Sequence record: OQ990040
Length of the DNA: 64,000 nt
Source of the DNA: Escherichia phage SUT_E520
Strand: one strand, 5' to 3'
Shown here: positions 1 to 64,000 of the stretch, piece by piece
Numbering within the stretch: position 1 is the stretch's first letter
Layout of the letters: the number at the start of each line of letters is the position of its first letter
Made by a program: the position numbers and the translations under genes
The notes under the pieces: model-generated
What the model saw: the letters and a program-made list of their open reading frames with translations, nothing else
Databases searched by the model: none
Told to the model about the DNA's origin: nothing

Positions 1-1
1 T

Positions 2-90
2 TGGCGGAAGAAGTGGGAATCGAACCCACAAGGCTATATTTCAAACCGACAGATTAGCAATCTGCTGCAATACCGTTATGCTATTCTTCC
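2..90 (-). tRNA. tRNA-Ser (anticodon GCU), class II with long variable arm; CCA encoded
   Basis: Reverse complement folds as 7-bp acceptor GGAAGAA/TTCTTCC, 3-bp D stem, anticodon stem-loop with GCT, long variable arm, T arm GTGGG-TTCGATT-CCCAC, discriminator G, CCA. Confidence 0.8.
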
Positions 91-105
91 GAATTTATAA
101 GATAT

Positions 106-134
106 ATTATATTAGAAATTTAGCTTCATAGCAA
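106..134 (-). promoter_or_regulatory. sigma70-type early promoter (TTGCTA-17-TATAAT) driving tRNA-Ser
   Basis: Minus strand reads TTGCTA, 17-nt spacer, TATAAT; member of the repeated promoter module. Confidence 0.6.
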
Positions 135-633
135 GAAAATTTTTCAAGTTTTCGGTAGACATCTCATCCACATCTACGGGAGAAACAAAGCCGTTTAATT
201 TTCTAGCAAATTTTTCACCCGCAGGATCGTTGTCTCCGACAGCTACCAATTTAAAAGGTAATAATTTCAGTTGCTTTAATAACGCTTTTCCTGGAGAAGA
301 ACCTAACATTGCCAGGGCTGGATAACCAGCGTTATGTAGCGCAACTGCCTTAAATACAGATTCAGCGATCAATACTACTTTTTCATCTCCATTGAGAGTT
401 TCTAGTCCCCATACACACTGGGTAGTAGAATAAGTAAAATATTTAGCTTCAAAGGGACACTTACCATGACCTTTTGGAGCAGAAGGATTATACGTCTGAT
501 AGCCTCGCAACATCCCGGAGAAGTCATACAACGGGACTGTTAGCCATCCTTCCGGACTTAACCAGCAATGATATTTATCTGTATCAAATCCTCTGGATAA
601 GAGGTGCTGTGTTAGCTCATCAACATTCATATT
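112..633 (-). CDS. Toprim-domain protein (primase/nuclease-like fold)
   Basis: ORF track 112..681; start moved to MNVDELTQ ATG, which lies downstream of the promoter and behind a GAGAGAGG RBS; conserved Glu (IAES) and DxD (GDNDPAGE) Toprim motifs. Confidence 0.55.
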   Translation of the reverse strand, partial: NMNVDELTQHLLSRGFDTDKYHCWLSPEGWLTVPLYDFSGMLRGYQTYNPSAPKGHGKCPFEAKYFTYSTTQCVWGLETLNGDEKVVLIAESVFKAVALHNAGYPALAMLGSSPGKALLKQLKLLPFKLVAVGDNDPAGEKFARKLNGFVSPVDVDEMSTENLKNFLAMKLNF

Positions 634-660
634 TGGTTCCTCTCTCAAATTTATAGATAT

Positions 661-689
661 ATTATACAGAGAATTTAGCATTCAAGCAA
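661..689 (-). promoter_or_regulatory. sigma70-type early promoter (TTGCTT-17-TATAAT) with ATAAATTTGAGAGAGG leader
   Basis: Minus strand -35/-10 hexamers at 17-nt spacing followed by the conserved leader and RBS. Confidence 0.65.
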
Positions 690-805
690 TCAAATTTTTT
701 AACTTTTTAGAGGAAAATCATAGGGCACTTAAGGGTAGCAGATAAGTGGGGAGGACCAAAATTTGTGACCCCACTAAAAATCCGGGGGCAATTTTTAAAG
801 ACCCC

Positions 806-834
806 TTGACATTTTCGCTGGGGTAGTGTAAAGT
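806..834 (+). promoter_or_regulatory. candidate sigma70 promoter (TTGACA-17-TAAAGT) for the plus-strand cassette
   Basis: Consensus -35 TTGACA, 17-nt spacer, weak -10 TAAAGT about 60 nt upstream of the 897 start. Confidence 0.4.
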
Positions 835-896
835 ATATGTTATGGATGAGTGATCAAAGAGACACACATTTTCTATATACTAGGAGGTGTCAAAAT

Positions 897-1886
897 ATGA
901 CAGAAGAAGTAGCTAAGAGTCCTGAGACCGTCGCTAGCGTTGCAGCAGAACTGCACCGTCACGAGGAATCAGATAAGAAAAAGTGGGAGAAGGTCAGAGC
1001 CTACGAAGAAAAACATCGTGAACACGATGATGAAGAAGAAGATGACGATGATGAACATTGTCATAAATATGGAAAACATAAAATGCAAGAACCAGTAAAC
1101 GTATTCACTAGTGGCTTCCCTGGCCTACTGGGTGGTTACCCAGCAAACGCAGGTGCTTTCGGTGGTGAAGGTATGGGACTATTCGGAGCTATCCTAATCG
1201 GTGCTCTATTAACCGGCGGATTCGGTGGTTTCGGTGGATTCGGTGGACGTGGTGTAGTTGGTGAAGGTACCGCAGTTGATGCAGTACTTCAGAACCAAGA
1301 TACCGCTAGTATTCTAGCAGCTATCAACACTACTCGTACAGAGGCTAACCAGGGTACTGGAGCTGTTTTAAGCGCAGTTAACAATGGTTTTAGCCAGACA
1401 ACCCAAAACCAGAGCCGTGATACTCAGTCTGTACTAACTACGATCTACGGTACAGGTGCTAATCTGTCTAATCAGATCTGCCAGGAAACTCGCAACGTTA
1501 TTCAGGGTCAGTTCGATCTTTCTCGCCAGATTGATCAATCTTTCGCAGCTAACCAGATAGCTCGTGCACAAGATAAGTTTGATTCTGCACAGATCGCTTT
1601 CCAGCAGACTTTACAAACTAATAACCAGTTTGCCGCTGTTCAGGCTCAGATGTGTGCTAACCAGAACTCTCTGGAACGTCAGATCGCTGAATGTTGCTGT
1701 GAACTTCAGACTGCGATCGCTGGTGTAACTACTGCGCGTATCCAGGATGAGTTAGACGCATGTCGCCTACGTGAAGCAATCGCTGCGGGTAGCGGTGCTA
1801 ACGGTCAGGTAATTAATCAAATCGCTTTAAGTCTTGGTGCTATCACTCAGACTCTGGCTGGTCTGCAGGCTAAACTGCCGGCTTAA
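897..1886 (+). CDS. hypothetical low-complexity protein: acidic/His-rich N-terminus, Gly-zipper hydrophobic segment, Gln/Asn/Thr-rich C-terminal region with Cys clusters
   Basis: ORF track 837..1886; ATG at 897 follows RBS TAGGAGGTG; segments HREHDDEEEDDDDEHCH, GLFGAILIGALLTGGFGGFGGFGG, ECCCELQ. Confidence 0.7.
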   Translation: MTEEVAKSPETVASVAAELHRHEESDKKKWEKVRAYEEKHREHDDEEEDDDDEHCHKYGKHKMQEPVNVFTSGFPGLLGGYPANAGAFGGEGMGLFGAILIGALLTGGFGGFGGFGGRGVVGEGTAVDAVLQNQDTASILAAINTTRTEANQGTGAVLSAVNNGFSQTTQNQSRDTQSVLTTIYGTGANLSNQICQETRNVIQGQFDLSRQIDQSFAANQIARAQDKFDSAQIAFQQTLQTNNQFAAVQAQMCANQNSLERQIAECCCELQTAIAGVTTARIQDELDACRLREAIAAGSGANGQVINQIALSLGAITQTLAGLQAKLPA

Positions 1887-1907
1887 TATTAAGGGGAGGA
1901 GCCCATT

Positions 1908-2324
1908 ATGAGTAAATATGGTTTTGTAAATAACGGACTTAATCAAAGTATGGGCTCCCAGCAGCCCATTCCGGGTCTGGATAACCCCTACTTACAACAG
2001 TTGCAACAGCGTTTAGCAGAAGCGCAACAGATGCAGCAACAACTCCAGCAAAACCCTGGAAGTGTGAGTCCTATGCAAATGATGCAGCAAATGAGCGGGC
2101 AGTCGCAAATGCCTCAACAAATGCAGCAACAGGTGCCTCAGCAGCAAGTTCAGCAACAAACCCAACAACCGCAGGTTTCTGCGGAAGGACAGGCAGTACT
2201 AGCCCTTTTCGAAGACTTCGCAAAGACAGAGGATGGGAAACAGCTTGTATCACTTATGGGTAAGTTTAATAGCTTCTGCCAAAGCCAAGTTGCAAAAGCT
2301 CAAAATGGGGGTAGTAACTCCTAA
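1908..2324 (+). CDS. hypothetical glutamine-rich protein
   Basis: ORF behind RBS AAGGGGAGGAG; long Q-rich stretches (QQLQQRLAEAQQMQQQLQQ, QQMQQQVPQQQVQQQTQQPQ). Confidence 0.7.
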   Translation: MSKYGFVNNGLNQSMGSQQPIPGLDNPYLQQLQQRLAEAQQMQQQLQQNPGSVSPMQMMQQMSGQSQMPQQMQQQVPQQQVQQQTQQPQVSAEGQAVLALFEDFAKTEDGKQLVSLMGKFNSFCQSQVAKAQNGGSNS

Positions 2325-2333
2325 GGAGGAAAT

Positions 2334-2528
2334 ATGTGTTGCAGAAAATCTGTTTCGTGCTGCCCAGTGCCTGTAGCACGTTGTTGCTCTCCAGCAATGT
2401 TTACGCAAATACCGGCGTTCAATCCCTTTGCCTTTAAGCCTACTCTTATCCTGCCCCCTAGAGTAGATTTTCAGTCAAGATTGGCCTCCCGTATGGGTGG
2501 TTGCTGTACACCGAGAGTATGGTTCTAA
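2334..2528 (+). CDS. hypothetical small cysteine-rich protein (four Cys-Cys dyads)
   Basis: 64-aa ORF behind RBS TAAGGAGGAAAT; CC dyads at residues 2-3, 9-10, 17-18, 57-58. Confidence 0.6.
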   Translation: MCCRKSVSCCPVPVARCCSPAMFTQIPAFNPFAFKPTLILPPRVDFQSRLASRMGGCCTPRVWF

Positions 2529-2540
2529 ACCAAAAACAAA

Positions 2541-2574
2541 AGCCCCTGCCGAAAGGTAAGGGGCTTTTTCTTTT
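2541..2574 (+). terminator. intrinsic terminator ending the plus-strand cassette
   Basis: GC hairpin AGCCCCT...AGGGGCT followed by TTTTTCTTTT. Confidence 0.7.
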
Positions 2575-2580
2575 GCCTTA

Positions 2581-2619
2581 AATACAGAAAAGCCCGCGCT
2601 CTCGTAGGAAACGCGGGCT
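2581..2619 (-). terminator. intrinsic terminator downstream of the SPFH gene
   Basis: Hairpin AGCCCGCG...CGCGGGCT with a T-run on the minus strand. Confidence 0.6.
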
Positions 2620-2643
2620 TGGTTCGAAGATTACGTGTAACTA

Positions 2644-3591
2644 TTACTTGTTACGCATATCCATGATCATTTGACCATCGTAGCCAGTACCTACCACAGT
2701 CTGAGGTACACCACCTTGATACTTCTGAGCACGGATCATTTCAACTTCCAGTTGTTTCCAACGAATCATTTCAGGAGTAATGGTACGTTGCAATGCGGCG
2801 TTAGCTTCAGCTTCTTTCTTAGCTGCGTACAGTTTAGCATCTGCGTCACGTTCATTAGCAATAGCTTGGTTGTTACGAGCTTCACGATCTGCTTCTGCTT
2901 GTTTAACTTTTTGCTGTGCTTCCTGTTCAACGCGAGCAAGTTCAGCTTTCGCAGCATTAACTTGCTCTTCACGAACTTTGGTATTCTGTACCTGTTCCAT
3001 GATTACTGGCGGCAAGGTAATATCCTGAAGGAATACCTGCTTAACTGTGTAACCATATGGGCGCGCATACTCTTCAACTTCCTGTTGAATTGCAGTTTGC
3101 AATTGAGCCTGAATTTTAGCATCAAATAAATCTTGTGCTTTAGGTACAGACTTACCAAACTCACGAATAGTAGACAGTAATTTTTCAGTTACATACTTGT
3201 CTAGTGCCTGATCCTGAGTACCTGCGTTAATACGGTTAATCGGTGCTTTAGAACCATCAAACTGCAACATAACAGTCAGGTCAACAGTGGATTTAAACTT
3301 ATCCTGGCTAGGAACCTGAAGTTTATCTAATTTTACAGCAATATCTTTTGTACTAAAAGTATCGAAAGATGCAAACGGGTTTACAAGATGGAAGCCCGGC
3401 AATACTGGATTAGGGTCTACTTTACCCAGGAATGTTTGGGTTTTAACCGTACCATCAGAAACAATAGTATATGAATTAAAAGCTAGGATTAAACCTGCTA
3501 AACCAACTACAGCACCAATACCCCAACGTTTAATAGTACGAATTACTTTCTGCTCAGAAGTCAGTTCTTTCATATTTTTAGTAGCAAACAT
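2644..3591 (-). CDS. SPFH/band-7 (prohibitin/HflKC-like) membrane protein
   Basis: N-terminal transmembrane segment (GIGAVVGLAGLILAF), band-7-like core, long charged coiled-coil tail (AKAELARVEQEAQQKVKQAEADREARNNQAI). Confidence 0.6.
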   Translation of the reverse strand: MFATKNMKELTSEQKVIRTIKRWGIGAVVGLAGLILAFNSYTIVSDGTVKTQTFLGKVDPNPVLPGFHLVNPFASFDTFSTKDIAVKLDKLQVPSQDKFKSTVDLTVMLQFDGSKAPINRINAGTQDQALDKYVTEKLLSTIREFGKSVPKAQDLFDAKIQAQLQTAIQQEVEEYARPYGYTVKQVFLQDITLPPVIMEQVQNTKVREEQVNAAKAELARVEQEAQQKVKQAEADREARNNQAIANERDADAKLYAAKKEAEANAALQRTITPEMIRWKQLEVEMIRAQKYQGGVPQTVVGTGYDGQMIMDMRNK

Positions 3592-3625
3592 ATATTTCCT
3601 TTGTTTTAGTTACAGTTAATAAAAT

Positions 3626-3700
3626 TGGCCGAGGTGACAGGATTCGAACCTGCATAAAGGAATTTAGAAGACTCCTGCCTCTCCCTTAGACTACACCCCG
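3626..3700 (-). tRNA. tRNA-Arg (anticodon UCU); CCA encoded
   Basis: Reverse complement folds as acceptor CGGGGTG/CACCTCG, anticodon stem GGAGT/ATTCC with loop CTTCTAA, T arm GCAGG-TTCGAAT-CCTGT, 3' GCCA. Confidence 0.75.
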
Positions 3701-4202
3701 TTTAAGTATTTTTAAGAACTCTCGTAAAAACTCTTAAAAATACAGACGATACCGGGAGAGTCATAAGTCTCACTCATTAAGTATTTCAAGACAAAATACA
3801 GTAACGTCTATTATTTTCCAGTTTAAGTCAGGGTGACTTAGTGGTTATGTCCTGCGGTATATTGAGGACTCGGTTAGGCTTGGGGTCATGACTTCCCACC
3901 TTTTGCTGCTACTCAACAGGAGTTATCGCGAATTACCTGTGCTATTGTGCACCATTAGTGACATCTCTCATGTCAGCATTTCCCACTTTGTGGATAGCTT
4001 GAAAAACTACTCCGATATGGAGAAAGAACTTCACTATCCTAGAATACCTTCTAAAGTTCTTCTTTAGCCTGGACATAGTTAAATCGTAATAAAACTATTC
4101 AGCAGACTGGTTGGTTAGTCTGGAACCAACTACCGCGTGGTTTAGGCAGTGCGCAACTAACCTCGGAAGCTTTTATGTTAAAAGCATCAGTTATCCAGTT
4201 CT

Positions 4203-4274
4203 TACCGACCGTAGGATTCGAACCTACATCTTCCACCAGTTACGGCTTGATAATACCAATTATACTAGGACGGC
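4203..4274 (-). tRNA. tRNA-like element, possibly degenerate; anticodon not resolved (CGU is one possible reading)
   Basis: Perfect T arm GTAGG-TTCGAAT-CCTAC and 6/7 acceptor pairing, but irregular D and anticodon arms and no encoded CCA. Confidence 0.35.
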
Positions 4275-4497
4275 AGTGTTACTACATAAGTGATTTCCAC
4301 ACCCCACTATTTATAAATCAGAGAAGAGTTTAGGGGAGAGGTTTCAGACGCCTCATTTTACACGTTCTAGCCACTAACCGGGATTGCCGCCCCCTGTGTA
4401 CTAGTTTTACAACTAACCCACCGACTCTATTCAATGCGCTCCGGTTGGGATTCTGCACTCAGCGTAATCGGCTCGCTGTTCCCTAATTTATGAATAT

Positions 4498-4526
4498 ATT
4501 ATACAGAATTTATAAGCATTTAGCAA
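4498..4526 (-). promoter_or_regulatory. sigma70-type early promoter (TTGCTA-17-TATAAT)
   Basis: Minus-strand hexamers at 17-nt spacing; transcribes leftward into the tRNA/noncoding region. Confidence 0.65.
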
Positions 4527-4534
4527 ATGAATTT

Positions 4535-4969
4535 TTAGAAAAATTCACTAGCAATCAAAGCAGTTGTTTTACCGTCATAACGTCCGGGAAATTCTGCCTT
4601 AATAGTTTTCATTAATAGAGCTTTGGTAATACCTGGGTTTAATTTAACCAGTTCTGCAAAATACTCACGAATCTGAACCTCAGTCAGTTGACTTGGCTGA
4701 TACTCTTGCAGCATGGAATAAAGCAGTTGCTCATAGTCTACATCAGTAGGAACTTCCATACCAACTTTAATAGCGCGTTGTTTTGCATTTTCTAGAGCCT
4801 TAATCTGAGCTTTCAGATAGGCTACGAACTCGGTTCGAGTAACAATGTCTTTATCAATACGTTGCAGATCACCAATCATGGTCTGAAGATTAAGTGCCCG
4901 TTCCTTATCACCGTGAGTACGTGCTAGACTAAGTAGTCCACGAAGGGTCATTAGAATATTTTCACCCAT
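4535..4969 (-). CDS. hypothetical protein
   Basis: 144-aa ORF; its ATG overlaps the stop of the upstream small ORF (TAATG). Confidence 0.6.
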   Translation of the reverse strand: MGENILMTLRGLLSLARTHGDKERALNLQTMIGDLQRIDKDIVTRTEFVAYLKAQIKALENAKQRAIKVGMEVPTDVDYEQLLYSMLQEYQPSQLTEVQIREYFAELVKLNPGITKALLMKTIKAEFPGRYDGKTTALIASEFF

Positions 4970-5139
4970 TATTTCATCCCCAATGCTTGGTTAAAAGATT
5001 GTTCTGTCATAACTGCTGAGACTTTGGCGAAATCAAACTTTTTAGGGTTCGTAGTTATTTCAGCAACGTTAGAAGTTTTAACAGTTTTCGTAGTACGAAT
5101 ACCGCGAGTGTTAACACCAATAATTACAACTGATTTCAT
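4969..5139 (-). CDS. hypothetical small protein (56 aa, MKSVVIIGVNTRGIRTTK...), absent from the ORF track
   Basis: ATG 8 nt after RBS GAGAGGAAG directly downstream of the 5171..5199 promoter; stop overlaps the next start. Confidence 0.5.
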   Translation of the reverse strand: MKSVVIIGVNTRGIRTTKTVKTSNVAEITTNPKKFDFAKVSAVMTEQSFNQALGMK

Positions 5140-5170
5140 ATTTCGCTTCCTCTCATTAATTTATGAAAGT

Positions 5171-5199
5171 ATTATACAGAAATTTAAGTAGCTAAGCAA
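5171..5199 (-). promoter_or_regulatory. sigma70-type early promoter (TTGCTT-17-TATAAT)
   Basis: Minus-strand hexamers at 17-nt spacing plus CATAAATTAATGAGAGG leader. Confidence 0.65.
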
Positions 5200-5207
5200 G
5201 TAAATTT

Positions 5208-5657
5208 TTAAGTTTTAGTGACAACAGGTTTATAGAATGTATGTCCCTTAATCTTAGTTGTTTTCTTAAACTTCTTTGTCCAGTAAGGTTTATCTTTACC
5301 ACTATGGAAGTATAGTGCTCCATATGTAGGATCTTGTGGTAAATCAACGTAGTATATCACTCTAGCTAAATTCTTAGCGGTTTGCCAAGCCTCATCAGTT
5401 TTATCAACTTTTGGTCTCTTAGATACCCAAGAGAACTGGTTAGACTGATATACTACTTTACAGTAGGAATCTGGGAATTTACCGGAGTTTACACGGTTTT
5501 TAGTAACATGTGCAATCGCCGTCATTCCCTTTATGCCCTCACCACGACTTTCGAAATAGATATTTTTAGCAATGCAATCTATTTCTTTTGCATCGTGCGA
5601 TGCCTGACTACTAAAGCTGAAGGTAAGGGCAGCTACTAAAAGCAAAGCTGCCTTCAT
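5208..5657 (-). CDS. secreted cell-wall hydrolase, SleB/CwlJ family, with signal peptide
   Basis: ORF track start is TTG; the ATG at MKAALLLVAALTFSFSSQA follows RBS AGGAGT; motifs NIYFESRGE, AIAHVTKNRV, VVYQSNQFSW. Confidence 0.65.
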   Translation of the reverse strand: MKAALLLVAALTFSFSSQASHDAKEIDCIAKNIYFESRGEGIKGMTAIAHVTKNRVNSGKFPDSYCKVVYQSNQFSWVSKRPKVDKTDEAWQTAKNLARVIYYVDLPQDPTYGALYFHSGKDKPYWTKKFKKTTKIKGHTFYKPVVTKT

Positions 5658-5662
5658 TCTTT

Positions 5663-5980
5663 TTACTCCTGCCAATCATATTCAACACGATTGGGATTTT
5701 CTTTATACCCTAAGTCAAGCAAATCATTACGCATATTTTGCTTAGCTACTGGGTTCGAGGTTACTAGTACCACTTTCTTTGGTCTCTGCCCAAATTCTAA
5801 GAGTAAACGAAGAATTTGATAACCTTCCATACCATCTACAGCCAAGTCATTATCCATATAAACGAAATGGCCGGTGGTATCAGTTTTATTCAGAAACTCT
5901 ACAGCGGCTTCTGGGGTTCGAATGATAATGTCCATTCCGTGAAGATTACGCACATCATCAATCAAAATATGAAAAGTCAT
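5663..5980 (-). CDS. stand-alone CheY-like response-regulator receiver domain protein
   Basis: 105 aa; ILIDD acidic pocket, FVYMDNDLAVDGMEGYQILRLL matching the phospho-Asp region, VLVTS (Thr/Ser), LGYKENP (Lys); no output domain. Confidence 0.55.
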   Translation of the reverse strand: MTFHILIDDVRNLHGMDIIIRTPEAAVEFLNKTDTTGHFVYMDNDLAVDGMEGYQILRLLLEFGQRPKKVVLVTSNPVAKQNMRNDLLDLGYKENPNRVEYDWQE

Positions 5981-6010
5981 AATAGCCTCGTTTCATCAAT
6001 TTAAAAATAT

Positions 6011-6039
6011 ATTATACAGATAACTTAGTAACTTAGTAA
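6011..6039 (-). promoter_or_regulatory. sigma70-type early promoter (TTACTA-17-TATAAT)
   Basis: Minus-strand hexamers at 17-nt spacing upstream of the receiver gene. Confidence 0.5.
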
Positions 6040-6430
6040 ATTAGCAAATACATTTTTAAATTGTGAAACTAGTAAACCGATAAACAGCCTAGAGGCGCCA
6101 CAGGCCATATCTTATGAGCCATGTACCTTTGATCTAGGGTTTGAATCATCAACGAATACTTTGCATCTTTTAGCTTTAGAAGTTTAGAAGTTTGAGTTCT
6201 TTAAACTTTTCAGCTTTCATACTTAAATGTTGATCTTTGAAGTTGTGTCGGTAATATCAACGACGCTTTGTTCTTACGTGTCAGCTTAAAAGGCTGGTGT
6301 AATAAACATAATCTCCAATAGATTATACTTTATAGTATGGTCAGCGGTCTTATTTAACCCCGTATTTCAACCGCTGCTGCGAGGTAAGATGCTTGGGCTT
6401 TCGTCTACCGATTTACTAGCTTTTAAATTA

Positions 6431-7069
6431 TTACTCTACTTCAATGAAGGTAGAGGCGTTAGACTCGGACAGAACAAAGTCAACATTTGTTGCAAAGTCC
6501 TGGTATTCCTCGTCATGCTGCTTAATCAACTTCTCCAGTTCCAGCGGATCAATCAAGAATGGAGTATTCTTGAGTTCCAGCAGGTTGAGTTGCATTTTAA
6601 CTTCATCTTCGGAAGTTTTCTTATCACGGGTAGCCATGCTATCCTGCAAACGCTCATATTTAGCATCAAACTGTGCTTTCTGCGTATTAAACTTAACCGT
6701 AGCGGCATGGAACTGCTTACGCATGTTAGCCAGCAGTTGAGCTTTAAGCTCCATAGAACGCTTAGCTTCAATTGCTTCCGCAACAGTCATTTTACGAGAA
6801 CCGATCTCAACGATTGTTTCTGCATTGCTCTTAATCAGAGCAGATTTAATACGATCACGCTGAGACATCATATCCAGCAGAGACTGGAAATCAGTCTTAA
6901 TACGAGTAGACAGATCAGCTACTTCGATTGCAGCGCCAACTACAACCTGGTTTTTATCCTTACCTTCACCAACAGCGATCAGAAGCTGCTGTTCAGTAGC
7001 TTTACGGATTTTAGCTTCCAGAGATTTGATAGTTGCTAGAGCGCGAGTTTTAGAAATACGAGTAGTCAT
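6431..7069 (-). CDS. hypothetical protein, predicted alpha-helical
   Basis: 212-aa ORF behind RBS AAGGAAACAAATA. Confidence 0.6.
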   Translation of the reverse strand: MTTRISKTRALATIKSLEAKIRKATEQQLLIAVGEGKDKNQVVVGAAIEVADLSTRIKTDFQSLLDMMSQRDRIKSALIKSNAETIVEIGSRKMTVAEAIEAKRSMELKAQLLANMRKQFHAATVKFNTQKAQFDAKYERLQDSMATRDKKTSEDEVKMQLNLLELKNTPFLIDPLELEKLIKQHDEEYQDFATNVDFVLSESNASTFIEVE

Positions 7070-7122
7070 TATTTGTTTCCTTATATGAGGTTTGAGATTT
7101 GAATTTGTTTAAAGTTGGTCTA

Positions 7123-7305
7123 TTACAGACCAATTGCCAGCAGAGTGCGCAGAACAGTATCGTTACTGTTATCAATTTTAGGATTAGCACGATTTAGCAG
7201 ATCAAAGATTTTCTGGACACCTGATTGACGTTCAGCCATACGACGGATACCCAGATTACGAGTAGCTTTCTTACCATTTTTACGAACATTTTTAGATACT
7301 GGCAT
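7123..7305 (-). CDS. hypothetical small basic protein
   Basis: 60-aa Lys/Arg-rich ORF behind RBS AAAAGGAAAACAAAT, first gene after the 7346..7374 promoter. Confidence 0.5.
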   Translation of the reverse strand: MPVSKNVRKNGKKATRNLGIRRMAERQSGVQKIFDLLNRANPKIDNSNDTVLRTLLAIGL

Positions 7306-7345
7306 ATTTGTTTTCCTTTTATTGTTTTCTCAAATTTATGAATAT

Positions 7346-7374
7346 ATTATACAGAATTTTGGAGCCGGAAGCAA
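7346..7374 (-). promoter_or_regulatory. sigma70-type early promoter (TTGCTT-17-TATAAT)
   Basis: Minus-strand hexamers at 17-nt spacing plus ATAAATTTGAGAAAAC leader. Confidence 0.65.
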
Positions 7375-7375
7375 A

Positions 7376-8077
7376 TCAAATTTTCATTTTTTCGATCATA
7401 GCTGCAACACAATAGCTTTCAACTAAGGCATCAAATGCAGGATCATGCTTAACCGGATAGATCCCATAACGAATGGTGTCCATCTTCTCCATTTTAGCTT
7501 TTGCCCAGCTAATACCTTCAGCCTCTAGATCTTTGTAACTATAATCAGCTTGCATCCAGAGATTACGAAGAGATCGAACATTGCCCAAATTCCAGAATTT
7601 CCACGGAACTACCTCTTCATTGGTTCCAGCATGGAATGTGTTTGCAGAGTAGATAGTCATATCAAACTCTGGGCCATTACCATAATACAAAGCATTTTCG
7701 CCTAGAGCCAACTCCATAATATTTTGAGCCATAGAGAAGGCAGCATAGTTTGAGCCAAATTTATTAGTGCAATGATGTTTACCATTTTGGAAGGCAATCA
7801 GTTTTGGATTACGTTCCTTCATAGCTTCCATAATGTGAATAGCAGACGGGCTATTTTTAGCTTGATCCATCCAGAATGCTAGAGTAGATGCTGTAACTTT
7901 AGCACCAGAATTAAGCTGATCTTGTACATCCAAAGTAACAAATACTAGATCAGGGTCTTTATCAATTCCATGCATAGCCACAAAAGCGAAAGAAGGCATT
8001 GCGATATGAGTAGTACCACAATCTCCTGGAGTTCCCAGAGATTCAATATCTAGCATACCAAATGGTTTTACTTTCAT
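7376..8077 (-). CDS. putative 3'-5' exonuclease (T4 DexA-like, DEDD fold)
   Basis: N-terminal MLDIESLGT resembles the DexA D-x-E motif (DFETMG); FWMDQAKNSPSA parallels the DexA WWKNQSPEA region. Confidence 0.45.
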   Translation of the reverse strand: MKVKPFGMLDIESLGTPGDCGTTHIAMPSFAFVAMHGIDKDPDLVFVTLDVQDQLNSGAKVTASTLAFWMDQAKNSPSAIHIMEAMKERNPKLIAFQNGKHHCTNKFGSNYAAFSMAQNIMELALGENALYYGNGPEFDMTIYSANTFHAGTNEEVVPWKFWNLGNVRSLRNLWMQADYSYKDLEAEGISWAKAKMEKMDTIRYGIYPVKHDPAFDALVESYCVAAMIEKMKI

Positions 8078-8105
8078 AAGTTATCCTTTATTGTGTAGAA
8101 AACTA

Positions 8106-8342
8106 TTAAAGAGCTGTCTCTTTAATAGACTCCCACTTCTTGGGGTCTTTAAAACCAGGGAGCATATCCTCACTGACATCCCAGTTCTCTTCCATAGAGA
8201 AGTCGGGCCATTCATCCCAACTACCTTCCAACTCTTCATAACAGGTATCCATTACCTCATGACTAGAAAGTCGTGTATAATCCCTAGCTGACTTATGGGT
8301 GGTAGCACGGTTAAAATCATTCTTTGCCACAAAATTACGCAT
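8106..8342 (-). CDS. hypothetical small acidic Trp-rich protein
   Basis: 78-aa ORF; C-terminal half is Asp/Glu/Trp-rich (EELEGSWDEWPDFSMEENWDVSEDM). Confidence 0.5.
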   Translation of the reverse strand: MRNFVAKNDFNRATTHKSARDYTRLSSHEVMDTCYEELEGSWDEWPDFSMEENWDVSEDMLPGFKDPKKWESIKETAL

Positions 8343-8357
8343 AGTTTCTCCAAATAA

Positions 8358-8380
8358 GAGGGGCTTTCGCCCCCTGATTT
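8358..8380. terminator. GC hairpin, intergenic terminator or attenuator
   Basis: GGGGC-TTTC-GCCCC hairpin flanked by A/T runs on both strands. Confidence 0.45.
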
Positions 8381-8383
8381 AAA

Positions 8384-8599
8384 TCACTTGCCCAGCAGTT
8401 TAAGGATATTTTCCATAATAGTTTGGGCAGATTTTTCACTCTTGTTGGTTTCAGCCAACTTTAAAGCGAGTTCTTCCTGCTGTTTCTGAATATCAGCTGC
8501 GATTTTTTGATCAGCCTCAATACGAGCTTGAAGCTCATCAGTGATAGTGGTAAAGGAAGCAACGATTTCAGTAACAGAACGTGGTTTCTTAGAGAACAT
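8384..8599 (-). CDS. hypothetical small helical protein
   Basis: 71-aa ORF behind RBS AAGGATATTTTTT. Confidence 0.5.
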   Translation of the reverse strand: MFSKKPRSVTEIVASFTTITDELQARIEADQKIAADIQKQQEELALKLAETNKSEKSAQTIMENILKLLGK

Positions 8600-8663
8600 A
8601 AAAAATATCCTTGATTAGTTAGAGAATTAGTGGATTGTAGGGGCTTCTGCCCCTATTTATCTA

Positions 8664-9179
8664 TTACTTCGCTTTACGCTTGCGAGCTGGTTTAGCAGAT
8701 TTACGAGCAGAATCACCAGTGAACTTAATGCCTACACCGTAACACAGAGCGCGAACATTATCTTTACTATACTCTACGCCAAAGATATTTGGCTTAACAG
8801 AACCAAACTGTCCACGAGTATCGCGCAATACATCTGCTGTTGGTTTACGCTTCTGGTTAACTGCCTTCTCGTAGTCTTTCATAGACATACCATTACGAGA
8901 GAACAATTCAGCCCCAGCGTTGAAACTCAAAGATACTGGGACAGATTTGTGGCCGTAATTTTCTACATACATAACCATTTTGTAGGATTTACGGGTGGCA
9001 TTTTTAGCTTTAGGCTTCTTACGAATCGGAGCCGGATTATTCAATGCTTGCGCAGCCTGAGCATCGGTAGGATGCTTACGCAGGTGACGTTCCAGACGAG
9101 CTTTGCGATTAGCCTCGGTCTGCGGGAAAGTTTTAACTGCCGGGGCTGCTTGAGTTTTTGCGTTTTTCTGCTTAGCCAT
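8664..9179 (-). CDS. hypothetical basic protein
   Basis: 171-aa Lys/Arg-rich ORF behind RBS AAAGGAAAACAAATA, first gene after the 9218..9246 promoter. Confidence 0.6.
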   Translation of the reverse strand: MAKQKNAKTQAAPAVKTFPQTEANRKARLERHLRKHPTDAQAAQALNNPAPIRKKPKAKNATRKSYKMVMYVENYGHKSVPVSLSFNAGAELFSRNGMSMKDYEKAVNQKRKPTADVLRDTRGQFGSVKPNIFGVEYSKDNVRALCYGVGIKFTGDSARKSAKPARKRKAK

Positions 9180-9217
9180 TATTTGTTTTCCTTTTTGTTT
9201 ATCAATTTATGAAGTAT

Positions 9218-9246
9218 ATTATACGAGAATTTGAAGCGTTTAGCAA
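9218..9246 (-). promoter_or_regulatory. sigma70-type early promoter (TTGCTA-17-TATAAT)
   Basis: Minus-strand hexamers at 17-nt spacing. Confidence 0.65.
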
Positions 9247-9254
9247 ATGAATTT

Positions 9255-9704
9255 TTAATTTATTAACTGTAAGCTTCTTTTAATTTCAGACCTTACTTGC
9301 ATCAAAAGGACTCCTAAAGTATTATCCCCGATGCCTCGGCAAACACCCCAATATGTATCTCCCCAGGTATTTCCTTCGATCAAAGTTGCATTTTCTGTTG
9401 CTAACAGTTTATCTCTTAAATCAGGAATTGCAAACTTTAATCGTAAAAGCTCTAGCATTACATCATCTTTTACTTTATCCCAGTCAGAGCGTAGGGTTAA
9501 TTTACGTCCTCTACGTTTAGCAACTCCTGCATTTAGGGAGCGGAGTACATGAGCTACATCATCTTTTTGGTCGGATTTCATAGCCTGAAAAGCATGTTCT
9601 ACAGTATCAGCATGCCATATCTCATTTAGATATTCGAAAGTAATTGGTGATAAATAAAAGTTAGATAAGAAACTATAAGTACCTTTAAATTCAGTAATCT
9701 TCAT
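9255..9704 (-). CDS. NADAR (YbiA-like) domain protein, candidate N-glycosidase / ADP-ribosyl hydrolase
   Basis: FLSNF, W...EHAFQA, LIEGNTWGDTYWG, GDNTLGVLLMQVR match the YbiA/NADAR pattern. Confidence 0.75.
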   Translation of the reverse strand: MKITEFKGTYSFLSNFYLSPITFEYLNEIWHADTVEHAFQAMKSDQKDDVAHVLRSLNAGVAKRRGRKLTLRSDWDKVKDDVMLELLRLKFAIPDLRDKLLATENATLIEGNTWGDTYWGVCRGIGDNTLGVLLMQVRSEIKRSLQLIN

Positions 9705-9985
9705 TTTTTACGCCCCGCATCTTTAGCCTCCTCGGCTGTATAGATATACTGATAAGCCCCTTTGGAGTAGGCTGGAGCAGTACACATTTTCTTACGCTCA
9801 ATCTCTTCTTGAGCTTTTCTTTCGCGTTCCGCTAATTCTTCGTCCAAATAAACTAAACGTTGTTCTGGAGGAGGTGGAAGACGTGTTTCTGGCTCGCCAA
9901 TATTAGCCTTTCTTATTTGACGAGGTGATTGTGCACGTTTTCTCAATGGTTTAAATCCTAATGAATTTGAGTTATAGATCCGCAT
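9701..9985 (-). CDS. hypothetical protein
   Basis: 94-aa ORF behind RBS GAGGAGGG; overlaps the NADAR start by 4 nt. Confidence 0.55.
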   Translation of the reverse strand: MRIYNSNSLGFKPLRKRAQSPRQIRKANIGEPETRLPPPPEQRLVYLDEELAERERKAQEEIERKKMCTAPAYSKGAYQYIYTAEEAKDAGRKK

Positions 9986-10012
9986 AAAGCCCTCCTCACT
10001 TTCAATACGAAT

Positions 10013-10041
10013 ATTATACTAAATTATAGGGCTTTAAGCAA
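10013..10041 (-). promoter_or_regulatory. sigma70-type early promoter (TTGCTT-17-TATAAT)
   Basis: Minus-strand hexamers at 17-nt spacing. Confidence 0.6.
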
Positions 10042-10062
10042 GAGAATTTTTTAATTTATTTA

Positions 10063-10539
10063 TCACATCTCAGCCATTTCAGCTTCAGTAATAACTGTAT
10101 TACATAAGGCGTCTACAGCCTCATTACCACTAATACCAGAATGTCCTTTAACCTTAATAAAGGTAGGGTTAGTATTATGAAAGTTGATATACTGCTGTGT
10201 TAATTTAAATGCTTCCTGCCAAAGTTCTAGATTAAGAGGAACTTCACCATCTGCTTTCTTCCAGCCTTTCCTTTGCCAAGAAAACATCCAACTTTCCATG
10301 CCATTTTTGCAATAAGCAGAGTCAGTATAGATAGCAATTGGTCTATTATCTTTTTTAACAGACCAACGTAGGGCTTCTACGATAGCTGTGAGTTCCATCT
10401 CATTATTTGTAGTTTTAGGATTATAACCAGATTTAGAACCTAAACGATCGTCGTTATCATCATAGACAATAAAACCCCAAGCACCTGGACCTGGATTAGA
10501 CTTACAAGCACCATCTGTGTAAATGTGGAAAACCGACAT
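10063..10539 (-). CDS. rnhA: ribonuclease HI
   Basis: IYTDGAC, ELTA, IYTDS, VKGHSGISGNEAVD motifs; start set at MSVFHIYTDG, giving ATGA overlap with the upstream gene. Confidence 0.8.
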   Translation of the reverse strand: MSVFHIYTDGACKSNPGPGAWGFIVYDDNDDRLGSKSGYNPKTTNNEMELTAIVEALRWSVKKDNRPIAIYTDSAYCKNGMESWMFSWQRKGWKKADGEVPLNLELWQEAFKLTQQYINFHNTNPTFIKVKGHSGISGNEAVDALCNTVITEAEMAEM

Positions 10540-10820
10540 TATACCTCCCAACTAATTTTAAGACCCATGTCTACAAAGGCGGCTTCTCGGTAGTATTGAG
10601 AGAGATGATACCCCTTATCCGATAAGGTTTTTAGTACCGATTTAGCGGCTCCTGGCATTTCTCTAGGATTATATAGCCACCTAGCGTAAGGATTATCTCG
10701 AATAATTACTTCTGTATTTCCAGACTTAGCAGCTTCTACAATCTTTTCTTCTATAAACTTTAGAAAAGCGGGTACTTCTGTTAATCCTGCAAGTTCTTGG
10801 GCTTCTTTGGCTGAAATCAT
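10539..10820 (-). CDS. hypothetical protein
   Basis: 93-aa ORF translationally coupled to its neighbours. Confidence 0.55.
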   Translation of the reverse strand: MISAKEAQELAGLTEVPAFLKFIEEKIVEAAKSGNTEVIIRDNPYARWLYNPREMPGAAKSVLKTLSDKGYHLSQYYREAAFVDMGLKISWEV

Positions 10821-11020
10821 GGCTTTTCACCTTCTGCTACACTTCTGGTTTTTGGTGGGATGGGAGGGTTAGGTTTTATAGCCGCTAATTCCCTATCTAA
10901 GAATTCCTCTATTGCTCTATCTACAAAGTAGTCATAGGGTAAATGATAATGTTCTGATAGAGTAAGAAGTTTGTGCTCTTGGCTTTCTGTTAAATAAACT
11001 TTCTTTCTAAAGAGTCCCAT
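10817..11020 (-). CDS. ribbon-helix-helix (CopG/Arc-like) DNA-binding protein
   Basis: 67 aa; KKVYLTESQEHKLLTLSEHYHLPYDYFVDRAIEEFLDRE fits a beta-strand plus two helices RHH layout. Confidence 0.5.
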   Translation of the reverse strand: MGLFRKKVYLTESQEHKLLTLSEHYHLPYDYFVDRAIEEFLDRELAAIKPNPPIPPKTRSVAEGEKP

Positions 11021-11046
11021 ATGTGTATCTCCAATCTATAAAATAT

Positions 11047-11075
11047 ATTATATTTAAATTTCACTAAATAAGCAA
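11047..11075 (-). promoter_or_regulatory. sigma70-type early promoter (TTGCTT-17-TATAAT)
   Basis: Minus-strand hexamers at 17-nt spacing. Confidence 0.6.
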
Positions 11076-11093
11076 ATGAAATTTAAATATAAT

Positions 11094-11113
11094 AGCCCCG
11101 AAGGGCTATTTAA
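11094..11113. terminator. GC hairpin terminator (AGCCC-CGAA-GGGCT)
   Basis: Short hairpin flanked by AT-rich runs between the RHH unit and thyA. Confidence 0.45.
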
Positions 11114-11114
11114 A

Positions 11115-11969
11115 TTACACAGTGAATGGATATGCAATAGCAGGATGGTGTTCGTAACCACGAACAGTAAAATCATCCTTATTTACCCAGGTCAATACAT
11201 CCTCCAGAGTTCGGATATTTGGATTGATTTCTAGAGTAGGAGGTGCAAAGGGTTCACGATCAAATTGCTTATGCTCCATCAAAACATTATACTGATCCTC
11301 ATAGATATGAAGATTGATAATCTTCTGGCGTGCAATCCCTGGTTTAAGGCCTGTAATCTGTGCCATTAATGCTAGAAGCGTATAGCACTGAACCATGTTA
11401 AATACTTGGCCTAACAGGAAGTCATTAGATCTCTGGAAAGAGTTCAGATATAATGTATCTCCCAAAATAGAGAACTGATGAGTATGCATACATGGACGTA
11501 AGCAACCCTTTGAGAACTCCCCCGGATTCCAGAAGGTTAGAATTTCCCCACGATCATCAATGCCCTTTTTCAGATTATGATAAATCTTGGCTAGTTGGTC
11601 AAACATAAGACCATCGGAATTAGTCCACTGACGTCCTTGAACACCATAGACTCGTCCCATATCATCCTCACCTTTACGGTATGGATTGTCTAGCCAAGCT
11701 AAGTTTTCATTTGCATTAGCATTCCATGTGTTAACACCAATAGCGCGGAATTGTGCTGCTGAATCATACCCACGTAGATACCCAATCATTTCCATTATTG
11801 CTTGTTTTGCAAACGCCTTACGAGTAGTAATAAGTGGGAATTCACCTGCACCTACGTTAAAAGTAAAATCTGCATCAATAATGGTGAGGCAACGAACCCC
11901 TGTTCTGGGATTCGTTACCCACTGACCTTCTGATAGAATACGTTTTCCAACTTCTATATACTGATCCAT
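11115..11969 (-). CDS. thyA: thymidylate synthase
   Basis: [10 protein letters not shown] active-site Cys motif and [13 protein letters not shown] motif; 284 aa. Confidence 0.9.
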
Positions 11970-12502
11970 TAATAAGTAACCAATTCCTGTACAAATCGCA
12001 GGCTGTTATCACTGTTTGCGCCAGTTGCGTAAACTAAACGAGTAGATTCATAGTTGTAATCTAGAATCGTATTATCCAGATATACATCTGCCTCTAGTTT
12101 TTGATTACTAAAGATTGTGGATACAAAAGCACTTTCAATATGACCATATTGATACATTTCTAGAAGAAGGTTAGCACCACCTAGAACTACTGTCTGCTGA
12201 TCTTTCAGAAATGTAGGTAAAGCATCCCCAATCTTAGAAATTGGGGTGTAAATATCATGTGTAATATCATCTGGCAGTGGACGATCAGCACGAATAAATA
12301 GGTCAGAAGCTCCAATCATACGTTCTCTAACGGCGTATGGAAGAGCTAAATAAGTACCCGCACCAATGATGATGTTATCTGGATTCAACACGTCCAGTTG
12401 AGAATAGAAAGCATCTAGTTCTTCTTTGAAGGAACCCCATGGAAGTTTACCGCGGAGGCCGAACTCCCCATTCGGCCCAACTGCATACATTGCTGTAATC
12501 AT
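11969..12502 (-). CDS. frd: dihydrofolate reductase
   Basis: [23 protein letters not shown]-terminal DHFR signature; adjacent to thyA. Confidence 0.8.
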
Positions 12503-13644
12503 AAGAAATCTCCAAATTCATTACCCAGATCTTTCAGAGTATCAGTAGAGGTCTCAGTTACCTGACCTACACGGTAGGCTGCACCAATCTGGATTTCTTG
12601 TGGAGCAGGCTGTAGAGAAGTAGTATCCAACCAGTTCATAATCCACGGAATAGGGTTTTTGGTGATTACTGGTAAATGACTAGGCCATTCTACACCGATG
12701 TGCATAAATGCATTACGTCCCACAAAATACAGATATTCTTCTAGAAGTTCTGCATTCAAGCCAATCAGACTACGACCTTTGAAAATGAAATGACCCCATT
12801 CAATTTCAGTTTTCAGAGTTTTCAGGAGCTGTGCTGGTGCTTTAGCCACTGCTTCATCTACCAGATCTTTGTCAAATTGCTGAAACATAATCTGGATGAT
12901 TGCTTTGGACATCTGAGTGTGCAGAGCTTCATCTTTAGCGATTAATTGCAGATTTTTAGCAATACCTTGCAGAATATCGTTCTCTGCTAATGCAAAGGTA
13001 CATGCAAAGGATGCGTAAAACTGCATTGCTTCCAGACCATAGATCGCAAAGTAAGCGTCTAATAGTTTAGCCTGAGTTTCACGTTTAACTTCAGGGAACT
13101 CAGTTTCTGGATATGTATTGTCGCCACGATGATCGCGTACTGCGATGAAATACTGACCTAACTGGTACAGTTCATCGAATAGTTCAACAGAATCAGCGAT
13201 GCGCGCGAATGCTTCTTGGTTTTTGGTTACAGAATCAATAAATTCTGCTGGATCAGTCAGCACATTACGAATAATATTGCTATAAGCACGACTATGCAGG
13301 TCTTCAAAATAGCTCCACTGTTTGAGCATACCTTCCAATTCTGGACGACTTACAAGCGGCATAATAGCTGCTTCAGGGGCACGACTAATAAAGGAATCAG
13401 TTTGAGTTTGCCATGCTAAGTTCAGGAGTGTAATTTCCTGAATTTCTCGTGGGAGATTAGGCCATTGTTTCTTATCTGCTTCCAGACTGATTTCAGTTTC
13501 AGTCCAAAATTGAGAGCGCTGCAGAAGTGCCAGACGTTCTAGTTCTGGATGTGCTACACGTACATAATCTGCGATACCGAGAGAATCTCCCAGGAAAAGG
13601 TCGGCGTTAGTATGATCCCAATTCAGGTTTAGTAAAGTAGTCAT
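12499..13644 (-). CDS. nrdB: ribonucleotide reductase class Ia small subunit
   Basis: Di-iron ligand motifs including KDEALHTQ; 381 aa; upstream of nrdA. Confidence 0.85.
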   Translation of the reverse strand: MTTLLNLNWDHTNADLFLGDSLGIADYVRVAHPELERLALLQRSQFWTETEISLEADKKQWPNLPREIQEITLLNLAWQTQTDSFISRAPEAAIMPLVSRPELEGMLKQWSYFEDLHSRAYSNIIRNVLTDPAEFIDSVTKNQEAFARIADSVELFDELYQLGQYFIAVRDHRGDNTYPETEFPEVKRETQAKLLDAYFAIYGLEAMQFYASFACTFALAENDILQGIAKNLQLIAKDEALHTQMSKAIIQIMFQQFDKDLVDEAVAKAPAQLLKTLKTEIEWGHFIFKGRSLIGLNAELLEEYLYFVGRNAFMHIGVEWPSHLPVITKNPIPWIMNWLDTTSLQPAPQEIQIGAAYRVGQVTETSTDTLKDLGNEFGDFL

Positions 13645-13675
13645 TGATTTTCCTCTTTCTCACTATTTCAGGAAT

Positions 13676-13704
13676 ATTATAGCAAATCTGGTAGCGATTA
13701 GCAA
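13676..13704 (-). promoter_or_regulatory. sigma70-type early promoter (TTGCTA-17-TATAAT) upstream of nrdB
   Basis: Minus-strand hexamers at 17-nt spacing. Confidence 0.6.
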
Positions 13705-13710
13705 GTAAAA

Positions 13711-14193
13711 TTATAAACTATCAAGCTCCAATAGTTTAGCATCGCGCCATTCTATAGCATCCTCTAATTCTTTGAATGTTTTAGTATGTTTTACACCTTT
13801 TCTAGCAATCTGGACTTGGTAAGATCCGCTTGCTTTTTGGTGTATATTCTTAATACCTAACTTATTGTCTTTGTGCGCTCCGACATTCTTTCCATTGTTA
13901 AATCTATCAGATGCTAATAAATTAATTGCTCTATTATCATGACGTATTCTGTTGTCATGGTCTACTTCTTTTGGAATGTATCCATGAGTGATATAGAATG
14001 CTAGGATATGTGCATAGTATTTTTTACCCCTTACTTGCATTACTATATACCCTGAGCATTTTTCTAGAGAACCTGCTTCTTTGCCAGCAAACTTAGTATT
14101 AAAGGATTTATCTTCTCTAGGTTTGTGGGTAAAGATTCCAGTTTCTGGATTATAGTCAAATAACCCAGCTATTTCTTTATATTTTTCTTCCAT
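13711..14193 (-). mobile_element. HNH homing endonuclease gene inserted between nrdA and nrdB
   Basis: 160-aa ORF with YYAHILAFYITHGYIPKEVDHDNRIRHDNRAINL HNH motif; weak RBS; free-standing between the RNR subunits. Confidence 0.7.
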
Positions 14194-14223
14194 AATCTAA
14201 AATTACAGCTATGATAGGCCTAA

Positions 14224-14247
14224 TAAAGGGGCTTTCGCCCCTTATTT
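14224..14247. terminator. GC hairpin terminator (AAGGGGC-TTTC-GCCCCTT)
   Basis: 7-bp stem flanked by T-runs on both strands. Confidence 0.55.
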
Positions 14248-14248
14248 A

Positions 14249-16582
14249 TTATAATTGACAACCACCGGATGCACATCCAGCAGCAGCTTCTTCACCTGCA
14301 CCTCCACCATTTGCAGTATTGAAGTTTGCATAGTAGAAAGTTTTCCACCCATACTTAACAGCAGTCATGAAATCACGAACTACTACTGGGCCAGGAATGA
14401 TTTCATTCTCAAACTTGGTGTAGTCATAGTACATATTCGTACTGATAGACTGACTGAAGAATTTCTGCATAGTTGCTACCCACTTGATCCACTCGATACG
14501 ATCTACATCATAAGCCAGTTTATAGCTCATTAACGTTTCCCAATCGGTTGCACCTGGAGCAATTGCAATTACTTTATTTACTGCACTACCCTTGATAGAT
14601 ACAATCTTACGAGGTGGTTCGATAGAGTTAGTAACACCTAACAGAACAGAAGAACTTTCTCCCGGCATCTGAGCAGTCAGAACAGAGTTACGCATACCAT
14701 ATTTCAGAATATCTGCACGCAGAGACTCCCAATCCATTTCTAGACCTACGGATACCAGTTCATCAACAGTTTTCTTGTACGTGTCGATTACCAGAATTCC
14801 TTTAGATGGTTTAGTACGATCAAACCACTCACATGCACCCTGTTCTTTAGCTAGGCGTACAGAGGCTTTATGCAGGAAGTAAGACAGTTTTTCAGCCTCA
14901 CGGTGAATCCAGTTACGAGCTTCAATACCTTCATAAGCCAGACCTTCTGCTGCCATTGCACCTGCTGCGTTCATCAGGCCAATACCAACATTACGACGTT
15001 TCTTAGCCGTATATTCCATAGTTGGGAACGGATAATCCTGAATTTCAATAATTGTATCAACGAATTTCAGAAGGATGTAGCAAGTTTTTTCCCACTCAGC
15101 CAGAGATTCCATGCGTCCAAGTACAACACCGCCTAAGTTACACAGAGATACTTCACCAATATCCTCCGGCTTCATTTGATCAAGTTGTTCTTTTGTTTTA
15201 TACAGTTCCGTGATATGATGGAACGGGCGTGTAGGCTGAGTAATTTCAACACAAAGGTTTGTCATACGGATCGGATCAAGGAAGTTACCGTGACGATTAG
15301 ATTCCCCGATGTGATGAGCATACATACGTCCTGTTTCCATTCGGATACGTAGCCAAGTATCTAGGATTTCTTTTGCAGAGACTTTAGGAGCTGCTGGAAC
15401 TGTTTTTCCTTCGTGGTCGATCTTTGTAAGAGATGCCACACGTTTCTCCGCTGCCACGTAGATTTCTTCAAATTTAGCCTCGTCATCACTATAAAACGCT
15501 TCATGAACTTCTGGAGCATAGAAGTATGACATTAGCGTAATATCTTCGTTTTTAAGATAACGTTTTAACAAAAGATTGTTAAAGCTCAGAGAATAGTCCA
15601 TCTTATCGATTTTATTCTCATCTGTAGCACGTTGTTGCTTAACCTGCATCAATTGAATGATTTCAGGGTCGAAGTACGTATAAGACACTGTGGCAGAACC
15701 ACCACGAGTTTGCTGAGTATTGGCCTTTACTGAGCGGTCAATGTGTCGATAATATGGCAGTTTTCCGGAATGCGGGAATGCCCCATTTCGCACCGGATCA
15801 GCAATTGATCGGCTTTCAAGATGATACCCGATTCCCGCTCTGGCTGCGACCATTTTGAAGACGATGTGCTCGGCGGTGTCGATTGAATCCAACGTGTCAG
15901 TGGAATCCACGAGGCAGCAACTAGCAAATCCACGGTCACTAGAGCGCAGACCAACCAGTGGCGGCGTAGGAATGTTGATTTTGTGGAGTGACATTGCGTT
16001 GTAGAGGTCGATTGCATCTAGAATTGTCCAGTTAGGTTGAGATAACATCGCCATTGCCATACCCATGTAGGCAAACTGCGGAGTTTCATAGATTTCACCA
16101 GTGGCTATGTTACGACGGGAATACTTATCAAAGAACTGTTTCAGCCCACCACTAGTAAAAAGACGGTCACGATCATGGTCGATAACCTGATTCAGAGCTT
16201 CAAATTGCTCATCGGTAATCCATGCACTCATGTCTTCCCATGCACCTACGCTAACCATATGGTCATGGAAGAAGCGCAGAGAAGGTGGTTCGAAGGAATC
16301 ATAGAGGCGTTTACGCATTTGCGCAAGACGTAATTCCTTTGCTGGCACATCATATGCTGGATTATCTTTGATAAGACTTTCAGCAGCTTTAATTAATGCA
16401 TCCATCAGAGTGTCGGAATCTACAACCCCTTTAGGCAGAGTTTTTTGAGCAGCCATAGTAATGGCTGACCAACTTACATCAACTGTTTTGCAACCATACT
16501 CCGCCCAACCATTGAGTTTTTCAGGAGCAAAGTCTTCTACAGTACCGTCACGTTTAATTACTTTTTCAATGCGATGGCTCAT
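14249..16582 (-). CDS. nrdA: ribonucleotide reductase class Ia large subunit
   Basis: ORF track 14249..16687; start moved to MSHRIEKVIKRDGTVEDF (ATP-cone) behind RBS AAAAGGAAAG, downstream of the terminator. Confidence 0.9.
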   Translation of the reverse strand: MSHRIEKVIKRDGTVEDFAPEKLNGWAEYGCKTVDVSWSAITMAAQKTLPKGVVDSDTLMDALIKAAESLIKDNPAYDVPAKELRLAQMRKRLYDSFEPPSLRFFHDHMVSVGAWEDMSAWITDEQFEALNQVIDHDRDRLFTSGGLKQFFDKYSRRNIATGEIYETPQFAYMGMAMAMLSQPNWTILDAIDLYNAMSLHKINIPTPPLVGLRSSDRGFASCCLVDSTDTLDSIDTAEHIVFKMVAARAGIGYHLESRSIADPVRNGAFPHSGKLPYYRHIDRSVKANTQQTRGGSATVSYTYFDPEIIQLMQVKQQRATDENKIDKMDYSLSFNNLLLKRYLKNEDITLMSYFYAPEVHEAFYSDDEAKFEEIYVAAEKRVASLTKIDHEGKTVPAAPKVSAKEILDTWLRIRMETGRMYAHHIGESNRHGNFLDPIRMTNLCVEITQPTRPFHHITELYKTKEQLDQMKPEDIGEVSLCNLGGVVLGRMESLAEWEKTCYILLKFVDTIIEIQDYPFPTMEYTAKKRRNVGIGLMNAAGAMAAEGLAYEGIEARNWIHREAEKLSYFLHKASVRLAKEQGACEWFDRTKPSKGILVIDTYKKTVDELVSVGLEMDWESLRADILKYGMRNSVLTAQMPGESSSVLLGVTNSIEPPRKIVSIKGSAVNKVIAIAPGATDWETLMSYKLAYDVDRIEWIKWVATMQKFFSQSISTNMYYDYTKFENEIIPGPVVVRDFMTAVKYGWKTFYYANFNTANGGGAGEEAAAGCASGGCQL

Positions 16583-16661
16583 TTGGCTTTCCTTTTTATA
16601 GTTATCAGGATTTAAGGAATATTCTACTTTATTATCGGTCATTAGGCAAATAAAATTTTCT

Positions 16662-16697
16662 GATAGAAAAGGCCCGAGTATTTTCATACCCAGGCCC
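16662..16697 (-). terminator. intrinsic terminator between phoH unit and nrdA
   Basis: Minus-strand hairpin GGCCUGGG...CUCGGGCC with wobbles, followed by UUUUCUAUC. Confidence 0.55.
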
Positions 16698-16724
16698 TGT
16701 ATATTACCAGTCTAGCTTTTTAGC

Positions 16725-16946
16725 TTATTCAATTACTTTAGCTCTAGCTACTTCTTTTAATAGAATATCTATGGAGGTGCTCAGCTCGTTATAATTGAAT
16801 GGTTTATTTGGATTTGAGGTTACAATTTTCCACGCTAGGGTTGTCTTAGGACTTTCTTCCCCTTCCTTACGTGTAATCATATTAGCAGCACTCAGTGAAG
16901 TACGATGTATTTTAGTTTTACGGCTCAGATGAACGACGTTTCCCAT
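16725..16946 (-). CDS. hypothetical protein
   Basis: ORF track 16725..17015; start trimmed to MGNVVHLS directly after the phoH stop. Confidence 0.4.
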   Translation of the reverse strand: MGNVVHLSRKTKIHRTSLSAANMITRKEGEESPKTTLAWKIVTSNPNKPFNYNELSTSIDILLKEVARAKVIE

Positions 16947-16947
16947 A

Positions 16948-17700
16948 TTACACCTTCCCCATGTCTTTAAAAATATCATAGAATGCTTTAGACTCAACAG
17001 AACGAACGTTATCAATCAATTCGATCATTGAGAATGGGGCATTTTCGTATTTTTCATAGACTTCCATAAGGAGTGCTAGACCTGAGTCACCTTTAATGTC
17101 TTTCTGAGCTATATCTCCGCAGATAATTAAACGGCAGTCTTGTCCTACACGAGTTAGGAGACAAATCATTGCCTCAACGGAAATATTCTGAGCTTCATCG
17201 ACAATTACATAGGAGTTGTTGAAAGTTCTGCCACGAGCATGTTCGACAGCCAAAAATTTAATTTTCTGACGTTCGACATATCCTTTATACGCATGATCGC
17301 CGATGGCCCATTTCATACCATCAGCTATTGGCTCCAACCAAGGCTCTAGCTTTTCCGCTAGATCACCAGGAAGCATACCAAGAGACTTACCTAGAGGTTC
17401 ATTAGGACGTACGAGAATCACTTGCTCAATATCTGAGTGAATGTCTGCGAGTTCCTGAGCTGCAAGAACGGACGGAATAAAGGTTTTACCAGTACCTGGC
17501 TCACCGATACCCACAGTCACTGTGTTGTTCTTGATCATATTGATATATGATTTTTGCTCGCGGTTTTTACCTACTAGGGATTTAGCAACTGGGTTAGCGT
17601 AATCATTAGAAAAATCAGCCTGAATTACGTTATTCTCATATTTGTTGCCACGCTTTCTTGAACCATTACGGTTCTCTCTTTTTTGACGTGCTTTTCCCAT
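16948..17700 (-). CDS. phoH: PhoH-like ATPase
   Basis: Walker A GIGEPGTGKTF and Walker B VIVDEAQN; start at MGKARQ behind RBS AGGAGT. Confidence 0.8.
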   Translation of the reverse strand: MGKARQKRENRNGSRKRGNKYENNVIQADFSNDYANPVAKSLVGKNREQKSYINMIKNNTVTVGIGEPGTGKTFIPSVLAAQELADIHSDIEQVILVRPNEPLGKSLGMLPGDLAEKLEPWLEPIADGMKWAIGDHAYKGYVERQKIKFLAVEHARGRTFNNSYVIVDEAQNISVEAMICLLTRVGQDCRLIICGDIAQKDIKGDSGLALLMEVYEKYENAPFSMIELIDNVRSVESKAFYDIFKDMGKV

Positions 17701-17773
17701 AAATAACACTCCTATAGTGTACTTCGCTAACAGAGGATCAACAAAAAGATCTTGTTTATCAACTTACAAATAT

Positions 17774-17802
17774 ATTATACCAATATATACAGTAAAAAGC
17801 AA
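17774..17802 (-). promoter_or_regulatory. sigma70-type early promoter (TTGCTT-17-TATAAT) for the phoH unit
   Basis: Minus-strand hexamers at 17-nt spacing. Confidence 0.6.
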
Positions 17803-17994
17803 CTACAATTTTAAATAAGCCTATGATATTGCATTTAAATAAAAAATTTGCTTGCTTTTAACGTGAGATGTGTGATACTAGATAATCATTTTATATCGCG
17901 TGCACGAGTGTGTGATTATACAATTTTTAATAGAGATTGGCAAATAAAATTTTTTGACTCAGATCATGTTACAGAACTTTATAGTAAAATATTG

Positions 17995-18023
17995 TTGACA
18001 TCCGCCCTCGAATGAGTTATAAT
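17995..18023 (+). promoter_or_regulatory. consensus sigma70 promoter (TTGACA-17-TATAAT) for nrdD
   Basis: Perfect -35 and -10 hexamers at 17-nt spacing, about 30 nt upstream of the nrdD start. Confidence 0.8.
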
Positions 18024-18052
18024 AGTAGTCTTAGTTAGAGAAGGAGAGTATA

Positions 18053-19927
18053 ATGAATCGCAATGAAGAACTAAAGTATAAAGAAATGCAGGCGTTAATT
18101 AGAAACTGCAAAGAGATTATCGAAGGGTCAGCAGATGAAGAGCTGCTGTTTAATAATGCTAATAAACCCTCAGAACGTTTCCCTACACAAAGGGATATGC
18201 TTGCAGGTGAATTGAGTAAGTATCTGATTCTAGAAGAAATGCCAATTCAGATTCGAAATGCTCATATGATTGGGGATATTCATTTCCATGATGCTGATTA
18301 TGCTGCATTAGGCATGACTAACTGTTGTCTGGTAGCTTTGGAAGATATGTTGAAGAATGGTATGAAGGTTGGTAATGCTGAAATTAGCACTCCAAACTCT
18401 ATCACTACTGCGGCGGCTATTACTGCTCAGATTATCACTCAGGTTAGCTCCCATCAGTATGGTGGTACTTCTGTAGACCGCCTTGATGAAGTATTAGCCC
18501 CTTATGTTCGTAAATCATATGACAAAAATCATGCGTTTGCAAAACGTTGGACTAAGGATGAAGCCAAAGCATCCGTAATGGCTACGGAGATGACTGAAAA
18601 GGAAGTCTATGACGCTTGTCAGGGTTTAGAATATGAAATCAATACCATGTTCAACTCTAACGGTCAGAGTCCATTTATTACCTTTGGTTTTGGTCTAGGA
18701 ACTTCTTGGGAAGCACGTCTAGTACAGAAAGCAATACTGAAAGTACGCATGGATGGTTTAGGTATCAATAAACGTACAGCTATCTTCCCGAAACTGGTAT
18801 TTGTACTTCGTGATGGTGTTAACATGAAACCAGGAGATGTTAATTATGACATCAAGAAGTTAGCTATGAAATGTACTGCTGAACGTATGTATCCAGATTA
18901 TATCAGCTATGACAAAGTTGTAGAAGTTACTGGAGACTATAAAGTTTCTATGGGCTGTCGTTCATTCCTAGCTGCTACAGAAGATGGTGAAACTGCCGGT
19001 CGTAATAACTTAGGTGTTGTTTCTGTAAACTTGCCTAGAATTGCTATCGAAGCTGAAGGAAATATTGACCTATTTTTTGATTTGCTTGAACTGCGTGTGG
19101 ATACAGCGTTAAAAGCATTGGAGTGGAGAGTTGATCGCTTAAAATACATCCAAGCTAAAGCTGCACCCATCCTCTATATGTCAGGAGCCTTTGGGTTACG
19201 CTTGGAGCCTGATGAATATGTATTCGATCATTTCTATAATCGTGCTTCTGTATCTCTAGGGTATATTGGCTGCCATGAAATGCTACAGTTCATGTTTGGC
19301 AAAGATATAGACACAATGTCCGAGACCTGCATCAAGTTTGTTCAGCGTGTATTGCAGTACATGCGGGATAGAGTCGATCAGAAGAAGGAAGAAACTAAGT
19401 TAGGTTATAGCCTGTATGCTACACCATCAGAATCCCTATGTGATCGCTTTTGTCGTCTAGACCGTGAATATTTCCCGGAACATGAAGATATTCTGTCCAA
19501 AGGATACTACACTAACTCTCACCACCTTGATGTGGAACGTAAAGTTGCTCCTAACGTGAAATTTGATTATGAATCTAACTTTACTCCGATTGCTTCTGGT
19601 GGGTGTATTTCCTACGTAGAATTACCGGATATGAAACGATTCCCAGATGCACTGGAATGGGTTATTAATTATGCTGCTAGTAAGGTTCATTACTTCGGTA
19701 TTAATACTCCAGTGGATTCTTGCGGTAAATGTGGATTCTTAGGTGAAACAATAGCATCCGAAGATGGATTTAAGTGCCCTATCTGTGGTAATCATGACCC
19801 CGAAACTCTTGAAGTAACTCGTCGAGTTTGTGGGTATCTTGGAAATCCGGGTGCTCGTCCATTTAACCCCGGCAAACAGCACGAGGTGATGGGCAGAGTG
19901 AAACATCAGGATATTCGAGCTAAATAA
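18053..19927 (+). CDS. nrdD: anaerobic (class III) ribonucleoside-triphosphate reductase
   Basis: 624 aa; C-terminal Cys cluster and glycyl-radical motif TRRVCGYLG; RBS AGAAGGAGAG. Confidence 0.85.
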   Translation: MNRNEELKYKEMQALIRNCKEIIEGSADEELLFNNANKPSERFPTQRDMLAGELSKYLILEEMPIQIRNAHMIGDIHFHDADYAALGMTNCCLVALEDMLKNGMKVGNAEISTPNSITTAAAITAQIITQVSSHQYGGTSVDRLDEVLAPYVRKSYDKNHAFAKRWTKDEAKASVMATEMTEKEVYDACQGLEYEINTMFNSNGQSPFITFGFGLGTSWEARLVQKAILKVRMDGLGINKRTAIFPKLVFVLRDGVNMKPGDVNYDIKKLAMKCTAERMYPDYISYDKVVEVTGDYKVSMGCRSFLAATEDGETAGRNNLGVVSVNLPRIAIEAEGNIDLFFDLLELRVDTALKALEWRVDRLKYIQAKAAPILYMSGAFGLRLEPDEYVFDHFYNRASVSLGYIGCHEMLQFMFGKDIDTMSETCIKFVQRVLQYMRDRVDQKKEETKLGYSLYATPSESLCDRFCRLDREYFPEHEDILSKGYYTNSHHLDVERKVAPNVKFDYESNFTPIASGGCISYVELPDMKRFPDALEWVINYAASKVHYFGINTPVDSCGKCGFLGETIASEDGFKCPICGNHDPETLEVTRRVCGYLGNPGARPFNPGKQHEVMGRVKHQDIRAK

Positions 19928-19933
19928 GCTAAT

Positions 19934-19966
19934 CAGCCGGGTTGCTAGTCGACCTGGCTTTTATTT
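19934..19966 (+). terminator. intrinsic terminator after nrdD
   Basis: Hairpin AGCCGGG...CCTGGCT followed by TTTTATTTTATTT. Confidence 0.65.
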
Positions 19967-19969
19967 TAT

Positions 19970-19998
19970 TTGCTTTCAGCCAAAAATTTATATATAAT
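19970..19998 (+). promoter_or_regulatory. sigma70-type early promoter (TTGCTT-17-TATAAT) with ATAAATTTGAGAGGAG leader
   Basis: Hexamers at 17-nt spacing followed by the conserved leader and RBS. Confidence 0.7.
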
Positions 19999-20026
19999 AG
20001 ATTTATAAATTTGAGAGGAGAAAGGT

Positions 20027-20407
20027 ATGGAATTAAAGCCCTATATAGTTGAGTCTACATGTGGTGGTTTCCATCTTGGCGTAGACGATCTTAGAGAAGC
20101 TATTTTTGCATCTACTGGAGATTATTCCCATCTAGAGGGTATTGGATATTCATCAATTATTGGTGATTGGGTAGAAACAAATCTAGATGTATCACCATAT
20201 AACTCAGATTGCTTGTTTGACGAGGATGAGGATGAAATAAAGTATGATATTGAATTTGTTTATAATAGAGTATTAAAAGTATACCAACGTAATCCCGAGG
20301 GATACGAAGATATTACTAAAGGTATTAAACAGTATCTTAAAGATGTATACTATAATTTTTCTGATGAAGACCTAGAAACAGTTGCAGTGGAGTTTAATAA
20401 TGGCTAA
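20027..20407 (+). CDS. hypothetical acidic protein
   Basis: 126-aa ORF directly after the leader RBS. Confidence 0.6.
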   Translation: MELKPYIVESTCGGFHLGVDDLREAIFASTGDYSHLEGIGYSSIIGDWVETNLDVSPYNSDCLFDEDEDEIKYDIEFVYNRVLKVYQRNPEGYEDITKGIKQYLKDVYYNFSDEDLETVAVEFNNG

Positions 20408-20606
20408 GAATGTAAAACATCTTAAATATCGCTTAATTTACAATGGACGTATGGAAACAGAAGACCTGGCCCAATTAGCTATTAATTCTAACGAGGTTAC
20501 AGTGCGTGCGCTGGCAATTGAAAAGTTGCGTGCCTCTTATGAAAATCGTGTTATGGAACTAGAGGAGAAACTTTATGGCATTCTCGAAGCCGATGCTACC
20601 AGATAA
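20400..20606 (+). CDS. hypothetical protein
   Basis: ORF track 20382..20606; ATG at MAKNVKHL overlaps the upstream stop. Confidence 0.45.
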   Translation: MAKNVKHLKYRLIYNGRMETEDLAQLAINSNEVTVRALAIEKLRASYENRVMELEEKLYGILEADATR

Positions 20607-20796
20607 GGGTTTAAACGCCGCTTTGGAAAACGCATTAATGCAGCACTGGGAAACTGGCTATAAGGATGGTGTTGAATCCTGCGCTACTATGCTAGAAGTT
20701 ATTGCTAATACCTTAATGGAGAAAGGCAATAAAGAATTAGCTGAGCTATTAGACAGTATTGGGCAAAACTTCAGAGAACAGGTGAAAAATGCGTAG
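20575..20796 (+). CDS. hypothetical protein
   Basis: 73-aa ORF behind RBS GAGGAG. Confidence 0.5.
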   Translation: MAFSKPMLPDKGLNAALENALMQHWETGYKDGVESCATMLEVIANTLMEKGNKELAELLDSIGQNFREQVKNA

Positions 20797-21604
20797 ATTA
20801 ATTGTTATTAGCGGTGCAGGTTTGAGTGTTGAAAGTGGTGTACGAGCTTTTCGTACTGATACTGCTAGTGGTAAAGCATTGTGGGATGATTATGATCTAG
20901 AAGAAGTATGTAATATTCATGCCTTTCGTGGTAATTTTTATCATAAAACCCATATGTTTTACAACAAGCGTCGTGAAGAGCTAAAAACTGTTGAACCCAA
21001 TCTTGCGCATTTGCGTATCGGTGAATGGTATAAACAATATCCAGGTCAAGTAGTAAACTTGACTACCAACGTTGATGACCTTATTGAGCGTTCTGGCGTT
21101 CCACATAATGACATTCTACACATTCATGGATATTTAAAAGAGGTTGTTGTAGCTGATAGCTACAATAGTAGCAATAAACGGATTATTGATGTAGGATACA
21201 ATTCTATTGATCCAGATGATTATAAATGGGTTAAACCTAATGTAATCTTCTTTGGAGAGCATGCTCCAGCATATGCGGAGATGTACAATGTTTTTGATGG
21301 TATTACCAGTCAAGATATGATCATTGTGGTTGGTTGCTCTAACCAAGTAATTAACTTCTACTGGGAATTATTTCCTGTTCTTAATTTGACTGCTGCCAAG
21401 CTAATGGTTGTTAACTACTATGATAGTGCCCTAGCGGCGGAACCGAGCTATCAAGGTATGACTCGTAGTGAGATGTACCAGCTGGAAGAACGCGGTATCC
21501 CTTACTGGGGTAAAGGTGCGGTAGATGCTTTCAGTGATCCTGATTTTATTGCTCGTGTAGAAGCTCATTTAGGGGGTAGACCTTATGTGTCAGGAAATAA
21601 GTAA
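20789..21604 (+). CDS. Sir2-like (sirtuin-family) NAD-binding protein without Zn-ribbon
   Basis: GAGLSVESGVRAFR, TTNVDDLIERSG and catalytic-His HIHGY motifs; no CxxC pairs in the expected region. Confidence 0.65.
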   Translation: MRRLIVISGAGLSVESGVRAFRTDTASGKALWDDYDLEEVCNIHAFRGNFYHKTHMFYNKRREELKTVEPNLAHLRIGEWYKQYPGQVVNLTTNVDDLIERSGVPHNDILHIHGYLKEVVVADSYNSSNKRIIDVGYNSIDPDDYKWVKPNVIFFGEHAPAYAEMYNVFDGITSQDMIIVVGCSNQVINFYWELFPVLNLTAAKLMVVNYYDSALAAEPSYQGMTRSEMYQLEERGIPYWGKGAVDAFSDPDFIARVEAHLGGRPYVSGNK

Positions 21605-22097
21605 TACTCCAATTATTTTTCTAGACATTGATGGGGTGCTCAATTCGAGCATCTCCCACTATCATGCACCTGATGATGAAAAGATTTTCTTTGGAAGTGA
21701 TTGGGTTTTCAAACCGCTTCTCAAGGCTTTTCAGGACTTTATTCGTCCTTCTCCAATAATGATTGTTGGAGTATCATCTTGGTTCTCTGTCAGAAATGAG
21801 ATGGAGAACGTTCAGATTATGACCGGATTAGGCCTTATCGATCGTTTTCTTGGTACAACGGATTTTACTGGTGGTGGATTATCTAGGGGTAATTCTGTTC
21901 TTCGCTTCGTTGAAAAGCATAAGCTCAAACATTGGTGTGTGCTTGATGATGCGGGTGCTATGATGTATCAGTATCCAACGGTTATAGTCAACGGTAGGAC
22001 TGGTATAAATCTTCAAGATTTAAAAGCTGTTAGCTATATGCTAGAATTTAGCCCAGATCTTGAAATGTGTAAATCCTTACAACAATTTAAGGTGTAA
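21585..22097 (+). CDS. HAD-superfamily phosphatase (possible 5'-deoxyribonucleotidase)
   Basis: HAD motif I IIFLDIDGVLN near the N-terminus; overlaps the Sir2-like stop. Confidence 0.45.
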   Translation: MCQEISNTPIIFLDIDGVLNSSISHYHAPDDEKIFFGSDWVFKPLLKAFQDFIRPSPIMIVGVSSWFSVRNEMENVQIMTGLGLIDRFLGTTDFTGGGLSRGNSVLRFVEKHKLKHWCVLDDAGAMMYQYPTVIVNGRTGINLQDLKAVSYMLEFSPDLEMCKSLQQFKV

Positions 22098-22099
22098 AT

Positions 22100-22528
22100 A
22101 TGTTCAATAATGTATTCTCTAAAGAAGCTAACCCAATTTTGGTTAACTTTTGGCGTACTCTTCCAGCTAGCCTGTATAATGAGGCTATTAACTCTTTGAA
22201 AATATGGTGTGAGAATAACGAAATCTACTTTGCTTTTAAAGATGATATTGATGAAGCCCCCTGTATTGGTTTAATTGTTCAGGTAGAGGAGGGTCTTGAA
22301 GAGATTGTCGGCTGGAAAGAGTTAGATGAAATGGGCTTAGTTTTTGCGTTAAACTATAAGCTGTTTATGCCTGCTAAGCATCGCCTCGTTGTTAACTATA
22401 AAACTAGTGAATCTCCTGGTTTTCAAGTTAATGAACGTTACGGTTGGTCTTACTCACCAGAAGAAGTGAATGATGGTATCCAAAAACTTCGCCGTTTCGG
22501 GTATATGATCCCAGGTTTAACTGCTTAA
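22100..22528 (+). CDS. hypothetical protein, paralog A of a tandem pair
   Basis: 142-aa ORF behind RBS AAGGTG; shares PCIG and ELDEMGLVFALN with the next ORF. Confidence 0.6.
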   Translation: MFNNVFSKEANPILVNFWRTLPASLYNEAINSLKIWCENNEIYFAFKDDIDEAPCIGLIVQVEEGLEEIVGWKELDEMGLVFALNYKLFMPAKHRLVVNYKTSESPGFQVNERYGWSYSPEEVNDGIQKLRRFGYMIPGLTA

Positions 22529-22537
22529 GGAGGCAGA

Positions 22538-22927
22538 ATGGAACAAGTATATTGGCGTCAGATTGACCCTAGTTTGGTGAAACGTGCGGAGAAGCTGCTA
22601 CAACGTTGGTTGGGGGTAAGACAAGCCTCCTTCACTTTTCCTGAGCAGCAAATAGATGATCCATGCATTGGCGTTTTCCTGTCTGGATACGCCAGGGAAT
22701 GGGAACTGGATTGGAATGAGTTGTCTGCTATGGGTTTAATTGTTGCCCTAAATTTCTCTTTGTTCCATCCACGTGGTTTTGCCATATGTCGTGTGCCGGA
22801 TGATGGTTGTTCGCCCCATCTTTTACAGGTGGAAAATGATATTTGGGAGTACACTCCAGATATTCTCAAAGAAGCTAAAGAACAATTAAACCGTGTTGGG
22901 ATATATGTTCCGGGATTAAATGACTAA
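22538..22927 (+). CDS. hypothetical protein, paralog B of a tandem pair
   Basis: 129-aa ORF behind RBS TAAGGAGG; shares PCIG, ELSAMGLIVALN and C-terminal VPGLND with the previous ORF. Confidence 0.6.
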   Translation: MEQVYWRQIDPSLVKRAEKLLQRWLGVRQASFTFPEQQIDDPCIGVFLSGYAREWELDWNELSAMGLIVALNFSLFHPRGFAICRVPDDGCSPHLLQVENDIWEYTPDILKEAKEQLNRVGIYVPGLND

Positions 22928-22953
22928 TGATTTTTATTAGCTGAACTCTGATT

Positions 22954-22980
22954 ACCGAGTCATTTTGGCTCGGTTTTATC
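22954..22980 (+). terminator. intrinsic terminator
   Basis: Hairpin ACCGAG...CTCGGT followed by TTTTAT. Confidence 0.6.
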
Positions 22981-23011
22981 CGTACTCAAGACCAATGATA
23001 GCACCATCCGG

Positions 23012-23040
23012 AAAATTTTACTTGCAGGATGCTCAAAATC
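23012..23040 (+). promoter_or_regulatory. sigma70-type promoter (TTGCAG-17-TATAAT) with ATTGAATTGAGAG leader and no adjacent ORF
   Basis: Hexamers at 17-nt spacing; next plausible start codon is about 500 nt downstream. Confidence 0.55.
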
Positions 23041-23549
23041 TTGATATAATATTTATATTGAATTGAGAGATATTAGTAAAAATTGATTTTGCTAATTTTT
23101 CTTGTTTACAATCCGCGATACGGAACAGTTAGGCTGCCCAATTAAGGGTTGTTTTAACTGTTACGTGTTAGTTTTTAAACAAATAGTTAATAGAATACTT
23201 AGCGATCTGCGTCCCGTAGGAACCCTGGTAAGGCCTCGAAGCAACCTAGATAGAGGTGGTTGTGAAGTGAGACGGGAGGAGTGAAAAACTCCGAGACGTG
23301 ATTCTGTAAGTTATATTGCATCTAGTATGAGCTAGTACATGAAGCATTAGGTGAGCAAATCTGGCTTAGCGGCCATCCTCAAGGATTTGTGCGGTATAGC
23401 AAAGCAGCAGCGCAGCGTGAAAGTGGAAGTTGCCACCCCACTTCAGTATTTGCGATTAATTTGTTGAGAAATTGACAGTAACAGTTGTTCTATTCTTTCT
23501 GAATAGTCCTAAAGAAAACTTATTTCATTTCCAACACAGGAGTATTGTT

Positions 23550-26339
23550 GTGTTCTCAATCCTACAAGGTCATGCAGGATTTCATCGCGATTTAGCCACA
23601 GGCAATTGGCGAGAAGTTAAAGCAGAAGACTATCTTTTTGCTAAAAGATTTTCCTCAAAGCATCCTGAAGGTAAACCAGCTTCAATGCCCTTCAAGTTTG
23701 ATGTAATTGATGAAGTTGATCCTCAAACCCTAGTAGAAATGCTTCCTCTTATGAGACGTTTAACGTCTGACCCTCATATCGTTGCGGTACGAGGTCGATG
23801 TCTTACACCTAAAAATAATGTGCGACGTAAGAAGGGCAACTTTAATGTATCTAACCCAAGTCATATAATTGCAATGGACGTGGATGGTATTGTAGATACA
23901 GGTGGTTGCAACAAGTTTGATCTTGTTGGCATGGCTCGACATATTATTAGAATGTTAAATAGTATTAGTGAGGATATGTTTCCTCTTGATGCAGGGTTTA
24001 TCGCTCATGCATCGTCTTCGGCTGGGCTAAAACCAGGTATCCGAATGCACTTAATACTAGAATCTAATGTTAAAGTAACTCAGGGTCAAATCAAATTCTT
24101 ATTTACATCTATCAACGAAAGTAGTAGACAAAAGTATGGCTTTGATATTGCCGACTTAGCTTATTACTCTTCCGTACAGCTCCACTATTTTGCAGATCCG
24201 TTATTTACCGATGGTATAGTAGATCCGTTTAAAGCGGAGGGTGCTTCACGTCTGGTATTTGTTAAGGGTTCTAAAGTAAATTTACCCAATAATCTGGTTG
24301 ACTATGAAACAACTAGAGGTGAGTTTAAGGAGGAGTTTTACTCTTTACTCGATCAAATTAAAGGTAAAAAAGCTGCCTCTGATAAAGTAGAGGAAACTAT
24401 CAGCGAACTAGAAGAAGCTGAGGATGGAGTGTATCTACGTATCATACCTAAACTCTATCACAGAGCCTTAGAGGATGGTGTTGATTTTGCATGGCTAGAA
24501 AAAGAAATCCGTCCAGCCTTATCAGAATATATTGCAACTAAAGATAACAGTCGCAATATTCAAGATTACTTTAATAACGGTCGTAAACAGGCTCTGAAAG
24601 CATTTGTTAATAATTCTAAACGTGATATACCTGATGTTTTAAAGGGTATTCCACTTAAAAAGCTAGAAACTAATTCTCTAGAAACTGATAACTTCTTGAA
24701 ATTAAATACTGTACCACCAGAAGGTTATATGACTTTTGTAAAAGCAAGTCTAGGTACAGGTAAAACTACAGCGGTTGTGCGTTGGTTAGATTCAGGAGTT
24801 ATTAAAGGTAATTTCTTAGCAATTACCAATACTAGAGCACTGGTATCTTCAAATGCCAAGAAATTTAGTGCAGGACAATATGATAAGTCTGTAGATATGC
24901 TTAATTTTAAGCGGGGTGCTATTGACCGTATGTCCACAACTATTCACTCTTTGCATAAATTCAAGAGTTTTATTGGTCAAATTGATGCAATCTTTATCGA
25001 TGAATGTGATGCAGTAATGAATGACCTATTATTCGCCCCGGTTGTTAAACAACGTCGCGAGTGTATTCAGGTTCTTCGGGATATTCTTGCAACTGCAAAA
25101 ATCATTATATTATCTGATGGGGATATTAGTGCAGAAACAATTGAAGCATATGGTTCTTTGATTGAGTTTGATAAACCAGTAGCATTTTATAACCATCACC
25201 GTAAAATGCTATCAAAAGCTCATGCTTATGAGTTCCCGGATGAATCCAGTATTTGGGTTGCACTTCAGACTTCTCTAGAGATGGGTGAGAAATCTATCCT
25301 AGTATCTGACTGTGGGCCGGATGAACTGAATGAGAAGGGTATGGCATTGCGTCGTAATACGGGTGCGTTAGTTAAGGAAATCCACTCAAATTCTACATCC
25401 GATGTAGATATTCGACGTATTCTGGATTACACAACTAATGAGCTAATTGATCAACAAATTGATTGCTTATTATGTAGTCCATCCGTAACAAGTGGTGTTG
25501 ACTTCAACTATTTTGATAACGTATTCGTTATTACTAGAACCAGCAACCAAGCGCCAAACATGCGTTTCCAAGCAATCAGGCGCGACCGTGGCGCTCAGAA
25601 CATTTATTATTTTATTGATAAATCTACGAGTGGATTCTCCGCAGGTTCTGAGCAATATAACATTGACGAAGGTTGGCTGGAGTTAGCACAACAATTATAC
25701 GCACGTCGTAGAGAGCTGGAATCTAGGAATTATACTAGTACTTTACGTTATTACTTGCTTGATCAGGGTGCAACTATTGATATTTTCAGTGAAAGCTGGG
25801 GAACTATCGAAGGTGCTGGGAAGGAATATACGGAAGAGCGAATCAAAGCTATTTTATATTCAACTCCTGATTATTGTGCTCCACGTCATGCTGATGCGTA
25901 TGAAGCTAAACTACTTCTTGTTCGCTACTATCATCTTGAGTCTATTAAAGATGTAACAGTTGAGCATGTTGAACAATATATCAAGGATAAACCTAATGAT
26001 CGAGCGGCATTCTTCCATAAAATGCACGAGATGTTCTGGGAAGATATTAAGAAGTGTTCAAATGTCACTATCAAACCATTCATAGAAGCTCTGAAAGGTA
26101 AGAAGAAAGATTTCTTCCTTAAAACAGGTCAGAGTGCTAACCCAAAATATGCCAGAATGTATCTTGGTATGATGGGTATTGGTAAGGATATGAACACTGA
26201 AAATATTGTAGACTGGTACAGAACCTATTGTAAAATCGAGTGTATGCCAATCCCCTATAAGTTTATGACTGATGAGGAGAAACATATGCATGATGAAGCA
26301 ATGGCAGAGCTAGGTGCTAGAAATGACAGTGAAGAATAA
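23550..26339 (+). CDS. large replication-associated protein: N-terminal AEP/PrimPol-like domain plus P-loop NTPase (helicase-like)
   Basis: ORF track 23472..26339; GTG start at 23550 behind RBS CAGGAG; DxD (IIAMDVDG), sxH-like (GIRMHLIL), Walker A ASLGTGKTT, Walker B IFIDECD. Confidence 0.6.
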   Translation: MFSILQGHAGFHRDLATGNWREVKAEDYLFAKRFSSKHPEGKPASMPFKFDVIDEVDPQTLVEMLPLMRRLTSDPHIVAVRGRCLTPKNNVRRKKGNFNVSNPSHIIAMDVDGIVDTGGCNKFDLVGMARHIIRMLNSISEDMFPLDAGFIAHASSSAGLKPGIRMHLILESNVKVTQGQIKFLFTSINESSRQKYGFDIADLAYYSSVQLHYFADPLFTDGIVDPFKAEGASRLVFVKGSKVNLPNNLVDYETTRGEFKEEFYSLLDQIKGKKAASDKVEETISELEEAEDGVYLRIIPKLYHRALEDGVDFAWLEKEIRPALSEYIATKDNSRNIQDYFNNGRKQALKAFVNNSKRDIPDVLKGIPLKKLETNSLETDNFLKLNTVPPEGYMTFVKASLGTGKTTAVVRWLDSGVIKGNFLAITNTRALVSSNAKKFSAGQYDKSVDMLNFKRGAIDRMSTTIHSLHKFKSFIGQIDAIFIDECDAVMNDLLFAPVVKQRRECIQVLRDILATAKIIILSDGDISAETIEAYGSLIEFDKPVAFYNHHRKMLSKAHAYEFPDESSIWVALQTSLEMGEKSILVSDCGPDELNEKGMALRRNTGALVKEIHSNSTSDVDIRRILDYTTNELIDQQIDCLLCSPSVTSGVDFNYFDNVFVITRTSNQAPNMRFQAIRRDRGAQNIYYFIDKSTSGFSAGSEQYNIDEGWLELAQQLYARRRELESRNYTSTLRYYLLDQGATIDIFSESWGTIEGAGKEYTEERIKAILYSTPDYCAPRHADAYEAKLLLVRYYHLESIKDVTVEHVEQYIKDKPNDRAAFFHKMHEMFWEDIKKCSNVTIKPFIEALKGKKKDFFLKTGQSANPKYARMYLGMMGIGKDMNTENIVDWYRTYCKIECMPIPYKFMTDEEKHMHDEAMAELGARNDSEE

Positions 26340-26556
26340 AAAATGGGAAACAAGGAAGTTTCCAGTAAAAGAACGTAAAGTTCCTGTTTACGACACTTCG
26401 GAAAAGCTATGTAGGGTGGTACCGCATAGATTAGCTGGCATCCCTAACATATCCGAGTGGTTACTTAAACAACGGAAAACAAACGTGTCTCTTCGTATCG
26501 GCTTTGAATTAGATAAAGTCTATGCTGAACTTGCTTCTTTACTCAAGGAATCGTAA
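26323..26556 (+). CDS. hypothetical protein
   Basis: ORF track 26314..26556; ATG at MTVKNKKWE overlaps the end of the large gene. Confidence 0.45.
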   Translation: MTVKNKKWETRKFPVKERKVPVYDTSEKLCRVVPHRLAGIPNISEWLLKQRKTNVSLRIGFELDKVYAELASLLKES

Positions 26557-26564
26557 AAATTTAT

Positions 26565-26593
26565 TTGCATAGTGCAAAAAATTTCTGTATAAT
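26565..26593 (+). promoter_or_regulatory. sigma70-type early promoter (TTGCAT-17-TATAAT) with ATAAATTTGAGAGAGGAG leader
   Basis: Hexamers at 17-nt spacing followed by the conserved leader and RBS. Confidence 0.65.
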
Positions 26594-26624
26594 AGATTCA
26601 TAAATTTGAGAGAGGAGTTTAAAT

Positions 26625-27329
26625 ATGGCTGGTTCTCGTAGAAAGAAACATATCCATGAAATCCCGGATGAAGTCTTTAAAAAGGTTATAGAGCATCTGG
26701 AGAACGGTGGTACCAAGAAAGCAGCATGTGAAATGCTCGGCGTATCATCCAATCCAACTATGGAAAGGATGATTGAAGAATGGCAAGACCGCCAGATTCA
26801 AGTGGCTGAAATGAAGAAAAAGAAACGTGGCACACTCATTGAAGGCATTGAGTTAGCTAACGTTATTGAACAGTATTTGTCTGGTGATTCTTTTGAAGAA
26901 ATTGCCGATCGTAATTACCGCTCTGTAGCAATGGTTAAATCTGTTCTGGAACGATATGGTGCTCTGCTTCGTTTGAATGATATTGTAGATCCATTGAATC
27001 CTCCAATTATTCCTGATGATGCTGTAGCAGAAGAATTTGCAGTTGGTGAGCTTGTTTGGGTTCCTGGATACCAGTGTATCGGTGAAATCAAAAAAGCAAT
27101 GGATAACCCTGTTGGTTGTTACCGTGTATGGCTTCTATCAGAAGGCAAACAACAGAACGTTCATTATATGAATTACGAGCTGGCTTCTGTTAAACATCTG
27201 GAAAAGTTAGGGGTAGACGTAAAATCTCTAGGATATAAGTGGACTCGTGAAGAAATTATTACGTTGATTAACGAAGCTGTTAAGGCTGCCCTGAAACTTG
27301 ATAAAGAAAAAGGAAAACGCCGTGAGTAA
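26625..27329 (+). CDS. hypothetical protein with N-terminal helix-turn-helix
   Basis: 234 aa; GGTKKAACEMLGVSSNPTMERM resembles an HTH. Confidence 0.55.
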   Translation: MAGSRRKKHIHEIPDEVFKKVIEHLENGGTKKAACEMLGVSSNPTMERMIEEWQDRQIQVAEMKKKKRGTLIEGIELANVIEQYLSGDSFEEIADRNYRSVAMVKSVLERYGALLRLNDIVDPLNPPIIPDDAVAEEFAVGELVWVPGYQCIGEIKKAMDNPVGCYRVWLLSEGKQQNVHYMNYELASVKHLEKLGVDVKSLGYKWTREEIITLINEAVKAALKLDKEKGKRRE

Positions 27330-27573
27330 GCTAACAGATTTGCTTAAAGATGGGGAAGTAAAAACTCTATATCGTAGAAGCTGGGATAATGACAATAATG
27401 GCTTAGTGTTACTAACTTTAGACGCTGACTCAGATGTAGTTACCCAACATACCTGGGTAGCTGGTAATTATCCCTATAGTGAGGTTGTTACGTTAACAGT
27501 ATGCGAAGCTATTGCTGACGATTGGGAGATTGCCAGCATTGATGATATGCTTGCTGTTGGCCTGGTGGAGTAA
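27320..27573 (+). CDS. hypothetical protein
   Basis: ORF track 27298..27573 (TTG); GTG at 27320 behind AAGGAAAACGCC chosen; start uncertain. Confidence 0.4.
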
Positions 27574-27590
27574 CTACAGAAAAATTTCAG

Positions 27591-27619
27591 TTGCTTAATC
27601 CTATAATTCTTGATATAAT
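27591..27619 (+). promoter_or_regulatory. sigma70-type early promoter (TTGCTT-17-TATAAT)
   Basis: Hexamers at 17-nt spacing upstream of the 27677 gene. Confidence 0.65.
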
Positions 27620-27676
27620 ATTCTCATAGTTTGAAAGAACTATTCTGTTTAATTCTTAATTAAGGAAATATAAAAT

Positions 27677-28087
27677 ATGACTACTCCAACTCAGTGGACT
27701 GATGAACTGTTCGAAAAAATGTCTTCCGAATACGTTGCTCGTATGGAGCAATTCCCAGAGGATGAACGTCCGGGTGTTAGCATGGAAATTGTTAGCGAAA
27801 TTGCTCAGGAAAATGGTGTAACTCCGAACGGTTTTCGTATGAAGTTGACCAAAGCAGGTGTATATATCAAGAAAGCTGCTGGCTCTGCTTCTAAATCTAG
27901 TGCATCTACTGGAGAAAAAGCTTCTGGTGGTTCTCGCACTTCCAAAGCCCAAGCTCATGCCGATCTTCGTTCAGCATTCTCTGATGCTGGCCTAGCACCA
28001 GATTTTCTGGATGATGCAATTATCGACAAACTGACCGGTAAAGCGGCTGCTCATCTGGCAGAAGCAATCCGAGCTATCACTAAGTAA
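27677..28087 (+). CDS. hypothetical protein
   Basis: 136-aa ORF behind RBS TTAAGGAAAT; preferred over the overlapping minus ORF 27656..27958. Confidence 0.6.
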   Translation: MTTPTQWTDELFEKMSSEYVARMEQFPEDERPGVSMEIVSEIAQENGVTPNGFRMKLTKAGVYIKKAAGSASKSSASTGEKASGGSRTSKAQAHADLRSAFSDAGLAPDFLDDAIIDKLTGKAAAHLAEAIRAITK

Positions 28088-28123
28088 TTTTTAGATAAAT
28101 CCACCAACAAAAGGAACACAGTT

Positions 28124-28420
28124 ATGACCAAAGCTGAAATTATCGCACAATGTGAAAAATTTGGTGAGTTTTATCTTCATTACGAGAAACTTCGTCAGAA
28201 AGGAACCACGTACCTTCAGGGTACGATGGAATTTGATCCAGCCCAAGATAAATATCTGGCTGAGCGTATTAAACGTGAACGTATTCGTAAAGCGAAAGAT
28301 GATGAGATCCTTGTCTTCTCTCGTACTAATGATAGCTTCCGTTTTATTCCTGTCGAGAAAGTCCGTCGTGTGACTAGCCTCCAATCAGAGTTAGATCGTG
28401 CTTCTCCAGTAGGCCGATAA
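28124..28420 (+). CDS. hypothetical protein
   Basis: 98-aa ORF behind RBS AAAAGGAACA, followed by a terminator. Confidence 0.6.
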   Translation: MTKAEIIAQCEKFGEFYLHYEKLRQKGTTYLQGTMEFDPAQDKYLAERIKRERIRKAKDDEILVFSRTNDSFRFIPVEKVRRVTSLQSELDRASPVGR

Positions 28421-28430
28421 GAAACCAATT

Positions 28431-28452
28431 AGCCCCTATATGGGGCTTTTTG
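28431..28452 (+). terminator. intrinsic terminator
   Basis: Hairpin AGCCCC-TATAT-GGGGCT followed by TTTTTG. Confidence 0.65.
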
Positions 28453-28470
28453 TGTATTTGGGATATGTAA

Positions 28471-28779
28471 ATGAGCGAACAGGTAAATCAAAACTATGAA
28501 GGACACGTTGATGACCAGTCCATCATACTTTGGGAGAAGGAGGGGGAACAAGTAAGATTAACAGTATCTGAATTTCGTGGGAATCTATACATGGGTATTC
28601 GTTACTGGCTTCTTGATATTAATGATGAATGGTTTCCAACGAAATCTGGCTTCTCTTTTCCTTACACCCTAGAAACAACATCACAGCTTTTCTATGCGTT
28701 TACACAGATTCTTAGCGAATCTGAGGTTTTACATGAAGTACAGAAACGAGCTGAAGAACTCAAAGCCAAGAATGCCTAG
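28471..28779 (+). CDS. PC4-like ssDNA-binding protein
   Basis: 102 aa; LTVSEFRGNLYMGIRYWLLDINDEWFPTKSGFSFP parallels the PC4 C-terminal domain pattern; a PC4 homologue is described for phage T5. Confidence 0.6.
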   Translation: MSEQVNQNYEGHVDDQSIILWEKEGEQVRLTVSEFRGNLYMGIRYWLLDINDEWFPTKSGFSFPYTLETTSQLFYAFTQILSESEVLHEVQKRAEELKAKNA

Positions 28780-28796
28780 TTCTTGGCTTTTTCTTT
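28765..28796 (+). terminator. intrinsic terminator overlapping the PC4-like stop codon
   Basis: 8-bp hairpin GCCAAGAA...TTCTTGGC followed by TTTTTCTTT. Confidence 0.7.
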
Positions 28797-28806
28797 ATAA
28801 ATGTAT

Positions 28807-28835
28807 TTGCTTTCAACTCAGTTTTGTTATATAAT
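28807..28835 (+). promoter_or_regulatory. sigma70-type early promoter (TTGCTT-17-TATAAT)
   Basis: Hexamers at 17-nt spacing with TAAATTAATGAGAGGG leader. Confidence 0.65.
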
Positions 28836-28865
28836 ATTTATATAAATTAATGAGAGGGTTGCAAA

Positions 28866-29138
28866 GTGAAAAAGATAAGTATAAGTACACTTAAACCTTT
28901 CCCGTACATCGGACAGCCTCTTATACTTATGTGGGAGGGGAAGATTAATGGAGAAAAGTATACTAAAACTAGAAGTGGGTATAAGCTGATTTCACTTCAT
29001 TACGAAAAAGAAGTATTAGTAGCTGAAATATACTCTCCGTTGTCAGATAGGCTAGTAAAAACTACATATTTGCATCTTTGCAAAAATTATACATGGCACG
29101 GATCCACTAGACAACCCACATACTATGAGGCAGAATAA
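28866..29138 (+). CDS. hypothetical protein immediately upstream of the ligase
   Basis: 90-aa ORF with GTG start behind RBS GAGAGGG; stop abuts the ligase start. Confidence 0.45.
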   Translation: MKKISISTLKPFPYIGQPLILMWEGKINGEKYTKTRSGYKLISLHYEKEVLVAEIYSPLSDRLVKTTYLHLCKNYTWHGSTRQPTYYEAE

Positions 29139-30110
29139 ATGACCAATGTAAAAGACTTTATTAAACGTTGCCAAGAAGCATATTATCAAGGTATGTCTTT
29201 AATCTCTGATGAAGAGTATGATTGCCTGGTAAAACGCTTTCCGTTAGAAGAAGAGATCGGACCTAAGGGCGATATTCCACATCTGTATCGTATGTATTCT
29301 TTACAGAAAGTTTATTATAATCGTGGAGATAAACCTCCGTTTAACCCGTTAGGTCAAGTAGAAACTGATAAGTTAGATGGTTGTGCAATTTCTCTGTTAT
29401 ATATTAATGGCGAATTTGTTCAAGCACTAACTCGTGGTAATGGTATTCTAGGGAATGATGTCACAAGCAACGTAAGATTGCTGAATATCCCTAAAAAGAT
29501 TTCCCAAAAAGTACCTACTCAAATCACTGGTGAAGTTCTAATTACAAAAGAAGTAGAAAATAAACGTAACTTTGCCTCTGGTGCTATTAACCTCAAAGAT
29601 AGTGATGATTTTGTACAACGTATCGGAGAAGGTGGTTTAATCTTCGTTGCATATGGTATCCAGTGTTCTGCTGAATCTGTAGGTATTACAGAAGCATATT
29701 TAAAAGATATGCTTTGGCTGGAGAATGAGAACTTCTTAACAGTTGTTAATGTGCGTTCCTTCTTTAAATGGATTCCGACGGATGGTAAAGTTGTTCGTAT
29801 TAATGACAACAACAAATTCTTCCGTGAAGGCTGGACTAATAAATTCCCTCGTGGAGCATTCGCTATTAAAGAGGATGAAGAAGGCGAGGTTACAACTCTT
29901 ACTAAAGTTGAATGGCAGGTAGGGGCTTCTGGTAAAGTAACTCCAGTTGGTTATTTCGAACCGGTAATTATTGATGATGCTACAATTGTTAAAGCGACTC
30001 TTAATAACGTTGATTATATTAACTCTCTTGATCTAGAGATCGGTTGCCAGATTCGAGTGATTCGTGCTGGTGGTGTAATCCCGTGCATAGTAGAGCGAGT
30101 ATACGAGTAA
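29139..30110 (+). CDS. ligA: NAD-dependent DNA ligase, N-terminal part (adenylation and OB domains)
   Basis: Catalytic lysine motif ETDKLDGCAISLLY and TRGNG; ends before the Zn-finger/HhH/BRCT region. Confidence 0.8.
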   Translation: MTNVKDFIKRCQEAYYQGMSLISDEEYDCLVKRFPLEEEIGPKGDIPHLYRMYSLQKVYYNRGDKPPFNPLGQVETDKLDGCAISLLYINGEFVQALTRGNGILGNDVTSNVRLLNIPKKISQKVPTQITGEVLITKEVENKRNFASGAINLKDSDDFVQRIGEGGLIFVAYGIQCSAESVGITEAYLKDMLWLENENFLTVVNVRSFFKWIPTDGKVVRINDNNKFFREGWTNKFPRGAFAIKEDEEGEVTTLTKVEWQVGASGKVTPVGYFEPVIIDDATIVKATLNNVDYINSLDLEIGCQIRVIRAGGVIPCIVERVYE

Positions 30111-30253
30111 TACATAACCCTTTGCTACCCATCTACCATATCGGAATTATAAAGTGGTTATTGACATTTTCGCCGCTTAGGTATATACTAGTATCATTCA
30201 GTTGAGGGATAGAAAGTTATGGCGAGGGTAAGCAAAGTTAGTTAAAATTGTAG

Positions 30254-30282
30254 TTGCTAAATGCTTAAATACTTGCTATAAT
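30254..30282 (+). promoter_or_regulatory. sigma70-type promoter (TTGCTA-17-TATAAT) between the two ligase halves
   Basis: Hexamers at 17-nt spacing; a second TTGACA-17-TATACT candidate lies near 30162. Confidence 0.6.
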
Positions 30283-30309
30283 ATTTATATAAATTGATAA
30301 GGAAGAAAT

Positions 30310-31083
30310 TTGATGAAAATCGAAATTCCAACACAATGTCCCTCTTGTGGTTCTAAGCTAGATCTTGTCAACGGACAATTATTTTGTCGGAATAAGTCCA
30401 ACTGTCCAGCGCAATCAAGTAAGTTAATTGAGAACTTCTGTACAAAAATGAAGTTAAAGGGTTTTGGTCCAAAAACTATTGAGAAGCTGGAGCTGACGAA
30501 GATTTCAGAACTATTTTACCTAACCGAAGAAGATTTGGTTAGAGCCGTGGGTAGCAAGGTTGCCGCTAAGTTAATTAGCGAATTAAATACTAAAGTTCGC
30601 GGAGACATTGACTTTGGTTCAGTTCTCGGTTCTTTAGGAATCCCTCTAATTGGAGAGGTTGCAGCAAAGAAATTATCCCAAAATTGCACTAGCTTCCACG
30701 ATGTGAAGGCTGACGGCAAGGCTGGAGAAAATTATAAAGCCTGGCTAAATTCCCCACAAGGCAAGGATGTTATCGAATTACCGTGGAAATTCTCAACTGG
30801 TGCTAAAGCTAAAACCGTCGTTACTGATGATTTAGTTGCCCAGCCAAATGGAATCGCGGTATGTATTACCGGATCTTTGCAAGACTTTGCAAATCGAACG
30901 GATGCAACAAACTATTTAGAAGGTCTAGGATATACGGTTAAGAAATCTGTTACCAAAGACGTCAAATACCTAATCTGTGAGGATGAATCGAAGCGTTCTT
31001 CCTCATCTTATAAGAAAGCCGAAACGAATGGGATAGAAATCCTGTCGATTAAAGAACTATTGGAGAAAAATAATAATGTCTAA
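30310..31083 (+). CDS. ligB: NAD-dependent DNA ligase, C-terminal part (Zn-finger, HhH, BRCT)
   Basis: Cys4 motif CPSCGS...CRNKSNCPAQ, HhH-like GFGPKTIEKL and GIPLIGEVAAKKL, BRCT-like C-terminus. Confidence 0.75.
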   Translation: MMKIEIPTQCPSCGSKLDLVNGQLFCRNKSNCPAQSSKLIENFCTKMKLKGFGPKTIEKLELTKISELFYLTEEDLVRAVGSKVAAKLISELNTKVRGDIDFGSVLGSLGIPLIGEVAAKKLSQNCTSFHDVKADGKAGENYKAWLNSPQGKDVIELPWKFSTGAKAKTVVTDDLVAQPNGIAVCITGSLQDFANRTDATNYLEGLGYTVKKSVTKDVKYLICEDESKRSSSSYKKAETNGIEILSIKELLEKNNNV

Positions 31084-31843
31084 ACTGAACTGGAACGTAG
31101 AAGGTGTAACCGAGTCTCTGAAAGCAAAAGCCACTGCTCTGGGTGTTTCTGTAATCTCTCAAGAACAAGTAGCCGCTATCGCCGCTGAACTGGCTGCTGA
31201 AACTGGCAAAGATGTTACCGCTCGCTCTGTTGGCTCTAAACTGCGTAAAGAAGGTTTTGAAGTACAGAAAGCTAACGAAGTACAGAAATCCCCGTGGACT
31301 CCTGAGCAGGAAGCTGAACTGGTTGATTTCCTGAACGCTCATGCTGGTCAGTATACCTATGCTGAAATCGCTGCTGCTGTAGCTGGTGGTCAGTTCGGTG
31401 CTAAGCAGGTACAGGGTAAGATTCTGAGCCTGGAAATGACCGCTTCTGTTAAACCAACTGAAAAAGCTGCTGCTGTTCGTTCCTTTACTCCGGATGAAGA
31501 AACTGATTTTGTTAATCAGGTTGTTGCTGGTGCTACTATTGAAGCTATCGCTGCTCACTTCGGTCGCAATATTAAGCAGATCCGTGGTAAAGCTCTGAGT
31601 CTGCTTCGTGAAGGTCGTATCGCTGCTATGCCGGTACAGGAAACCTCAAGTGCTAAAACTCGTGAAGATCTGTTAGAAGGTCTGGATCTGGTTAACATGA
31701 CTGTTGCTGAGATCGCTGAGAAAACTGGTAAATCTGAGCGCGGTGTTAAATCTATGCTGTCTCGTCGTGGTCTGGTTGCTAAGGACTATGATGGTGCCGC
31801 TAAGCGTGCTAAACTGGATGCAAAAGCTGCGGCTGCTGAATAA
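31076..31843 (+). CDS. hypothetical Ala-rich protein with three internal HTH-like repeats
   Basis: 255 aa; repeats YAEIAAAVAGGQFGAKQVQGKILSL, IEAIAAHFGRNIKQIRGKALSL, VAEIAEKTGKSERGVKSMLSRRG; E. coli-optimal codons. Confidence 0.6.
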   Translation: MSKLNWNVEGVTESLKAKATALGVSVISQEQVAAIAAELAAETGKDVTARSVGSKLRKEGFEVQKANEVQKSPWTPEQEAELVDFLNAHAGQYTYAEIAAAVAGGQFGAKQVQGKILSLEMTASVKPTEKAAAVRSFTPDEETDFVNQVVAGATIEAIAAHFGRNIKQIRGKALSLLREGRIAAMPVQETSSAKTREDLLEGLDLVNMTVAEIAEKTGKSERGVKSMLSRRGLVAKDYDGAAKRAKLDAKAAAAE

Positions 31844-31858
31844 TCTGGTAAATTAAAC

Positions 31859-31893
31859 CTAAGGGGAGGGGGCTATGCTCCTTCCCCTTTTTG
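31859..31893 (+). terminator. intrinsic terminator
   Basis: Hairpin AAGGGGAGGG...CCTTCCCCTT followed by TTTTTG. Confidence 0.65.
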
Positions 31894-31925
31894 CATTTAG
31901 AAGGCACGAAAGCGTGCAAAGGAGA

Positions 31926-33398
31926 ATGACCTTGTTTAACGTGCAAGCTGTAGTGTTGAAGATGCTTCTAGCTTCCGAACAGAAGCAAATAGCATTGGAA
32001 ACATTCTCAAAACTGCATAAAGATCATTTTAATGACGCTTTCTCCTCAATTTACCAAGCCGTCCAGAATTATTATAAAAAATATAACACAATGCCGTCCA
32101 TTGACGCACTTATGCTTGAAGCTAATAGGAACGCCCGCCTTTCTCAAGCCCTAGTCGTCTTAGCTAACACTCAAATTCCAGAAGTGAGCATGGAACAGGC
32201 ACTTGAAGTCCTAGAGGCCGAGTATACACAGGATTTATTCCTGAAGCTTCTAGAAACAGACGTGCTTCAAGATTTAACAATGCTGGATCAGGGAGAAATT
32301 CTCAACCGAGTTGCCTCCCTTCACTTAAAATTAGAAGAGAAAGTAACGAATACTGGAAAAGTATTCAACGCAGATAACATGCGTATTTTCCAGAGAGAAG
32401 AAGATACCAAACTGAACTTAATCGCTCTTGGTATTTGTAATGAGTTCGATGCTCAAATTGGTTTAGCTCGCACAGAAACGTTACTGCTTGGTGGTTGGCG
32501 TGGTACTGGTAAATCCATTATCTGTTCAAACATACAGGTTCAGCAATATTTGAATGGAGATATTGCTCCATACTTCTCAATTGAGATGAAAGAACATGAA
32601 GTATTTAGACGTAATCTAGCCATGTTAGCCGGGGTATCAGCACTAGCAATGCGTAATAATACTCTAGAAGGTGCAGCTCTATTGAGATTAGCCAGAACTA
32701 GAGCTAGAATGTTCAACGGGGGTGAAGAGCTTTTCGATAACTTCGTTAAACAGTATACAATGGCTAAGATGAGTGATTTCTACGATATGGAGAGTAAGCT
32801 AATAGAGGGGTATGAACTACATACTCCTATGATTATCGTTTATGACCCTGAACTGTCCATTACAACAGTTGACGTAGAATTAAATAAATTAGTTGCTAGA
32901 TATGGTGATAAAGTTACAGTAGCTTTACTGGACTATATTAACCAAACCCGACTTCCAGATTCTAAAACCATTGATATGTATGACTGGAAGGAACAGATGG
33001 TTGTTAGCTCGTCTTTCAAATCCATCTGCCAGAAACATAACGTGGCTGGCGTAGCTCCCTACCAGATCGATCAAGATGGTAGAACACGTATGTCAAAGGG
33101 GATTCTTGATTCCGCAGACATGGCTGCTAATCTTAATGCTGCTAAAGCTGATAATGGTCAAGGTGCTATTATGTTTGACTTTGTTAAGACTCGTTCTTCT
33201 GATAGCGTGAAGTTTATGCCTAAAATGAATTGGGAAACTCTGCGAATGGATAATACTACCAACCTAGCAATGGAAGATATATCTCAAATGGAAGCTGAGT
33301 TCGTTATCCCTATTGAGAAGGATAAGCCGGCTCAACCTAAACGTGCTAAGAAAGACAAAACTGAAAATTCAACAGGTGAACAGGCCAGCGATATATGA
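31926..33398 (+). CDS. replicative DNA helicase (DnaB-like, RecA fold)
   Basis: ORF track 31875..33398 runs through the terminator; start placed near MTLFNVQ; Walker A LLLGGWRGTGKS. Confidence 0.55.
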   Translation: MTLFNVQAVVLKMLLASEQKQIALETFSKLHKDHFNDAFSSIYQAVQNYYKKYNTMPSIDALMLEANRNARLSQALVVLANTQIPEVSMEQALEVLEAEYTQDLFLKLLETDVLQDLTMLDQGEILNRVASLHLKLEEKVTNTGKVFNADNMRIFQREEDTKLNLIALGICNEFDAQIGLARTETLLLGGWRGTGKSIICSNIQVQQYLNGDIAPYFSIEMKEHEVFRRNLAMLAGVSALAMRNNTLEGAALLRLARTRARMFNGGEELFDNFVKQYTMAKMSDFYDMESKLIEGYELHTPMIIVYDPELSITTVDVELNKLVARYGDKVTVALLDYINQTRLPDSKTIDMYDWKEQMVVSSSFKSICQKHNVAGVAPYQIDQDGRTRMSKGILDSADMAANLNAAKADNGQGAIMFDFVKTRSSDSVKFMPKMNWETLRMDNTTNLAMEDISQMEAEFVIPIEKDKPAQPKRAKKDKTENSTGEQASDI

Positions 33399-34285
33399 GT
33401 AGAATAACAGAACTACTTGATCTGAAAGGCATTGAATATAAAGACACAGGTGGGGACATCCTCATCTGTTGTCTCAATCCAGATCATGACGATAAACACC
33501 CAAGTTTGCGTATTGATCCTGAAACAGGTATTATGCACTGCTTGAGTTGTGGCTTCGGTAAAGGTATACCGAGCATTTACCATTATTTTAATGAGACTCA
33601 GTACCGACAGTCTCCAAGACTATCGCAGGTACGTAAAAAGATTTCAGAGATTAGGAATGGATCTACAAATCTTGCAATTCCTGAATCTGCTTACCTTTTC
33701 GAAGGTGATTTCCGAGGTATAAGTTCTAAGACCTTGAAGAAATACTTTGCTTTCCAACACCAAGCAGACTGGGAAGGCAGAATTGTATTCCCAATCACAG
33801 ATGCTGTTGGACGCAATATCCTATTTTTGGGTCGTTCTATAAACAGTTCTGCCCCTCCTAAATACTTAGTAAAACCAAAACAAGTTTCACCACCGATTTT
33901 CCCTGTACGATATAATACTCCAGTTCTTATTCTAGTTGAAGGTATCTTTGATATGCTGAACCTAGAGGATAATGGTATAGACTATGCTTCTTGCTGCTTT
34001 GGTACACATCAGTTTACTTCAGATAACATTGCAGATAAGTTTAGCCCTTATATTATTGCTGGTGTAAAAGTTGTTGTTATCTTACTAGATAATGATGCTT
34101 CTGGTAATAAAGCTGCACAAGCGTTGGCCAAGCTAATTCGTACAAAAACGCGTTTAACACCTGTAGTGGCTAACTTTCTTCTACCCGAAGGTAAAGACCC
34201 TGGTGACTTAAATAAAGAAGAAATTGATATGTTAGCAAAACGTATTGAAATTTTAGTTGCTGAATCGCTTAAAGATTTGGTATAA
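33395..34285 (+). CDS. DNA primase (CHC2 zinc finger plus Toprim)
   Basis: Zn-finger CCLNPDHDDKHPS...HCLSCGFGKG; Toprim VEGIFD and LDNDASG; ATGA overlap with the helicase. Confidence 0.7.
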   Translation: MSRITELLDLKGIEYKDTGGDILICCLNPDHDDKHPSLRIDPETGIMHCLSCGFGKGIPSIYHYFNETQYRQSPRLSQVRKKISEIRNGSTNLAIPESAYLFEGDFRGISSKTLKKYFAFQHQADWEGRIVFPITDAVGRNILFLGRSINSSAPPKYLVKPKQVSPPIFPVRYNTPVLILVEGIFDMLNLEDNGIDYASCCFGTHQFTSDNIADKFSPYIIAGVKVVVILLDNDASGNKAAQALAKLIRTKTRLTPVVANFLLPEGKDPGDLNKEEIDMLAKRIEILVAESLKDLV

Positions 34286-34286
34286 T
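34257..34286 (+). promoter_or_regulatory. sigma70-type promoter (TTGCTG-18-TATAAT) at the end of the primase gene
   Basis: Hexamers at 18-nt spacing followed by an inverted repeat TGGTAAGT...ACTTACCA and RBS AGAGGAG. Confidence 0.5.
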
Positions 34287-34347
34287 ATATTGGTAAGTTA
34301 GAGAAGAAACACTGAAGTTATACTTACTTACCAAGAGGAGATTAAAT

Positions 34348-36784
34348 TTGAAAATCGCAGTAGTTGATAAAGCTCTAAATAACACTCGTTACGATAAACA
34401 TTTCCAGCTATACGGCGAGGAAGTTGATGTATTTCATATGTGTAACGAGAAGTTATCTGGTCGTTTGCTTAAAAAGCACATTACTATTGGAACACCAGAA
34501 AATCCATTTGATCCGAATGATTACGATTTTGTTATACTAGTAGGTGCTGAACCTTTCCTGTATTTCGCAGGTAAGAAAGGCATTGGTGACTATACTGGTA
34601 AACGTGTAGAATATAATGGATATGCTAACTGGATTGCAAGTATCAGCCCAGCCCAGTTACACTTTAAGCCTGAAATGAAACCAGTTTTCGATGCAACAGT
34701 AGAGAATATCCACGATATTATCAATGGTCGTGAAAAGATTGCAAAAGCTGGTGATTACCGTCCTATTACTGACCCTGATGAGGCGGAAGAATATATCAAG
34801 ATGGTGTATAATATGGTTATCGGACCTGTCGCATTCGACTCCGAAACCTCAGCACTATACTGTCGAGATGGTTATCTGCTTGGTGTTTCTATATCTCACC
34901 AAGAGTATCAGGGTGTATATATCGATTCTGATTGTCTCACAGAGGTTGCAGTATATTATCTCCAGAAAATTCTGGATAGTGAAAACCACACTATTGTTTT
35001 TCACAACTTGAAGTTTGATATGCACTTTTATAAGTACCATCTGGGACTTACTTTTGATAAAGCACATAAAGAACGCAGGCTCCATGATACAATGTTGCAG
35101 CATTATGTTCTAGATGAGCGTCGTGGTACTCATGGCTTGAAATCTCTAGCAATGAAGTATACCGATATGGGTGACTATGACTTTGAACTAGATAAGTTCA
35201 AAGATGATTACTGCAAAGCACATAAAATCAAGAAAGAAGATTTCACCTATGATTTAATTCCGTTTGATATTATGTGGCCTTACGCTGCAAAAGATACCGA
35301 TGCCACCATACGCTTGCACAACTTCTTCTTACCAAAAATTGAGAAGAATGAAAAACTTTGCAGTCTGTATTATGATGTTCTAATGCCTGGTTGTGTATTT
35401 CTCCAGCGTGTTGAGGATCGTGGTGTACCAATTTCTATTGATCGCTTGAAAGAAGCTCAGTATCAGTTAACTCATAATCTGAATAAAGCTCGTGAGAAAC
35501 TATATACTTATCCAGAAGTCGTTCAGCTAGAAAAAGATCAGAATGAAGCGTTTAATCCAAACTCTGTTAAGCAGCTACGTGTTCTTCTGTTTGATTATGT
35601 TGGCTTAACTCCAACAGGTAAATTGACGGATACTGGAGCAGACTCTACAGATGCAGAAGCTCTGAACGAACTGNNNNNNNNNNNNNNNNNNNNNNNNNNN
35701 NNNNNNNNNNNNNNNNNNNNNNNNNNNNNNNNNNNNNNNNNNNNNNNNNNNNNNNNNNNNNNNNNNNNNNNNNGGGTATCGTGTAATCGCATGGGACTTA
35801 ACAACTGCGGAAGTTTATTATGCTGCTGTTCTATCTGGGGATAGAAATATGCAACAGGTATTTATCAATATGAGAAATGAACCTGATAAATACCCGGACT
35901 TCCACTCTAACATCGCACACATGGTATTTAAACTCCAATGCGAGCCTCGTGATGTTAAAAAGTTATTCCCAGCTCTGCGTCAGGCTGCTAAGGCAATTAC
36001 CTTCGGTATTTTGTATGGTTCTGGCCCAGCTAAAGTAGCTCATTCTGTTAACGAAGCTCTTCTGGAACAGGCTGCTAAGACAGGAGAACCGTTTGTTGAA
36101 TGTACTGTTGCGGATGCGAAGGACTATATCGAAACTTACTTCGGTCAGTTCCCACAGCTTAAGCGTTGGATTGATAAGTGCCACGATCAGATTAAGAATC
36201 ATGGATTTATCTATAGTCACTTTGGTCGTAAGCGTCGTCTGCACAATATCCACTCCGAAGACCGTGGTGTTCAGGGTGAAGAAATTCGTTCTGGATTTAA
36301 CGCAATCATTCAGTCTGCTTCCTCTGATAGCCTCCTTTTAGGTGCTGTAGATGCAGATAATGAGATCATTTCTCTTGGCCTAGAACAAGAGATGAAGATT
36401 GTTATGCTGGTTCATGACTCCGTGGTTGCTATTGTTCGTGAGGATTTGATCGACCAATACAATGAAATCCTGATTCGTAATATTCAGAAAGACCGTGGTA
36501 TCAGTATTCCTGGCTGTCCGATTGGTATTGATTCAGATTCTGAAGCTGGAGGTTCTCGTGACTATTCTTGTGGTAAGATGAAGAAACAGCACCCATCAAT
36601 CGCTTGTATTGATGATGATGAATATACTCGTTATGTCAAGAGTGTATTACTTGATGCAGAGTTCGAGTATAAGAAACTAGCTGCAATGGATAAAGAGCAT
36701 CCAGATCATAGCAAATACAAGGATGATAAGTTTATTGCTGTATGTAAAGATTTGGATAACGTAAGAAGGATTCTCGGTGCTTGA
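34348..36784 (+). CDS. DNA polymerase, family A, interrupted by the unresolved gap 35674..35773
   Basis: N-terminal part MKIAVVDKAL (TTG start) with 3'-5' exonuclease region, then after the N-run YRVIAWDLTTAEVYYAAVLSGD (motif A-like); frame shifts across the gap. Confidence 0.8.
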
Positions 36785-37274
36785 TTTCAAATTGCCCGTC
36801 TATACGTTACGGGCGTTTGTATCAATTGAGCAAGAAGGTGATTATTCCGTAATTACAACAAGATATAATAAATATGTGCTAGATAACAGGAAGTTGCCTG
36901 GCACGTTTTCTCAACGTAGGCTCATTCTATTTGAGAAACGGAAAGAATTACCGTACAAGCTCTATCCTATTAGAGGTAGAATATCAATGTTGTCCCAATT
37001 AGTTGGGTCAAAGCGTAGCCAATTTATAGATTCTGATGGAAATCTTATTAATTGGAAGAAAACTACGTTCTATGATGTTGTTACCTCTAAAGTTTTGAAT
37101 TCAGCTAGAATTTATAACGGAAAATACCAATGCTATGTAGCTAAAGTTCCATACCCATTTGTATTATCCTATGTTCCAGCTTATATAAGCTATATTCTGG
37201 TAAATAATAGCCCTGTTATTTATCAAGTCCATCAAGAGGAGCCTGAAATTCCTAGACTTAGAATAAAATTATGA
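36777..37274 (+). CDS. hypothetical protein
   Basis: 165-aa ORF with GTG start overlapping the polymerase stop. Confidence 0.45.
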   Translation: MLDFKLPVYTLRAFVSIEQEGDYSVITTRYNKYVLDNRKLPGTFSQRRLILFEKRKELPYKLYPIRGRISMLSQLVGSKRSQFIDSDGNLINWKKTTFYDVVTSKVLNSARIYNGKYQCYVAKVPYPFVLSYVPAYISYILVNNSPVIYQVHQEEPEIPRLRIKL

Positions 37275-38623
37275 AGGTTGTTATATCTAATAAAGCCTAT
37301 TTCAAGCCCGATGATGAACTTTGGGATTATTGTAGTAAGCAAACCACTTATCACATAGAGACAATGACTAGTAAATACCCTATTATGTATAAGAATAGTG
37401 GTGTTGTTGCTAAAGAGATTAAGTGGATTCCTATCACGCGTCTGGATTTATTAGATGCTAAAGGAGTAAAATACGAATTAGTAGATAAACGTACATTAGC
37501 TCCGGTAGATATACCAAAACCTAAGTTCAAGCTGCGTGAAGAAGACCAGCTCCCAATATATGAAGAGTGCGATGATACCTGTATTATTAATGGTAAGCCT
37601 GGGTTTGGTAAAACTATCCTAGCCCTTGCACTTGCGTATAAATTTGGCCAGAAAACTTTGGTAATCTGTACGAATACATCCATTCGTGAAATGTGGGCAG
37701 CAGAAGTTCGTAAATGGTTTGGGTTTGAACCGGGCATTATAGGTTCTGGGAAATACAATATTGATCCACCAATTGTAGTCAGTAATATTCAAACAGTGAA
37801 TAAACATGCGAATAATCTTTCTAAAGTATTCGGTACTGTTATAGTTGATGAAGTTCACCATTGTGTGGCTACAACTTTCACCAACTTCCTAGAAATATCA
37901 TGTGCTCGCTATAAGATTGGACTATCTGGAACATTAAAACGGAAAGATGGTCTACAAGTTATGTTCAAAGATTTCTTTGGATATAAGATCTTTAGCCCAC
38001 CGGTTAATAATACTGTTGCACCTACAATCCATAGGTACTCCGTGCCTGTTGAGTTATCAGGAAACCAAAACGTACCATGGGCATTACGTGCTAATGATGT
38101 GTATAACCATCCTGAATATCGAGAGACTATTATAAACTTAGCACACTTATACGTGAATATGGGGCATAAAGTACTCATTGTAAGTGACAGAACAGAGTTA
38201 ATCCAAACAGTACTAGAAGCTCTCGCACAGCGTGGTGTTACAACATATGAAATTATAGGGGCAACCCACTTGGATGACCGATTAAAAATTCAGGAAAATA
38301 TAGCAAAAGGTGGGCCTTGTGTACTTGCAGCAGCTCAAAGTATCTTCTCTGAAGGTATTTCCCTTAATGAGCTATCTTGTTTAATAATGGGGAGTCTCAT
38401 TAATAATGAATCTCTCATTGAACAGCTTGCAGGACGTGTTCAACGTATTGTCGATGGTAAACTCGACCCTATTGTTGTAGATCTAATTATGAAAGGTGGC
38501 ACTGGACTAAGACAGGCTTCTGGACGTATGGCAGTATATCGTAACAACGGGTGGAAAACTATTACCATGACTCCTGAGAAAGCAGTTCAATTAGCTAAAA
38601 TTGCATTTGGCAACAGCTCATAA
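37271..38623 (+). CDS. SF2 DNA helicase (DExH box)
   Basis: Walker A GKPGFGKT and DEVHH box; C-terminal helicase domain. Confidence 0.7.
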   Translation: MKVVISNKAYFKPDDELWDYCSKQTTYHIETMTSKYPIMYKNSGVVAKEIKWIPITRLDLLDAKGVKYELVDKRTLAPVDIPKPKFKLREEDQLPIYEECDDTCIINGKPGFGKTILALALAYKFGQKTLVICTNTSIREMWAAEVRKWFGFEPGIIGSGKYNIDPPIVVSNIQTVNKHANNLSKVFGTVIVDEVHHCVATTFTNFLEISCARYKIGLSGTLKRKDGLQVMFKDFFGYKIFSPPVNNTVAPTIHRYSVPVELSGNQNVPWALRANDVYNHPEYRETIINLAHLYVNMGHKVLIVSDRTELIQTVLEALAQRGVTTYEIIGATHLDDRLKIQENIAKGGPCVLAAAQSIFSEGISLNELSCLIMGSLINNESLIEQLAGRVQRIVDGKLDPIVVDLIMKGGTGLRQASGRMAVYRNNGWKTITMTPEKAVQLAKIAFGNSS

Positions 38624-38705
38624 ATGATGTATAATATATACATAAATTTGAGAGAGAAAGTTTCGGATTGATAAGAAAGTCCGAAGCAGAAAAATAAAAA
38701 TTTTA

Positions 38706-38735
38706 GTTGCTAAATTCTCTCGAAATCTAGTATAA
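38706..38735 (+). promoter_or_regulatory. sigma70-type promoter (TTGCTA-18-TATAAT) with ATAAATTCGAGGAG leader
   Basis: Hexamers at 18-nt spacing; an upstream TTGGCA-17-TATAAT candidate lies at 38607..38635. Confidence 0.6.
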
Positions 38736-38843
38736 TATATACATAAATTCGAGGAGAAAACAAAAATTAAATTCTTCGATTATGAAAAGCTATACTTACT
38801 AGCTAGAGGAAATTCCGACCTAATTATCAAGCTATTCAAAAGA

Positions 38844-39128
38844 ATGCTTACAGAGCCTGATGCTCATCAATTATTGGTCGGTTCCTCATTCATTTTGAAT
38901 GAATCAACAATAGTTGATAATCCAAATAAATTGTCTAATAGACAACTGGCAGAATATCTAGGAATTTTAAGTCTACGAAATTATGCCGAATACAAGTTTA
39001 CAAACGATCCTAGTTTGGACATACAATATGTTCCAGTATGGATACCACGTTTAGTAATCGACACTAACCCACTAATCGCAATTAACAAATCGAAATTAAT
39101 CTTTAAAGAGGAAATAAAATATGGCTAA
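38844..39128 (+). CDS. hypothetical protein, start uncertain
   Basis: Frame is open from 38730 with an in-frame ATT at 38766; first ATG at 38844 has no RBS; stop overlaps the next ATG. Confidence 0.35.
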   Translation: MLTEPDAHQLLVGSSFILNESTIVDNPNKLSNRQLAEYLGILSLRNYAEYKFTNDPSLDIQYVPVWIPRLVIDTNPLIAINKSKLIFKEEIKYG

Positions 39129-39887
39129 GTCTTGGGGCGAAACTACTGGCGGTTCTAACGATAAAATCGAATTCCTGAAGTTCAACAACGGTATCACTCG
39201 TGTTCGTATCGTTTCTGGTGTTCTTCCACGTTATGTCTATTGGCTGACTAATAAAGAGGGTAACGTAGCTCCTTTCGAATGTCTCCGTTTTAACCGTGAC
39301 AAAGAGAGCTTTGTTCGTGGTAAAGCTGATCCGGTTCATGAGATGGGCTTCTTCGAGAAAGAGCTGGATAAAGATGGTAATCGTGTTCCGCTGAAACCGA
39401 AGAAAAACTATATCGCTTTTGTTATCGACCGTTCTGATAACAAACTGAAAGTAATGGAAGTCAAGGCTACTATTCTGAAAGGCATCCAGTCTATCATGAA
39501 GCAGCTGAGCCTGGCAACTCCGTTTGATATTGATATTTCTATCGAGAAAAAAGGTAAAGGTTTCGATACTGAGTATGATGTACAGCAGATTGCTGCTATG
39601 CAGTTCCAGATTAAGCTGCAAGATCCTAACAGTGCAGAATCTAAGCAATATGCTGCAGATGTAGATCTGATCGGTGAAGCTATGTGTGATGAAGATGGCG
39701 ACATCATTAAGTTCGAAAAAGTTCCTTCTCTGGAACAAACCTATCCGGTTCCTACCTATGAAGAGCAGAAAGAAGCAATTCTAGCCTTCATGGAAGGTCG
39801 TGAGAATAAAGATGATGATGCCAAATCTGGTAATAGCAATGCAGGCTCCCAGAAAGGTATTGACACAGAAGCTGCAAGCGATCTGGA
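39121..39887 (+). CDS. putative ssDNA-binding protein (OB fold, acidic C-terminal region); 3' end lost in gap
   Basis: Strong RBS AAAGAGGAAAT; MAKSWGE...KIEFLKFNNGITRVRIVSG; Asp/Glu-rich region before the N-run; E. coli-optimal codons. Confidence 0.4.
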
Positions 39888-39987
39888 NNNNNNNNNNNNN
39901 NNNNNNNNNNNNNNNNNNNNNNNNNNNNNNNNNNNNNNNNNNNNNNNNNNNNNNNNNNNNNNNNNNNNNNNNNNNNNNNNNNNNNNN

Positions 39988-40905
39988 GAATGGCAGAAGC
40001 GTCGCTTCCTGATGCTAGGAGAACGGTTAAATGATATATTCCATAATCATAACTGTGATCTTCATATTGCTGGTGGTGATATACTTGATGTTGCCGACCC
40101 GTCGTCAGAAGAAATAGAACTGCTTGAACAGTTCATGTCAAGACTTGACCATCCAGGCAAAATCTTTACTGGAAATCATGAAATGTTAACGAAAACCATT
40201 TCATGTCTATATCATTATGCAGGAGTTATTAATAAAGTAACGAGTGGTAAGTGGGAAGTAATTACCAAACCATATCGTTCCCCTGAATTTGATATTGTTC
40301 CATATGACGAAATCCATAAATCTAAGTGGAAACCATCTGAATCAAAACTATGTTTCACGCATGTTCGTGGTGAAATCCCTCCACATGTAAAACCAGAAAT
40401 TGATCTAACTAAGTACAACTGTTATGATACTGTAATTGCTGGCGATTTACATTCTTATACTAATAGCCAGACTATCGGATCTACTAGACTCCTCTACCCA
40501 GGGTCTCCATTAACTACATCGTTCCATAGAGAACGCACAAAAGGTACAAATGGTTGCTTTATCGTTGATACCGACACATTAAAAGTAGAATGGATTGAAC
40601 TCGGTGATTTACCACAACTGATTCGTAAAACAATCGGAGCTGGTGAAGAGATGGAACCTAGTGATTATGATCGTGTAGTCTATGAAGTTACTGGTGACGT
40701 TGTTCAATTAAAGTCTATCAAAGACTCTGATTTATTAGATAAGAAGATTAACCATCGAGTTACTAAAGACGCTAAGTTAAATCTTGTTGATCTTGATATG
40801 TTAGGCGAACTTGAACTTTACTTCCGTGAAGTTGAGAAGCTATCTCAAGGCGACATTGATAGAATCTTGGCTAGAGCTGCGAAATATGTCAAAGATTACA
40901 ATTAA
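39988..40905 (+). CDS. SbcD/Mre11-like nuclease (calcineurin-type phosphoesterase); 5' end lost in gap
   Basis: Motifs GGDILD, GNHEM, GDLH; the ORF track fuses it to the upstream gene through the N-run. Confidence 0.65.
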   Translation, partial: EWQKRRFLMLGERLNDIFHNHNCDLHIAGGDILDVADPSSEEIELLEQFMSRLDHPGKIFTGNHEMLTKTISCLYHYAGVINKVTSGKWEVITKPYRSPEFDIVPYDEIHKSKWKPSESKLCFTHVRGEIPPHVKPEIDLTKYNCYDTVIAGDLHSYTNSQTIGSTRLLYPGSPLTTSFHRERTKGTNGCFIVDTDTLKVEWIELGDLPQLIRKTIGAGEEMEPSDYDRVVYEVTGDVVQLKSIKDSDLLDKKINHRVTKDAKLNLVDLDMLGELELYFREVEKLSQGDIDRILARAAKYVKDYN

Positions 40906-43255
40906 GACACTAAAATTTAGTAACGTTATGTCTTACGGTAAGGACATCGTAATTCATCTCGATAAGAATCCCGTTACTCAACTAATCGGGGGCAATGGGC
41001 TAGGGAAATCTACAATTGCTACTGTTATTGAAGAACTATTCTATAATAAGAACTCACGCGGTATTAAGAANNNNNNNNNNNNNNNNNNNNNNNNNNNNNN
41101 NNNNNNNNNNNNNNNNNNNNNNNNNNNNNNNNNNNNNNNNNNNNNNNNNNNNNNNNNNNNNNNNNNNNNNAATGGGCTAGGGAAATCTACAATTGCTACT
41201 GTTATTGAAGAACTATTCTATAATAAGAACTCACGCGGTATTAAGAAAGATGCTCTGTTCTCTTGGTCTTCTCCGAAAAAAGAATACGATATGCACGCTT
41301 ATTTCTCGAAAGATGAGGATGAGTATGAACTGCATAAAGTAGTTAAGTCAACTGCTAAAGTAACTCTTATTAAGAATGGGGAAGATATTAGTGGACACAC
41401 GGCAACCCAAACATACAAGATGATTGAAGAAATTATGGGTGGTGACTTCCAAACATTCACCAAACTGATTTATCAATCGGTGGGCTCCAATCTAGACTTT
41501 CTAAAAGCAACGGATGCAACACGTAAGGCTTTTCTTGTTAACTTGTTCAATCAAGAACAGTATAAAGAAATGTCAGAAACTATTAAGGCTGACCGTAAAG
41601 AAATAGCAAATACCTTAAACAATTTGCAAGGCCAAATGGCTGTAATTACGAAAATCCTTAATGGAAAGAATAATCTAGGAACTCTACAGGAACCTGTAGA
41701 AGTACCGGAGTTTGATGAAGAACCATTAGCACAAGAACTTACTGAATCGAAAATTAAGGCGGCATTAGCCAAGTCTCAAGAGGCTAATATTACTAAATTG
41801 CGTAATTTGGACAAAGCTGTACAAGTTGCCGAACAATCTTTCGAACCTTTCAAAAATTTACCCGCGCCCACCGACCAAAACGAAGAGATCTCAAGTGTTA
41901 CGCGTGACCTAACGATTGTGACCTCACGTGCTGGTGAAGTTAAGAAACGTTATCAGAAGTTCAAGCAAGAGGCTTCAAATACTGAATGTCCTACTTGTGG
42001 TACTCATCTGGANNNNNNNNNNNNNNNNNNNNNNNNNNNNNNNNNNNNNNNNNNNNNNNNNNNNNNNNNNNNNNNNNNNNNNNNNNNNNNNNNNNNNNNN
42101 NNNNNNNNNNNNGAAGTTAAGAAACGTTATCAGAAGTTCAAGCAAGAGGCTTCAAATACTGAATGTCCTACTTGTGGTACTCATCTGGATACAACTGCCG
42201 CTCAAAAAGCAATGGATATGGCTAGAACAGAATATGATCCTCTGTTCAAAGAGAAGCAATCTCTTGAAGCTAAGCTAGAACAGTTGAGGAAAGAACAACT
42301 TGAGTACGTTGCGTATATTAGAGCAAAGGATGCCTTGGATAAAGCAGTGGTAGCTAGGGACGAGTTCAAAAATTCAATGAGTGATGCTTCTTTTGAAGAA
42401 CTCAATGTGCAAATCCTACAGGTGCAAATCCGACAATTAGAACAGGAAATCGCTGATGGNNNNNNNNNNNNNNNNNNNNNNNNNNNNNNNNNNNNNNNNN
42501 NNNNNNNNNNNNNNNNNNNNNNNNNNNNNNNNNNNNNNNNNNNNNNNNNNNNNNNNNNNGATGCTTCTTTTGAAGAACTCAATGTGCAAATCCTACAGGT
42601 GCAAATCCGACAATTAGAACAGGAAATCGCTGATGGACGTTCTAAGGTTGCAATTGCCAAAGAGCATAATGCAAATGTCGAATTAGCCAATGCAAAATAT
42701 AAAGCGAAACTAGAACAGATTGAGAAAGCTGAAGCAGAAATGTCCGAGATTACTTCCAAATTAAATGAAGTATCAGAAGCTGTTGCTGATCTCGATATTC
42801 TGATTGCTGCATTGAAGAATTTAGTAGGATATAAACTAGAGCATAGTGTGAAAGTATTTGAAGAACTAATTAATAAATACCTTTCTATTATGACTGGCGG
42901 TAAATTCGCACTTGGATTTGAACTTGATGAAACAAAATTACAAGTAGTAATCTTCAATGATGGAAATCGTACCAGTATGGAGAACTGCTCTACTGGTCAA
43001 CAGAGTCGAATTAACCTAGCAACCCTGTTAGCTATTCGGATGCTGTTAACATCTATTAGTAAAGTTAATATTAATCTTCTATTCCTTGATGAAGTAATTA
43101 GCTTTATTGATACGAAAGGACTTGACACTCTTGTTGAATTATTAAACGAGGAAGAAAGTCTAAATTCTATCATTGTTTCTCATGGGCATACGCATCCACT
43201 AGCTCATAAGATTACTGTCAAAAAAGATGCAGAAGGATTTTCCTACTTAGAATAA
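40886..43255 (+). CDS. SbcC/Rad50-like ATPase; contains three duplication/N-run artefacts
   Basis: Start MSKITIKTLKF overlaps the SbcD stop; Walker A GGNGLGKST, long coiled coil, C-terminal LLFLDEVISFIDTKG; real length about 612 aa after removing three 177-nt insertions. Confidence 0.7.
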   Translation: MSKITIKTLKFSNVMSYGKDIVIHLDKNPVTQLIGGNGLGKSTIATVIEELFYNKNSRGIKXXXXXXXXXXXXXXXXXXXXXXXXXXXXXXXXXXNGLGKSTIATVIEELFYNKNSRGIKKDALFSWSSPKKEYDMHAYFSKDEDEYELHKVVKSTAKVTLIKNGEDISGHTATQTYKMIEEIMGGDFQTFTKLIYQSVGSNLDFLKATDATRKAFLVNLFNQEQYKEMSETIKADRKEIANTLNNLQGQMAVITKILNGKNNLGTLQEPVEVPEFDEEPLAQELTESKIKAALAKSQEANITKLRNLDKAVQVAEQSFEPFKNLPAPTDQNEEISSVTRDLTIVTSRAGEVKKRYQKFKQEASNTECPTCGTHLXXXXXXXXXXXXXXXXXXXXXXXXXXXXXXXXXXEVKKRYQKFKQEASNTECPTCGTHLDTTAAQKAMDMARTEYDPLFKEKQSLEAKLEQLRKEQLEYVAYIRAKDALDKAVVARDEFKNSMSDASFEELNVQILQVQIRQLEQEIADXXXXXXXXXXXXXXXXXXXXXXXXXXXXXXXXXXDASFEELNVQILQVQIRQLEQEIADGRSKVAIAKEHNANVELANAKYKAKLEQIEKAEAEMSEITSKLNEVSEAVADLDILIAALKNLVGYKLEHSVKVFEELINKYLSIMTGGKFALGFELDETKLQVVIFNDGNRTSMENCSTGQQSRINLATLLAIRMLLTSISKVNINLLFLDEVISFIDTKGLDTLVELLNEEESLNSIIVSHGHTHPLAHKITVKKDAEGFSYLE

Positions 43256-43258
43256 AAC

Positions 43259-43918
43259 ATGGCTGTAGATAGTAGAGAGAAAGGTAAACGTGGTGAATAT
43301 CAGGTAAGAGATATTCTACGTGAGCGTACAGGTCTTGAGTGGGAACGTGTTCCTGGCTCTGGTGCTTTTGGCCAGAGCCACGGACTGAAAGGTGACATCT
43401 ANNNNNNNNNNNNNNNNNNNNNNNNNNNNNNNNNNNNNNNNNNNNNNNNNNNNNNNNNNNNNNNNNNNNNNNNNNNNNNNNNNNNNNNNNNNNNNNNNNN
43501 NCGTACAGGTCTTGAGTGGGAACGTGTTCCTGGCTCTGGTGCTTTTGGCCAGAGCCACGGACTGAAAGGTGACATCTACCTTCCACCACAAAGCGGACAC
43601 ATTAGTAAATACTGCTTCGAAGTTAAGTGGTATAAAGATGATAATATATCAAGTAATTTATTTAATGTTGGTGAATCCACTCTAGAGAAGTGGTGGCAGC
43701 AGTGCTCACGTGAAGGTGAGCAGATGAACTCCAAACCTGCATTAATATTCAAAAAAGACAGAGGACAGTGGTTAATAGCTTTGGATAGCTCAGACCCAAT
43801 GGTTGACAACTTAATGAGTCGTACCCATATGGTGTTAAATAAGAAAGACATGGAAATCGTAATTGGTTTATTTGAACCGTGGCTACATCATGCATCTGTT
43901 GAGGACTTAATTAAATAA
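43259..43918 (+). CDS. hypothetical protein (possible nuclease fold); contains one duplication/N-run artefact
   Basis: Real length about 160 aa; GKRGEYQVRDIL...GDIY...EVKW pattern is only suggestive. Confidence 0.45.
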   Translation: MAVDSREKGKRGEYQVRDILRERTGLEWERVPGSGAFGQSHGLKGDIXXXXXXXXXXXXXXXXXXXXXXXXXXXXXXXXXXRTGLEWERVPGSGAFGQSHGLKGDIYLPPQSGHISKYCFEVKWYKDDNISSNLFNVGESTLEKWWQQCSREGEQMNSKPALIFKKDRGQWLIALDSSDPMVDNLMSRTHMVLNKKDMEIVIGLFEPWLHHASVEDLIK

Positions 43919-44970
43919 TGAGTAAATCCTGGGGAAAATTTATTGAAGAAGAGGAAGCTGAAATGGCTTCCCGTCGTAACCTAATGATTGTCGATGGAAC
44001 TAACTTAGGCTTTCGCTTCAAACATAACAACAGTAAAAAACCATTTGCCTCAAGTTATGTTTCCACTATTCAGTCTCTAGCAAAATCTTATTCTGCTAGA
44101 ACTACAATAGTTTTAGGAGATAAGGGGAAGTCTGCATTCCGCTTAGAGCATTTACCTGAGTATAAGGGTAATCGAGATGAGAAATACTCTCAGCGTACGG
44201 AAGAGGAGAAAGCGTTAGATGAGCAGTTCTTCGAGTATTTGAAAGATGCTTTCGAGTTATGTGAAACTACATTCCCAACTTTCACTATTCGGGGTGTAGA
44301 AGCAGATGATATGGCNNNNNNNNNNNNNNNNNNNNNNNNNNNNNNNNNNNNNNNNNNNNNNNNNNNNNNNNNNNNNNNNNNNNNNNNNNNNNNNNNNNNN
44401 NNNNNNNNNNNNNNNTTGAAAGATGCTTTCGAGTTATGTGAAACTACATTCCCAACTTTCACTATTCGGGGTGTAGAAGCAGATGATATGGCAGCTTATA
44501 TTGTTAAACTGATCGGGCATCTATATGATCACGTTTGGCTGATTTCTACTGATGGTGACTGGGATACTTTATTAACTGATAAAGTATCTCGCTTCTCTTT
44601 CACAACACGTCGTGAATACCATCTTCGTGATATGTATGAGCATCATAATGTTGACGATGTAGAGCAGTTTATCTCCCTGAAAGCAATTATGGGTGATTTA
44701 GGGGATAATATCCGAGGTGTTGAAGGTATTGGGGCAAAGCGCGGGTATAATATTATTCGTGAATTTGGTAACGTTCTGGATATTATTGATCAGCTTCCAC
44801 TGCCTGGAAAACAGAAATATATACAGAATTTAAATGCTTCGGAAGAATTGCTTTATCGAAACCTAATTCTGGTTGATTTACCTACCTACTGTGTGGATGC
44901 TATTGCTGCTGTAGGTCAAGATGTATTAGATAAATTTACAAAAGATATTTTGGAGATTGCAGAACAATGA
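43918..44970 (+). CDS. flap endonuclease / 5'-3' exonuclease; contains one duplication/N-run artefact
   Basis: MSKSWGKFIEEEEAEMASRRNLMIVDGTNLGFRF N-terminus and H3TH region GDLGDNIRGVEGIGAKRG; about 291 aa after removing the 177-nt artefact. Confidence 0.85.
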   Translation: MSKSWGKFIEEEEAEMASRRNLMIVDGTNLGFRFKHNNSKKPFASSYVSTIQSLAKSYSARTTIVLGDKGKSAFRLEHLPEYKGNRDEKYSQRTEEEKALDEQFFEYLKDAFELCETTFPTFTIRGVEADDMXXXXXXXXXXXXXXXXXXXXXXXXXXXXXXXXXXLKDAFELCETTFPTFTIRGVEADDMAAYIVKLIGHLYDHVWLISTDGDWDTLLTDKVSRFSFTTRREYHLRDMYEHHNVDDVEQFISLKAIMGDLGDNIRGVEGIGAKRGYNIIREFGNVLDIIDQLPLPGKQKYIQNLNASEELLYRNLILVDLPTYCVDAIAAVGQDVLDKFTKDILEIAEQ

Positions 44971-45413
44971 TTAAAATTAAATTAACTCATCCAGATTGTA
45001 TGCCTAAGATTGGTTCCGAAGATGCCGCAGGTATGGATCTGCGAGCATTCTTTGGTACTAATCCTGCCGCAGACTTACGCGCTATTGCACCAGGCAAATC
45101 TCTTATGATTGACACCGGTGTCGCGGTAGAAATTCCGCGAGGTTGGTTCGGTTTGGTAGTTCCTCGTAGTTCTTTAGGTAAACGCCATTTGATGATTGCA
45201 AATACCGCAGGAGTGATTGACTCAGACTATCGTGGAACTATTAAGATGAATCTGTTTAACTACGGTTCTGAAATTCAAACTCTGGAGAATTTTGAAAGAC
45301 TTTGTCAGCTAGTAGTAGTACCACACTACTCAACTCATAATTTTGAAATCGTTGACGAACTAGGGGAGACTGATCGTGGGGAAGGTGGATTTGGAAGTTC
45401 AGGAAGCAAATAA
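44967..45413 (+). CDS. dut: dUTPase
   Basis: Motifs AAGMDL, PRSS, GVIDSDYRG; 148 aa. Confidence 0.85.
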   Translation: MIKIKLTHPDCMPKIGSEDAAGMDLRAFFGTNPAADLRAIAPGKSLMIDTGVAVEIPRGWFGLVVPRSSLGKRHLMIANTAGVIDSDYRGTIKMNLFNYGSEIQTLENFERLCQLVVVPHYSTHNFEIVDELGETDRGEGGFGSSGSK

Positions 45414-45429
45414 TTTTACTGATCCTAAT

Positions 45430-45639
45430 ATGATAGGTATTGATACTAATATGTTAACTTATCAGATTAAAACTGCTGAACCAGAAACGTTTGTGCTAAA
45501 AACAGATAAAGAAGGTAATGTTACTTTCTGGGACCCTGAAGGTTTTGTAGAGCTTTGTACTAATACGGATAATGAGCATTTAAAACTACTATTAGCTATT
45601 TATAATCTTGGTATTATAGAAGGTTGTAGAAGCAAGTAA
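45430..45639 (+). CDS. hypothetical protein
   Basis: ORF track 45376..45639 (GTG); first ATG is MIGIDTNM; start uncertain. Confidence 0.35.
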   Translation: MIGIDTNMLTYQIKTAEPETFVLKTDKEGNVTFWDPEGFVELCTNTDNEHLKLLLAIYNLGIIEGCRSK

Positions 45640-45642
45640 TAG

Positions 45643-45680
45643 AAAAACCCCGGTGGATTTTGTCCACCGGGGTTTCTTTG
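45643..45680. terminator. bidirectional intrinsic terminator between the early plus block and the late minus block
   Basis: 9-bp hairpin CCCCGGTGG...CCACCGGGG flanked by an A-run upstream and a T-run downstream. Confidence 0.75.
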
Positions 45681-45695
45681 TACTATGTATATGTA

Positions 45696-48464
45696 CTATG
45701 AGTTATCTGGCTTAATAAGCTCGCTAACAAGTTTCTTCAGTTCGGTTAATTCTTGCTCAAGTTTGTTAACTTTATCAGCTTGATAACGAAATGCGCAAGC
45801 TAGATCTGCCATAATGACGTTGTTATCAAGTGCTAATGTGTCATCTGCTTTGTCAACAACAATTTGGCGGTCTACATATTCTTCACCGTCATCGTTAACA
45901 CCTATAACATCTGCAAAAATATCTCCACCAGGAATTAATTTTACATATTCCGGGTCTATTTTTAGAAGGTCTTGGGCTATTAAGCCAAATCGCTGTATGT
46001 TGCTTCCATTGTATTTAAACATTGTCGGAAGCCACTGCATAACGCGATCATAGCTTTCTTTTCCATCTGTATAGATTATATCGTGCTTTAAATCTCTGTC
46101 AGAGTTAGCGGCCTTTTGAAAAATGAAGTTTCCATTTGATGACCATGTGGTTATATCGTTTGAGGCTGGTTGAAACTGGAAGTTACAGAAAAAATTACCA
46201 TCACCACGAAGTCTTAACGAGCAAAAAGGCCAAGCATTATTTCCCTGTGGGATAAGACCCCAAGTTGCACGAATTGGATAACCACCAGTTGATTGTGTAC
46301 CCCATGAAAGGCCAGGCGCCCATCCACCATCATTGTTAGGAATAATCTCGCCCCAAACAAGAGCATTACCCCAATAGTTAGGATCATCCCAGCCCATTTG
46401 TTGGGTTTTGCCAGTGTATTGAGCAGAATGAGTTCTGCCGTCAGGGTAAAACTTGTGCATATAGGACTGTATCCCTGCTTGATACAATTCTATTCCAAAA
46501 GATTCAACGTGTGTGTCGCCTCTTCTGATTAAACCAGCGATAGCGTAATCGTCATACCAGTTGTAACGACTTACACCAGTCCATGTGTTTATTGGTGGAT
46601 TCATGATTGAGAATAGTTGTGACGCATTGCGTTCATTCCCGTCTGCATAAATACCAGCCCCAGGAGCTAAGGAAATACTTTTCGCTCCCGAAAAAGTACC
46701 ATTTTCATTAAACTGATAATACTGTGCTAACCCATTATGAAATACGCCTATTGTATGCTTTCCTACGCCTACTTGAGTCTCAAAATACGACTGAGAAGAA
46801 CCAATATCTTCGCCTTGGGTATTCTTTAGTTTTGAATGGTATATACCTGCGTTTGCAGTAACTGCATTTTCCGTTTCATTTTCAACATTAAGACTAAGGA
46901 ACTTTGGCGCATGTTTCTCACCAAGCCCTATATTATTTCTGATACCATTCGCATCCTTAGCACCTGTACCACCAAATTGAATACCTAGTGGTAGCCATTG
47001 ATCGGTGGTAGCATCATAAACGCCCCAATGATCCCCGTCAGCTGGAATGGTTAGATACTTGTTTTTATTTGGAGAATATAAAACTGTTTCTACAGAATTC
47101 TGAAACAGCCTATCAACTCCTAAATTATATCTAGCACCTTCAGGAGTATCTGCTCCTGTACCCCCAGCCGCAGTTGATAATGGAAGAGTTTCCCATGAAA
47201 TTCCGTCACCTGTTGCATTTCTCTGAAGTACAATAAGACCATCATCTCTAATAACAAATCTATATAATCTATTATGTGAATATAAAAAAGTATGAACCCC
47301 ATCTTGCACAAGTGAGTCTATAAGGAGTGTCTGACGAGAAGCATTGATATCCAACAGATCTGAAAGATTATTTTCTTTTAATAACGATTTACTAATGATA
47401 CCTTCAGCTTTTCCAGCAGCCACTTCCGCGCGCCCAGCGTCTGTAGATGCGCTTTGTGCGCTACCAGCAGCATTGCTAGCTTGTTGTCCTGCTTCGATAG
47501 CGCTATTGCTTGCTTGTGCAGCGGAAGCAGCAGCAGCATCTTTTAGCGTGGTAGTTTCGGACACAGCAGCGTCCTTAATTCCCTGTGTGTCTATTTTTAG
47601 CTGCTCAACGTCTGATTTTAAAGCTACTGTCTCTGCTACTGCAGTATCCTTAATACCTTGTGTATCTATTTTTAGCTGTTCAACATCTGATTTTAAGCCT
47701 TGAATAGTAGTTACTGATTGGCTAGCTGAGGCTGCGGAATGGGCTGCATTGGTTTCACTAGTTTTTGCATTGGTTTCACTAGTTTTTGCATTGGTTTCAC
47801 TAGCTTTTGCATTAGTTTCCGAGGTTTTTGCAGCGGATGCTGATGCGGCGGCTTGTGCAGAGAATATTTCTGCCCCATCTCTATAGCCTTTAGAATCCGA
47901 AGCAGAAGCAGCAGCATTAGTTTCACTAGCCTTTGCCTTATCTTCACTAGTCTTTGCTGCAATAGCAGAAGCAGCAGCATTAGTTTCACTAGCCTTTGCC
48001 TTATCTTCGCTAGCCTTTGCATTAGTCTCACTAGTTTTTGCGTTAGTCTCACTAGTTTTTGCATTAGTTTCACTAGCCTTTGCCTTATCTTCGCTAGTTT
48101 TAGCATTAGTCTCAGATATTTTAGCTGCAGCTGCTGATTCCTCCGATTTAGTAGCTGATGCAGCAGATTGAGTAGCAGATGTAGCGGACTGAGTGGCAGA
48201 GGCTTCAGAAGCTCCAGCAGAAATAGCAGCTTCCTGTTCAGAGTTCTTAGCATTAAGCTCCGAAGTTTTAGCCGCTATCTCAGAATCTTTTGCAGCTGCA
48301 GCAGACTTAGCTGCAGCCTCAATAGAAGATACTAACTCACTTGCAGTAATAGAGCTAATAGAATTACCTAGAGTTACTGTATATCTAGGAAACTTACTAG
48401 CAGTAGCTTTAGTATCATCAATATTTAATATTTGTTGTACAATAATTTTAGTAGTTACTGCCAT
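45696..48464 (-). CDS. L-shaped tail fibre protein (pb1-like) with C-terminal intramolecular chaperone (peptidase S74-like)
   Basis: 922 aa; Ala/Ser/Thr-rich repeats (KTSETNA units), C-terminal block SDRDLKHDIIYTDGKESYDRVMQWLPTMFKYNGSNIQRFGLIAQDLLKIDPEYV. Confidence 0.7.
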   Translation of the reverse strand: MAVTTKIIVQQILNIDDTKATASKFPRYTVTLGNSISSITASELVSSIEAAAKSAAAAKDSEIAAKTSELNAKNSEQEAAISAGASEASATQSATSATQSAASATKSEESAAAAKISETNAKTSEDKAKASETNAKTSETNAKTSETNAKASEDKAKASETNAAASAIAAKTSEDKAKASETNAAASASDSKGYRDGAEIFSAQAAASASAAKTSETNAKASETNAKTSETNAKTSETNAAHSAASASQSVTTIQGLKSDVEQLKIDTQGIKDTAVAETVALKSDVEQLKIDTQGIKDAAVSETTTLKDAAAASAAQASNSAIEAGQQASNAAGSAQSASTDAGRAEVAAGKAEGIISKSLLKENNLSDLLDINASRQTLLIDSLVQDGVHTFLYSHNRLYRFVIRDDGLIVLQRNATGDGISWETLPLSTAAGGTGADTPEGARYNLGVDRLFQNSVETVLYSPNKNKYLTIPADGDHWGVYDATTDQWLPLGIQFGGTGAKDANGIRNNIGLGEKHAPKFLSLNVENETENAVTANAGIYHSKLKNTQGEDIGSSQSYFETQVGVGKHTIGVFHNGLAQYYQFNENGTFSGAKSISLAPGAGIYADGNERNASQLFSIMNPPINTWTGVSRYNWYDDYAIAGLIRRGDTHVESFGIELYQAGIQSYMHKFYPDGRTHSAQYTGKTQQMGWDDPNYWGNALVWGEIIPNNDGGWAPGLSWGTQSTGGYPIRATWGLIPQGNNAWPFCSLRLRGDGNFFCNFQFQPASNDITTWSSNGNFIFQKAANSDRDLKHDIIYTDGKESYDRVMQWLPTMFKYNGSNIQRFGLIAQDLLKIDPEYVKLIPGGDIFADVIGVNDDGEEYVDRQIVVDKADDTLALDNNVIMADLACAFRYQADKVNKLEQELTELKKLVSELIKPDNS
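47745..48125. repeat. tandem 21-bp repeats (plus a roughly 63-bp direct duplication near 47560..47700) within the tail-fibre gene
   Basis: Units like GCATTGGTTTCACTAGTTTTT repeated with variants, encoding KTSETNA-type heptads. Confidence 0.7.
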
Positions 48465-48886
48465 TATTTAGTTACCCCATCACTGATAAATACTTTACCC
48501 TCCATTATACGAAAGGAGCTAATTGCAGATCCTATAACATCTCTAGTCATAATTATATCATAGTATCCTGCGAATCGCTGACGAGGGTTATATTTATCTC
48601 TATCTTTAGATGCTCTAGCCCCTATATTTTCCACAGATTCTACTGGCAAACTTATAGCTACAGCCCCTTGAGCAGCATCAATAATATTAGTAGTAAAGGA
48701 TGCTAATATCTCCGCATTCTCATCTAGGCTATTTTTTATAGTACCCCTTAGAGAATACCCGGTTAAGTTAACGGGGGTATTTGTAGGTGGATAAGTACTA
48801 TCATCAACATCTAAGAACTGCATCATTAAACCATATGGTACTTTCTCATCTATTACTAAATCTATAACTCTATTTTCAGTACTCAT
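48464..48886 (-). CDS. putative tail collar protein (T5 p132-like)
   Basis: 140-aa ORF between the fibre and baseplate genes; size and position match T5 p132. Confidence 0.45.
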
Positions 48887-48889
48887 TAT

Positions 48890-51469
48890 TTACCTTATAT
48901 GGATGTACCCGTTTTGCAGGTCTATCTTCATTCTGTAATAGGCTTCCGGNNNNNNNNNNNNNNNNNNNNNNNNNNNNNNNNNNNNNNNNNNNNNNNNNNN
49001 NNNNNNNNNNNNNNNNNNNNNNNNNNNNNNNNNNNNNNNNNNNNNNNNNACCATTGCTGGGTTAACCCAACCGGAACCATTCCATTGACGAGTAAATGCA
49101 GATTGCGGAGCATTACTATTAAACTCTGTCAATACATCATATCTAACTGGAGGACTACCAAAGTTATTCTGGAAGAAGGCATTAGCCTGCCCATCATCCC
49201 AACCACCAAGACCAGGAATACCTAAGGAATACATTCCAGGACCACGTTGTCCATCATGTCCTATAGTACCTTCAGTACCACTCCACTGAACTACATCAGA
49301 CCAGCTAGTACCTGCAAGTAGCTTATTAGTAACTGGGTCAAGTGTACCCGTAGTCGCATAGATATTTTGTGTCATATCTGTACGATTAGGTGGAGTTTTT
49401 GACCAACCAGGAGGCGGATAATCTTGTTCTAGTGGCTTTGCTGGAAGTGCAGTTGATATCTTATAAACAAATACTGTTTGCTTGCCCTGTATACCTGTTT
49501 GGATATCTACATCGCCATTTGGTGTTCCAATTACTACTCCACTAGAAATACGTAGTACATCACCATCATAACGAATCCACTGTGTGGCATTACCAATGTC
49601 TAACTTAGCTTTGGCAGAGGTATTATCCATGCCCATCCAAATACCGGAGTTATTATCCCCCCAAGATTTACCTTGAGTGTAAATTGCTGGATTATCCTTA
49701 CCGGATAAGTTAGTCATGATAAAATTCGCAGCATTAATATCTCTAGTAATTACTTTACCATCAACGTTAACAACACGGTTTATAGGATCAAAAGAAATAG
49801 GTGCTTTTCCCTCTTCATCTAGCAGACCAATGTTAATAGCACCAGTAGCTGCATCGATTAAGAATGTCTGTCTCCAGATTTCTCCATCTTTCATGCTGCC
49901 CTTAATAAAGGCATAGTTAACATCAATACCAGTCTCATTGACAAAGCTGTTATCTAGAGGAGTATCTTCATTCAATATAAATGTTACAGGAGCTGATTCT
50001 GTTATATCTTGTTTATTTGGTCCCCAGGCAATTGATGATACCTTAAAGGTATGTTCAACTTTCCATGGGAATGATATAATTGTTGCAGCTCTGGCAGCAC
50101 CAACGTTTATCTTTTGNNNNNNNNNNNNNNNNNNNNNNNNNNNNNNNNNNNNNNNNNNNNNNNNNNNNNNNNNNNNNNNNNNNNNNNNNNNNNNNNNNNN
50201 NNNNNNNNNNNNNNNNACCTTAAAGGTATGTTCAACTTTCCATGGGAATGATATAATTGTTGCAGCTCTGGCAGCACCAACGTTTATCTTTTGAGCTTTA
50301 GCCCAGCCAGTCTTAGCGTATTCTTCAGAATTTATATATGTAACCAAGAACTCACGAACATTAGCACCACCACCGCGTTCCCAATCCCACTCAATTCTAA
50401 CATCATATCGTTCTTTACCATCAGCAATTCGTGCAGCTTTAAAAACAATATTGATAGGTGCAGTAGGAGGAACAAAATTATAAGCTACTGTTAAAATATT
50501 AGGGAATTCATAGTACCCAGAAGAATCAACTGTAACACCATCAGGCATAGTTACTTGACCAGATATTCTGATCTTATAATCTCCGATAGGAACTCCACCA
50601 AATTTAATAGTAGNNNNNNNNNNNNNNNNNNNNNNNNNNNNNNNNNNNNNNNNNNNNNNNNNNNNNNNNNNNNNNNNNNNNNNNNNNNNNNNNNNNNNNN
50701 NNNNNNNNNNNNNACCATCAGGCATAGTTACTTGACCAGATATTCTGATCTTATAATCTCCGATAGGAACTCCACCAAATTTAATAGTAGAACCTAAAGC
50801 CCCAATGTAATACTTAGTCCAAGGACTGTCTTCAGTAGCTGTACTTTTTAACTCAATAGTACAGTAGCTTGCTTCACCAGTTGTTTCTACGACAACTATC
50901 GGTGCACCTACCCCAACATCCACAGGTTCTGATTCAGATCTTGCTGCAACAATTATTGGCTTCTCTTTTGTCCTAAAGTTAGTCTCATTAGAGAGATTGA
51001 TACCAATCTTAGCCTCTAGCAGTTCAGAATCAATAATAGAGTCGTAGAAAGCCCCTTGAATCTCGTAAGAGGTTGAAGGGGTCAGGTTATTAATCATTAT
51101 GAAGAAAGTATCTATACCAGTATAATCACGTCTATCTATACTTTCTCCTGTCTTTAACCAAAAAGATCTACCAATAANNNNNNNNNNNNNNNNNNNNNNN
51201 NNNNNNNNNNNNNNNNNNNNNNNNNNNNNNNNNNNNNNNNNNNNNNNNNNNNNNNNNNNNNNNNNNNNNNNNNNNNNGAAGAAAGTATCTATACCAGTAT
51301 AATCACGTCTATCTATACTTTCTCCTGTCTTTAACCAAAAAGATCTACCAATAACGTCATAGTCAGTATATATAGAGTGCTGGACATATGCCATTGTATA
51401 TCCAGTCATTATACTATTTAAGACCATTTTGGCTGGTGCATTATTCGAAATCATTAAATGGATGCCCAC
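48890..51469 (-). CDS. tail tip / central fibre protein (T5 pb4-like); contains one unresolved gap and three duplication artefacts
   Basis: Large beta-rich ORF; real length roughly 650-690 aa once artefacts are removed; position matches pb4. Confidence 0.5.
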   Translation of the reverse strand: MGIHLMISNNAPAKMVLNSIMTGYTMAYVQHSIYTDYDVIGRSFWLKTGESIDRRDYTGIDTFFXXXXXXXXXXXXXXXXXXXXXXXXXXXXXXXXXXIGRSFWLKTGESIDRRDYTGIDTFFIMINNLTPSTSYEIQGAFYDSIIDSELLEAKIGINLSNETNFRTKEKPIIVAARSESEPVDVGVGAPIVVVETTGEASYCTIELKSTATEDSPWTKYYIGALGSTIKFGGVPIGDYKIRISGQVTMPDGXXXXXXXXXXXXXXXXXXXXXXXXXXXXXXXXXXTIKFGGVPIGDYKIRISGQVTMPDGVTVDSSGYYEFPNILTVAYNFVPPTAPINIVFKAARIADGKERYDVRIEWDWERGGGANVREFLVTYINSEEYAKTGWAKAQKINVGAARAATIISFPWKVEHTFKXXXXXXXXXXXXXXXXXXXXXXXXXXXXXXXXXXQKINVGAARAATIISFPWKVEHTFKVSSIAWGPNKQDITESAPVTFILNEDTPLDNSFVNETGIDVNYAFIKGSMKDGEIWRQTFLIDAATGAINIGLLDEEGKAPISFDPINRVVNVDGKVITRDINAANFIMTNLSGKDNPAIYTQGKSWGDNNSGIWMGMDNTSAKAKLDIGNATQWIRYDGDVLRISSGVVIGTPNGDVDIQTGIQGKQTVFVYKISTALPAKPLEQDYPPPGWSKTPPNRTDMTQNIYATTGTLDPVTNKLLAGTSWSDVVQWSGTEGTIGHDGQRGPGMYSLGIPGLGGWDDGQANAFFQNNFGSPPVRYDVLTEFNSNAPQSAFTRQWNGSGWVNPAMXXXXXXXXXXXXXXXXXXXXXXXXXXXXXXXXXXPEAYYRMKIDLQNGYIHIR

Positions 51470-54303
51470 TCCACAGACTGTTCTCCATCATCTCCTTCTG
51501 CTCTAATACGAAAATATAGTTTTCTATTTATTCCTAGAGCATCACTGTTATGAAGAGCAAAATCTGCCTTATTATACATTAATAAATAGTCATAAGTATA
51601 CTGATTTTCAATACGTACACTTCTTAGCATTCTATTCTGGGAGTCATAGATTTCCAGAGTATAGAATATACTTTCTATTATATCTTCTTCTGGTATCCTA
51701 TCCCAAGCTAGTTTTACATCTGGGCCTACAAATTCAGTTACATCCCCAGAAGCCGTATTAGTTACCCTAAAATTAGATACTACACTTAGGTTTTTAGCAG
51801 AGTTAAGTTCTATAGATAAGGTTACTGGAGAACTTCTTCTACCATTTATATCCACAGCCCTTATTTCAAATATCGCTAAGCCTGCAGGCTCTCCAATTAT
51901 CTCTTGGATCATGCGTTCATTGGGATTTGTTTCTAGTTGCTGCACAATATAAGGCTCAGCATGCCCGGAATGCACGATAGAGTAATAAACTACGTTATTA
52001 GTTAAGCTTGGAAGCCAAGATAACTCACCATTTTTTCCTATAGAACCAACTAAACCACCGGGTGTAGGAGTATATTTAAAATCTCTAGGAGGAAGAACGT
52101 TGTTACTAATATCTGGTATATCATTACCACTATTATCTACTTGATCAGAGTTGATAAATACATCTTCCCCATACTCCTGTAGAGTAACATTTATCTTTCC
52201 TTCTCTAGAGTTTTCGACTTCATCTACTAAAAAGTACTTCTTATCCCATCCGTAACGGTCGTATGTAAATGCAATAGCATCGTTAGGCTCAATACCAATG
52301 AATTGATATGGTAAAGAAAATGAGAGGGTTCTAGAATACCTAGATTTCTTAAGTTCTCTGTCTGCAAAACTTCTAGCAGTATAGTAGTTAGTTATATTTG
52401 CAAAAGATAATTGTAATTTTTTATCTAAATTTTTATCCTGCTCTTTATATTTAGAGTTATAAAAGGTAATAGAGTTAGTTTTCCAGCTAAGAGCTGGGTC
52501 TACTATGGATGCTTGAACTGAGTTGAATTTATTTCTACCAGTAGTATCTGATAGCTCTAAATCACCATAAGTATCCAGAAAATTAATCTCTAATGGAGTA
52601 TTAGAATATTTTTCTACAGTAATCCTATATTGACCAGATAAGTTGTTAATAGCCCCACCGTAGGATTCTAGTAAACCTTGCACATTTTTAAATACTGATT
52701 CAGATGTATCTAGAATAGTATTCATTTGTACTATTTGTCTATTTTCTGCTAATGGATCAGTCCACCCAACATATCTCCAGTATGGCTGCCAGGATACTTG
52801 GTAAGATTCATCTATAATATCTAAGATAGCAGCTTCTTGTACCAATTGTTGTAGGGGGAACTGATCAATAGCAATGTTTGCACCATACCTATCTGAAGTT
52901 AAGTAGTCAAGTGTTTGCCAAATACCATTTAAACTAGTACTATTAGCAGTTACTCTACCATCAGGATGATAGATTTTTATCTTCTTACCCTGAATCTCAG
53001 CACTAACTTCTGGAATCTCAGTTCTATTTTCATTAATAGTAAAGCGTACTACCGCGTATGCAGTATCTAATAATTTATATCTAGTATCCCAGTACTCAGG
53101 CCCATTACCGTTCATATTTTGGAGATAGAACCCACGTTCCTTCGCTATATTTACTAATACTTCAGAAGCCGTTTGATCAGCTTTTCCATGATAAGTCCAA
53201 ATCCTTATATCACCATTACCATCATTATATTTATATTCCTGACCGTGCACAGAAGGACTACTAGAAGATATTCCTGATGCTATTCTTTGCATGGTGTCTC
53301 CTGCTACTTTTTTAACACCGAAACAGGTTCTAGCAGAGCTATCATTAGAGTCCATACAAATCATAGGGTTATCCCCAAAGGAAAAGTCAAGAAAACCGTC
53401 TATCTCTCCTTCAGCAAAAGCGTATACTACGTAAACTATATTAGGATTGTGTAATTCCGTATCCGCAAAAATAGGTATTCCCGGTATTTTCTGTACACCA
53501 TAAACTACTGGTATATACTTAGCAGCAAGGTTAAAATCTATATCTACTTCTTTAGTAACAGTCTCATAATACTTTTTAAGACTATAACTTCTAGATAGTC
53601 CAAATAGCTTTTTCTTAGACTTTAGCTTGTATCTTTCTTCCTGTACCTGATACTTTGCTAGAATAGAGATACTTTTATTGGCATGAAAGAACCCATAATC
53701 TTCCTGGTATTCAAGTCTTTTAGCCCCGTTAGATGGAACTAATTGTCCTGCTACAACCTCAAGCCCTCTATGAGAAGCATCATCAGTAAACCTACCGTTA
53801 ACCCTATCAAAATCATAGAATTGGTTAGAACAATTCCAAGTAATTGTAGAGGTTCCAACCCCAGAAGTACTAATGTTGTCCTTAATACCTCCACCAGTAA
53901 TTCTCCCTCTAAAGTATAATAAAGGGCCATTTGTGTCTGGGTCTACAGGTAAAATAGAACCATCCTCTGTAATAATTGCTTGGTGGATTGATACTAGTCT
54001 ATCTAAAAAGGATACACCATTCTGCACTAATTTCAGTACTTCATCCTGTGCTGTACCTGTAATAGTAAAAGATAGGCTGCCAATAGATAAATCTCTATTT
54101 TGTTTATGTGTGCTAATAGACTTAACTTTACCGGCCTGGTACAAAATACCATTATATAGTACATCTCTAAAATAGTCAGTTAAGTAAATAAAAGCAGTAC
54201 TAGTACCTGTAGAGCCGGGTAATTCTAGAGAAATTAGACTAGCAGTTTTTATTCTGCTATTATTTTTTAAGTAGTTTCTAGCACTATCTAATATTTTTTT
54301 CAT
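51454..54303 (-). CDS. baseplate hub protein (T5 pb3-like)
   Basis: 949-aa ORF downstream of the distal tail protein gene, as in T5. Confidence 0.6.
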   Translation of the reverse strand: MKKILDSARNYLKNNSRIKTASLISLELPGSTGTSTAFIYLTDYFRDVLYNGILYQAGKVKSISTHKQNRDLSIGSLSFTITGTAQDEVLKLVQNGVSFLDRLVSIHQAIITEDGSILPVDPDTNGPLLYFRGRITGGGIKDNISTSGVGTSTITWNCSNQFYDFDRVNGRFTDDASHRGLEVVAGQLVPSNGAKRLEYQEDYGFFHANKSISILAKYQVQEERYKLKSKKKLFGLSRSYSLKKYYETVTKEVDIDFNLAAKYIPVVYGVQKIPGIPIFADTELHNPNIVYVVYAFAEGEIDGFLDFSFGDNPMICMDSNDSSARTCFGVKKVAGDTMQRIASGISSSSPSVHGQEYKYNDGNGDIRIWTYHGKADQTASEVLVNIAKERGFYLQNMNGNGPEYWDTRYKLLDTAYAVVRFTINENRTEIPEVSAEIQGKKIKIYHPDGRVTANSTSLNGIWQTLDYLTSDRYGANIAIDQFPLQQLVQEAAILDIIDESYQVSWQPYWRYVGWTDPLAENRQIVQMNTILDTSESVFKNVQGLLESYGGAINNLSGQYRITVEKYSNTPLEINFLDTYGDLELSDTTGRNKFNSVQASIVDPALSWKTNSITFYNSKYKEQDKNLDKKLQLSFANITNYYTARSFADRELKKSRYSRTLSFSLPYQFIGIEPNDAIAFTYDRYGWDKKYFLVDEVENSREGKINVTLQEYGEDVFINSDQVDNSGNDIPDISNNVLPPRDFKYTPTPGGLVGSIGKNGELSWLPSLTNNVVYYSIVHSGHAEPYIVQQLETNPNERMIQEIIGEPAGLAIFEIRAVDINGRRSSPVTLSIELNSAKNLSVVSNFRVTNTASGDVTEFVGPDVKLAWDRIPEEDIIESIFYTLEIYDSQNRMLRSVRIENQYTYDYLLMYNKADFALHNSDALGINRKLYFRIRAEGDDGEQSVEWASI

Positions 54304-54914
54304 AGACTTTCCCGTAAATTTAGTGAGATGTTGGAGTATGTTCCGTTATTATTTAGTGTAGATCCAAAAGCATCACCATTCATGAGTTTTGTTCTAAATA
54401 GGATTCCATTAAATACTGGCTTCTCCGCTCCAGTAGTAGTTATAAATAAATCAGGGTATAAGTTTATAGACCATGTATTACCTGATTTGTTAAATGATGT
54501 TATTTTATATACTTTTGGGTGGTTAGACAGCTTAAATAGATCCCCCGGTTTTGGGGTACCTGTAAGAAACCCTTTTGTATCCATAGTTATATTAGAACCC
54601 TTCTGTCCAGCAGGTATATTTACTAGACTAGTATTACCTCTAACTCTAAAAGCTTCGTATTGGGGTAATATAACATCTATATAACCACCAGTCCTTTTGT
54701 ATTCTAGAATAAAAGCATCTAGAACACTATATTCATCTGGAAATAATTCTGGATAAGAAATATTTATACCCCAGTATTGAGCAGATACCTTAACTTCGTT
54801 AACTTTACCATTTGGTAACTCATCACGAATTACTGGGTCATTATCAATCAGGTTAACACTTTCGAATCCTAAGCCTGAAAGTTCTGGATTCGTGTATGGG
54901 TCTGGTAATCTCAT
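54300..54914 (-). CDS. distal tail protein (T5 pb9-like)
   Basis: 204-aa ORF immediately downstream of the tape measure gene. Confidence 0.55.
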   Translation of the reverse strand: MRLPDPYTNPELSGLGFESVNLIDNDPVIRDELPNGKVNEVKVSAQYWGINISYPELFPDEYSVLDAFILEYKRTGGYIDVILPQYEAFRVRGNTSLVNIPAGQKGSNITMDTKGFLTGTPKPGDLFKLSNHPKVYKITSFNKSGNTWSINLYPDLFITTTGAEKPVFNGILFRTKLMNGDAFGSTLNNNGTYSNISLNLRESL

Positions 54915-54983
54915 AGTTAATTTCTCCTCTTTAATAACAATATTATAATAGTATTAGAAAATTTTATCAAGAAATTTTTATTT

Positions 54984-55016
54984 TTCCATAAAGAAAAGGA
55001 GGACTCAAAGTCCTCC
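54984..55016 (-). terminator. intrinsic terminator after the tape measure gene
   Basis: 7-bp hairpin GGAGGAC...GTCCTCC with a T-run on the minus strand. Confidence 0.6.
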
Positions 55017-55023
55017 TCCAGTT

Positions 55024-58000
55024 TTAAGAATTTCCTAATGTTTTCAGACTAGCACCGTTCTCATTCAGAGCTAATTCTACTGCGTCTCTTAGAGCACTAC
55101 TATTACTAGAAGCAAACTCTCTAAAACTTGCAGCATCCATAGCACTAATATTCAAGATGATAGGTCTTCCTGAAGTTGAGTTAGATGAAGTTTTTAGCTC
55201 ATCATTAGGTGTAGCTTTCATAGGAATCATAGGGGTAACTACTTCTGTACCATGCTCACCCATTTGATAGCTAACCCCAGGGTACATATTACCACCCTCA
55301 GCACGAGGAACGAAAGAGTTAGCGCTACCTATACCTTGATCGCCACGAATATAAGACAGTTCACCTGCATTAGCAGACATGGACACATCTATATTCTTCT
55401 GACGTTCTCCTAAGGTTAGGTAACTAGTTGTATCCGCTCCAGAATCTGCAATACTTGACATACCAGATGCAGAAGATGCTTGAGCAAGAGCTAAGGCACC
55501 TGCCAAACCTGCCGCCACCATCAAAGGAATAGAGAACGGGTACGGTACAGCTGTCGCCGCTTGCATTACAGCTACTGCAGTTTGGATGATGATCTGCTTC
55601 TTAGCTGCGTCTTGTTGAATCTTCAACTTTTCAGCTTCTAGTTTCTTCAACTTAGCTTTAGATGCTTCTGATTTACCATCACGTTTCTGCTCTGCTGCAA
55701 TAGCCTGATCAATTGCACTAACCTGTTGACTAGTACTATATTGAATCATAGAGGCCACAGTCTGCATACCTGCTGCGATCGTGGAAGTAGTGTCTAAAGA
55801 CCCCATAGAGAACTGAATCATAGCATTGGTTAAATTACCCATGCTTTGAGCTACAGCAGTTGCTTCGGAATTTAACTCAGATAGTTTAGAAATTGCCTGA
55901 TCATAAGAAGCCATTCTATTTCCCATATCAGCAAAATCTTTATCTTCTCCAGATAGTCCAGTTGTAGGAGTGTACACAGCACCTAAAGAAGATCCAACAG
56001 AAGCTTGCATCTCCGCATTTCTCTGTGCCCTTAAACCTGCTAGTTGTGCCCTAGTTTCAGCTATCTTTTTATTATATTCCGCTTGTGCCGCAGCATTACC
56101 TAATGTTTTCTGCTTTAAGTCTTCATATAATTTTAGCTGTTCCTGTAAGCGCTCCGCATTTCCCATTAATGGTTTAGCAGTAAATTGTCTTTGCTGTTCT
56201 TCCTCTCTACCAGCAGCCATTGAAGCAATCTGATCTTGGCGGAATTTCCAGATTTCACGTTCAATTTGGGCTTGAGCACGTCTAGACTGTTCCGCCTCTT
56301 TCTGTTTATCAGCTTGTTTTGTATACCATTCGTACTTCTCTTTTTCAATGGTCAATTCAAGATTTAACTGTGCTAAACGATACTGAGTATCTGTCATAGT
56401 ACGGTTATTTAAGAGAGCTATCTCACGGTCTACACCCAGAATTTTATCTGTATAATCCTTAACTTTCTTCTGAGCTTCCATACCCTGATTGGTAAGCTTA
56501 AGTTTCTCCAGCTGAATTTTTTCAATCTCTTTCTCAACAGCTTTATTTCCCTGATTAGTTTGAAGTACACGGCGTAAAGCAGCCTCTTGCTCTTCTAACT
56601 GTTGGAGTTCTAAACGCCTACCGGCTTCCTGTGCTTTTTCTTTATCTTTAGTTTGGTTGTATACGTCAGCTATCTTCTGTTGAACTGCTAACTGGTTCTT
56701 AGTCTCATTACCGGTTAGTTTAACGTACTCAGATAAGGCCTGAGACGCAGTTTTCATTTCAGACAGAGTATTATAGCCTAGGTTAAGGTTTTTAACATAC
56801 TCGTCTGCACTTTTACCAGTACCTTGAGATAGTGATTCTATATTTTTTATAGCATCTGCTAAAGTAGCACTAGTCTTAGCAGCAGTATCTGTATTCTGAG
56901 CAACGTTCTGTATATCATTAGCTAAGTCACTAGCAGTTTTCTTAGTCTGATTATATGCCTTTTGTTGTTCAGTTAGTCCTTTTAATACAGTAGAGTTAAA
57001 ATCGTATACAGCATCAGGATCAGTAGTATCTCTCTGTAGATTAATCTGTTTCTGAAACTCTGGATTAGCTTTTGCAGCAGCAGCTCCAGCAGCCTGATAA
57101 GCTGATTTCCAAGCATTGAGGTTCTCTGTAGAATCCTCTACTTCCTTACCGAGTCTAGTTACTTGTAGACCCATAGCTGCGGTTTCTTCTACAAACTTTT
57201 TATTAGCTTCGGAAGCACCCGCGGCTGCAATACCAACAGGAATACCTTCACCAACTTGACGTATAGCTAGTTTTGTATAGAAATCTGCTTGTTCCATTCG
57301 TTTATCGAACTCAGATTTTAGCTTATTACGCTTATCAAGAGATTCCTTATACATATCTAGAGCTTTATTATAGCCTTCTTCAGAAGCAGCTAAACTTAAA
57401 GCAACAGCACCAACGTTGGTAGGGTCTATCTGTCTATTAGTTTTTTCTTGAGCTCTAGCTGCCTCAGCAGATATAGAAGCCTGAGATGTATAAAATACTG
57501 TGTTGATAGCATCAATTACTGGCCCTAAATACTTAGCAGCAGCTTGTTGTATTTTTCTTAGTGCAGCATCTGCATTAGCAGCAAATTGCTCCCATGGAGT
57601 TGCACGTAGTACTTCATCTAGATAGCCAAACCGTTTAGTAGATTCAGCAATTACTGCATTAGCATATGCTTGTTGCTTCTGGAAAGTGGTAAGACTATTA
57701 ACATTATATGTTATACCTGTGTTTGCAGCATTTAACTGTTTAACATAATCAGCGTATGCGTCATTAAGACGGATAGTGACACCAAGTTCATCCAGAAGTT
57801 CGATTTCTTGTTTAGATACGCCCTTAATTACACGGTTAAGTGCATCAGTCATATCAACGCCAAGAACAGCAGCCGCACGACGAGCTACTAAACCAAATTT
57901 ATTAAGTTGTTCAGCATCAAATCCATAAGCAGATGCTGAAGATGCCTGTCTCATTGCTTCCTCAAAAGAAATAGCATATCCAGCAGCTTCTTGTAGTGAT

Positions 58001-58704
58001 CTAGCAAGGGTCTGAACAGGAGTACCTGTCTGAGTACCTACTATAACACCAAATTTTTCTAGACGATTTAGCTGATCACCTAGTTTAAGTTGTTCAAATG
58101 CTGATTGCAAAACGAAGATGTTGGAAGCAAGAGCTGCGTACATAATAGGTAGACTACCACCGATCTTAGCCATTGCCGCAAAATCACGAGTTGCACCACG
58201 TGCTGAACCAGAGGTATTACCAATAGCTCTAGAAGCTCTACCAGCGGCACCAGCAGTGTCGTTAAAACCTCTAGCTGTACCACCTAATGCTCTATTAGTA
58301 TCGTATAATCTATCCTGGACTTTTTCTGTTGCAGCTGCAACATCATTACCCATTGTTTTAACAGATCTAGAAACTCCATCAAATCCAATTTCTAGTTTAT
58401 CTGTTACTTCAATAAGTTGGATAGCCAGGTAATCTAGCTTATCACCAATACCATCAATGGATTTAGTAATACCAGCCATACCCCTACTAGCTTGCATTTT
58501 AGTAAGACTTTTCGCTGCTCTGTCTGCTGCCCTCTCAATGGAATAAAGAGTTCTGGGCATTTTACCTAACTGCTCATTTGTCAGTTCGGAAGCAGCAGCA
58601 GCATTTTCCAACGCATCAGATACGTTTTCAATAGACTTTGCAGTACGAGTTGCCCCCTTCTGTTTAACGTCTATTAGTAATTCTCGTATTAGCTTATCAG
58701 TCAT
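55024..58704 (-). CDS. tail tape measure protein (T5 pb2-like)
   Basis: 1226-aa ORF with long coiled-coil regions and hydrophobic Gly/Ala-rich segments. Confidence 0.8.
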   Translation of the reverse strand: MTDKLIRELLIDVKQKGATRTAKSIENVSDALENAAAASELTNEQLGKMPRTLYSIERAADRAAKSLTKMQASRGMAGITKSIDGIGDKLDYLAIQLIEVTDKLEIGFDGVSRSVKTMGNDVAAATEKVQDRLYDTNRALGGTARGFNDTAGAAGRASRAIGNTSGSARGATRDFAAMAKIGGSLPIMYAALASNIFVLQSAFEQLKLGDQLNRLEKFGVIVGTQTGTPVQTLARSLQEAAGYAISFEEAMRQASSASAYGFDAEQLNKFGLVARRAAAVLGVDMTDALNRVIKGVSKQEIELLDELGVTIRLNDAYADYVKQLNAANTGITYNVNSLTTFQKQQAYANAVIAESTKRFGYLDEVLRATPWEQFAANADAALRKIQQAAAKYLGPVIDAINTVFYTSQASISAEAARAQEKTNRQIDPTNVGAVALSLAASEEGYNKALDMYKESLDKRNKLKSEFDKRMEQADFYTKLAIRQVGEGIPVGIAAAGASEANKKFVEETAAMGLQVTRLGKEVEDSTENLNAWKSAYQAAGAAAAKANPEFQKQINLQRDTTDPDAVYDFNSTVLKGLTEQQKAYNQTKKTASDLANDIQNVAQNTDTAAKTSATLADAIKNIESLSQGTGKSADEYVKNLNLGYNTLSEMKTASQALSEYVKLTGNETKNQLAVQQKIADVYNQTKDKEKAQEAGRRLELQQLEEQEAALRRVLQTNQGNKAVEKEIEKIQLEKLKLTNQGMEAQKKVKDYTDKILGVDREIALLNNRTMTDTQYRLAQLNLELTIEKEKYEWYTKQADKQKEAEQSRRAQAQIEREIWKFRQDQIASMAAGREEEQQRQFTAKPLMGNAERLQEQLKLYEDLKQKTLGNAAAQAEYNKKIAETRAQLAGLRAQRNAEMQASVGSSLGAVYTPTTGLSGEDKDFADMGNRMASYDQAISKLSELNSEATAVAQSMGNLTNAMIQFSMGSLDTTSTIAAGMQTVASMIQYSTSQQVSAIDQAIAAEQKRDGKSEASKAKLKKLEAEKLKIQQDAAKKQIIIQTAVAVMQAATAVPYPFSIPLMVAAGLAGALALAQASSASGMSSIADSGADTTSYLTLGERQKNIDVSMSANAGELSYIRGDQGIGSANSFVPRAEGGNMYPGVSYQMGEHGTEVVTPMIPMKATPNDELKTSSNSTSGRPIILNISAMDAASFREFASSNSSALRDAVELALNENGASLKTLGNS

Positions 58705-58715
58705 GTTTTATTTTT

Positions 58716-58752
58716 CCCAATAAAAAAGGCTCTGGGCAAATCACCCAGAGCC
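58716..58752 (-). terminator. intrinsic terminator with conserved CCCAATAAAAAAGG flank
   Basis: Hairpin GGCTCTGGG...CCCAGAGCC with T-run on the minus strand; same flank as the element at 63736. Confidence 0.6.
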
Positions 58753-58787
58753 AAGCCTCATCGTGGAACGCCCATTGGAGGAAACTT

Positions 58788-59156
58788 TTACCGTGCACGA
58801 GATCTAGCATGTGGCTTAACGTTAGGAATCCTTCCGTTTTGCGGTTTATGCTGCTCAGCACGCTTACGTGCAGCATCTACAGCTTTAGCATCAAATATAT
58901 TGATAATGTGTAGAACGAATTCTTTTTCTATAGGATCAGTAATCCCATAAATATCAAATAAAACACCTAATGCAGCCTTATCCTTACCTATAAAAATAGG
59001 GAAGTCACCCGGTATGAAACAGTCAATTAGACTGTTATAAATATTCATACTAATAGATACAATAGGTGGAAAATCTTCGAGTTCAACGGGCATAGCCTTA
59101 GGATCAGGCTCTATACCCATTGACTCGCAAAGTATTAAATATTGTTGTTTAGTCAT
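58788..59156 (-). CDS. hypothetical tail-region protein (possible assembly chaperone)
   Basis: 122-aa ORF between the tube/collar genes and the tape measure gene. Confidence 0.4.
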   Translation of the reverse strand: MTKQQYLILCESMGIEPDPKAMPVELEDFPPIVSISMNIYNSLIDCFIPGDFPIFIGKDKAALGVLFDIYGITDPIEKEFVLHIINIFDAKAVDAARKRAEQHKPQNGRIPNVKPHARSRAR

Positions 59157-59217
59157 TTTAGATGCTGAGCTTTTAATACATTTGTCTGCAAAATCAGCAA
59201 CAGCATCTAGGAGTTCT

Positions 59218-59622
59218 TTACGCTTTTGGGCTACGAAAAGTGTCTAAGTGGAACACTGTTTGGTTGATCCAAGAATCAAACGCAGCAGAGTTCTGCATAA
59301 GCATTACAGCATTATCGCGGCTAAAAGGAACTTCAGTAGCGGGATCAGCATCTGTTTCAATCAGCATCAGTTTTTCAACGTCACCTACAGTCAAACCAGT
59401 CCAACCTTTAATAGCTGCGTCAACAAATGCTTCAATGAACTTATCATCATCCTGCACTTGTATCAGTGTACCATTAACCCATTCGTCACGTTTAGCAGAA
59501 GAAATAACACGTTTAGAGGTAGCGCGAGACATATAGTTAAGTTCTAGTTTAAAGTTTGGCATACCTGGGTAGGAAAGAGTAATAGTACGAGTATCAAGAG
59601 TAATATCTTTTAAATTAATCAT
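59218..59622 (-). CDS. hypothetical tail-region protein (possible assembly chaperone)
   Basis: 134-aa ORF; 4-nt overlap with the upstream gene. Confidence 0.4.
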   Translation of the reverse strand: MINLKDITLDTRTITLSYPGMPNFKLELNYMSRATSKRVISSAKRDEWVNGTLIQVQDDDKFIEAFVDAAIKGWTGLTVGDVEKLMLIETDADPATEVPFSRDNAVMLMQNSAAFDSWINQTVFHLDTFRSPKA

Positions 59623-60518
59623 TTTTTAATTTCTCCAAAGAAATCTATTCTCACTGGGTCTGAAGAAGCAGTAGGTATAATATCCCACTCAACTCTATAC
59701 ACATCTGAGAAATCTAGGCGTTTTGTAATACGTGCTGAAGGAAAATCTATAGAAATATTATTATTTCTTATATTTAAAGGTACATCTACCTCTGGTTCGA
59801 CATTGTAAACCATATCTCCTGCAAAACGTTTTAAGTAATATAGAGAAATAGTTGCCGAAGCATTCATTTCATTTACATAAGCTCTTTTATTATTATAGAT
59901 TTTATTTATATCAAAAACACTCTTATCTTCTCTCCAAGAGCACTGCTGCTGGAAAGATAAAGAGGCAGAGATAAGACCTGGTAAGACGCTACCATTAGTA
60001 GAAGCTATTACTGGGCTATAAGACATTACTTCACCCTGTATAATAGAACCTGCTTCTCTATATGTAGATACTTCGGAAAATTTCCCCGATTCAATACCAA
60101 CATTAAGAATTGGTATGTTCTTATCTAAAGAAAAATCTACCGTAGATACATAACAGTTTTCAAAATATACACAGTTATTATCTTTATTTACTATATAGAT
60201 ATTGAACATAATAGGTTCAATATTATTACTATATAGTGGGAGTAAGAAAGTATTACCTTTTCTATCAAAACCTAACCATTCAAAGAAGTTAGCCTCAGTA
60301 AGAGTATTACTGAAATTTACTGCTAGAGAGATAGAAGAGGGGGTTTGAGCATTTATAATAGAGTCTGCATAGTTAGTTCTACGATGAACAGTCCTACGAA
60401 GAGTCTTGAATTCCTCGTAGGAAGTCTGTATATCATAGTTTGATAGGGCATCAAAATGAAATGCCCTACCATCATACTCAACTATAACTTTTGACTCTCT
60501 CATTAGAGAGTAGTACAT
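59619..60518 (-). CDS. tail collar / baseplate ring protein (T5 p140-like)
   Basis: 299-aa ORF directly downstream of the tail tube gene. Confidence 0.45.
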   Translation of the reverse strand: MYYSLMRESKVIVEYDGRAFHFDALSNYDIQTSYEEFKTLRRTVHRRTNYADSIINAQTPSSISLAVNFSNTLTEANFFEWLGFDRKGNTFLLPLYSNNIEPIMFNIYIVNKDNNCVYFENCYVSTVDFSLDKNIPILNVGIESGKFSEVSTYREAGSIIQGEVMSYSPVIASTNGSVLPGLISASLSFQQQCSWREDKSVFDINKIYNNKRAYVNEMNASATISLYYLKRFAGDMVYNVEPEVDVPLNIRNNNISIDFPSARITKRLDFSDVYRVEWDIIPTASSDPVRIDFFGEIKK

Positions 60519-60522
60519 TTAA

Positions 60523-61929
60523 TTAGCCACCAGCAGTAACTGTAATGCTCTTAGTACCTTCTACACCAGAACCGTCTTTAGCTACAGCTTTGACAGTAAC
60601 AGAACCTGTCTTAGTAGTGTCCGCAGTTAATAAACCAGATTCTGGATCAATTGTAGCTGCATCACCACTAGAAATAGACCAAGTTACAGCACTATTAGTA
60701 GCATCTGGCGGAGTTACTTCAACAGACATCTGTAGAGTATTACTGTTCTGTACTGAAGTAGCATTACCAACAGATTTAACTGTGATTGATTCAACTAGTT
60801 TTGGTGGAGTTTTAGCTCCATCTCCTGTAGCAATCAGATTAGCCACAGTGGTTTTAGTATACTTGTTAGAGAAACCAAGATAACCTTCATCACCAGTATC
60901 CAAATCTGTAGGGATAGCTTTAAACTCTACTGAAGTACCAAGTACATCATCAGTCTCAATAGTAGGAATGTTAACGTGAGCCTGTTTAGCAACCAGCACA
61001 GCTGCCGGACGTTCATCATCGTATTCACCACCAAGGATAAGTGCGATTTCAAACTTGTTAACTACCTTCAAGGTTTTGATAAGATCTTTGTACAGTTCCA
61101 TAGAACCAAGAGATTTATCATTTAGATAGGCAGTTAGTGAACCAGTTAATTCAAATGCACCAGTAAATGAACCGATCGGAATATTTACACGGGACATAAT
61201 ATTCGGGGTTAGGTACGTGATGTTGTTATTAATGGTGAAAGTACCACCAGTAATAGGGATATCATATGCCTTATCAGAATCCATATCCTTAATTTTCAGG
61301 ATAGTCAGTTTGTTCTTAATATAAGAACTCTGAATAGTCATATAAGTTTCATCATCAATACCTACAGTATCAGGATCAAATGGTTGCTCATCCAAAGGAA
61401 TAAGCTGGTTACCATTACCTGACCAAGTTACACGACCAATATCCTCAATATCAACGTTAACTTCTGCCTGGTTGATCTGGCAAGAGTCGATGTAACTCCA
61501 TGCTTTGTCAGTCAGGATGTAGATATGCAGCATTGCCAGTTCGTGGTACGCGTTATCTTTAAAGTTAACCATAAAATTGGTTTCGTTATTATGTGCTCCT
61601 GTGTCACCTTCTAGGTTAAGAGCTTTACCACTAGAAAGAGCGTGCCATAACATATAGTCAGGAACAATCTGTTTGTTAGTAGTTTTATCTTTATACGGAA
61701 GGATATAAGTAGAGAAACTCCACTCAGCCGCGTTTAAAGAGTCATTAAAACGTTTAGAACCACGAGTTGGACGCGGACCAGCTTCATTAACAGTAATATC
61801 TGTTGAGTTACTGTCCTGACCCCAAGAAATATCATCCTGAACTAGAATCTCTTGCGTGTTGGTCTTATTATGACCAGTCTTAACCGTAGACACGAAGATT
61901 CGAGTATTACGTAATAGTTGTAAAGACAT
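60523..61929 (-). CDS. major tail tube protein (T5 pb6-like) with C-terminal Ig-like domain
   Basis: 468 aa; C-terminal Ig-like segment KSVGNATSVQNSNTLQMSVEVTPPDATNSAVTWSISSGDAATIDP. Confidence 0.7.
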   Translation of the reverse strand: MSLQLLRNTRIFVSTVKTGHNKTNTQEILVQDDISWGQDSNSTDITVNEAGPRPTRGSKRFNDSLNAAEWSFSTYILPYKDKTTNKQIVPDYMLWHALSSGKALNLEGDTGAHNNETNFMVNFKDNAYHELAMLHIYILTDKAWSYIDSCQINQAEVNVDIEDIGRVTWSGNGNQLIPLDEQPFDPDTVGIDDETYMTIQSSYIKNKLTILKIKDMDSDKAYDIPITGGTFTINNNITYLTPNIMSRVNIPIGSFTGAFELTGSLTAYLNDKSLGSMELYKDLIKTLKVVNKFEIALILGGEYDDERPAAVLVAKQAHVNIPTIETDDVLGTSVEFKAIPTDLDTGDEGYLGFSNKYTKTTVANLIATGDGAKTPPKLVESITVKSVGNATSVQNSNTLQMSVEVTPPDATNSAVTWSISSGDAATIDPESGLLTADTTKTGSVTVKAVAKDGSGVEGTKSITVTAGG

Positions 61930-61955
61930 TTAATTATTTTCTCCTAATCTGTAAC

Positions 61956-62441
61956 TTATCTGCGAAGTGACCTACGTGGAGGCTGATACCTCACTGTTAC
62001 ATTTATTTCTGCTAAACCATATGGGGCCAGTAGACCCTCATCTGTACTAACTGATGTAATGATCATATCAGTTGCCTCACATGGGAAGGTCGATCCATTA
62101 GGTTTACTAACAGTATATTCTAAATTTCCACCTGTGTCAATAACGGTTTTTATATCCGCTACGAGTTTTTCAAGTTGCTCTTGAATGTCTGTTTTCTCTT
62201 TATCGTACACCAGGATTGGAAGTTCTAAAAACATCCACTGTTGGCCTGAAGGAAGATACTGCCCAGTTTCAGTTCCGATATGAACTGCCACATAAGGAAA
62301 CTCTCGTATTTCCTCAAATTTATAAGTTTGACGAGAAACGTTTCCATATAGGTTATTAAAATATTCGTCAGGTTGAGAACCGTCCAACTGTTTAGATATA
62401 CGGTCAACCAGAGCTTGTGCAATACTTGTTCTATGATCCAT
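61956..62441 (-). CDS. tail terminator protein (T5 p142-like)
   Basis: 161-aa ORF immediately upstream of the tail tube gene. Confidence 0.5.
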   Translation of the reverse strand: MDHRTSIAQALVDRISKQLDGSQPDEYFNNLYGNVSRQTYKFEEIREFPYVAVHIGTETGQYLPSGQQWMFLELPILVYDKEKTDIQEQLEKLVADIKTVIDTGGNLEYTVSKPNGSTFPCEATDMIITSVSTDEGLLAPYGLAEINVTVRYQPPRRSLRR

Positions 62442-62444
62442 TTA

Positions 62445-63212
62445 TTAGGTTCCTTGATTAACCTTGATTTTATATCTAGAGTGAATCAGGTCTCTTGCAG
62501 CTTTTGCTATAGCCTCACCAATAAGTTTTTGTGGGTTTCTAGCACCTGGGTAGGGTCGTAAAGATAATCTTCTATATGTAGATACTGCTGGATTAAATAC
62601 AGAATATGGACGTACCATATAATTATACGTCACGTTTAGTTCGGGGGCACCTTTACTAGTCTCTGCATCCCTAAGCATAACATCTTTAATTTTTAGAGAA
62701 TTTGCAAATCTACCAGTTCTAAACTTTAATGGCGCTCCTGCCTTTTTCATATCTTTTATCAAATATTCCTTAGCAACTATTTCAAGAATAGTACGCATAT
62801 TACTATTTGATACAAAACGACCGGAAGCACCTGTTACTGCACCAGAATAACCATCTTCCACATCTCTAGGATCACCGAAGTTTACCTGTACTCTACCTGT
62901 AGAACGTTTTTTACCTACAGCAGATTTTTTACCAGCGGTTGCTTGTATTAAGTTCTCTAGAGCACCTAAATCTCCCGAAAGATCTAAACTAGAGGATACC
63001 GCTTTTAGTATAGAGGCTGTTCTAACATCAAGAAGATCTTGTGATACGGGTTTTGAAAACTTAAAAGATACTTGAGCAACAGTACCATCTCTGGTAGGAT
63101 CTTTTAACCCTGTCTCAACAGAGTACACAACAGTATTCTTATTATTTTCAGATCGTCCTGCAGTATCTAGCTGCTCTTTAATAATTTGTTTAGCTAGATC
63201 GGAAAGAGACAT
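62445..63212 (-). CDS. tail completion / head-tail joining protein
   Basis: 255-aa ORF in the head-tail junction position. Confidence 0.4.
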   Translation of the reverse strand: MSLSDLAKQIIKEQLDTAGRSENNKNTVVYSVETGLKDPTRDGTVAQVSFKFSKPVSQDLLDVRTASILKAVSSSLDLSGDLGALENLIQATAGKKSAVGKKRSTGRVQVNFGDPRDVEDGYSGAVTGASGRFVSNSNMRTILEIVAKEYLIKDMKKAGAPLKFRTGRFANSLKIKDVMLRDAETSKGAPELNVTYNYMVRPYSVFNPAVSTYRRLSLRPYPGARNPQKLIGEAIAKAARDLIHSRYKIKVNQGT

Positions 63213-63724
63213 TATACTCTCCTGTATACTTCAATAATAGTACGAATATGCTCTGGAATACCAGACTTAGTGCTATTGAAGGTTACTGTTTCACCACCAA
63301 TTGTTTTAGCTTGGCGATAATCTTGTTTATGCCAATGATCTACTAGCATACACGCTGCTAACTTAAGATCTTCAGGCACTGGGTTAAATCCACCTTGTGT
63401 ATACGCTACGTCCATATAACCTTCTGGAGGATTAAATTTGAGAAGGATAATACCGTCAGAGTATAGTTTATACTGCTCTGGGTCAATCTCATTATCATTA
63501 ATCGTCACTTTAGTTACGGAGGTAGCAGATGGTGAACTCAGAAAATATTTCCTACGTGTAGGTTTTGTATTGATTAACTGGTCTACCGCATCAGCATCAT
63601 CCATGCCTAGAAGGCTCGTAATCAGCGCATTGGCAGCAGTAATCATCATTTCTACACCGGATTCTAGTTCAGGTCGCTTTAAGCTACCATATAATCTATA
63701 ATCTTCGGCTGTAATGATTTGCAT
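63212..63724 (-). CDS. head-tail connector / head completion protein
   Basis: 170-aa ORF with ATGA-type overlap to the downstream gene. Confidence 0.4.
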   Translation of the reverse strand: MQIITAEDYRLYGSLKRPELESGVEMMITAANALITSLLGMDDADAVDQLINTKPTRRKYFLSSPSATSVTKVTINDNEIDPEQYKLYSDGIILLKFNPPEGYMDVAYTQGGFNPVPEDLKLAACMLVDHWHKQDYRQAKTIGGETVTFNSTKSGIPEHIRTIIEVYRRV

Positions 63725-63735
63725 TTATTTTTCCC

Positions 63736-63762
63736 CAATAAAAAAGGAGAGCCGAAGCTCTC
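63736..63762 (-). terminator. intrinsic terminator with conserved CCCCAATAAAAAAGG flank
   Basis: Hairpin GGAGAGC-CGAA-GCTCTCC with T6 on the minus strand. Confidence 0.65.
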
Positions 63763-63785
63763 CTTATCGGCTGAAAAGCCTGTAT

Positions 63786-64000
63786 TAAGATGCAGCGTAA
63801 GCACCAGATACAACGCCGTTATTAAAGTAACGTTGCAGGTTAACACGCTGAGTAACGTAGTACGCATCACGCTGTTTACCAGCTTGGCGCTCACGTTCAA
63901 CAGTAACAGCACGCTGACGCGGCATTACGAAGTTATCTTTATAAACAATAACTGCGAACTCTGCAGAGTTAGCTTTAGCCGGGAAGAACTCAGAAACTAC
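63786..64000 (-). CDS. 3' end of a structural gene (partial; continues beyond window)
   Basis: Open minus-strand frame ending ...NNGVVSGAYAAS stop, with E. coli-optimal codons, followed by a terminator. Confidence 0.5.

Follow-up and report, generated by a model that had tools for sequence, protein, structure and literature searches.

The locus described here lies in a window of 64,000 nucleotides from Escherichia phage SUT_E520 (record OQ990040). The phage is T5-like, and in this region its sequence is 100% identical to that of Escherichia phage T5_ev212. Two genes, ligA and ligB, are encoded in the same direction but in different reading frames, and are separated by a spacer that carries two promoter sequences. 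The features of the locus and of its immediate surroundings are listed in Table 1.

Table 1. Features at and around the ligA/ligB locus of SUT_E520 (positions are those of the window).
Feature	Position	Strand	Description
Intrinsic-terminator-like hairpin	28762..28790	+	Terminator scan: 12-bp stem, then T run
Upstream early-type promoter	28807..28848	+	TTGCTT-17-TATAAT with downstream ATTTATATAAATT; read from sequence; predicted to drive the 90-aa ORF and ligA
Accessory ORF	28866..29138	+	90 aa; abuts ligA (TAA followed directly by ATG)
ligA	29139..30110	+	323 aa; catalytic subunit: domain Ia, nucleotidyltransferase (NTase, adenylation) domain, OB fold
Spacer	30111..30312	+	202 bp; non-coding; 32% G+C; several stops in all three frames
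Distal promoter	30161..30189	+	TTGACA-17-TATACT; scan, 11/12 matches; T5 'P-K 28b'
Proximal promoter	30254..30295 (hexamers 30254-30282)	+	TTGCTA-17-TATAAT; 10/12 matches; TG-extended -10; downstream ATTTATATAAATT; T5 'P-K 28a'
ligB ribosome-binding site	30299..30305	+	AAGGAAG; read from sequence; 7 nt before ATG 30313
ligB	30313..31083 (ATG)	+	256 aa; DNA-binding subunit: C4 Zn finger, HhH domain, flexible linker, BRCT domain
D5-type DNA-binding protein gene	31076..31843	+	From annotation; Pfam HTH/sigma-70 region 4; 8-nt overlap with the ligB stop

The domains of LigA are recognised by Pfam, which finds the adenylation domain (PF01653, DNA_ligase_aden, 2.2e-23) followed by the OB fold (PF03120, DNA_ligase_OB, 3.1e-22, residues 252-321). 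The adenylation lysine is K78, in the sequence KLDG (the KxDG motif I), and the residues K78, R99, E132 and K244 align with K115, R136, E173 and K314 of E. coli LigA, so that the catalytic residues are intact. Domain Ia aligns with the same domain of the T. filiformis ligase and of LigA from phage PR1, and contains the YY...SDxEYD motif (AYYQGMSLISDEEYDCL, residues 14-30), which is the motif that confers NAD+ specificity. The dN/dS ratio of 0.05-0.13 indicates that ligA is under purifying selection.

In LigB, Pfam matches the BRCT domain (9e-8) and the HhH domain (HHH). The Zn finger was read from the sequence and consists of four cysteines, C9, C12, C25 and C31, which are invariant in 69 homologues. 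The AlphaFold2 model has a pLDDT of 92, and matches both chain B of the PDB entry 9HU3 and the C-terminal half of E. coli LigA (2OWO). This gene is also under purifying selection (dN/dS 0.07-0.2). The allele found here is 771 bp long, the length in most relatives being 780 bp.

The locus thus contains the NTase motifs, domain Ia, the OB fold and the Zn/HhH/BRCT region expected of the LigA family, and departs from it in not being a single polypeptide. The presence of two ORFs instead of one is the defining departure of the T5-type subfamily. A first-pass annotation had described a ligase split into two separate ORFs, and the ORF coordinates and Pfam domains bear this out. Its limits for the catalytic half and its end for ligB agree with Table 1, but it began ligB at position 30310. 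This is TTG, the start annotated in AY692264; ATG 30313 is likelier, given the AAGGAAG sequence 7 nt upstream, the annotation in LR597659, and the fact that chain B of the PR1 enzyme begins MKIQIPT. It also placed the beginning of the whole feature at 28866, and in doing so took in the 90-aa ORF, which is not ligase.

The location of the split was determined by alignment with E. coli LigA. Residues 214-320 of LigA align with residues 284-390 of the E. coli enzyme, and residues 3-122 of LigB with residues 402-529. LigA and LigB therefore abut on the E. coli sequence, which places the split at about residue 393/400, in the linker between the OB fold and the Zn finger, with no ligase residues missing. 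Because the break falls exactly in this interdomain linker, the two chains between them supply every domain of a compact LigA. The genes are separate, are divided at this linker and are kept as neighbours, as in the T5-type heterodimeric ligases.

The structure of a homologous enzyme has been solved. PDB entries 9HU3 and 9I5I (released 2026-01-14) are entitled 'PR1 phage heterodimeric DNA ligase in complex with 21-mer nicked DNA containing phage nick sequence', and the proteins are 54-56% identical to both window proteins (tblastn). A phmmer search matches chain A of 9HU3 to LigA residues 4-321 (3.3e-103) and chain B to LigB residues 1-252 (1.5e-81), chain B being 100% identical to the protein of Providencia phages PR1 and PSTCR5. 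Our literature search found no paper on 9HU3, on the PR1 ligase or on split or heterodimeric ligases, and the entry is known to us from its title and chain composition; no experiment on the LigA and LigB proteins of SUT_E520 itself was found. The first-pass annotation had expected the ligase to assemble from two polypeptides, and for PR1 this is directly supported by the two entries. By homology with the PR1 enzyme, LigA and LigB of SUT_E520 would form a non-covalent heterodimer that clamps the nicked duplex, LigA contributing the NAD+-sensing domain Ia, the NTase domain with K78, and the OB fold. Sealing would then follow the three usual steps, namely adenylation of the enzyme from NAD+, transfer of AMP to the 5' phosphate, and closure of the nick. 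We consider it very likely that the region encodes a two-gene ligA/ligB heterodimeric NAD+-dependent DNA ligase of the kind typical of T5-like phages (Demerecviridae).

NAD+-dependent ligases are mostly single polypeptides, and it might be supposed that one ligase gene has here been broken by a sequencing error or by a recent inactivating mutation. The distant phage matches are indeed in one piece: among the tblastn matches to phages listed, those below 30% identity are unsplit, but those of at least 44% identity that cover both halves are always in two pieces. The gap has the same length of 202 bp in 29 of 31 independently sequenced Tequintavirus-like loci, the two-ORF arrangement occurs in about 1,000 phage records, and all the Demerecviridae phages examined have the split, even where protein identity falls to 41-45%. 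The stops in every frame of the gap, the different frames of the two genes, the dN/dS values of both halves (0.05-0.2), and the ribosome-binding site, start codon and promoters that ligB has of its own all argue in the same direction. The idea of an artefact or pseudogene has a negligible probability and is already refuted by the comparative data. The first-pass annotation was correct in describing a non-coding stretch of about 200 bp; a frameshift or sequencing error is excluded by the closed frames, the constant length of the gap and the number of records with two ORFs.

A single polypeptide could in principle still be made from two adjacent, co-oriented ORFs, if an RNA intron were removed, if ribosomes bypassed the gap, or if the two proteins were trans-spliced. 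The T-even phages offer precedents, with their group I introns and, in gene 60, a translational bypass of 50 nt. However, 202 nt is short for a group I intron, and a search of Rfam at E values up to 1 found no RNA family of any kind between 28600 and 31300, so that introns, riboswitches and known sRNAs were dropped as candidates for the gap. Nor is there anything for an intron or intein to account for, given that LigA and LigB abut on the E. coli sequence and that no ligase residues are missing between the ORFs. Neither protein has an intein-like extension or an extra domain, in Vibrio phages there are two to three whole genes between ligA and ligB, and the solved PR1 structure consists of two chains and is named a heterodimer. 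A single final polypeptide is thus extremely unlikely, and two separate subunits remain the preferred reading.

The two proteins could alternatively be independent of each other, LigA being a self-sufficient minimal ligase and LigB having some other job, for example as a BRCT/HhH DNA-binding replication factor acting with D5 and the helicase. Minimal ligases that have no extra DNA-binding domains do exist, such as the Chlorella virus ligase. In E. coli LigA, on the other hand, the Zn-HhH module is reportedly needed for nick binding and sealing, according to mutational studies from the Shuman laboratory. An independent role would be in keeping with the place of ligB, first in line after tandem promoters of its own and with its end overlapping the D5 gene, and with the observation that a C-terminally truncated NAD+ ligase, LigN-deltaC, still self-adenylates (PMC1684257). 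Against this, the two genes occur together, given that 1,038 of the 1,157 matching phage records cover at least 80% of the LigA+LigB concatenate, and they remain neighbours even where one to three other genes stand between them. The PR1 homologues, moreover, crystallise together on nicked DNA. Independence of the two proteins is on this evidence very unlikely, and we continue with the heterodimer.

The spacer contains no ORF of 40 aa or more, and the terminator scan found no terminator-like site within it (30111-30312). Across 28 close relatives it has 0.012 mismatches per site, compared to 0.053 for ligA and 0.036 for ligB, and is thus three to four times better conserved than the flanking genes. 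This is equalled by several other intergenic regions in the block, and the conservation is therefore ordinary regulatory constraint, not a sign of a hidden element. The stretch between the two promoters shows no conservation in distant relatives. A tiny ORF in the spacer (MARVSKVS, 30229-30255) and a predicted leader hairpin were both treated as chance. The spacer is a regulatory region, and not debris.

Both promoters in the spacer have sigma-70 -35 and -10 hexamers with a spacing of 17 nt, at positions annotated in T5: 'promoter P-K 28b' of AY692264 maps to 30141-30215 of the window, and 'promoter P-K 28a' to 30234-30308. The first-pass annotation had identified both as promoter-like, with positions right to within one base, and the T5 record names both. 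A scan for promoters over the region as a whole was not significant, with 9 sites against 7.8 expected. The two spacer promoters are nevertheless above chance, given that their positions are conserved in relatives down to 45% protein identity and that they are named in the T5 record. The distal promoter is conserved in KpGranit, L036, PR1 and AhSzq-1. The evidence that P-K 28a and P-K 28b function as promoters is their annotation in GenBank; they were reportedly characterised by Gentz and Bujard in 1985.

The window has 12 copies of the motif ATTTATATAAATT, where 0.18 would be expected. The promoter upstream of the 90-aa ORF shares with the ligB promoter an identical 19-nt motif made up of the -10 and downstream sequence, and a 'putative promoter' is annotated by T5 st0 at the equivalent place. 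The sequence ATATT in the discriminator region has been reported as a signature of all T5 early promoters (PMC7472727). The proximal promoter has it (TATAATATT); the distal one does not (TATACTAGT).

The terminator-like hairpin stands after a PC4-like gene (28471-28779; Pfam PC4), and marks the end of the preceding transcription unit. As there is no terminator before the spacer promoters, ligB and the genes downstream (D5, a dnaB-type helicase and a primase) would probably be reached by transcripts from two sources, namely read-through from the promoter at 28807 and initiation at the two spacer promoters. The D5-type gene comes after ligB as the next cistron in the unit headed by the spacer promoters, and does not belong to the ligase. 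The 90-aa ORF has no Pfam match, is found at the loci of about 2 of 28 close relatives and is absent from T5 st0, and for these reasons it was rejected as a part of the ligase. It has homologues of 39-40% identity in Klebsiella phage KpGranit and Pantoea phage AAS21.

Fission of one compact ligase gene is the most likely origin of the split, to judge from distant T5-like phages that keep an unsplit gene of 555-578 aa at the same position. The unsplit ligases are metagenomic (P0109, P0099, P0031, P0052 and P0117), and show 35-43% identity to LigA along its whole length and 32-41% to LigB. Their genes lie between PC4-like or T5 A2-like genes on one side and D5-like, DnaB and primase genes on the other; the unsplit ligase of L045 is followed by the same 8-nt overlap and the same gene order. 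The choice of fission over fusion rests on parsimony. A neighbour-joining tree of the LigB domain is star-like, with the unsplit forms scattered among the split ones, and as it carries no support values it cannot tell a single fission from several. Each of the unsplit genes has one strong promoter-like site, within codons 318 to 402, as is expected by chance in AT-rich DNA; this is a very weak hint of an internal promoter that predates the split.

As to how the fission came about, a free-standing homing endonuclease gene could have inserted in the OB/Zn-finger linker and later been lost, leaving the spacer behind ('genes in pieces', as in Aeh1 nrdA). T5 is said to carry nine homing endonucleases (PMC4319617), and a 218-aa GIY-YIG ORF (Pfam 1.1e-5) is found directly after ligA in Salmonella phage SP3 and in two other records. 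In SP3, the last approximately 200 nt of ligA have 58-77% identity while the rest has 92-100%, which is the pattern of a co-conversion tract. However, the endonuclease is present in just 3 of 437 records and is confined to SP3-like relatives, which suggests that it came recently to a locus where the split already existed. No remnant of such a gene is left in the spacer, whose conserved content is the two promoters, and the genes found in the gap in other phages are not endonucleases: they comprise a NADAR gene, a DprA-like gene and small unknowns, and apart from the SP3 GIY-YIG gene Pfam finds no nuclease among them. An endonuclease origin of the split is accordingly doubtful.

The fission may also have been selected and not merely tolerated. 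Promoters in the linker would put ligB first in the D5-helicase-primase unit and so uncouple its dose and timing from those of ligA, with LigB perhaps limiting or directing the sealing of nicks. T5 virion DNA retains site-specific nicks, and the DNA in the PR1 crystals is described as 'phage nick sequence'. We put forward this selective explanation as a speculative one that is probably not correct. LigB might, in addition, have a second role in the replisome that is independent of LigA.

Modest additions to what was known are that the split characterises the family as a whole and that the pair of promoters in the gap is kept down to 45% protein identity. The occasional use of the split site as a home for a GIY-YIG homing endonuclease or other cargo genes is a further modest addition. 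The uncultured T5-like phages with an unsplit compact gene at the same position provide a natural before-and-after pair for gene fission.

Several known systems can be compared with the locus. The nrdA gene of Aeromonas phage Aeh1, reportedly split by the mobE homing endonuclease (Friedrich et al. 2007, PNAS), is similar in being a phage enzyme made as two polypeptides that reassemble into an active enzyme, and SP3 resembles it in having a homing endonuclease at the ligase split. It differs in that the spacer of the window and of nearly all its relatives contains promoters and no endonuclease. E. coli LigA (PDB 2OWO) has the same order of domains (Ia, NTase, OB, Zn, HhH, BRCT) and the same catalytic residues, but is one chain of 671 aa compared to 323 + 256 aa, with about 25% identity, and the NTase and HhH domains are shorter in the phage. 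The unsplit ligases of uncultured T5-like phages (P0109 and the others) share the compact size and the neighbours of the window ligase, but have one continuous ORF through the OB/Zn-finger linker and no spacer.

The ligase of the Providencia phage PR1 has two chains with the same domain split and full-length homology in both, and its locus has two promoter-like sites at matching positions in a gap of 192 bp; it comes from a different genus and host than SUT_E520. The closest comparison is with T5 itself, for which a two-gene ligase with promoters in the spacer has been annotated and published since 2005. Wang et al. (2005, Virology 332:45) are said to be the source for T5 ligA and ligB. The T5 genes are T5p114 (ligA, AAU05253) and T5p115 (ligB, AAU05254), with accessions given in PMC3632103, and the wording 'the split NAD+-dependent DNA ligase of T5' has been cited since 2005-2006 (PMC1684257). 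In T5 both genes, their order, the 202-bp spacer and its two promoters are as in the window, and the spacer and the start of ligB are approximately 99% identical in DNA sequence, the differences being the 771-bp ligB allele of the window and its 90-aa ORF between the upstream promoter and ligA, which T5 st0 lacks.

The window comes from a T5-like phage. Positions 28700-31300 match Escherichia phages T5_ev212, SUT_E1520, SUT_E420 and EC148 at 100% identity, and over 400 genomes of Tequintavirus and Epseptimavirus at 90-99%. The split ligase of such phages is an already known feature: the split in T5 has long been in print (2005; PMC1684257), accessions for ligA (AAU05253) and ligB (AAU05254) are given in PMC3632103, and the ligase of phage Stitch is described with A and B subunits (PMC4319617). 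The observation of a ligase split into two ORFs, made in the first-pass annotation, is confirmed here, and its interpretation as two genes is supported. Coordinates are collected in the table.

Features of the ligase region in the window and in related loci (L-numbers)
Feature	Location	Strand	Remarks
ORF90	28866-29138		90 aa, GTG start, between upstream promoter and ligA; stop abuts ligA ATG
ligA	29139-30110	+	323 aa; Pfam NAD-ligase adenylation and OB-fold domains
ligA-ligB gap	30111-30312		202 bp; several stops per frame in all three frames
Distal promoter-like site (scan)	30161-30189	+	TTGACA-17-TATACT
Proximal promoter-like site (scan)	30254-30282	+	TTGCTA-17-TATAAT, TG in front
ligB	ATG 30313 (TTG 30310) to 31083	+	Pfam BRCT and HhH families
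Conserved intergenic regions	27574-27676, 28421-28470, 30111-30312, 31844-31874
DprA-like gene	L003 3127-3687; L005 2801-3361; L004 947-1507
NADAR-domain gene	L040 2153-2809		Proteus phage; PF08719, 1.8e-31
GIY-YIG homing-endonuclease-like ORF	L034 2184-2840		Salmonella phage SP3 (= L044); 218 aa, directly 3' of ligA
Unsplit compact ligases, uncultured T5-like phages	L045 5790-7490; L048 5001-6674; L049, L050, L051

A sequencing error or pseudogene as the cause of the split is excluded: the gap is closed in all frames, ligA and ligB lie in different frames, 29 of 31 close loci have a gap of exactly 202 bp, and dN/dS is 0.05-0.2 for both genes, which are under purifying selection. The two-piece form is also widespread. 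A tblastn search of phages with a LigA-LigB concatenate as query matched 1,157 records. Among the matches listed, every one with at least 44% identity over both halves is in two pieces (Tequintavirus, Epseptimavirus, Sugarlandvirus, Pantoea phage AAS21, the Vibrio Thalassavirus group and Aeromonas Shenzhenvirus), and those below 30% identity (jumbo phages and others) are in one. The spacer has 0.012 mismatches per site, against 0.053 in ligA and 0.036 in ligB. Most intergenic regions of the ligase block have 0-0.026, against 0.024-0.13 in the genes they separate (28 relatives). Because nearby regions are similarly conserved, conservation of the spacer is taken as ordinary regulatory constraint.

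The first-pass annotation started the feature at 28866, which does not hold, as 28866-29138 is an ORF (ORF90) unrelated to the ligase. It has no family match, is absent from T5 st0 and is present in about 2 of 28 close relatives, and was therefore rejected as a ligase part. Klebsiella phage KpGranit and Pantoea phage AAS21 carry homologues of 39-40% identity, and the ORF has the appearance of a mobile accessory gene. The start proposed for ligB, 30310, is a TTG annotated in the T5 st0 record (AY692264), but the ATG immediately following it is backed by an AAGGAAG ribosome-binding site 7 nt upstream, by the annotation of LR597659 and by the N-terminus (MKIQIPT) of the solved chain B from Providencia phage PR1.

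The two promoter-like elements claimed for the gap were found by scanning. They rank as the best two on the plus strand over 3.2 kb, a region in which the total of such sites is not above chance expectation. In AY692264, features named 'promoter P-K 28b' and 'promoter P-K 28a' correspond to window 30141-30215 and 30234-30308. A 19-nt -10/downstream motif, TATAATATTTATATAAATT, is common to the proximal promoter and the promoter 5' of ORF90 and ligA; with up to 3 mismatches it has 12 copies in the window (0.18 expected), and it includes ATATT, reported as a T5 early-promoter signature (PMC7472727). Despite ligase protein identities of only 41-45% and divergence of the surrounding DNA, both promoters lie at matching positions in KpGranit, L036, PR1 and Aeromonas phage AhSzq-1. 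The annotation, common motif and positional conservation make two gap promoters credible. No terminator-like site was found by scanning the gap, so ligB could also be reached by read-through from upstream. The 12 copies of the TATAAT-ATTTATATAAATT-type motif lie at 648-7351 (-), 19993-38749 (+) and 59744 (-); these strand switches track divergent early-gene blocks, so that the motif can serve as a map of T5-type early promoters across the window.

Outside the close loci, between one and three small genes can occupy the gap. The split site serves as a cargo slot: of two related Proteus phages, one has a NADAR-domain gene there and the other (L042) a 60-aa ORF in its place. Vibrio Thalassavirus phages Brizo and Wyman have a DprA-like gene there, which in AAS21 lies upstream of ligA, kept in the neighbourhood with its position changed. 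In SP3 and two other records the gap contains a GIY-YIG endonuclease ORF. The last ~200 nt of SP3 ligA, beside the endonuclease, are at 58-77% identity and the remainder at 92-100%, which is the pattern expected of a co-conversion tract. An origin of the split from a homing endonuclease is possible but not favoured, since the endonuclease is rare and apparently recent.

A phmmer search with LigB against 1.84 billion representative proteins gave more than 100 clusters of stand-alone LigB-like proteins (230-265 aa), together with ten longer proteins (555-578 aa) whose LigB-like part starts at about residue 311-334. The latter are 35-43% identical to LigA across its full length and uninterrupted through the OB/Zn-finger linker. 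Gene order around all five that were traced to contigs is T5-like: the ligase is preceded by a PC4-like or T5 A2-like gene and followed by a D5-like gene and then, where the contig is long enough, by DnaB, primase and PolA. In L045 the D5-like gene is 37% identical to that of the window and likewise overlaps the ligase stop by 8 nt. Bacterial LigA, too, is one chain, so parsimony favours fission of a single gene in the T5 lineage; a neighbour-joining tree without support values could not tell one such event from several. The coding linker of L045 contains, at precisely the position of the gap promoter in T5, a TG-extended TATAAT with ATATT behind it, and in the other unsplit genes the best promoter-like sites are at varying positions. 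That the promoter came first and the split later is a guess.

LigA 214-320 aligns with E. coli LigA 284-390, and LigB 3-122 with 402-529, so that the LigA end (...IPCIVERVYE) and the LigB start (MKIEIPTQCPSC...) meet in the OB/Zn-finger linker. By alignment the two-piece ligase is complete, with no residues absent at the junction. LigA has the domain Ia motif and residues aligning with catalytic K115, R136, E173 and K314. LigB begins with a four-cysteine Zn finger, with all cysteines invariant across 69 homologues. Its AlphaFold2 model (pLDDT 92) consists of a Zn-finger and HhH module joined to a BRCT domain by a disordered linker (~160-180), and matches the C-terminal half of E. coli LigA on nicked DNA (2OWO). 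The top PDB matches are 9HU3/9I5I (released 2026-01-14), 'PR1 phage heterodimeric DNA ligase in complex with 21-mer nicked DNA containing phage nick sequence', with LigA matching chain A (3e-103) and LigB chain B (1.5e-81); Providencia phages vB_PreS_PR1 and PSTCR5 both encode chain B at 100% identity. An intron, intein or translational bypass giving one polypeptide is excluded to the extent that sequence analysis allows, given the complete junction, the whole genes inside the gap of other phages and the two chains of the PR1 structure. Independent functions for LigA and LigB are unlikely: the genes co-occur and remain adjacent (80% or more of both is covered in 1,038 of the 1,157 records), and by analogy with the PR1 co-complex the chains would act together. 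The same homologue supports the earlier suggestion that two polypeptides would assemble into the ligase. Whereas E. coli LigA is a single chain, the window ligase has the same domains over two, homologous to those that form the PR1 complex on nicked DNA.

Follow-up and report, generated by a model that had tools for sequence, protein, structure and literature searches.

What kind of fibre does the long gene beside the collar gene of Escherichia phage SUT_E520 encode, and how do its tandem DNA repeats and its C-terminal domain bear on the length, tip and maturation of that fibre? We address these questions within a window of 64,000 nucleotides (the whole stretch of record OQ990040 that was analysed). 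This window is genomic sequence of a Tequintavirus (T5-like). The 922-aa product is very probably a T5-type lateral, or L-shaped, tail fibre, made as a single polypeptide with exchangeable modules.

Gene identity and collar attachment

The gene, its neighbours and the segment of the product that is predicted to anchor it are as follows.

45696..48464, minus strand: ltf, lateral (L-shaped) tail fibre precursor, 922 aa, 98.1 kDa (open reading frame, homologues and PHROG match)
48464..48886, minus strand: collar/fibre-attachment protein p132 (LtfC), 140 aa (Pfam PF23926 LtfC, E=1.6e-14)
45643..45677, unstranded: bidirectional intrinsic terminator between ltf and the convergent DUF7369/dut (14-15-pair stem, T-runs on both strands)
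48345..48464, minus strand: aa 1-40, N-terminal anchor for collar-ring insertion (~80% identity to residues 1-40 of DT57C LtfA, PDB 8hqz_d)

Opening with ATG, the 922-codon frame lies immediately 3' of p132/LtfC, whose stop overlaps the ltf start codon at 48464, and is convergent with dut and the flap endonuclease gene. The gene order (pb4, collar p132/LtfC, ltf and next a terminator acting in both directions, with dut and flap endonuclease on its far side) is that of T5, where the equivalent position is annotated as an 'efficient bidirectional rho-independent terminator'. In T5, the 3' end of ltf has an antisense gene, T5.134; the antisense ORF at 45814..46053 of SUT_E520 showed no similarity to it. 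PHROG labels p132/LtfC as 'collar tail protein for L-shaped tail fibre attachment', and PHROG tail-fibre families match the ltf product (phrog_5481, E=5.8e-242), with phrog_24369 matching its N-terminus (E=5e-50). The N-terminus also matches DT57C LtfA (PDB 8hqz_d) over aa 1-196 with E=1.5e-34, and T5 pb1 is 52% identical over aa 1-227.

Synteny and the N-terminal homology to both DT57C LtfA and T5 pb1 thus agree with the initial annotation, which had called the gene a 922-codon L-shaped tail fibre gene; the ORF does encode 922 aa. Its further description of the fibre as short holds only relative to T5, whose fibre has 1396 aa. T5-like ltf products in IMG/VR measure 698-1116 aa, so that 922 aa is mid-range for a family spanning 698-1396 aa, and the idea of an unusually short fibre was dropped.

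Escherichia phages SUT_E1520 and SUT_E420 carry the ltf gene with 100% identity; in EC148 and T5_ev212 the figure is 99.7-99.9%. As side tail-fibre genes of T5-like coliphages go, it is an ordinary one, of a kind already known and with identical copies already in GenBank, and its identification matters little beyond annotation. In the SUT_E1520 record, ltf is listed as a 'hypothetical protein' and the fibre name sits on the collar gene, a mislabelling that could be corrected.

Among solved structures, the best match is DT57C LtfA (1076 aa, 8HQZ chain d), through aa 1-196 and a weak match at aa 751-910; pfam13884 forms the C-terminus of both proteins, and the distal domains are only remotely related. 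Both fibres appear to be built for attachment to the LtfC collar, with a coiled coil from about residue 40. In the DT57C structure, the N-terminal segment contributes beta-strands to the LtfC dodecamer, lying within its ring, and a three-helix coiled coil starts at T40 (PMC10713586). By analogy, aa 1-40 of the SUT_E520 product, which are unstructured in a single-sequence AF2 model, most likely thread into the dodecameric p132/LtfC collar.

T5 pb1 (1396 aa) is alike in the position of its gene, after the collar gene and facing dut, and in its homologous N-terminus and Ala/Ser-rich heptad shaft; the SUT_E520 fibre is 474 aa shorter. We take PDB 4UW7 and 4UW8 to be the pb1 structures. No sequence or fold similarity was detected between the middle and distal parts of the two fibres, the pb1 bullet domain (residues 970-1263) included, so the polymannose O-antigen specificity of pb1 cannot be transferred to SUT_E520.

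The repeat-encoded shaft

All of the DNA repeats fall within one segment of the fibre that is predicted to be helical and comprises the following features.

47373..48344, minus strand: aa 41-364, predicted alpha-helical shaft rich in Ala, Ser, Thr, Glu and Lys, holding all DNA repeats (AF2 helices, heptad register)
47871..47897, minus strand: aa 190-198 (DSKGYRDGA), predicted inter-helix break and possible hinge (AF2)
47913..48122, minus strand: 21-bp tandem array 1, aa 115-184, KTSETNA / KASEDKA type (TRF, heptad count)
47745..47832, minus strand: 21-bp tandem array 2, heptads at aa 213-240, 91% DNA matches (TRF)
47901..48020, minus strand: 63-bp-period repeat (three heptads) nested in array 1 (TRF)
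47547..47696, minus strand: tandem 75-bp (25-aa) duplication carrying KSDVEQLKIDTQGIKD twice, aa 257-306 (repeat family D5)

In the AF2 monomer model, aa 41-189 and aa 199-364 are helical (pLDDT mostly 75-90), and the stretch between them, aa 190-197/198, is non-helical with pLDDT below 50. The shaft is 27% Ala and 16% Ser, and a continuous xxSxxxA register runs through 30 heptads (aa 45-254), in which Ser fills position 3 in 28 cases and Ala position 7 in 24. From this pattern we infer a trimeric coiled coil: the two long helices, roughly 22 and 25 nm, would pack as a three-stranded coiled coil around a small Ala/Ser core. As for the break at aa 190-198, T5 pb1 lacks 14 residues there, and we do not claim it as the kink of the fibre's 'L'.

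The repeats previously described as 21-bp units encoding KTSETNA-type heptads were recovered by TRF as two arrays. The first, at 47914-48108, has 9.3 copies of a 21-bp period with 68% matches and is also scored at periods of 42, 63 and 84 bp, out to 48114-48144 (scores 197-226); the second, at 47745-47832, has 4.2 copies with 91% matches (score 139). Heptads of the form K[TAI]SE[TD][NK]A number 13, at aa 115-184 and 213-240, far above chance. A direct duplication of roughly 63 bp had also been proposed for the peptide KSDVEQLKIDTQGIKD. The peptide is indeed present exactly twice (aa 258-273 and 283-298), but the underlying DNA repeats, 68 nt long and 82% identical (47554-47621 and 47629-47696), are spaced by 75 bp, or 25 codons, so the 63-bp figure is wrong for this duplication. 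A 63-bp period does occur separately at 47901-48020, where TRF finds 1.9 copies with 96% matches (score 226) encoding ASETNAAASAIAAKTSEDKAK.

The 21-, 63- and 75-bp repeats are most likely the nucleotide image of heptad, and probably also hendecad, periodicity. Orthologue lengths bear this pattern out and sustain the earlier suggestion that the repeats are hotspots for length variation: the differences consist of whole repeat units only (+7, +11 and +36 aa). VEc33 has gained 7 aa, MET_P1, VEc33 and OSYSP have 11 aa more each, and OSYSP has an additional 36 aa; the +11 and +36 insertions are located at the 75-bp duplication (aa 257-306). Moreover, runs of 7 and of 14 residues are among the gaps (22 positions) in the alignment with T5 pb1. 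Whole structural units are most likely gained or lost through slippage during replication or through unequal recombination of the repeats.

A more dynamic version of this reading, in which the arrays, instead of reflecting structural periodicity with indels only now and then, form a fast contingency locus whose frequent copy-number changes within a population tune fibre length to the host surface, seems unlikely. It would fit the restriction of every orthologue length difference to whole repeat units, the identity of more than 90% in DNA between some units (suggesting recent expansion or conversion) and a repeat-to-repeat conversion in EC148, where one heptad is converted with no change in length. 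Against it, eight records, drawn from several countries and diverging by as much as 7% in nucleotide sequence, all encode a product of exactly 922 aa, and such short, imperfect units (21 bp, 68-91% matches) make frequent slippage less likely.

The distal domain and the chaperone

Beyond the shaft, the product continues through two small modules into a presumed receptor-binding domain and a C-terminal chaperone.

46920..47372, minus strand: aa 365-515, two tandem small beta-modules (AF2, slyngel alignment, PDB 7z47_D motif)
46104..46919, minus strand: aa 516-787, distal all-beta domain, presumed receptor-binding (AF2, conservation)
45793..46987, minus strand: aa 493-891, mosaic block common to a Drexlerviridae lateral tail fibre gene (blastn against slyngel)
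45699..46103, minus strand: aa 788-922, intramolecular chaperone (Peptidase_S74), 135 aa, 15.4 kDa (Pfam PF13884)
46086..46103, minus strand: predicted autocleavage site N787-S788 with Ser/Lys dyad, S788-D-R-D-L-K793 (conservation, T5 alignment)

AF2 models aa 365-515 as two alike strand/helix modules, and the motif GGTGA...G.R.N.G closes each of them (aa 434-450 and 497-515). The single GGTGA module of slyngel aligns to both, and the motif matches repeated GGTGA segments in the tail fibre of PDB 7z47_D; the modules would join the shaft to the distal domain. The latter (aa 516-787) is all-beta in AF2 with pLDDT 80-94, is 96-100% conserved among orthologues, and belongs to a family found in 198 phage records of T5-like phages and Drexlerviridae. 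PDB fold searches gave no convincing solved-structure match for aa 516-787: Foldseek with the AF2 model of aa 360-922 returned no PDB hit at E<=1e-3, the top matches being beta-propellers with TM <0.13. Nor did the PDB fold searches bring up any S74 structure. In BFVD, every fold match of the ltf product is a phage tail fibre or an S74 protein.

Over CDS nt 1478-2672, blastn aligns ltf to the fibre gene of the T1-like Salmonella phage slyngel at 91.5% DNA identity (86% in protein), and the Escherichia phages atuna and G29-2 show about 88% DNA identity over aa 493-891. On the strength of these alignments, the ltf gene is a mosaic. What the Drexlerviridae fibres (slyngel gp40, atuna and G29-2; ~731-736 aa) share with it is aa 493-891, namely the distal domain and most of the chaperone. 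They differ in having a virion anchor of their own type at the N-terminus, like the depolymerase N-terminus in PDB 7vyv, in lacking KTSETNA heptad arrays, in the number of GGTGA modules (one in slyngel, two in SUT_E520) and in the final about 30 aa. The common distal domain and chaperone point to clear module exchange between Demerecviridae and Drexlerviridae, a phenomenon already well documented.

Fibres of the T5 type, according to the literature on T5 and DT57C, are seen as three kinked fibres on the virion and accelerate adsorption by binding O-antigen. The distal domain of the ltf product most likely binds a surface glycan, for example an O-antigen, which would speed reversible adsorption on smooth hosts. 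The view that this receptor-binding region sets host range captures part of the picture. In spot tests, SUT_E420 was positive and SUT_E1520 negative on O157:H7, with the reverse on O113:H21 (PMC10668671 Table 1); as their ltf genes are identical, the fibre is not the sole determinant of host range. T5-type fibres are, furthermore, dispensable on rough strains (PMC8594841). Several ltf carriers were isolated on O157:H7. The O157 O-antigen was considered as the ligand and rejected, given that SUT_E1520, with the identical gene, makes no spot on O157:H7 and that near-identical distal domains occur in phages from K-12 and Salmonella Enteritidis. A broader proposal would in our judgement probably not hold: that the shaft is an evolvable molecular ruler, its DNA repeats being in register with the coiled-coil periodicity (units of 7, 11 and 25 = 7+7+11 residues) so that slippage or unequal recombination alters the reach of the fibre stepwise with the fold kept and matches its length to O-antigen or capsule thickness, and that the distal domain, common to T5-like and T1-like phages, is an unsolved receptor-binding fold for a glycan.

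The resemblance of the C-terminus to a self-cleaving intramolecular chaperone, noted from the outset, is borne out by a PF13884 match at aa 788-842 that covers the full profile (1-58) with E=7.2e-8 and 33 bits, above the gathering cut-off of 22. None of S788, D789, R790 and K793 varies across 54 homologues, and S788...K793 aligns with S1264-DARL-K1269 of T5 pb1 at equal spacing. The T5 fibre likewise ends in an autoproteolytic chaperone with an S-x4-K motif, of 133 aa compared with 135 aa in SUT_E520; there, a Ser/Lys autocleavage mechanism has been described and the S1264A mutation blocks cleavage (PMC4690869). At pLDDT of only 46-78, AF2 gives the SUT_E520 region short helices together with a long beta-hairpin spanning aa 841-879; a helix at aa 881-917 closes the C-terminus. 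In this low-confidence monomer model, the hairpin and terminal helix fit the description of the T5 chaperone (PMC4690869), and the predicted hairpin is longer than in the chaperones of ABTNLsp4 and IrisVonRoten.

Shared with the endosialidase-type chaperone (PF13884) are the Ser/Lys dyad and the C-terminal position after a beta-structure, presumably trimeric in SUT_E520, and a terminal helix is predicted as well; the domain upstream is a fibre tip in SUT_E520, not a glycosidase tailspike. Carriers of this chaperone type include phi29/GA-1 gp12. The K1F endosialidase is named among the carriers of intramolecular chaperones (PMC4690869). Searches of PDB sequences recovered the T5 pb1 and K1F chaperones neither with phmmer on the chaperone region alone nor with a profile of the 54 homologues, whose top matches were to the Drexlerviridae N-terminal anchor, absent from the ltf product.

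The Peptidase_S74 domain would template trimer folding, after which a Ser788/Lys793-mediated cut of the N787-S788 bond would yield an 82.7 kDa mature subunit and a 15.4 kDa fragment. Self-cleavage at this site is what the dyad leads us to infer. That the domain is instead retained on the mature fibre as its distal tip appears quite improbable: the low model confidence over the chaperone would leave room for it, as would the upstream Arg/Asp 'folding sensor' of T5, which cannot be mapped by alignment (the alignment does not establish an R-G-D-G motif at aa 753-756, with G754 and D755 nearly invariant, as the equivalent of T5 Arg1250/Asp1239), yet the dyad Ser and Lys are invariant, the S74 match is above threshold, and the T5 domain, when left uncleaved, prevents receptor competition (PMC4690869).

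For engineering chimeric fibres in T5-like phages used for biocontrol (OSYSP, phiLLS and the SUT phages among them), useful landmarks are the boundaries between modules, at aa ~370 and at a GGTGA motif (aa ~493-497), and the predicted N787-S788 site.

Fibre gene number and integrity of the repeats

DT57C builds a branched fibre from two proteins, LtfA and LtfB (PMC10713586, PMC4728585), whereas SUT_E520 has one fibre gene. It is very improbable that the ltf product is an LtfA-type proximal subunit that needs a second fibre protein, LtfB, for its receptor, even though many T5-like phages (DT57C, IrisVonRoten) carry two or more fibre genes and the ltf N-terminus is closer to LtfA than to pb1. 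No further fibre gene follows ltf: the terminator comes 18 bp on, followed by DUF7369 and dut on the opposite strand. The product has its own distal domain and chaperone, and the LtfA-type proteins of IMG/VR that are most alike in the N-terminal shaft (783-816 aa) lack the S74 motif.

That the repeat arrays are assembly artefacts, produced by short-read collapse or expansion, is scarcely credible. The window is admittedly a gapped draft, with eleven gaps of 100 N, of which eight have 77-nt duplications at their flanks; ltf itself, however, contains no N-run, and neither its reading frame nor its heptad phase is broken. The array is base-for-base identical in SUT_E1520 and SUT_E420, 99.7-99.9% identical in T5_ev212 and EC148, and of equal length in MM-1, MM-2 and Elw. 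Such agreement between separate records, which come from Australia, Germany, the USA and Denmark among those whose origin was read, argues that the repeats are real.

Two further open frames overlap the repeat region.

47711..48253, minus strand: alternative-frame ORF, 180 aa (open frame in repeats)
47344..47703, plus strand: alternative-frame ORF, 119 aa (open frame in repeats)

We rejected these as by-products of the repeats, with next to no chance of being real genes: they are long, and Salmonella phage SA001 annotates the 180-aa frame as a CDS, but the frames are open where the repeats lie and translate into low-complexity repeat sequence, the SA001 call is due to a 44-bp duplication that frameshifts ltf, and all other records annotate a single fibre gene.

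Identity and setting of the lateral fibre gene

The 922-codon fibre gene of the initial annotation has the position and N-terminus of a T5-type lateral (L-shaped) tail fibre gene, here ltf, and on these two grounds its product is assigned to the T5/DT57C lateral tail fibre family and would work like its members, while lying outside the T5 pb1 receptor-domain family. Gene order is as in T5 (baseplate hub, pb4 straight fibre, 140-aa collar protein, ltf), and a terminator separates the late unit (ltf) from a convergent early unit (dut/DUF7369), with DUF7369, dUTPase and flap endonuclease beyond it on the opposite strand. T5 has a bidirectional terminator annotated at the equivalent position.

Features of the locus
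45696..48464, minus strand: ltf, ORF call of 922 codons
directly before ltf: collar protein, 140 aa (Pfam LtfC, PF23926)
45643-45677: strong bidirectional intrinsic terminator; its stem is 14-15 bp long and each strand has T-runs

In a nucleotide search, ltf matched its counterparts in Escherichia phages SUT_E1520 and SUT_E420 at every one of its 2769 nt (100%), and genes of equal length occur in T5_ev212 (99.9%), EC148 (99.7%), and MM-1, MM-2 and Elw (93-95%). All inspected records carrying an ltf match are Tequintavirus (T5-like) genomes. The sequence is already public, several records annotating 'tail fiber protein', and the features first flagged are textbook properties of lateral fibre genes, making the finding correct but ordinary and already known. 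The description of the fibre as 'short' fits only relative to T5 (1396 aa); 922 aa is not unusual among T5-like lateral fibres (698 to 1116 aa in IMG/VR).

A repetitive shaft and its length variation

The anchor (aa 1-40) lies in a stretch homologous to DT57C LtfA and T5 pb1: aa 1-196 match LtfA (PDB 8hqz_d, E=1.5e-34) and aa 1-227 are 52% identical to pb1. Cryo-EM of DT57C showed that the LtfA N-terminus contributes beta-strands to the dodecameric LtfC ring and that a trimeric helical bundle begins at T40 (PMC10713586). The shaft (aa 41-364) shows predicted helices and a heptad register; a single-sequence AF2 model has one helix spanning aa 41-189 and another spanning aa 199-364 (pLDDT mostly 75-90), separated by a break of low confidence (aa 190-198). 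Heptads run in phase from residue 45 to residue 254; of these 30, 28 carry Ser at position 3 and 24 carry Ala at position 7, and such 3-4 spacing is typical of a coiled-coil core of small residues. The shaft is probably a coiled coil of three strands, about 22 + 25 nm long.

Tandem Repeats Finder and a separate repeat finder both reported 21-bp arrays, bearing out the tandem repeats with KTSETNA-type heptads first noted; the two arrays encode 13 heptads, K[TAI]SE[TD][NK]A, at aa 115-184 and 213-240. The claimed duplication of roughly 63 bp was right in its peptide, KSDVEQLKIDTQGIKD, which occurs twice (aa 258-273 and 283-298), and wrong in its period, which is 75 bp; a true 63-bp repeat lies elsewhere.

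Repeats within ltf
47745-47832, minus strand: 21-bp tandem array, 4.2 copies, 91% matches
47914-48108, minus strand: 21-bp tandem array, 9.3 copies; alternatively 42-, 63- or 84-bp periods
47554-47621 and 47629-47696, minus strand: DNA repeat of KSDVEQLKIDTQGIKD, 68 nt, 82% identity, 75-bp spacing
47901-48020, minus strand: 63-bp-period repeat, 96% matches, distinct from the KSDVEQLKIDTQGIKD site

Copy numbers were compared in an alignment of seven close orthologues, in which all indels are whole repeat units within the arrays, thus supporting the proposal that the repeats are sites of length change, on an evolutionary scale. EC148, MM-1 and Elw have 922 aa, MET_P1_179_112 has 933 (+11, SAVSETQAIKDA), VEc33 940 (+7, a single heptad, and +11) and OSYSP 969 (+36 and +11). 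The unit sizes of 7, 11 and 25 (7+7+11) appear compatible with coiled-coil periodicities, and some gaps in the alignment with T5 pb1 are 7 or 14 residues long. In EC148, one KASEDKA heptad is converted to KTSETNA at unchanged length. Among close T5-like orthologues, the shaft repeats are 72-87% identical, against 94-100% conservation in the distal half. A fast 'contingency locus' is unlikely, because the length stays at exactly 922 aa in eight records that diverge by up to 7%. Assembly artefact is ruled out, as independent deposits carry the same array.

Distal module, mosaic structure and host range

Downstream of the shaft lie linker, distal domain and chaperone, partly shared with Drexlerviridae.

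Features of the distal half
46920-47372 (aa 365-515), minus strand: linker, two alike small beta-modules, each ending GGTGA...R.N.G
aa 516-787: distal domain, all-beta, AF2 pLDDT 80-94
aa 788-922: chaperone, Pfam Peptidase_S74, E=7.2e-8, exceeding the gathering score
45793-46987 (CDS nt 1478-2672, aa 493-891), minus strand: mosaic block, 91.5% identity to the slyngel lateral tail fibre gene

The C-terminus does resemble a chaperone domain, as initially proposed; profile and catalytic motif place it in the Peptidase_S74 family, with NS788DRDLK793HDI aligning with TS1264DARLK1269NDV of T5 pb1 and S788, D789, R790 and K793 invariant among 54 homologues. In pb1, the scissile Ser1264 is activated by Lys1269, and S1264A blocks cleavage (PMC4690869). 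The predicted cleavage of the ltf product would yield fragments of 82.7 kDa (aa 1-787) and 15.4 kDa. The AF2 secondary structure of this part (short helices, a beta-hairpin of ~39 residues and a terminal helix of 37) fits the published T5 chaperone description, at low confidence (pLDDT 46-78).

Salmonella phage ABTNLsp4 shares CDS nt 1-1110 (aa 1-370) at 92% identity before its fibre diverges completely, and nt 1-998 are 82% identical to IrisVonRoten LtfA. The mosaic block matches Salmonella phage slyngel (Drexlerviridae, Hanrivervirus, 51 kb) and, at ~88%, atuna, G29-2 and others. Its 5' junction, where high identity to the Drexlerviridae homologue begins, is the second GGTGA motif; the linker is an internal duplication of a ~70-aa beta-module present once in that homologue. 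The block holds the distal domain and most of its chaperone, and therefore both travel together. Remoter distal-domain relatives (27-45% identity) are spread over 198 phage records, both T5-like and T1-like; screening 5.8 billion proteins located them in enterobacterial prophage-like contigs as well.

Published work favours O-antigen as the structure bound by T5-type lateral fibres; it also shows that rough strains can be infected without them and that their highly variable locus may specify a fibre of one protein or of two (PMC4690869, PMC4728585, PMC8594841). The suggestion that the receptor-binding region would set host range tells only part of the story: SUT_E420 (OQ990039) and SUT_E1520 have identical ltf, whereas in spot tests O157:H7 is a host of SUT_E420 and negative for SUT_E1520, and O113:H21 the reverse (PMC10668671 Table 1). 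The fibre therefore cannot alone determine host range, and this difference must map outside ltf, e.g. to the pb5 receptor-binding protein or anti-defence genes.

Assembly and record observations

The window's draft assembly has eleven 100-N gaps, none inside ltf. Eight have exact 77-nt duplicated flanks (41071-41170, 42013-42112, 42460-42559, 43402-43501, 44316-44415, 50117-50216, 50614-50713, 51178-51277), suggesting that contigs sharing a terminal k-mer of 77 were linked by Ns; those at 35674, 39888 and 48950 have none. Gaps inflate ORFs: the flap endonuclease reads 350 aa, where SUT_E1520 has 876 nt (291 aa), and pb4 859 aa, compared with a 2058-nt gene.

The SUT_E1520 record (OQ885479, 5579-8769) names the 140-aa collar gene 'L-shaped tail fiber protein p132' and the true fibre gene 'hypothetical protein'. 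In the T5 reference (NC_005859, 12056-12480) the collar gene is split into T5.135/T5.136 (CDSs of 264 and 186 nt), whereas the window and other T5-like phages have a single 423-nt gene; the DT57C paper puts the split down to an erroneous frameshift in the sequence of T5. Salmonella phage vB_SalS_SA001 (MN445182, ~556-600) has a 44-bp tandem duplication after ltf nt 54 (~ window 48411) that frameshifts the gene, annotated as three fragments, one of them a repeat ORF in another frame; the record represents either a laboratory variant lacking fibres or an error of sequencing. A Drexlerviridae-type fibre module (88% identity) is present in five 49.9-kb 'Campylobacter phage' records (MG065643 and others), and a T5-like ltf (90%) in the 59.6-kb 'Aeromonas phage SD04' (MH230177); both host labels look questionable and could stem from contamination with coliphage or from misassignment.
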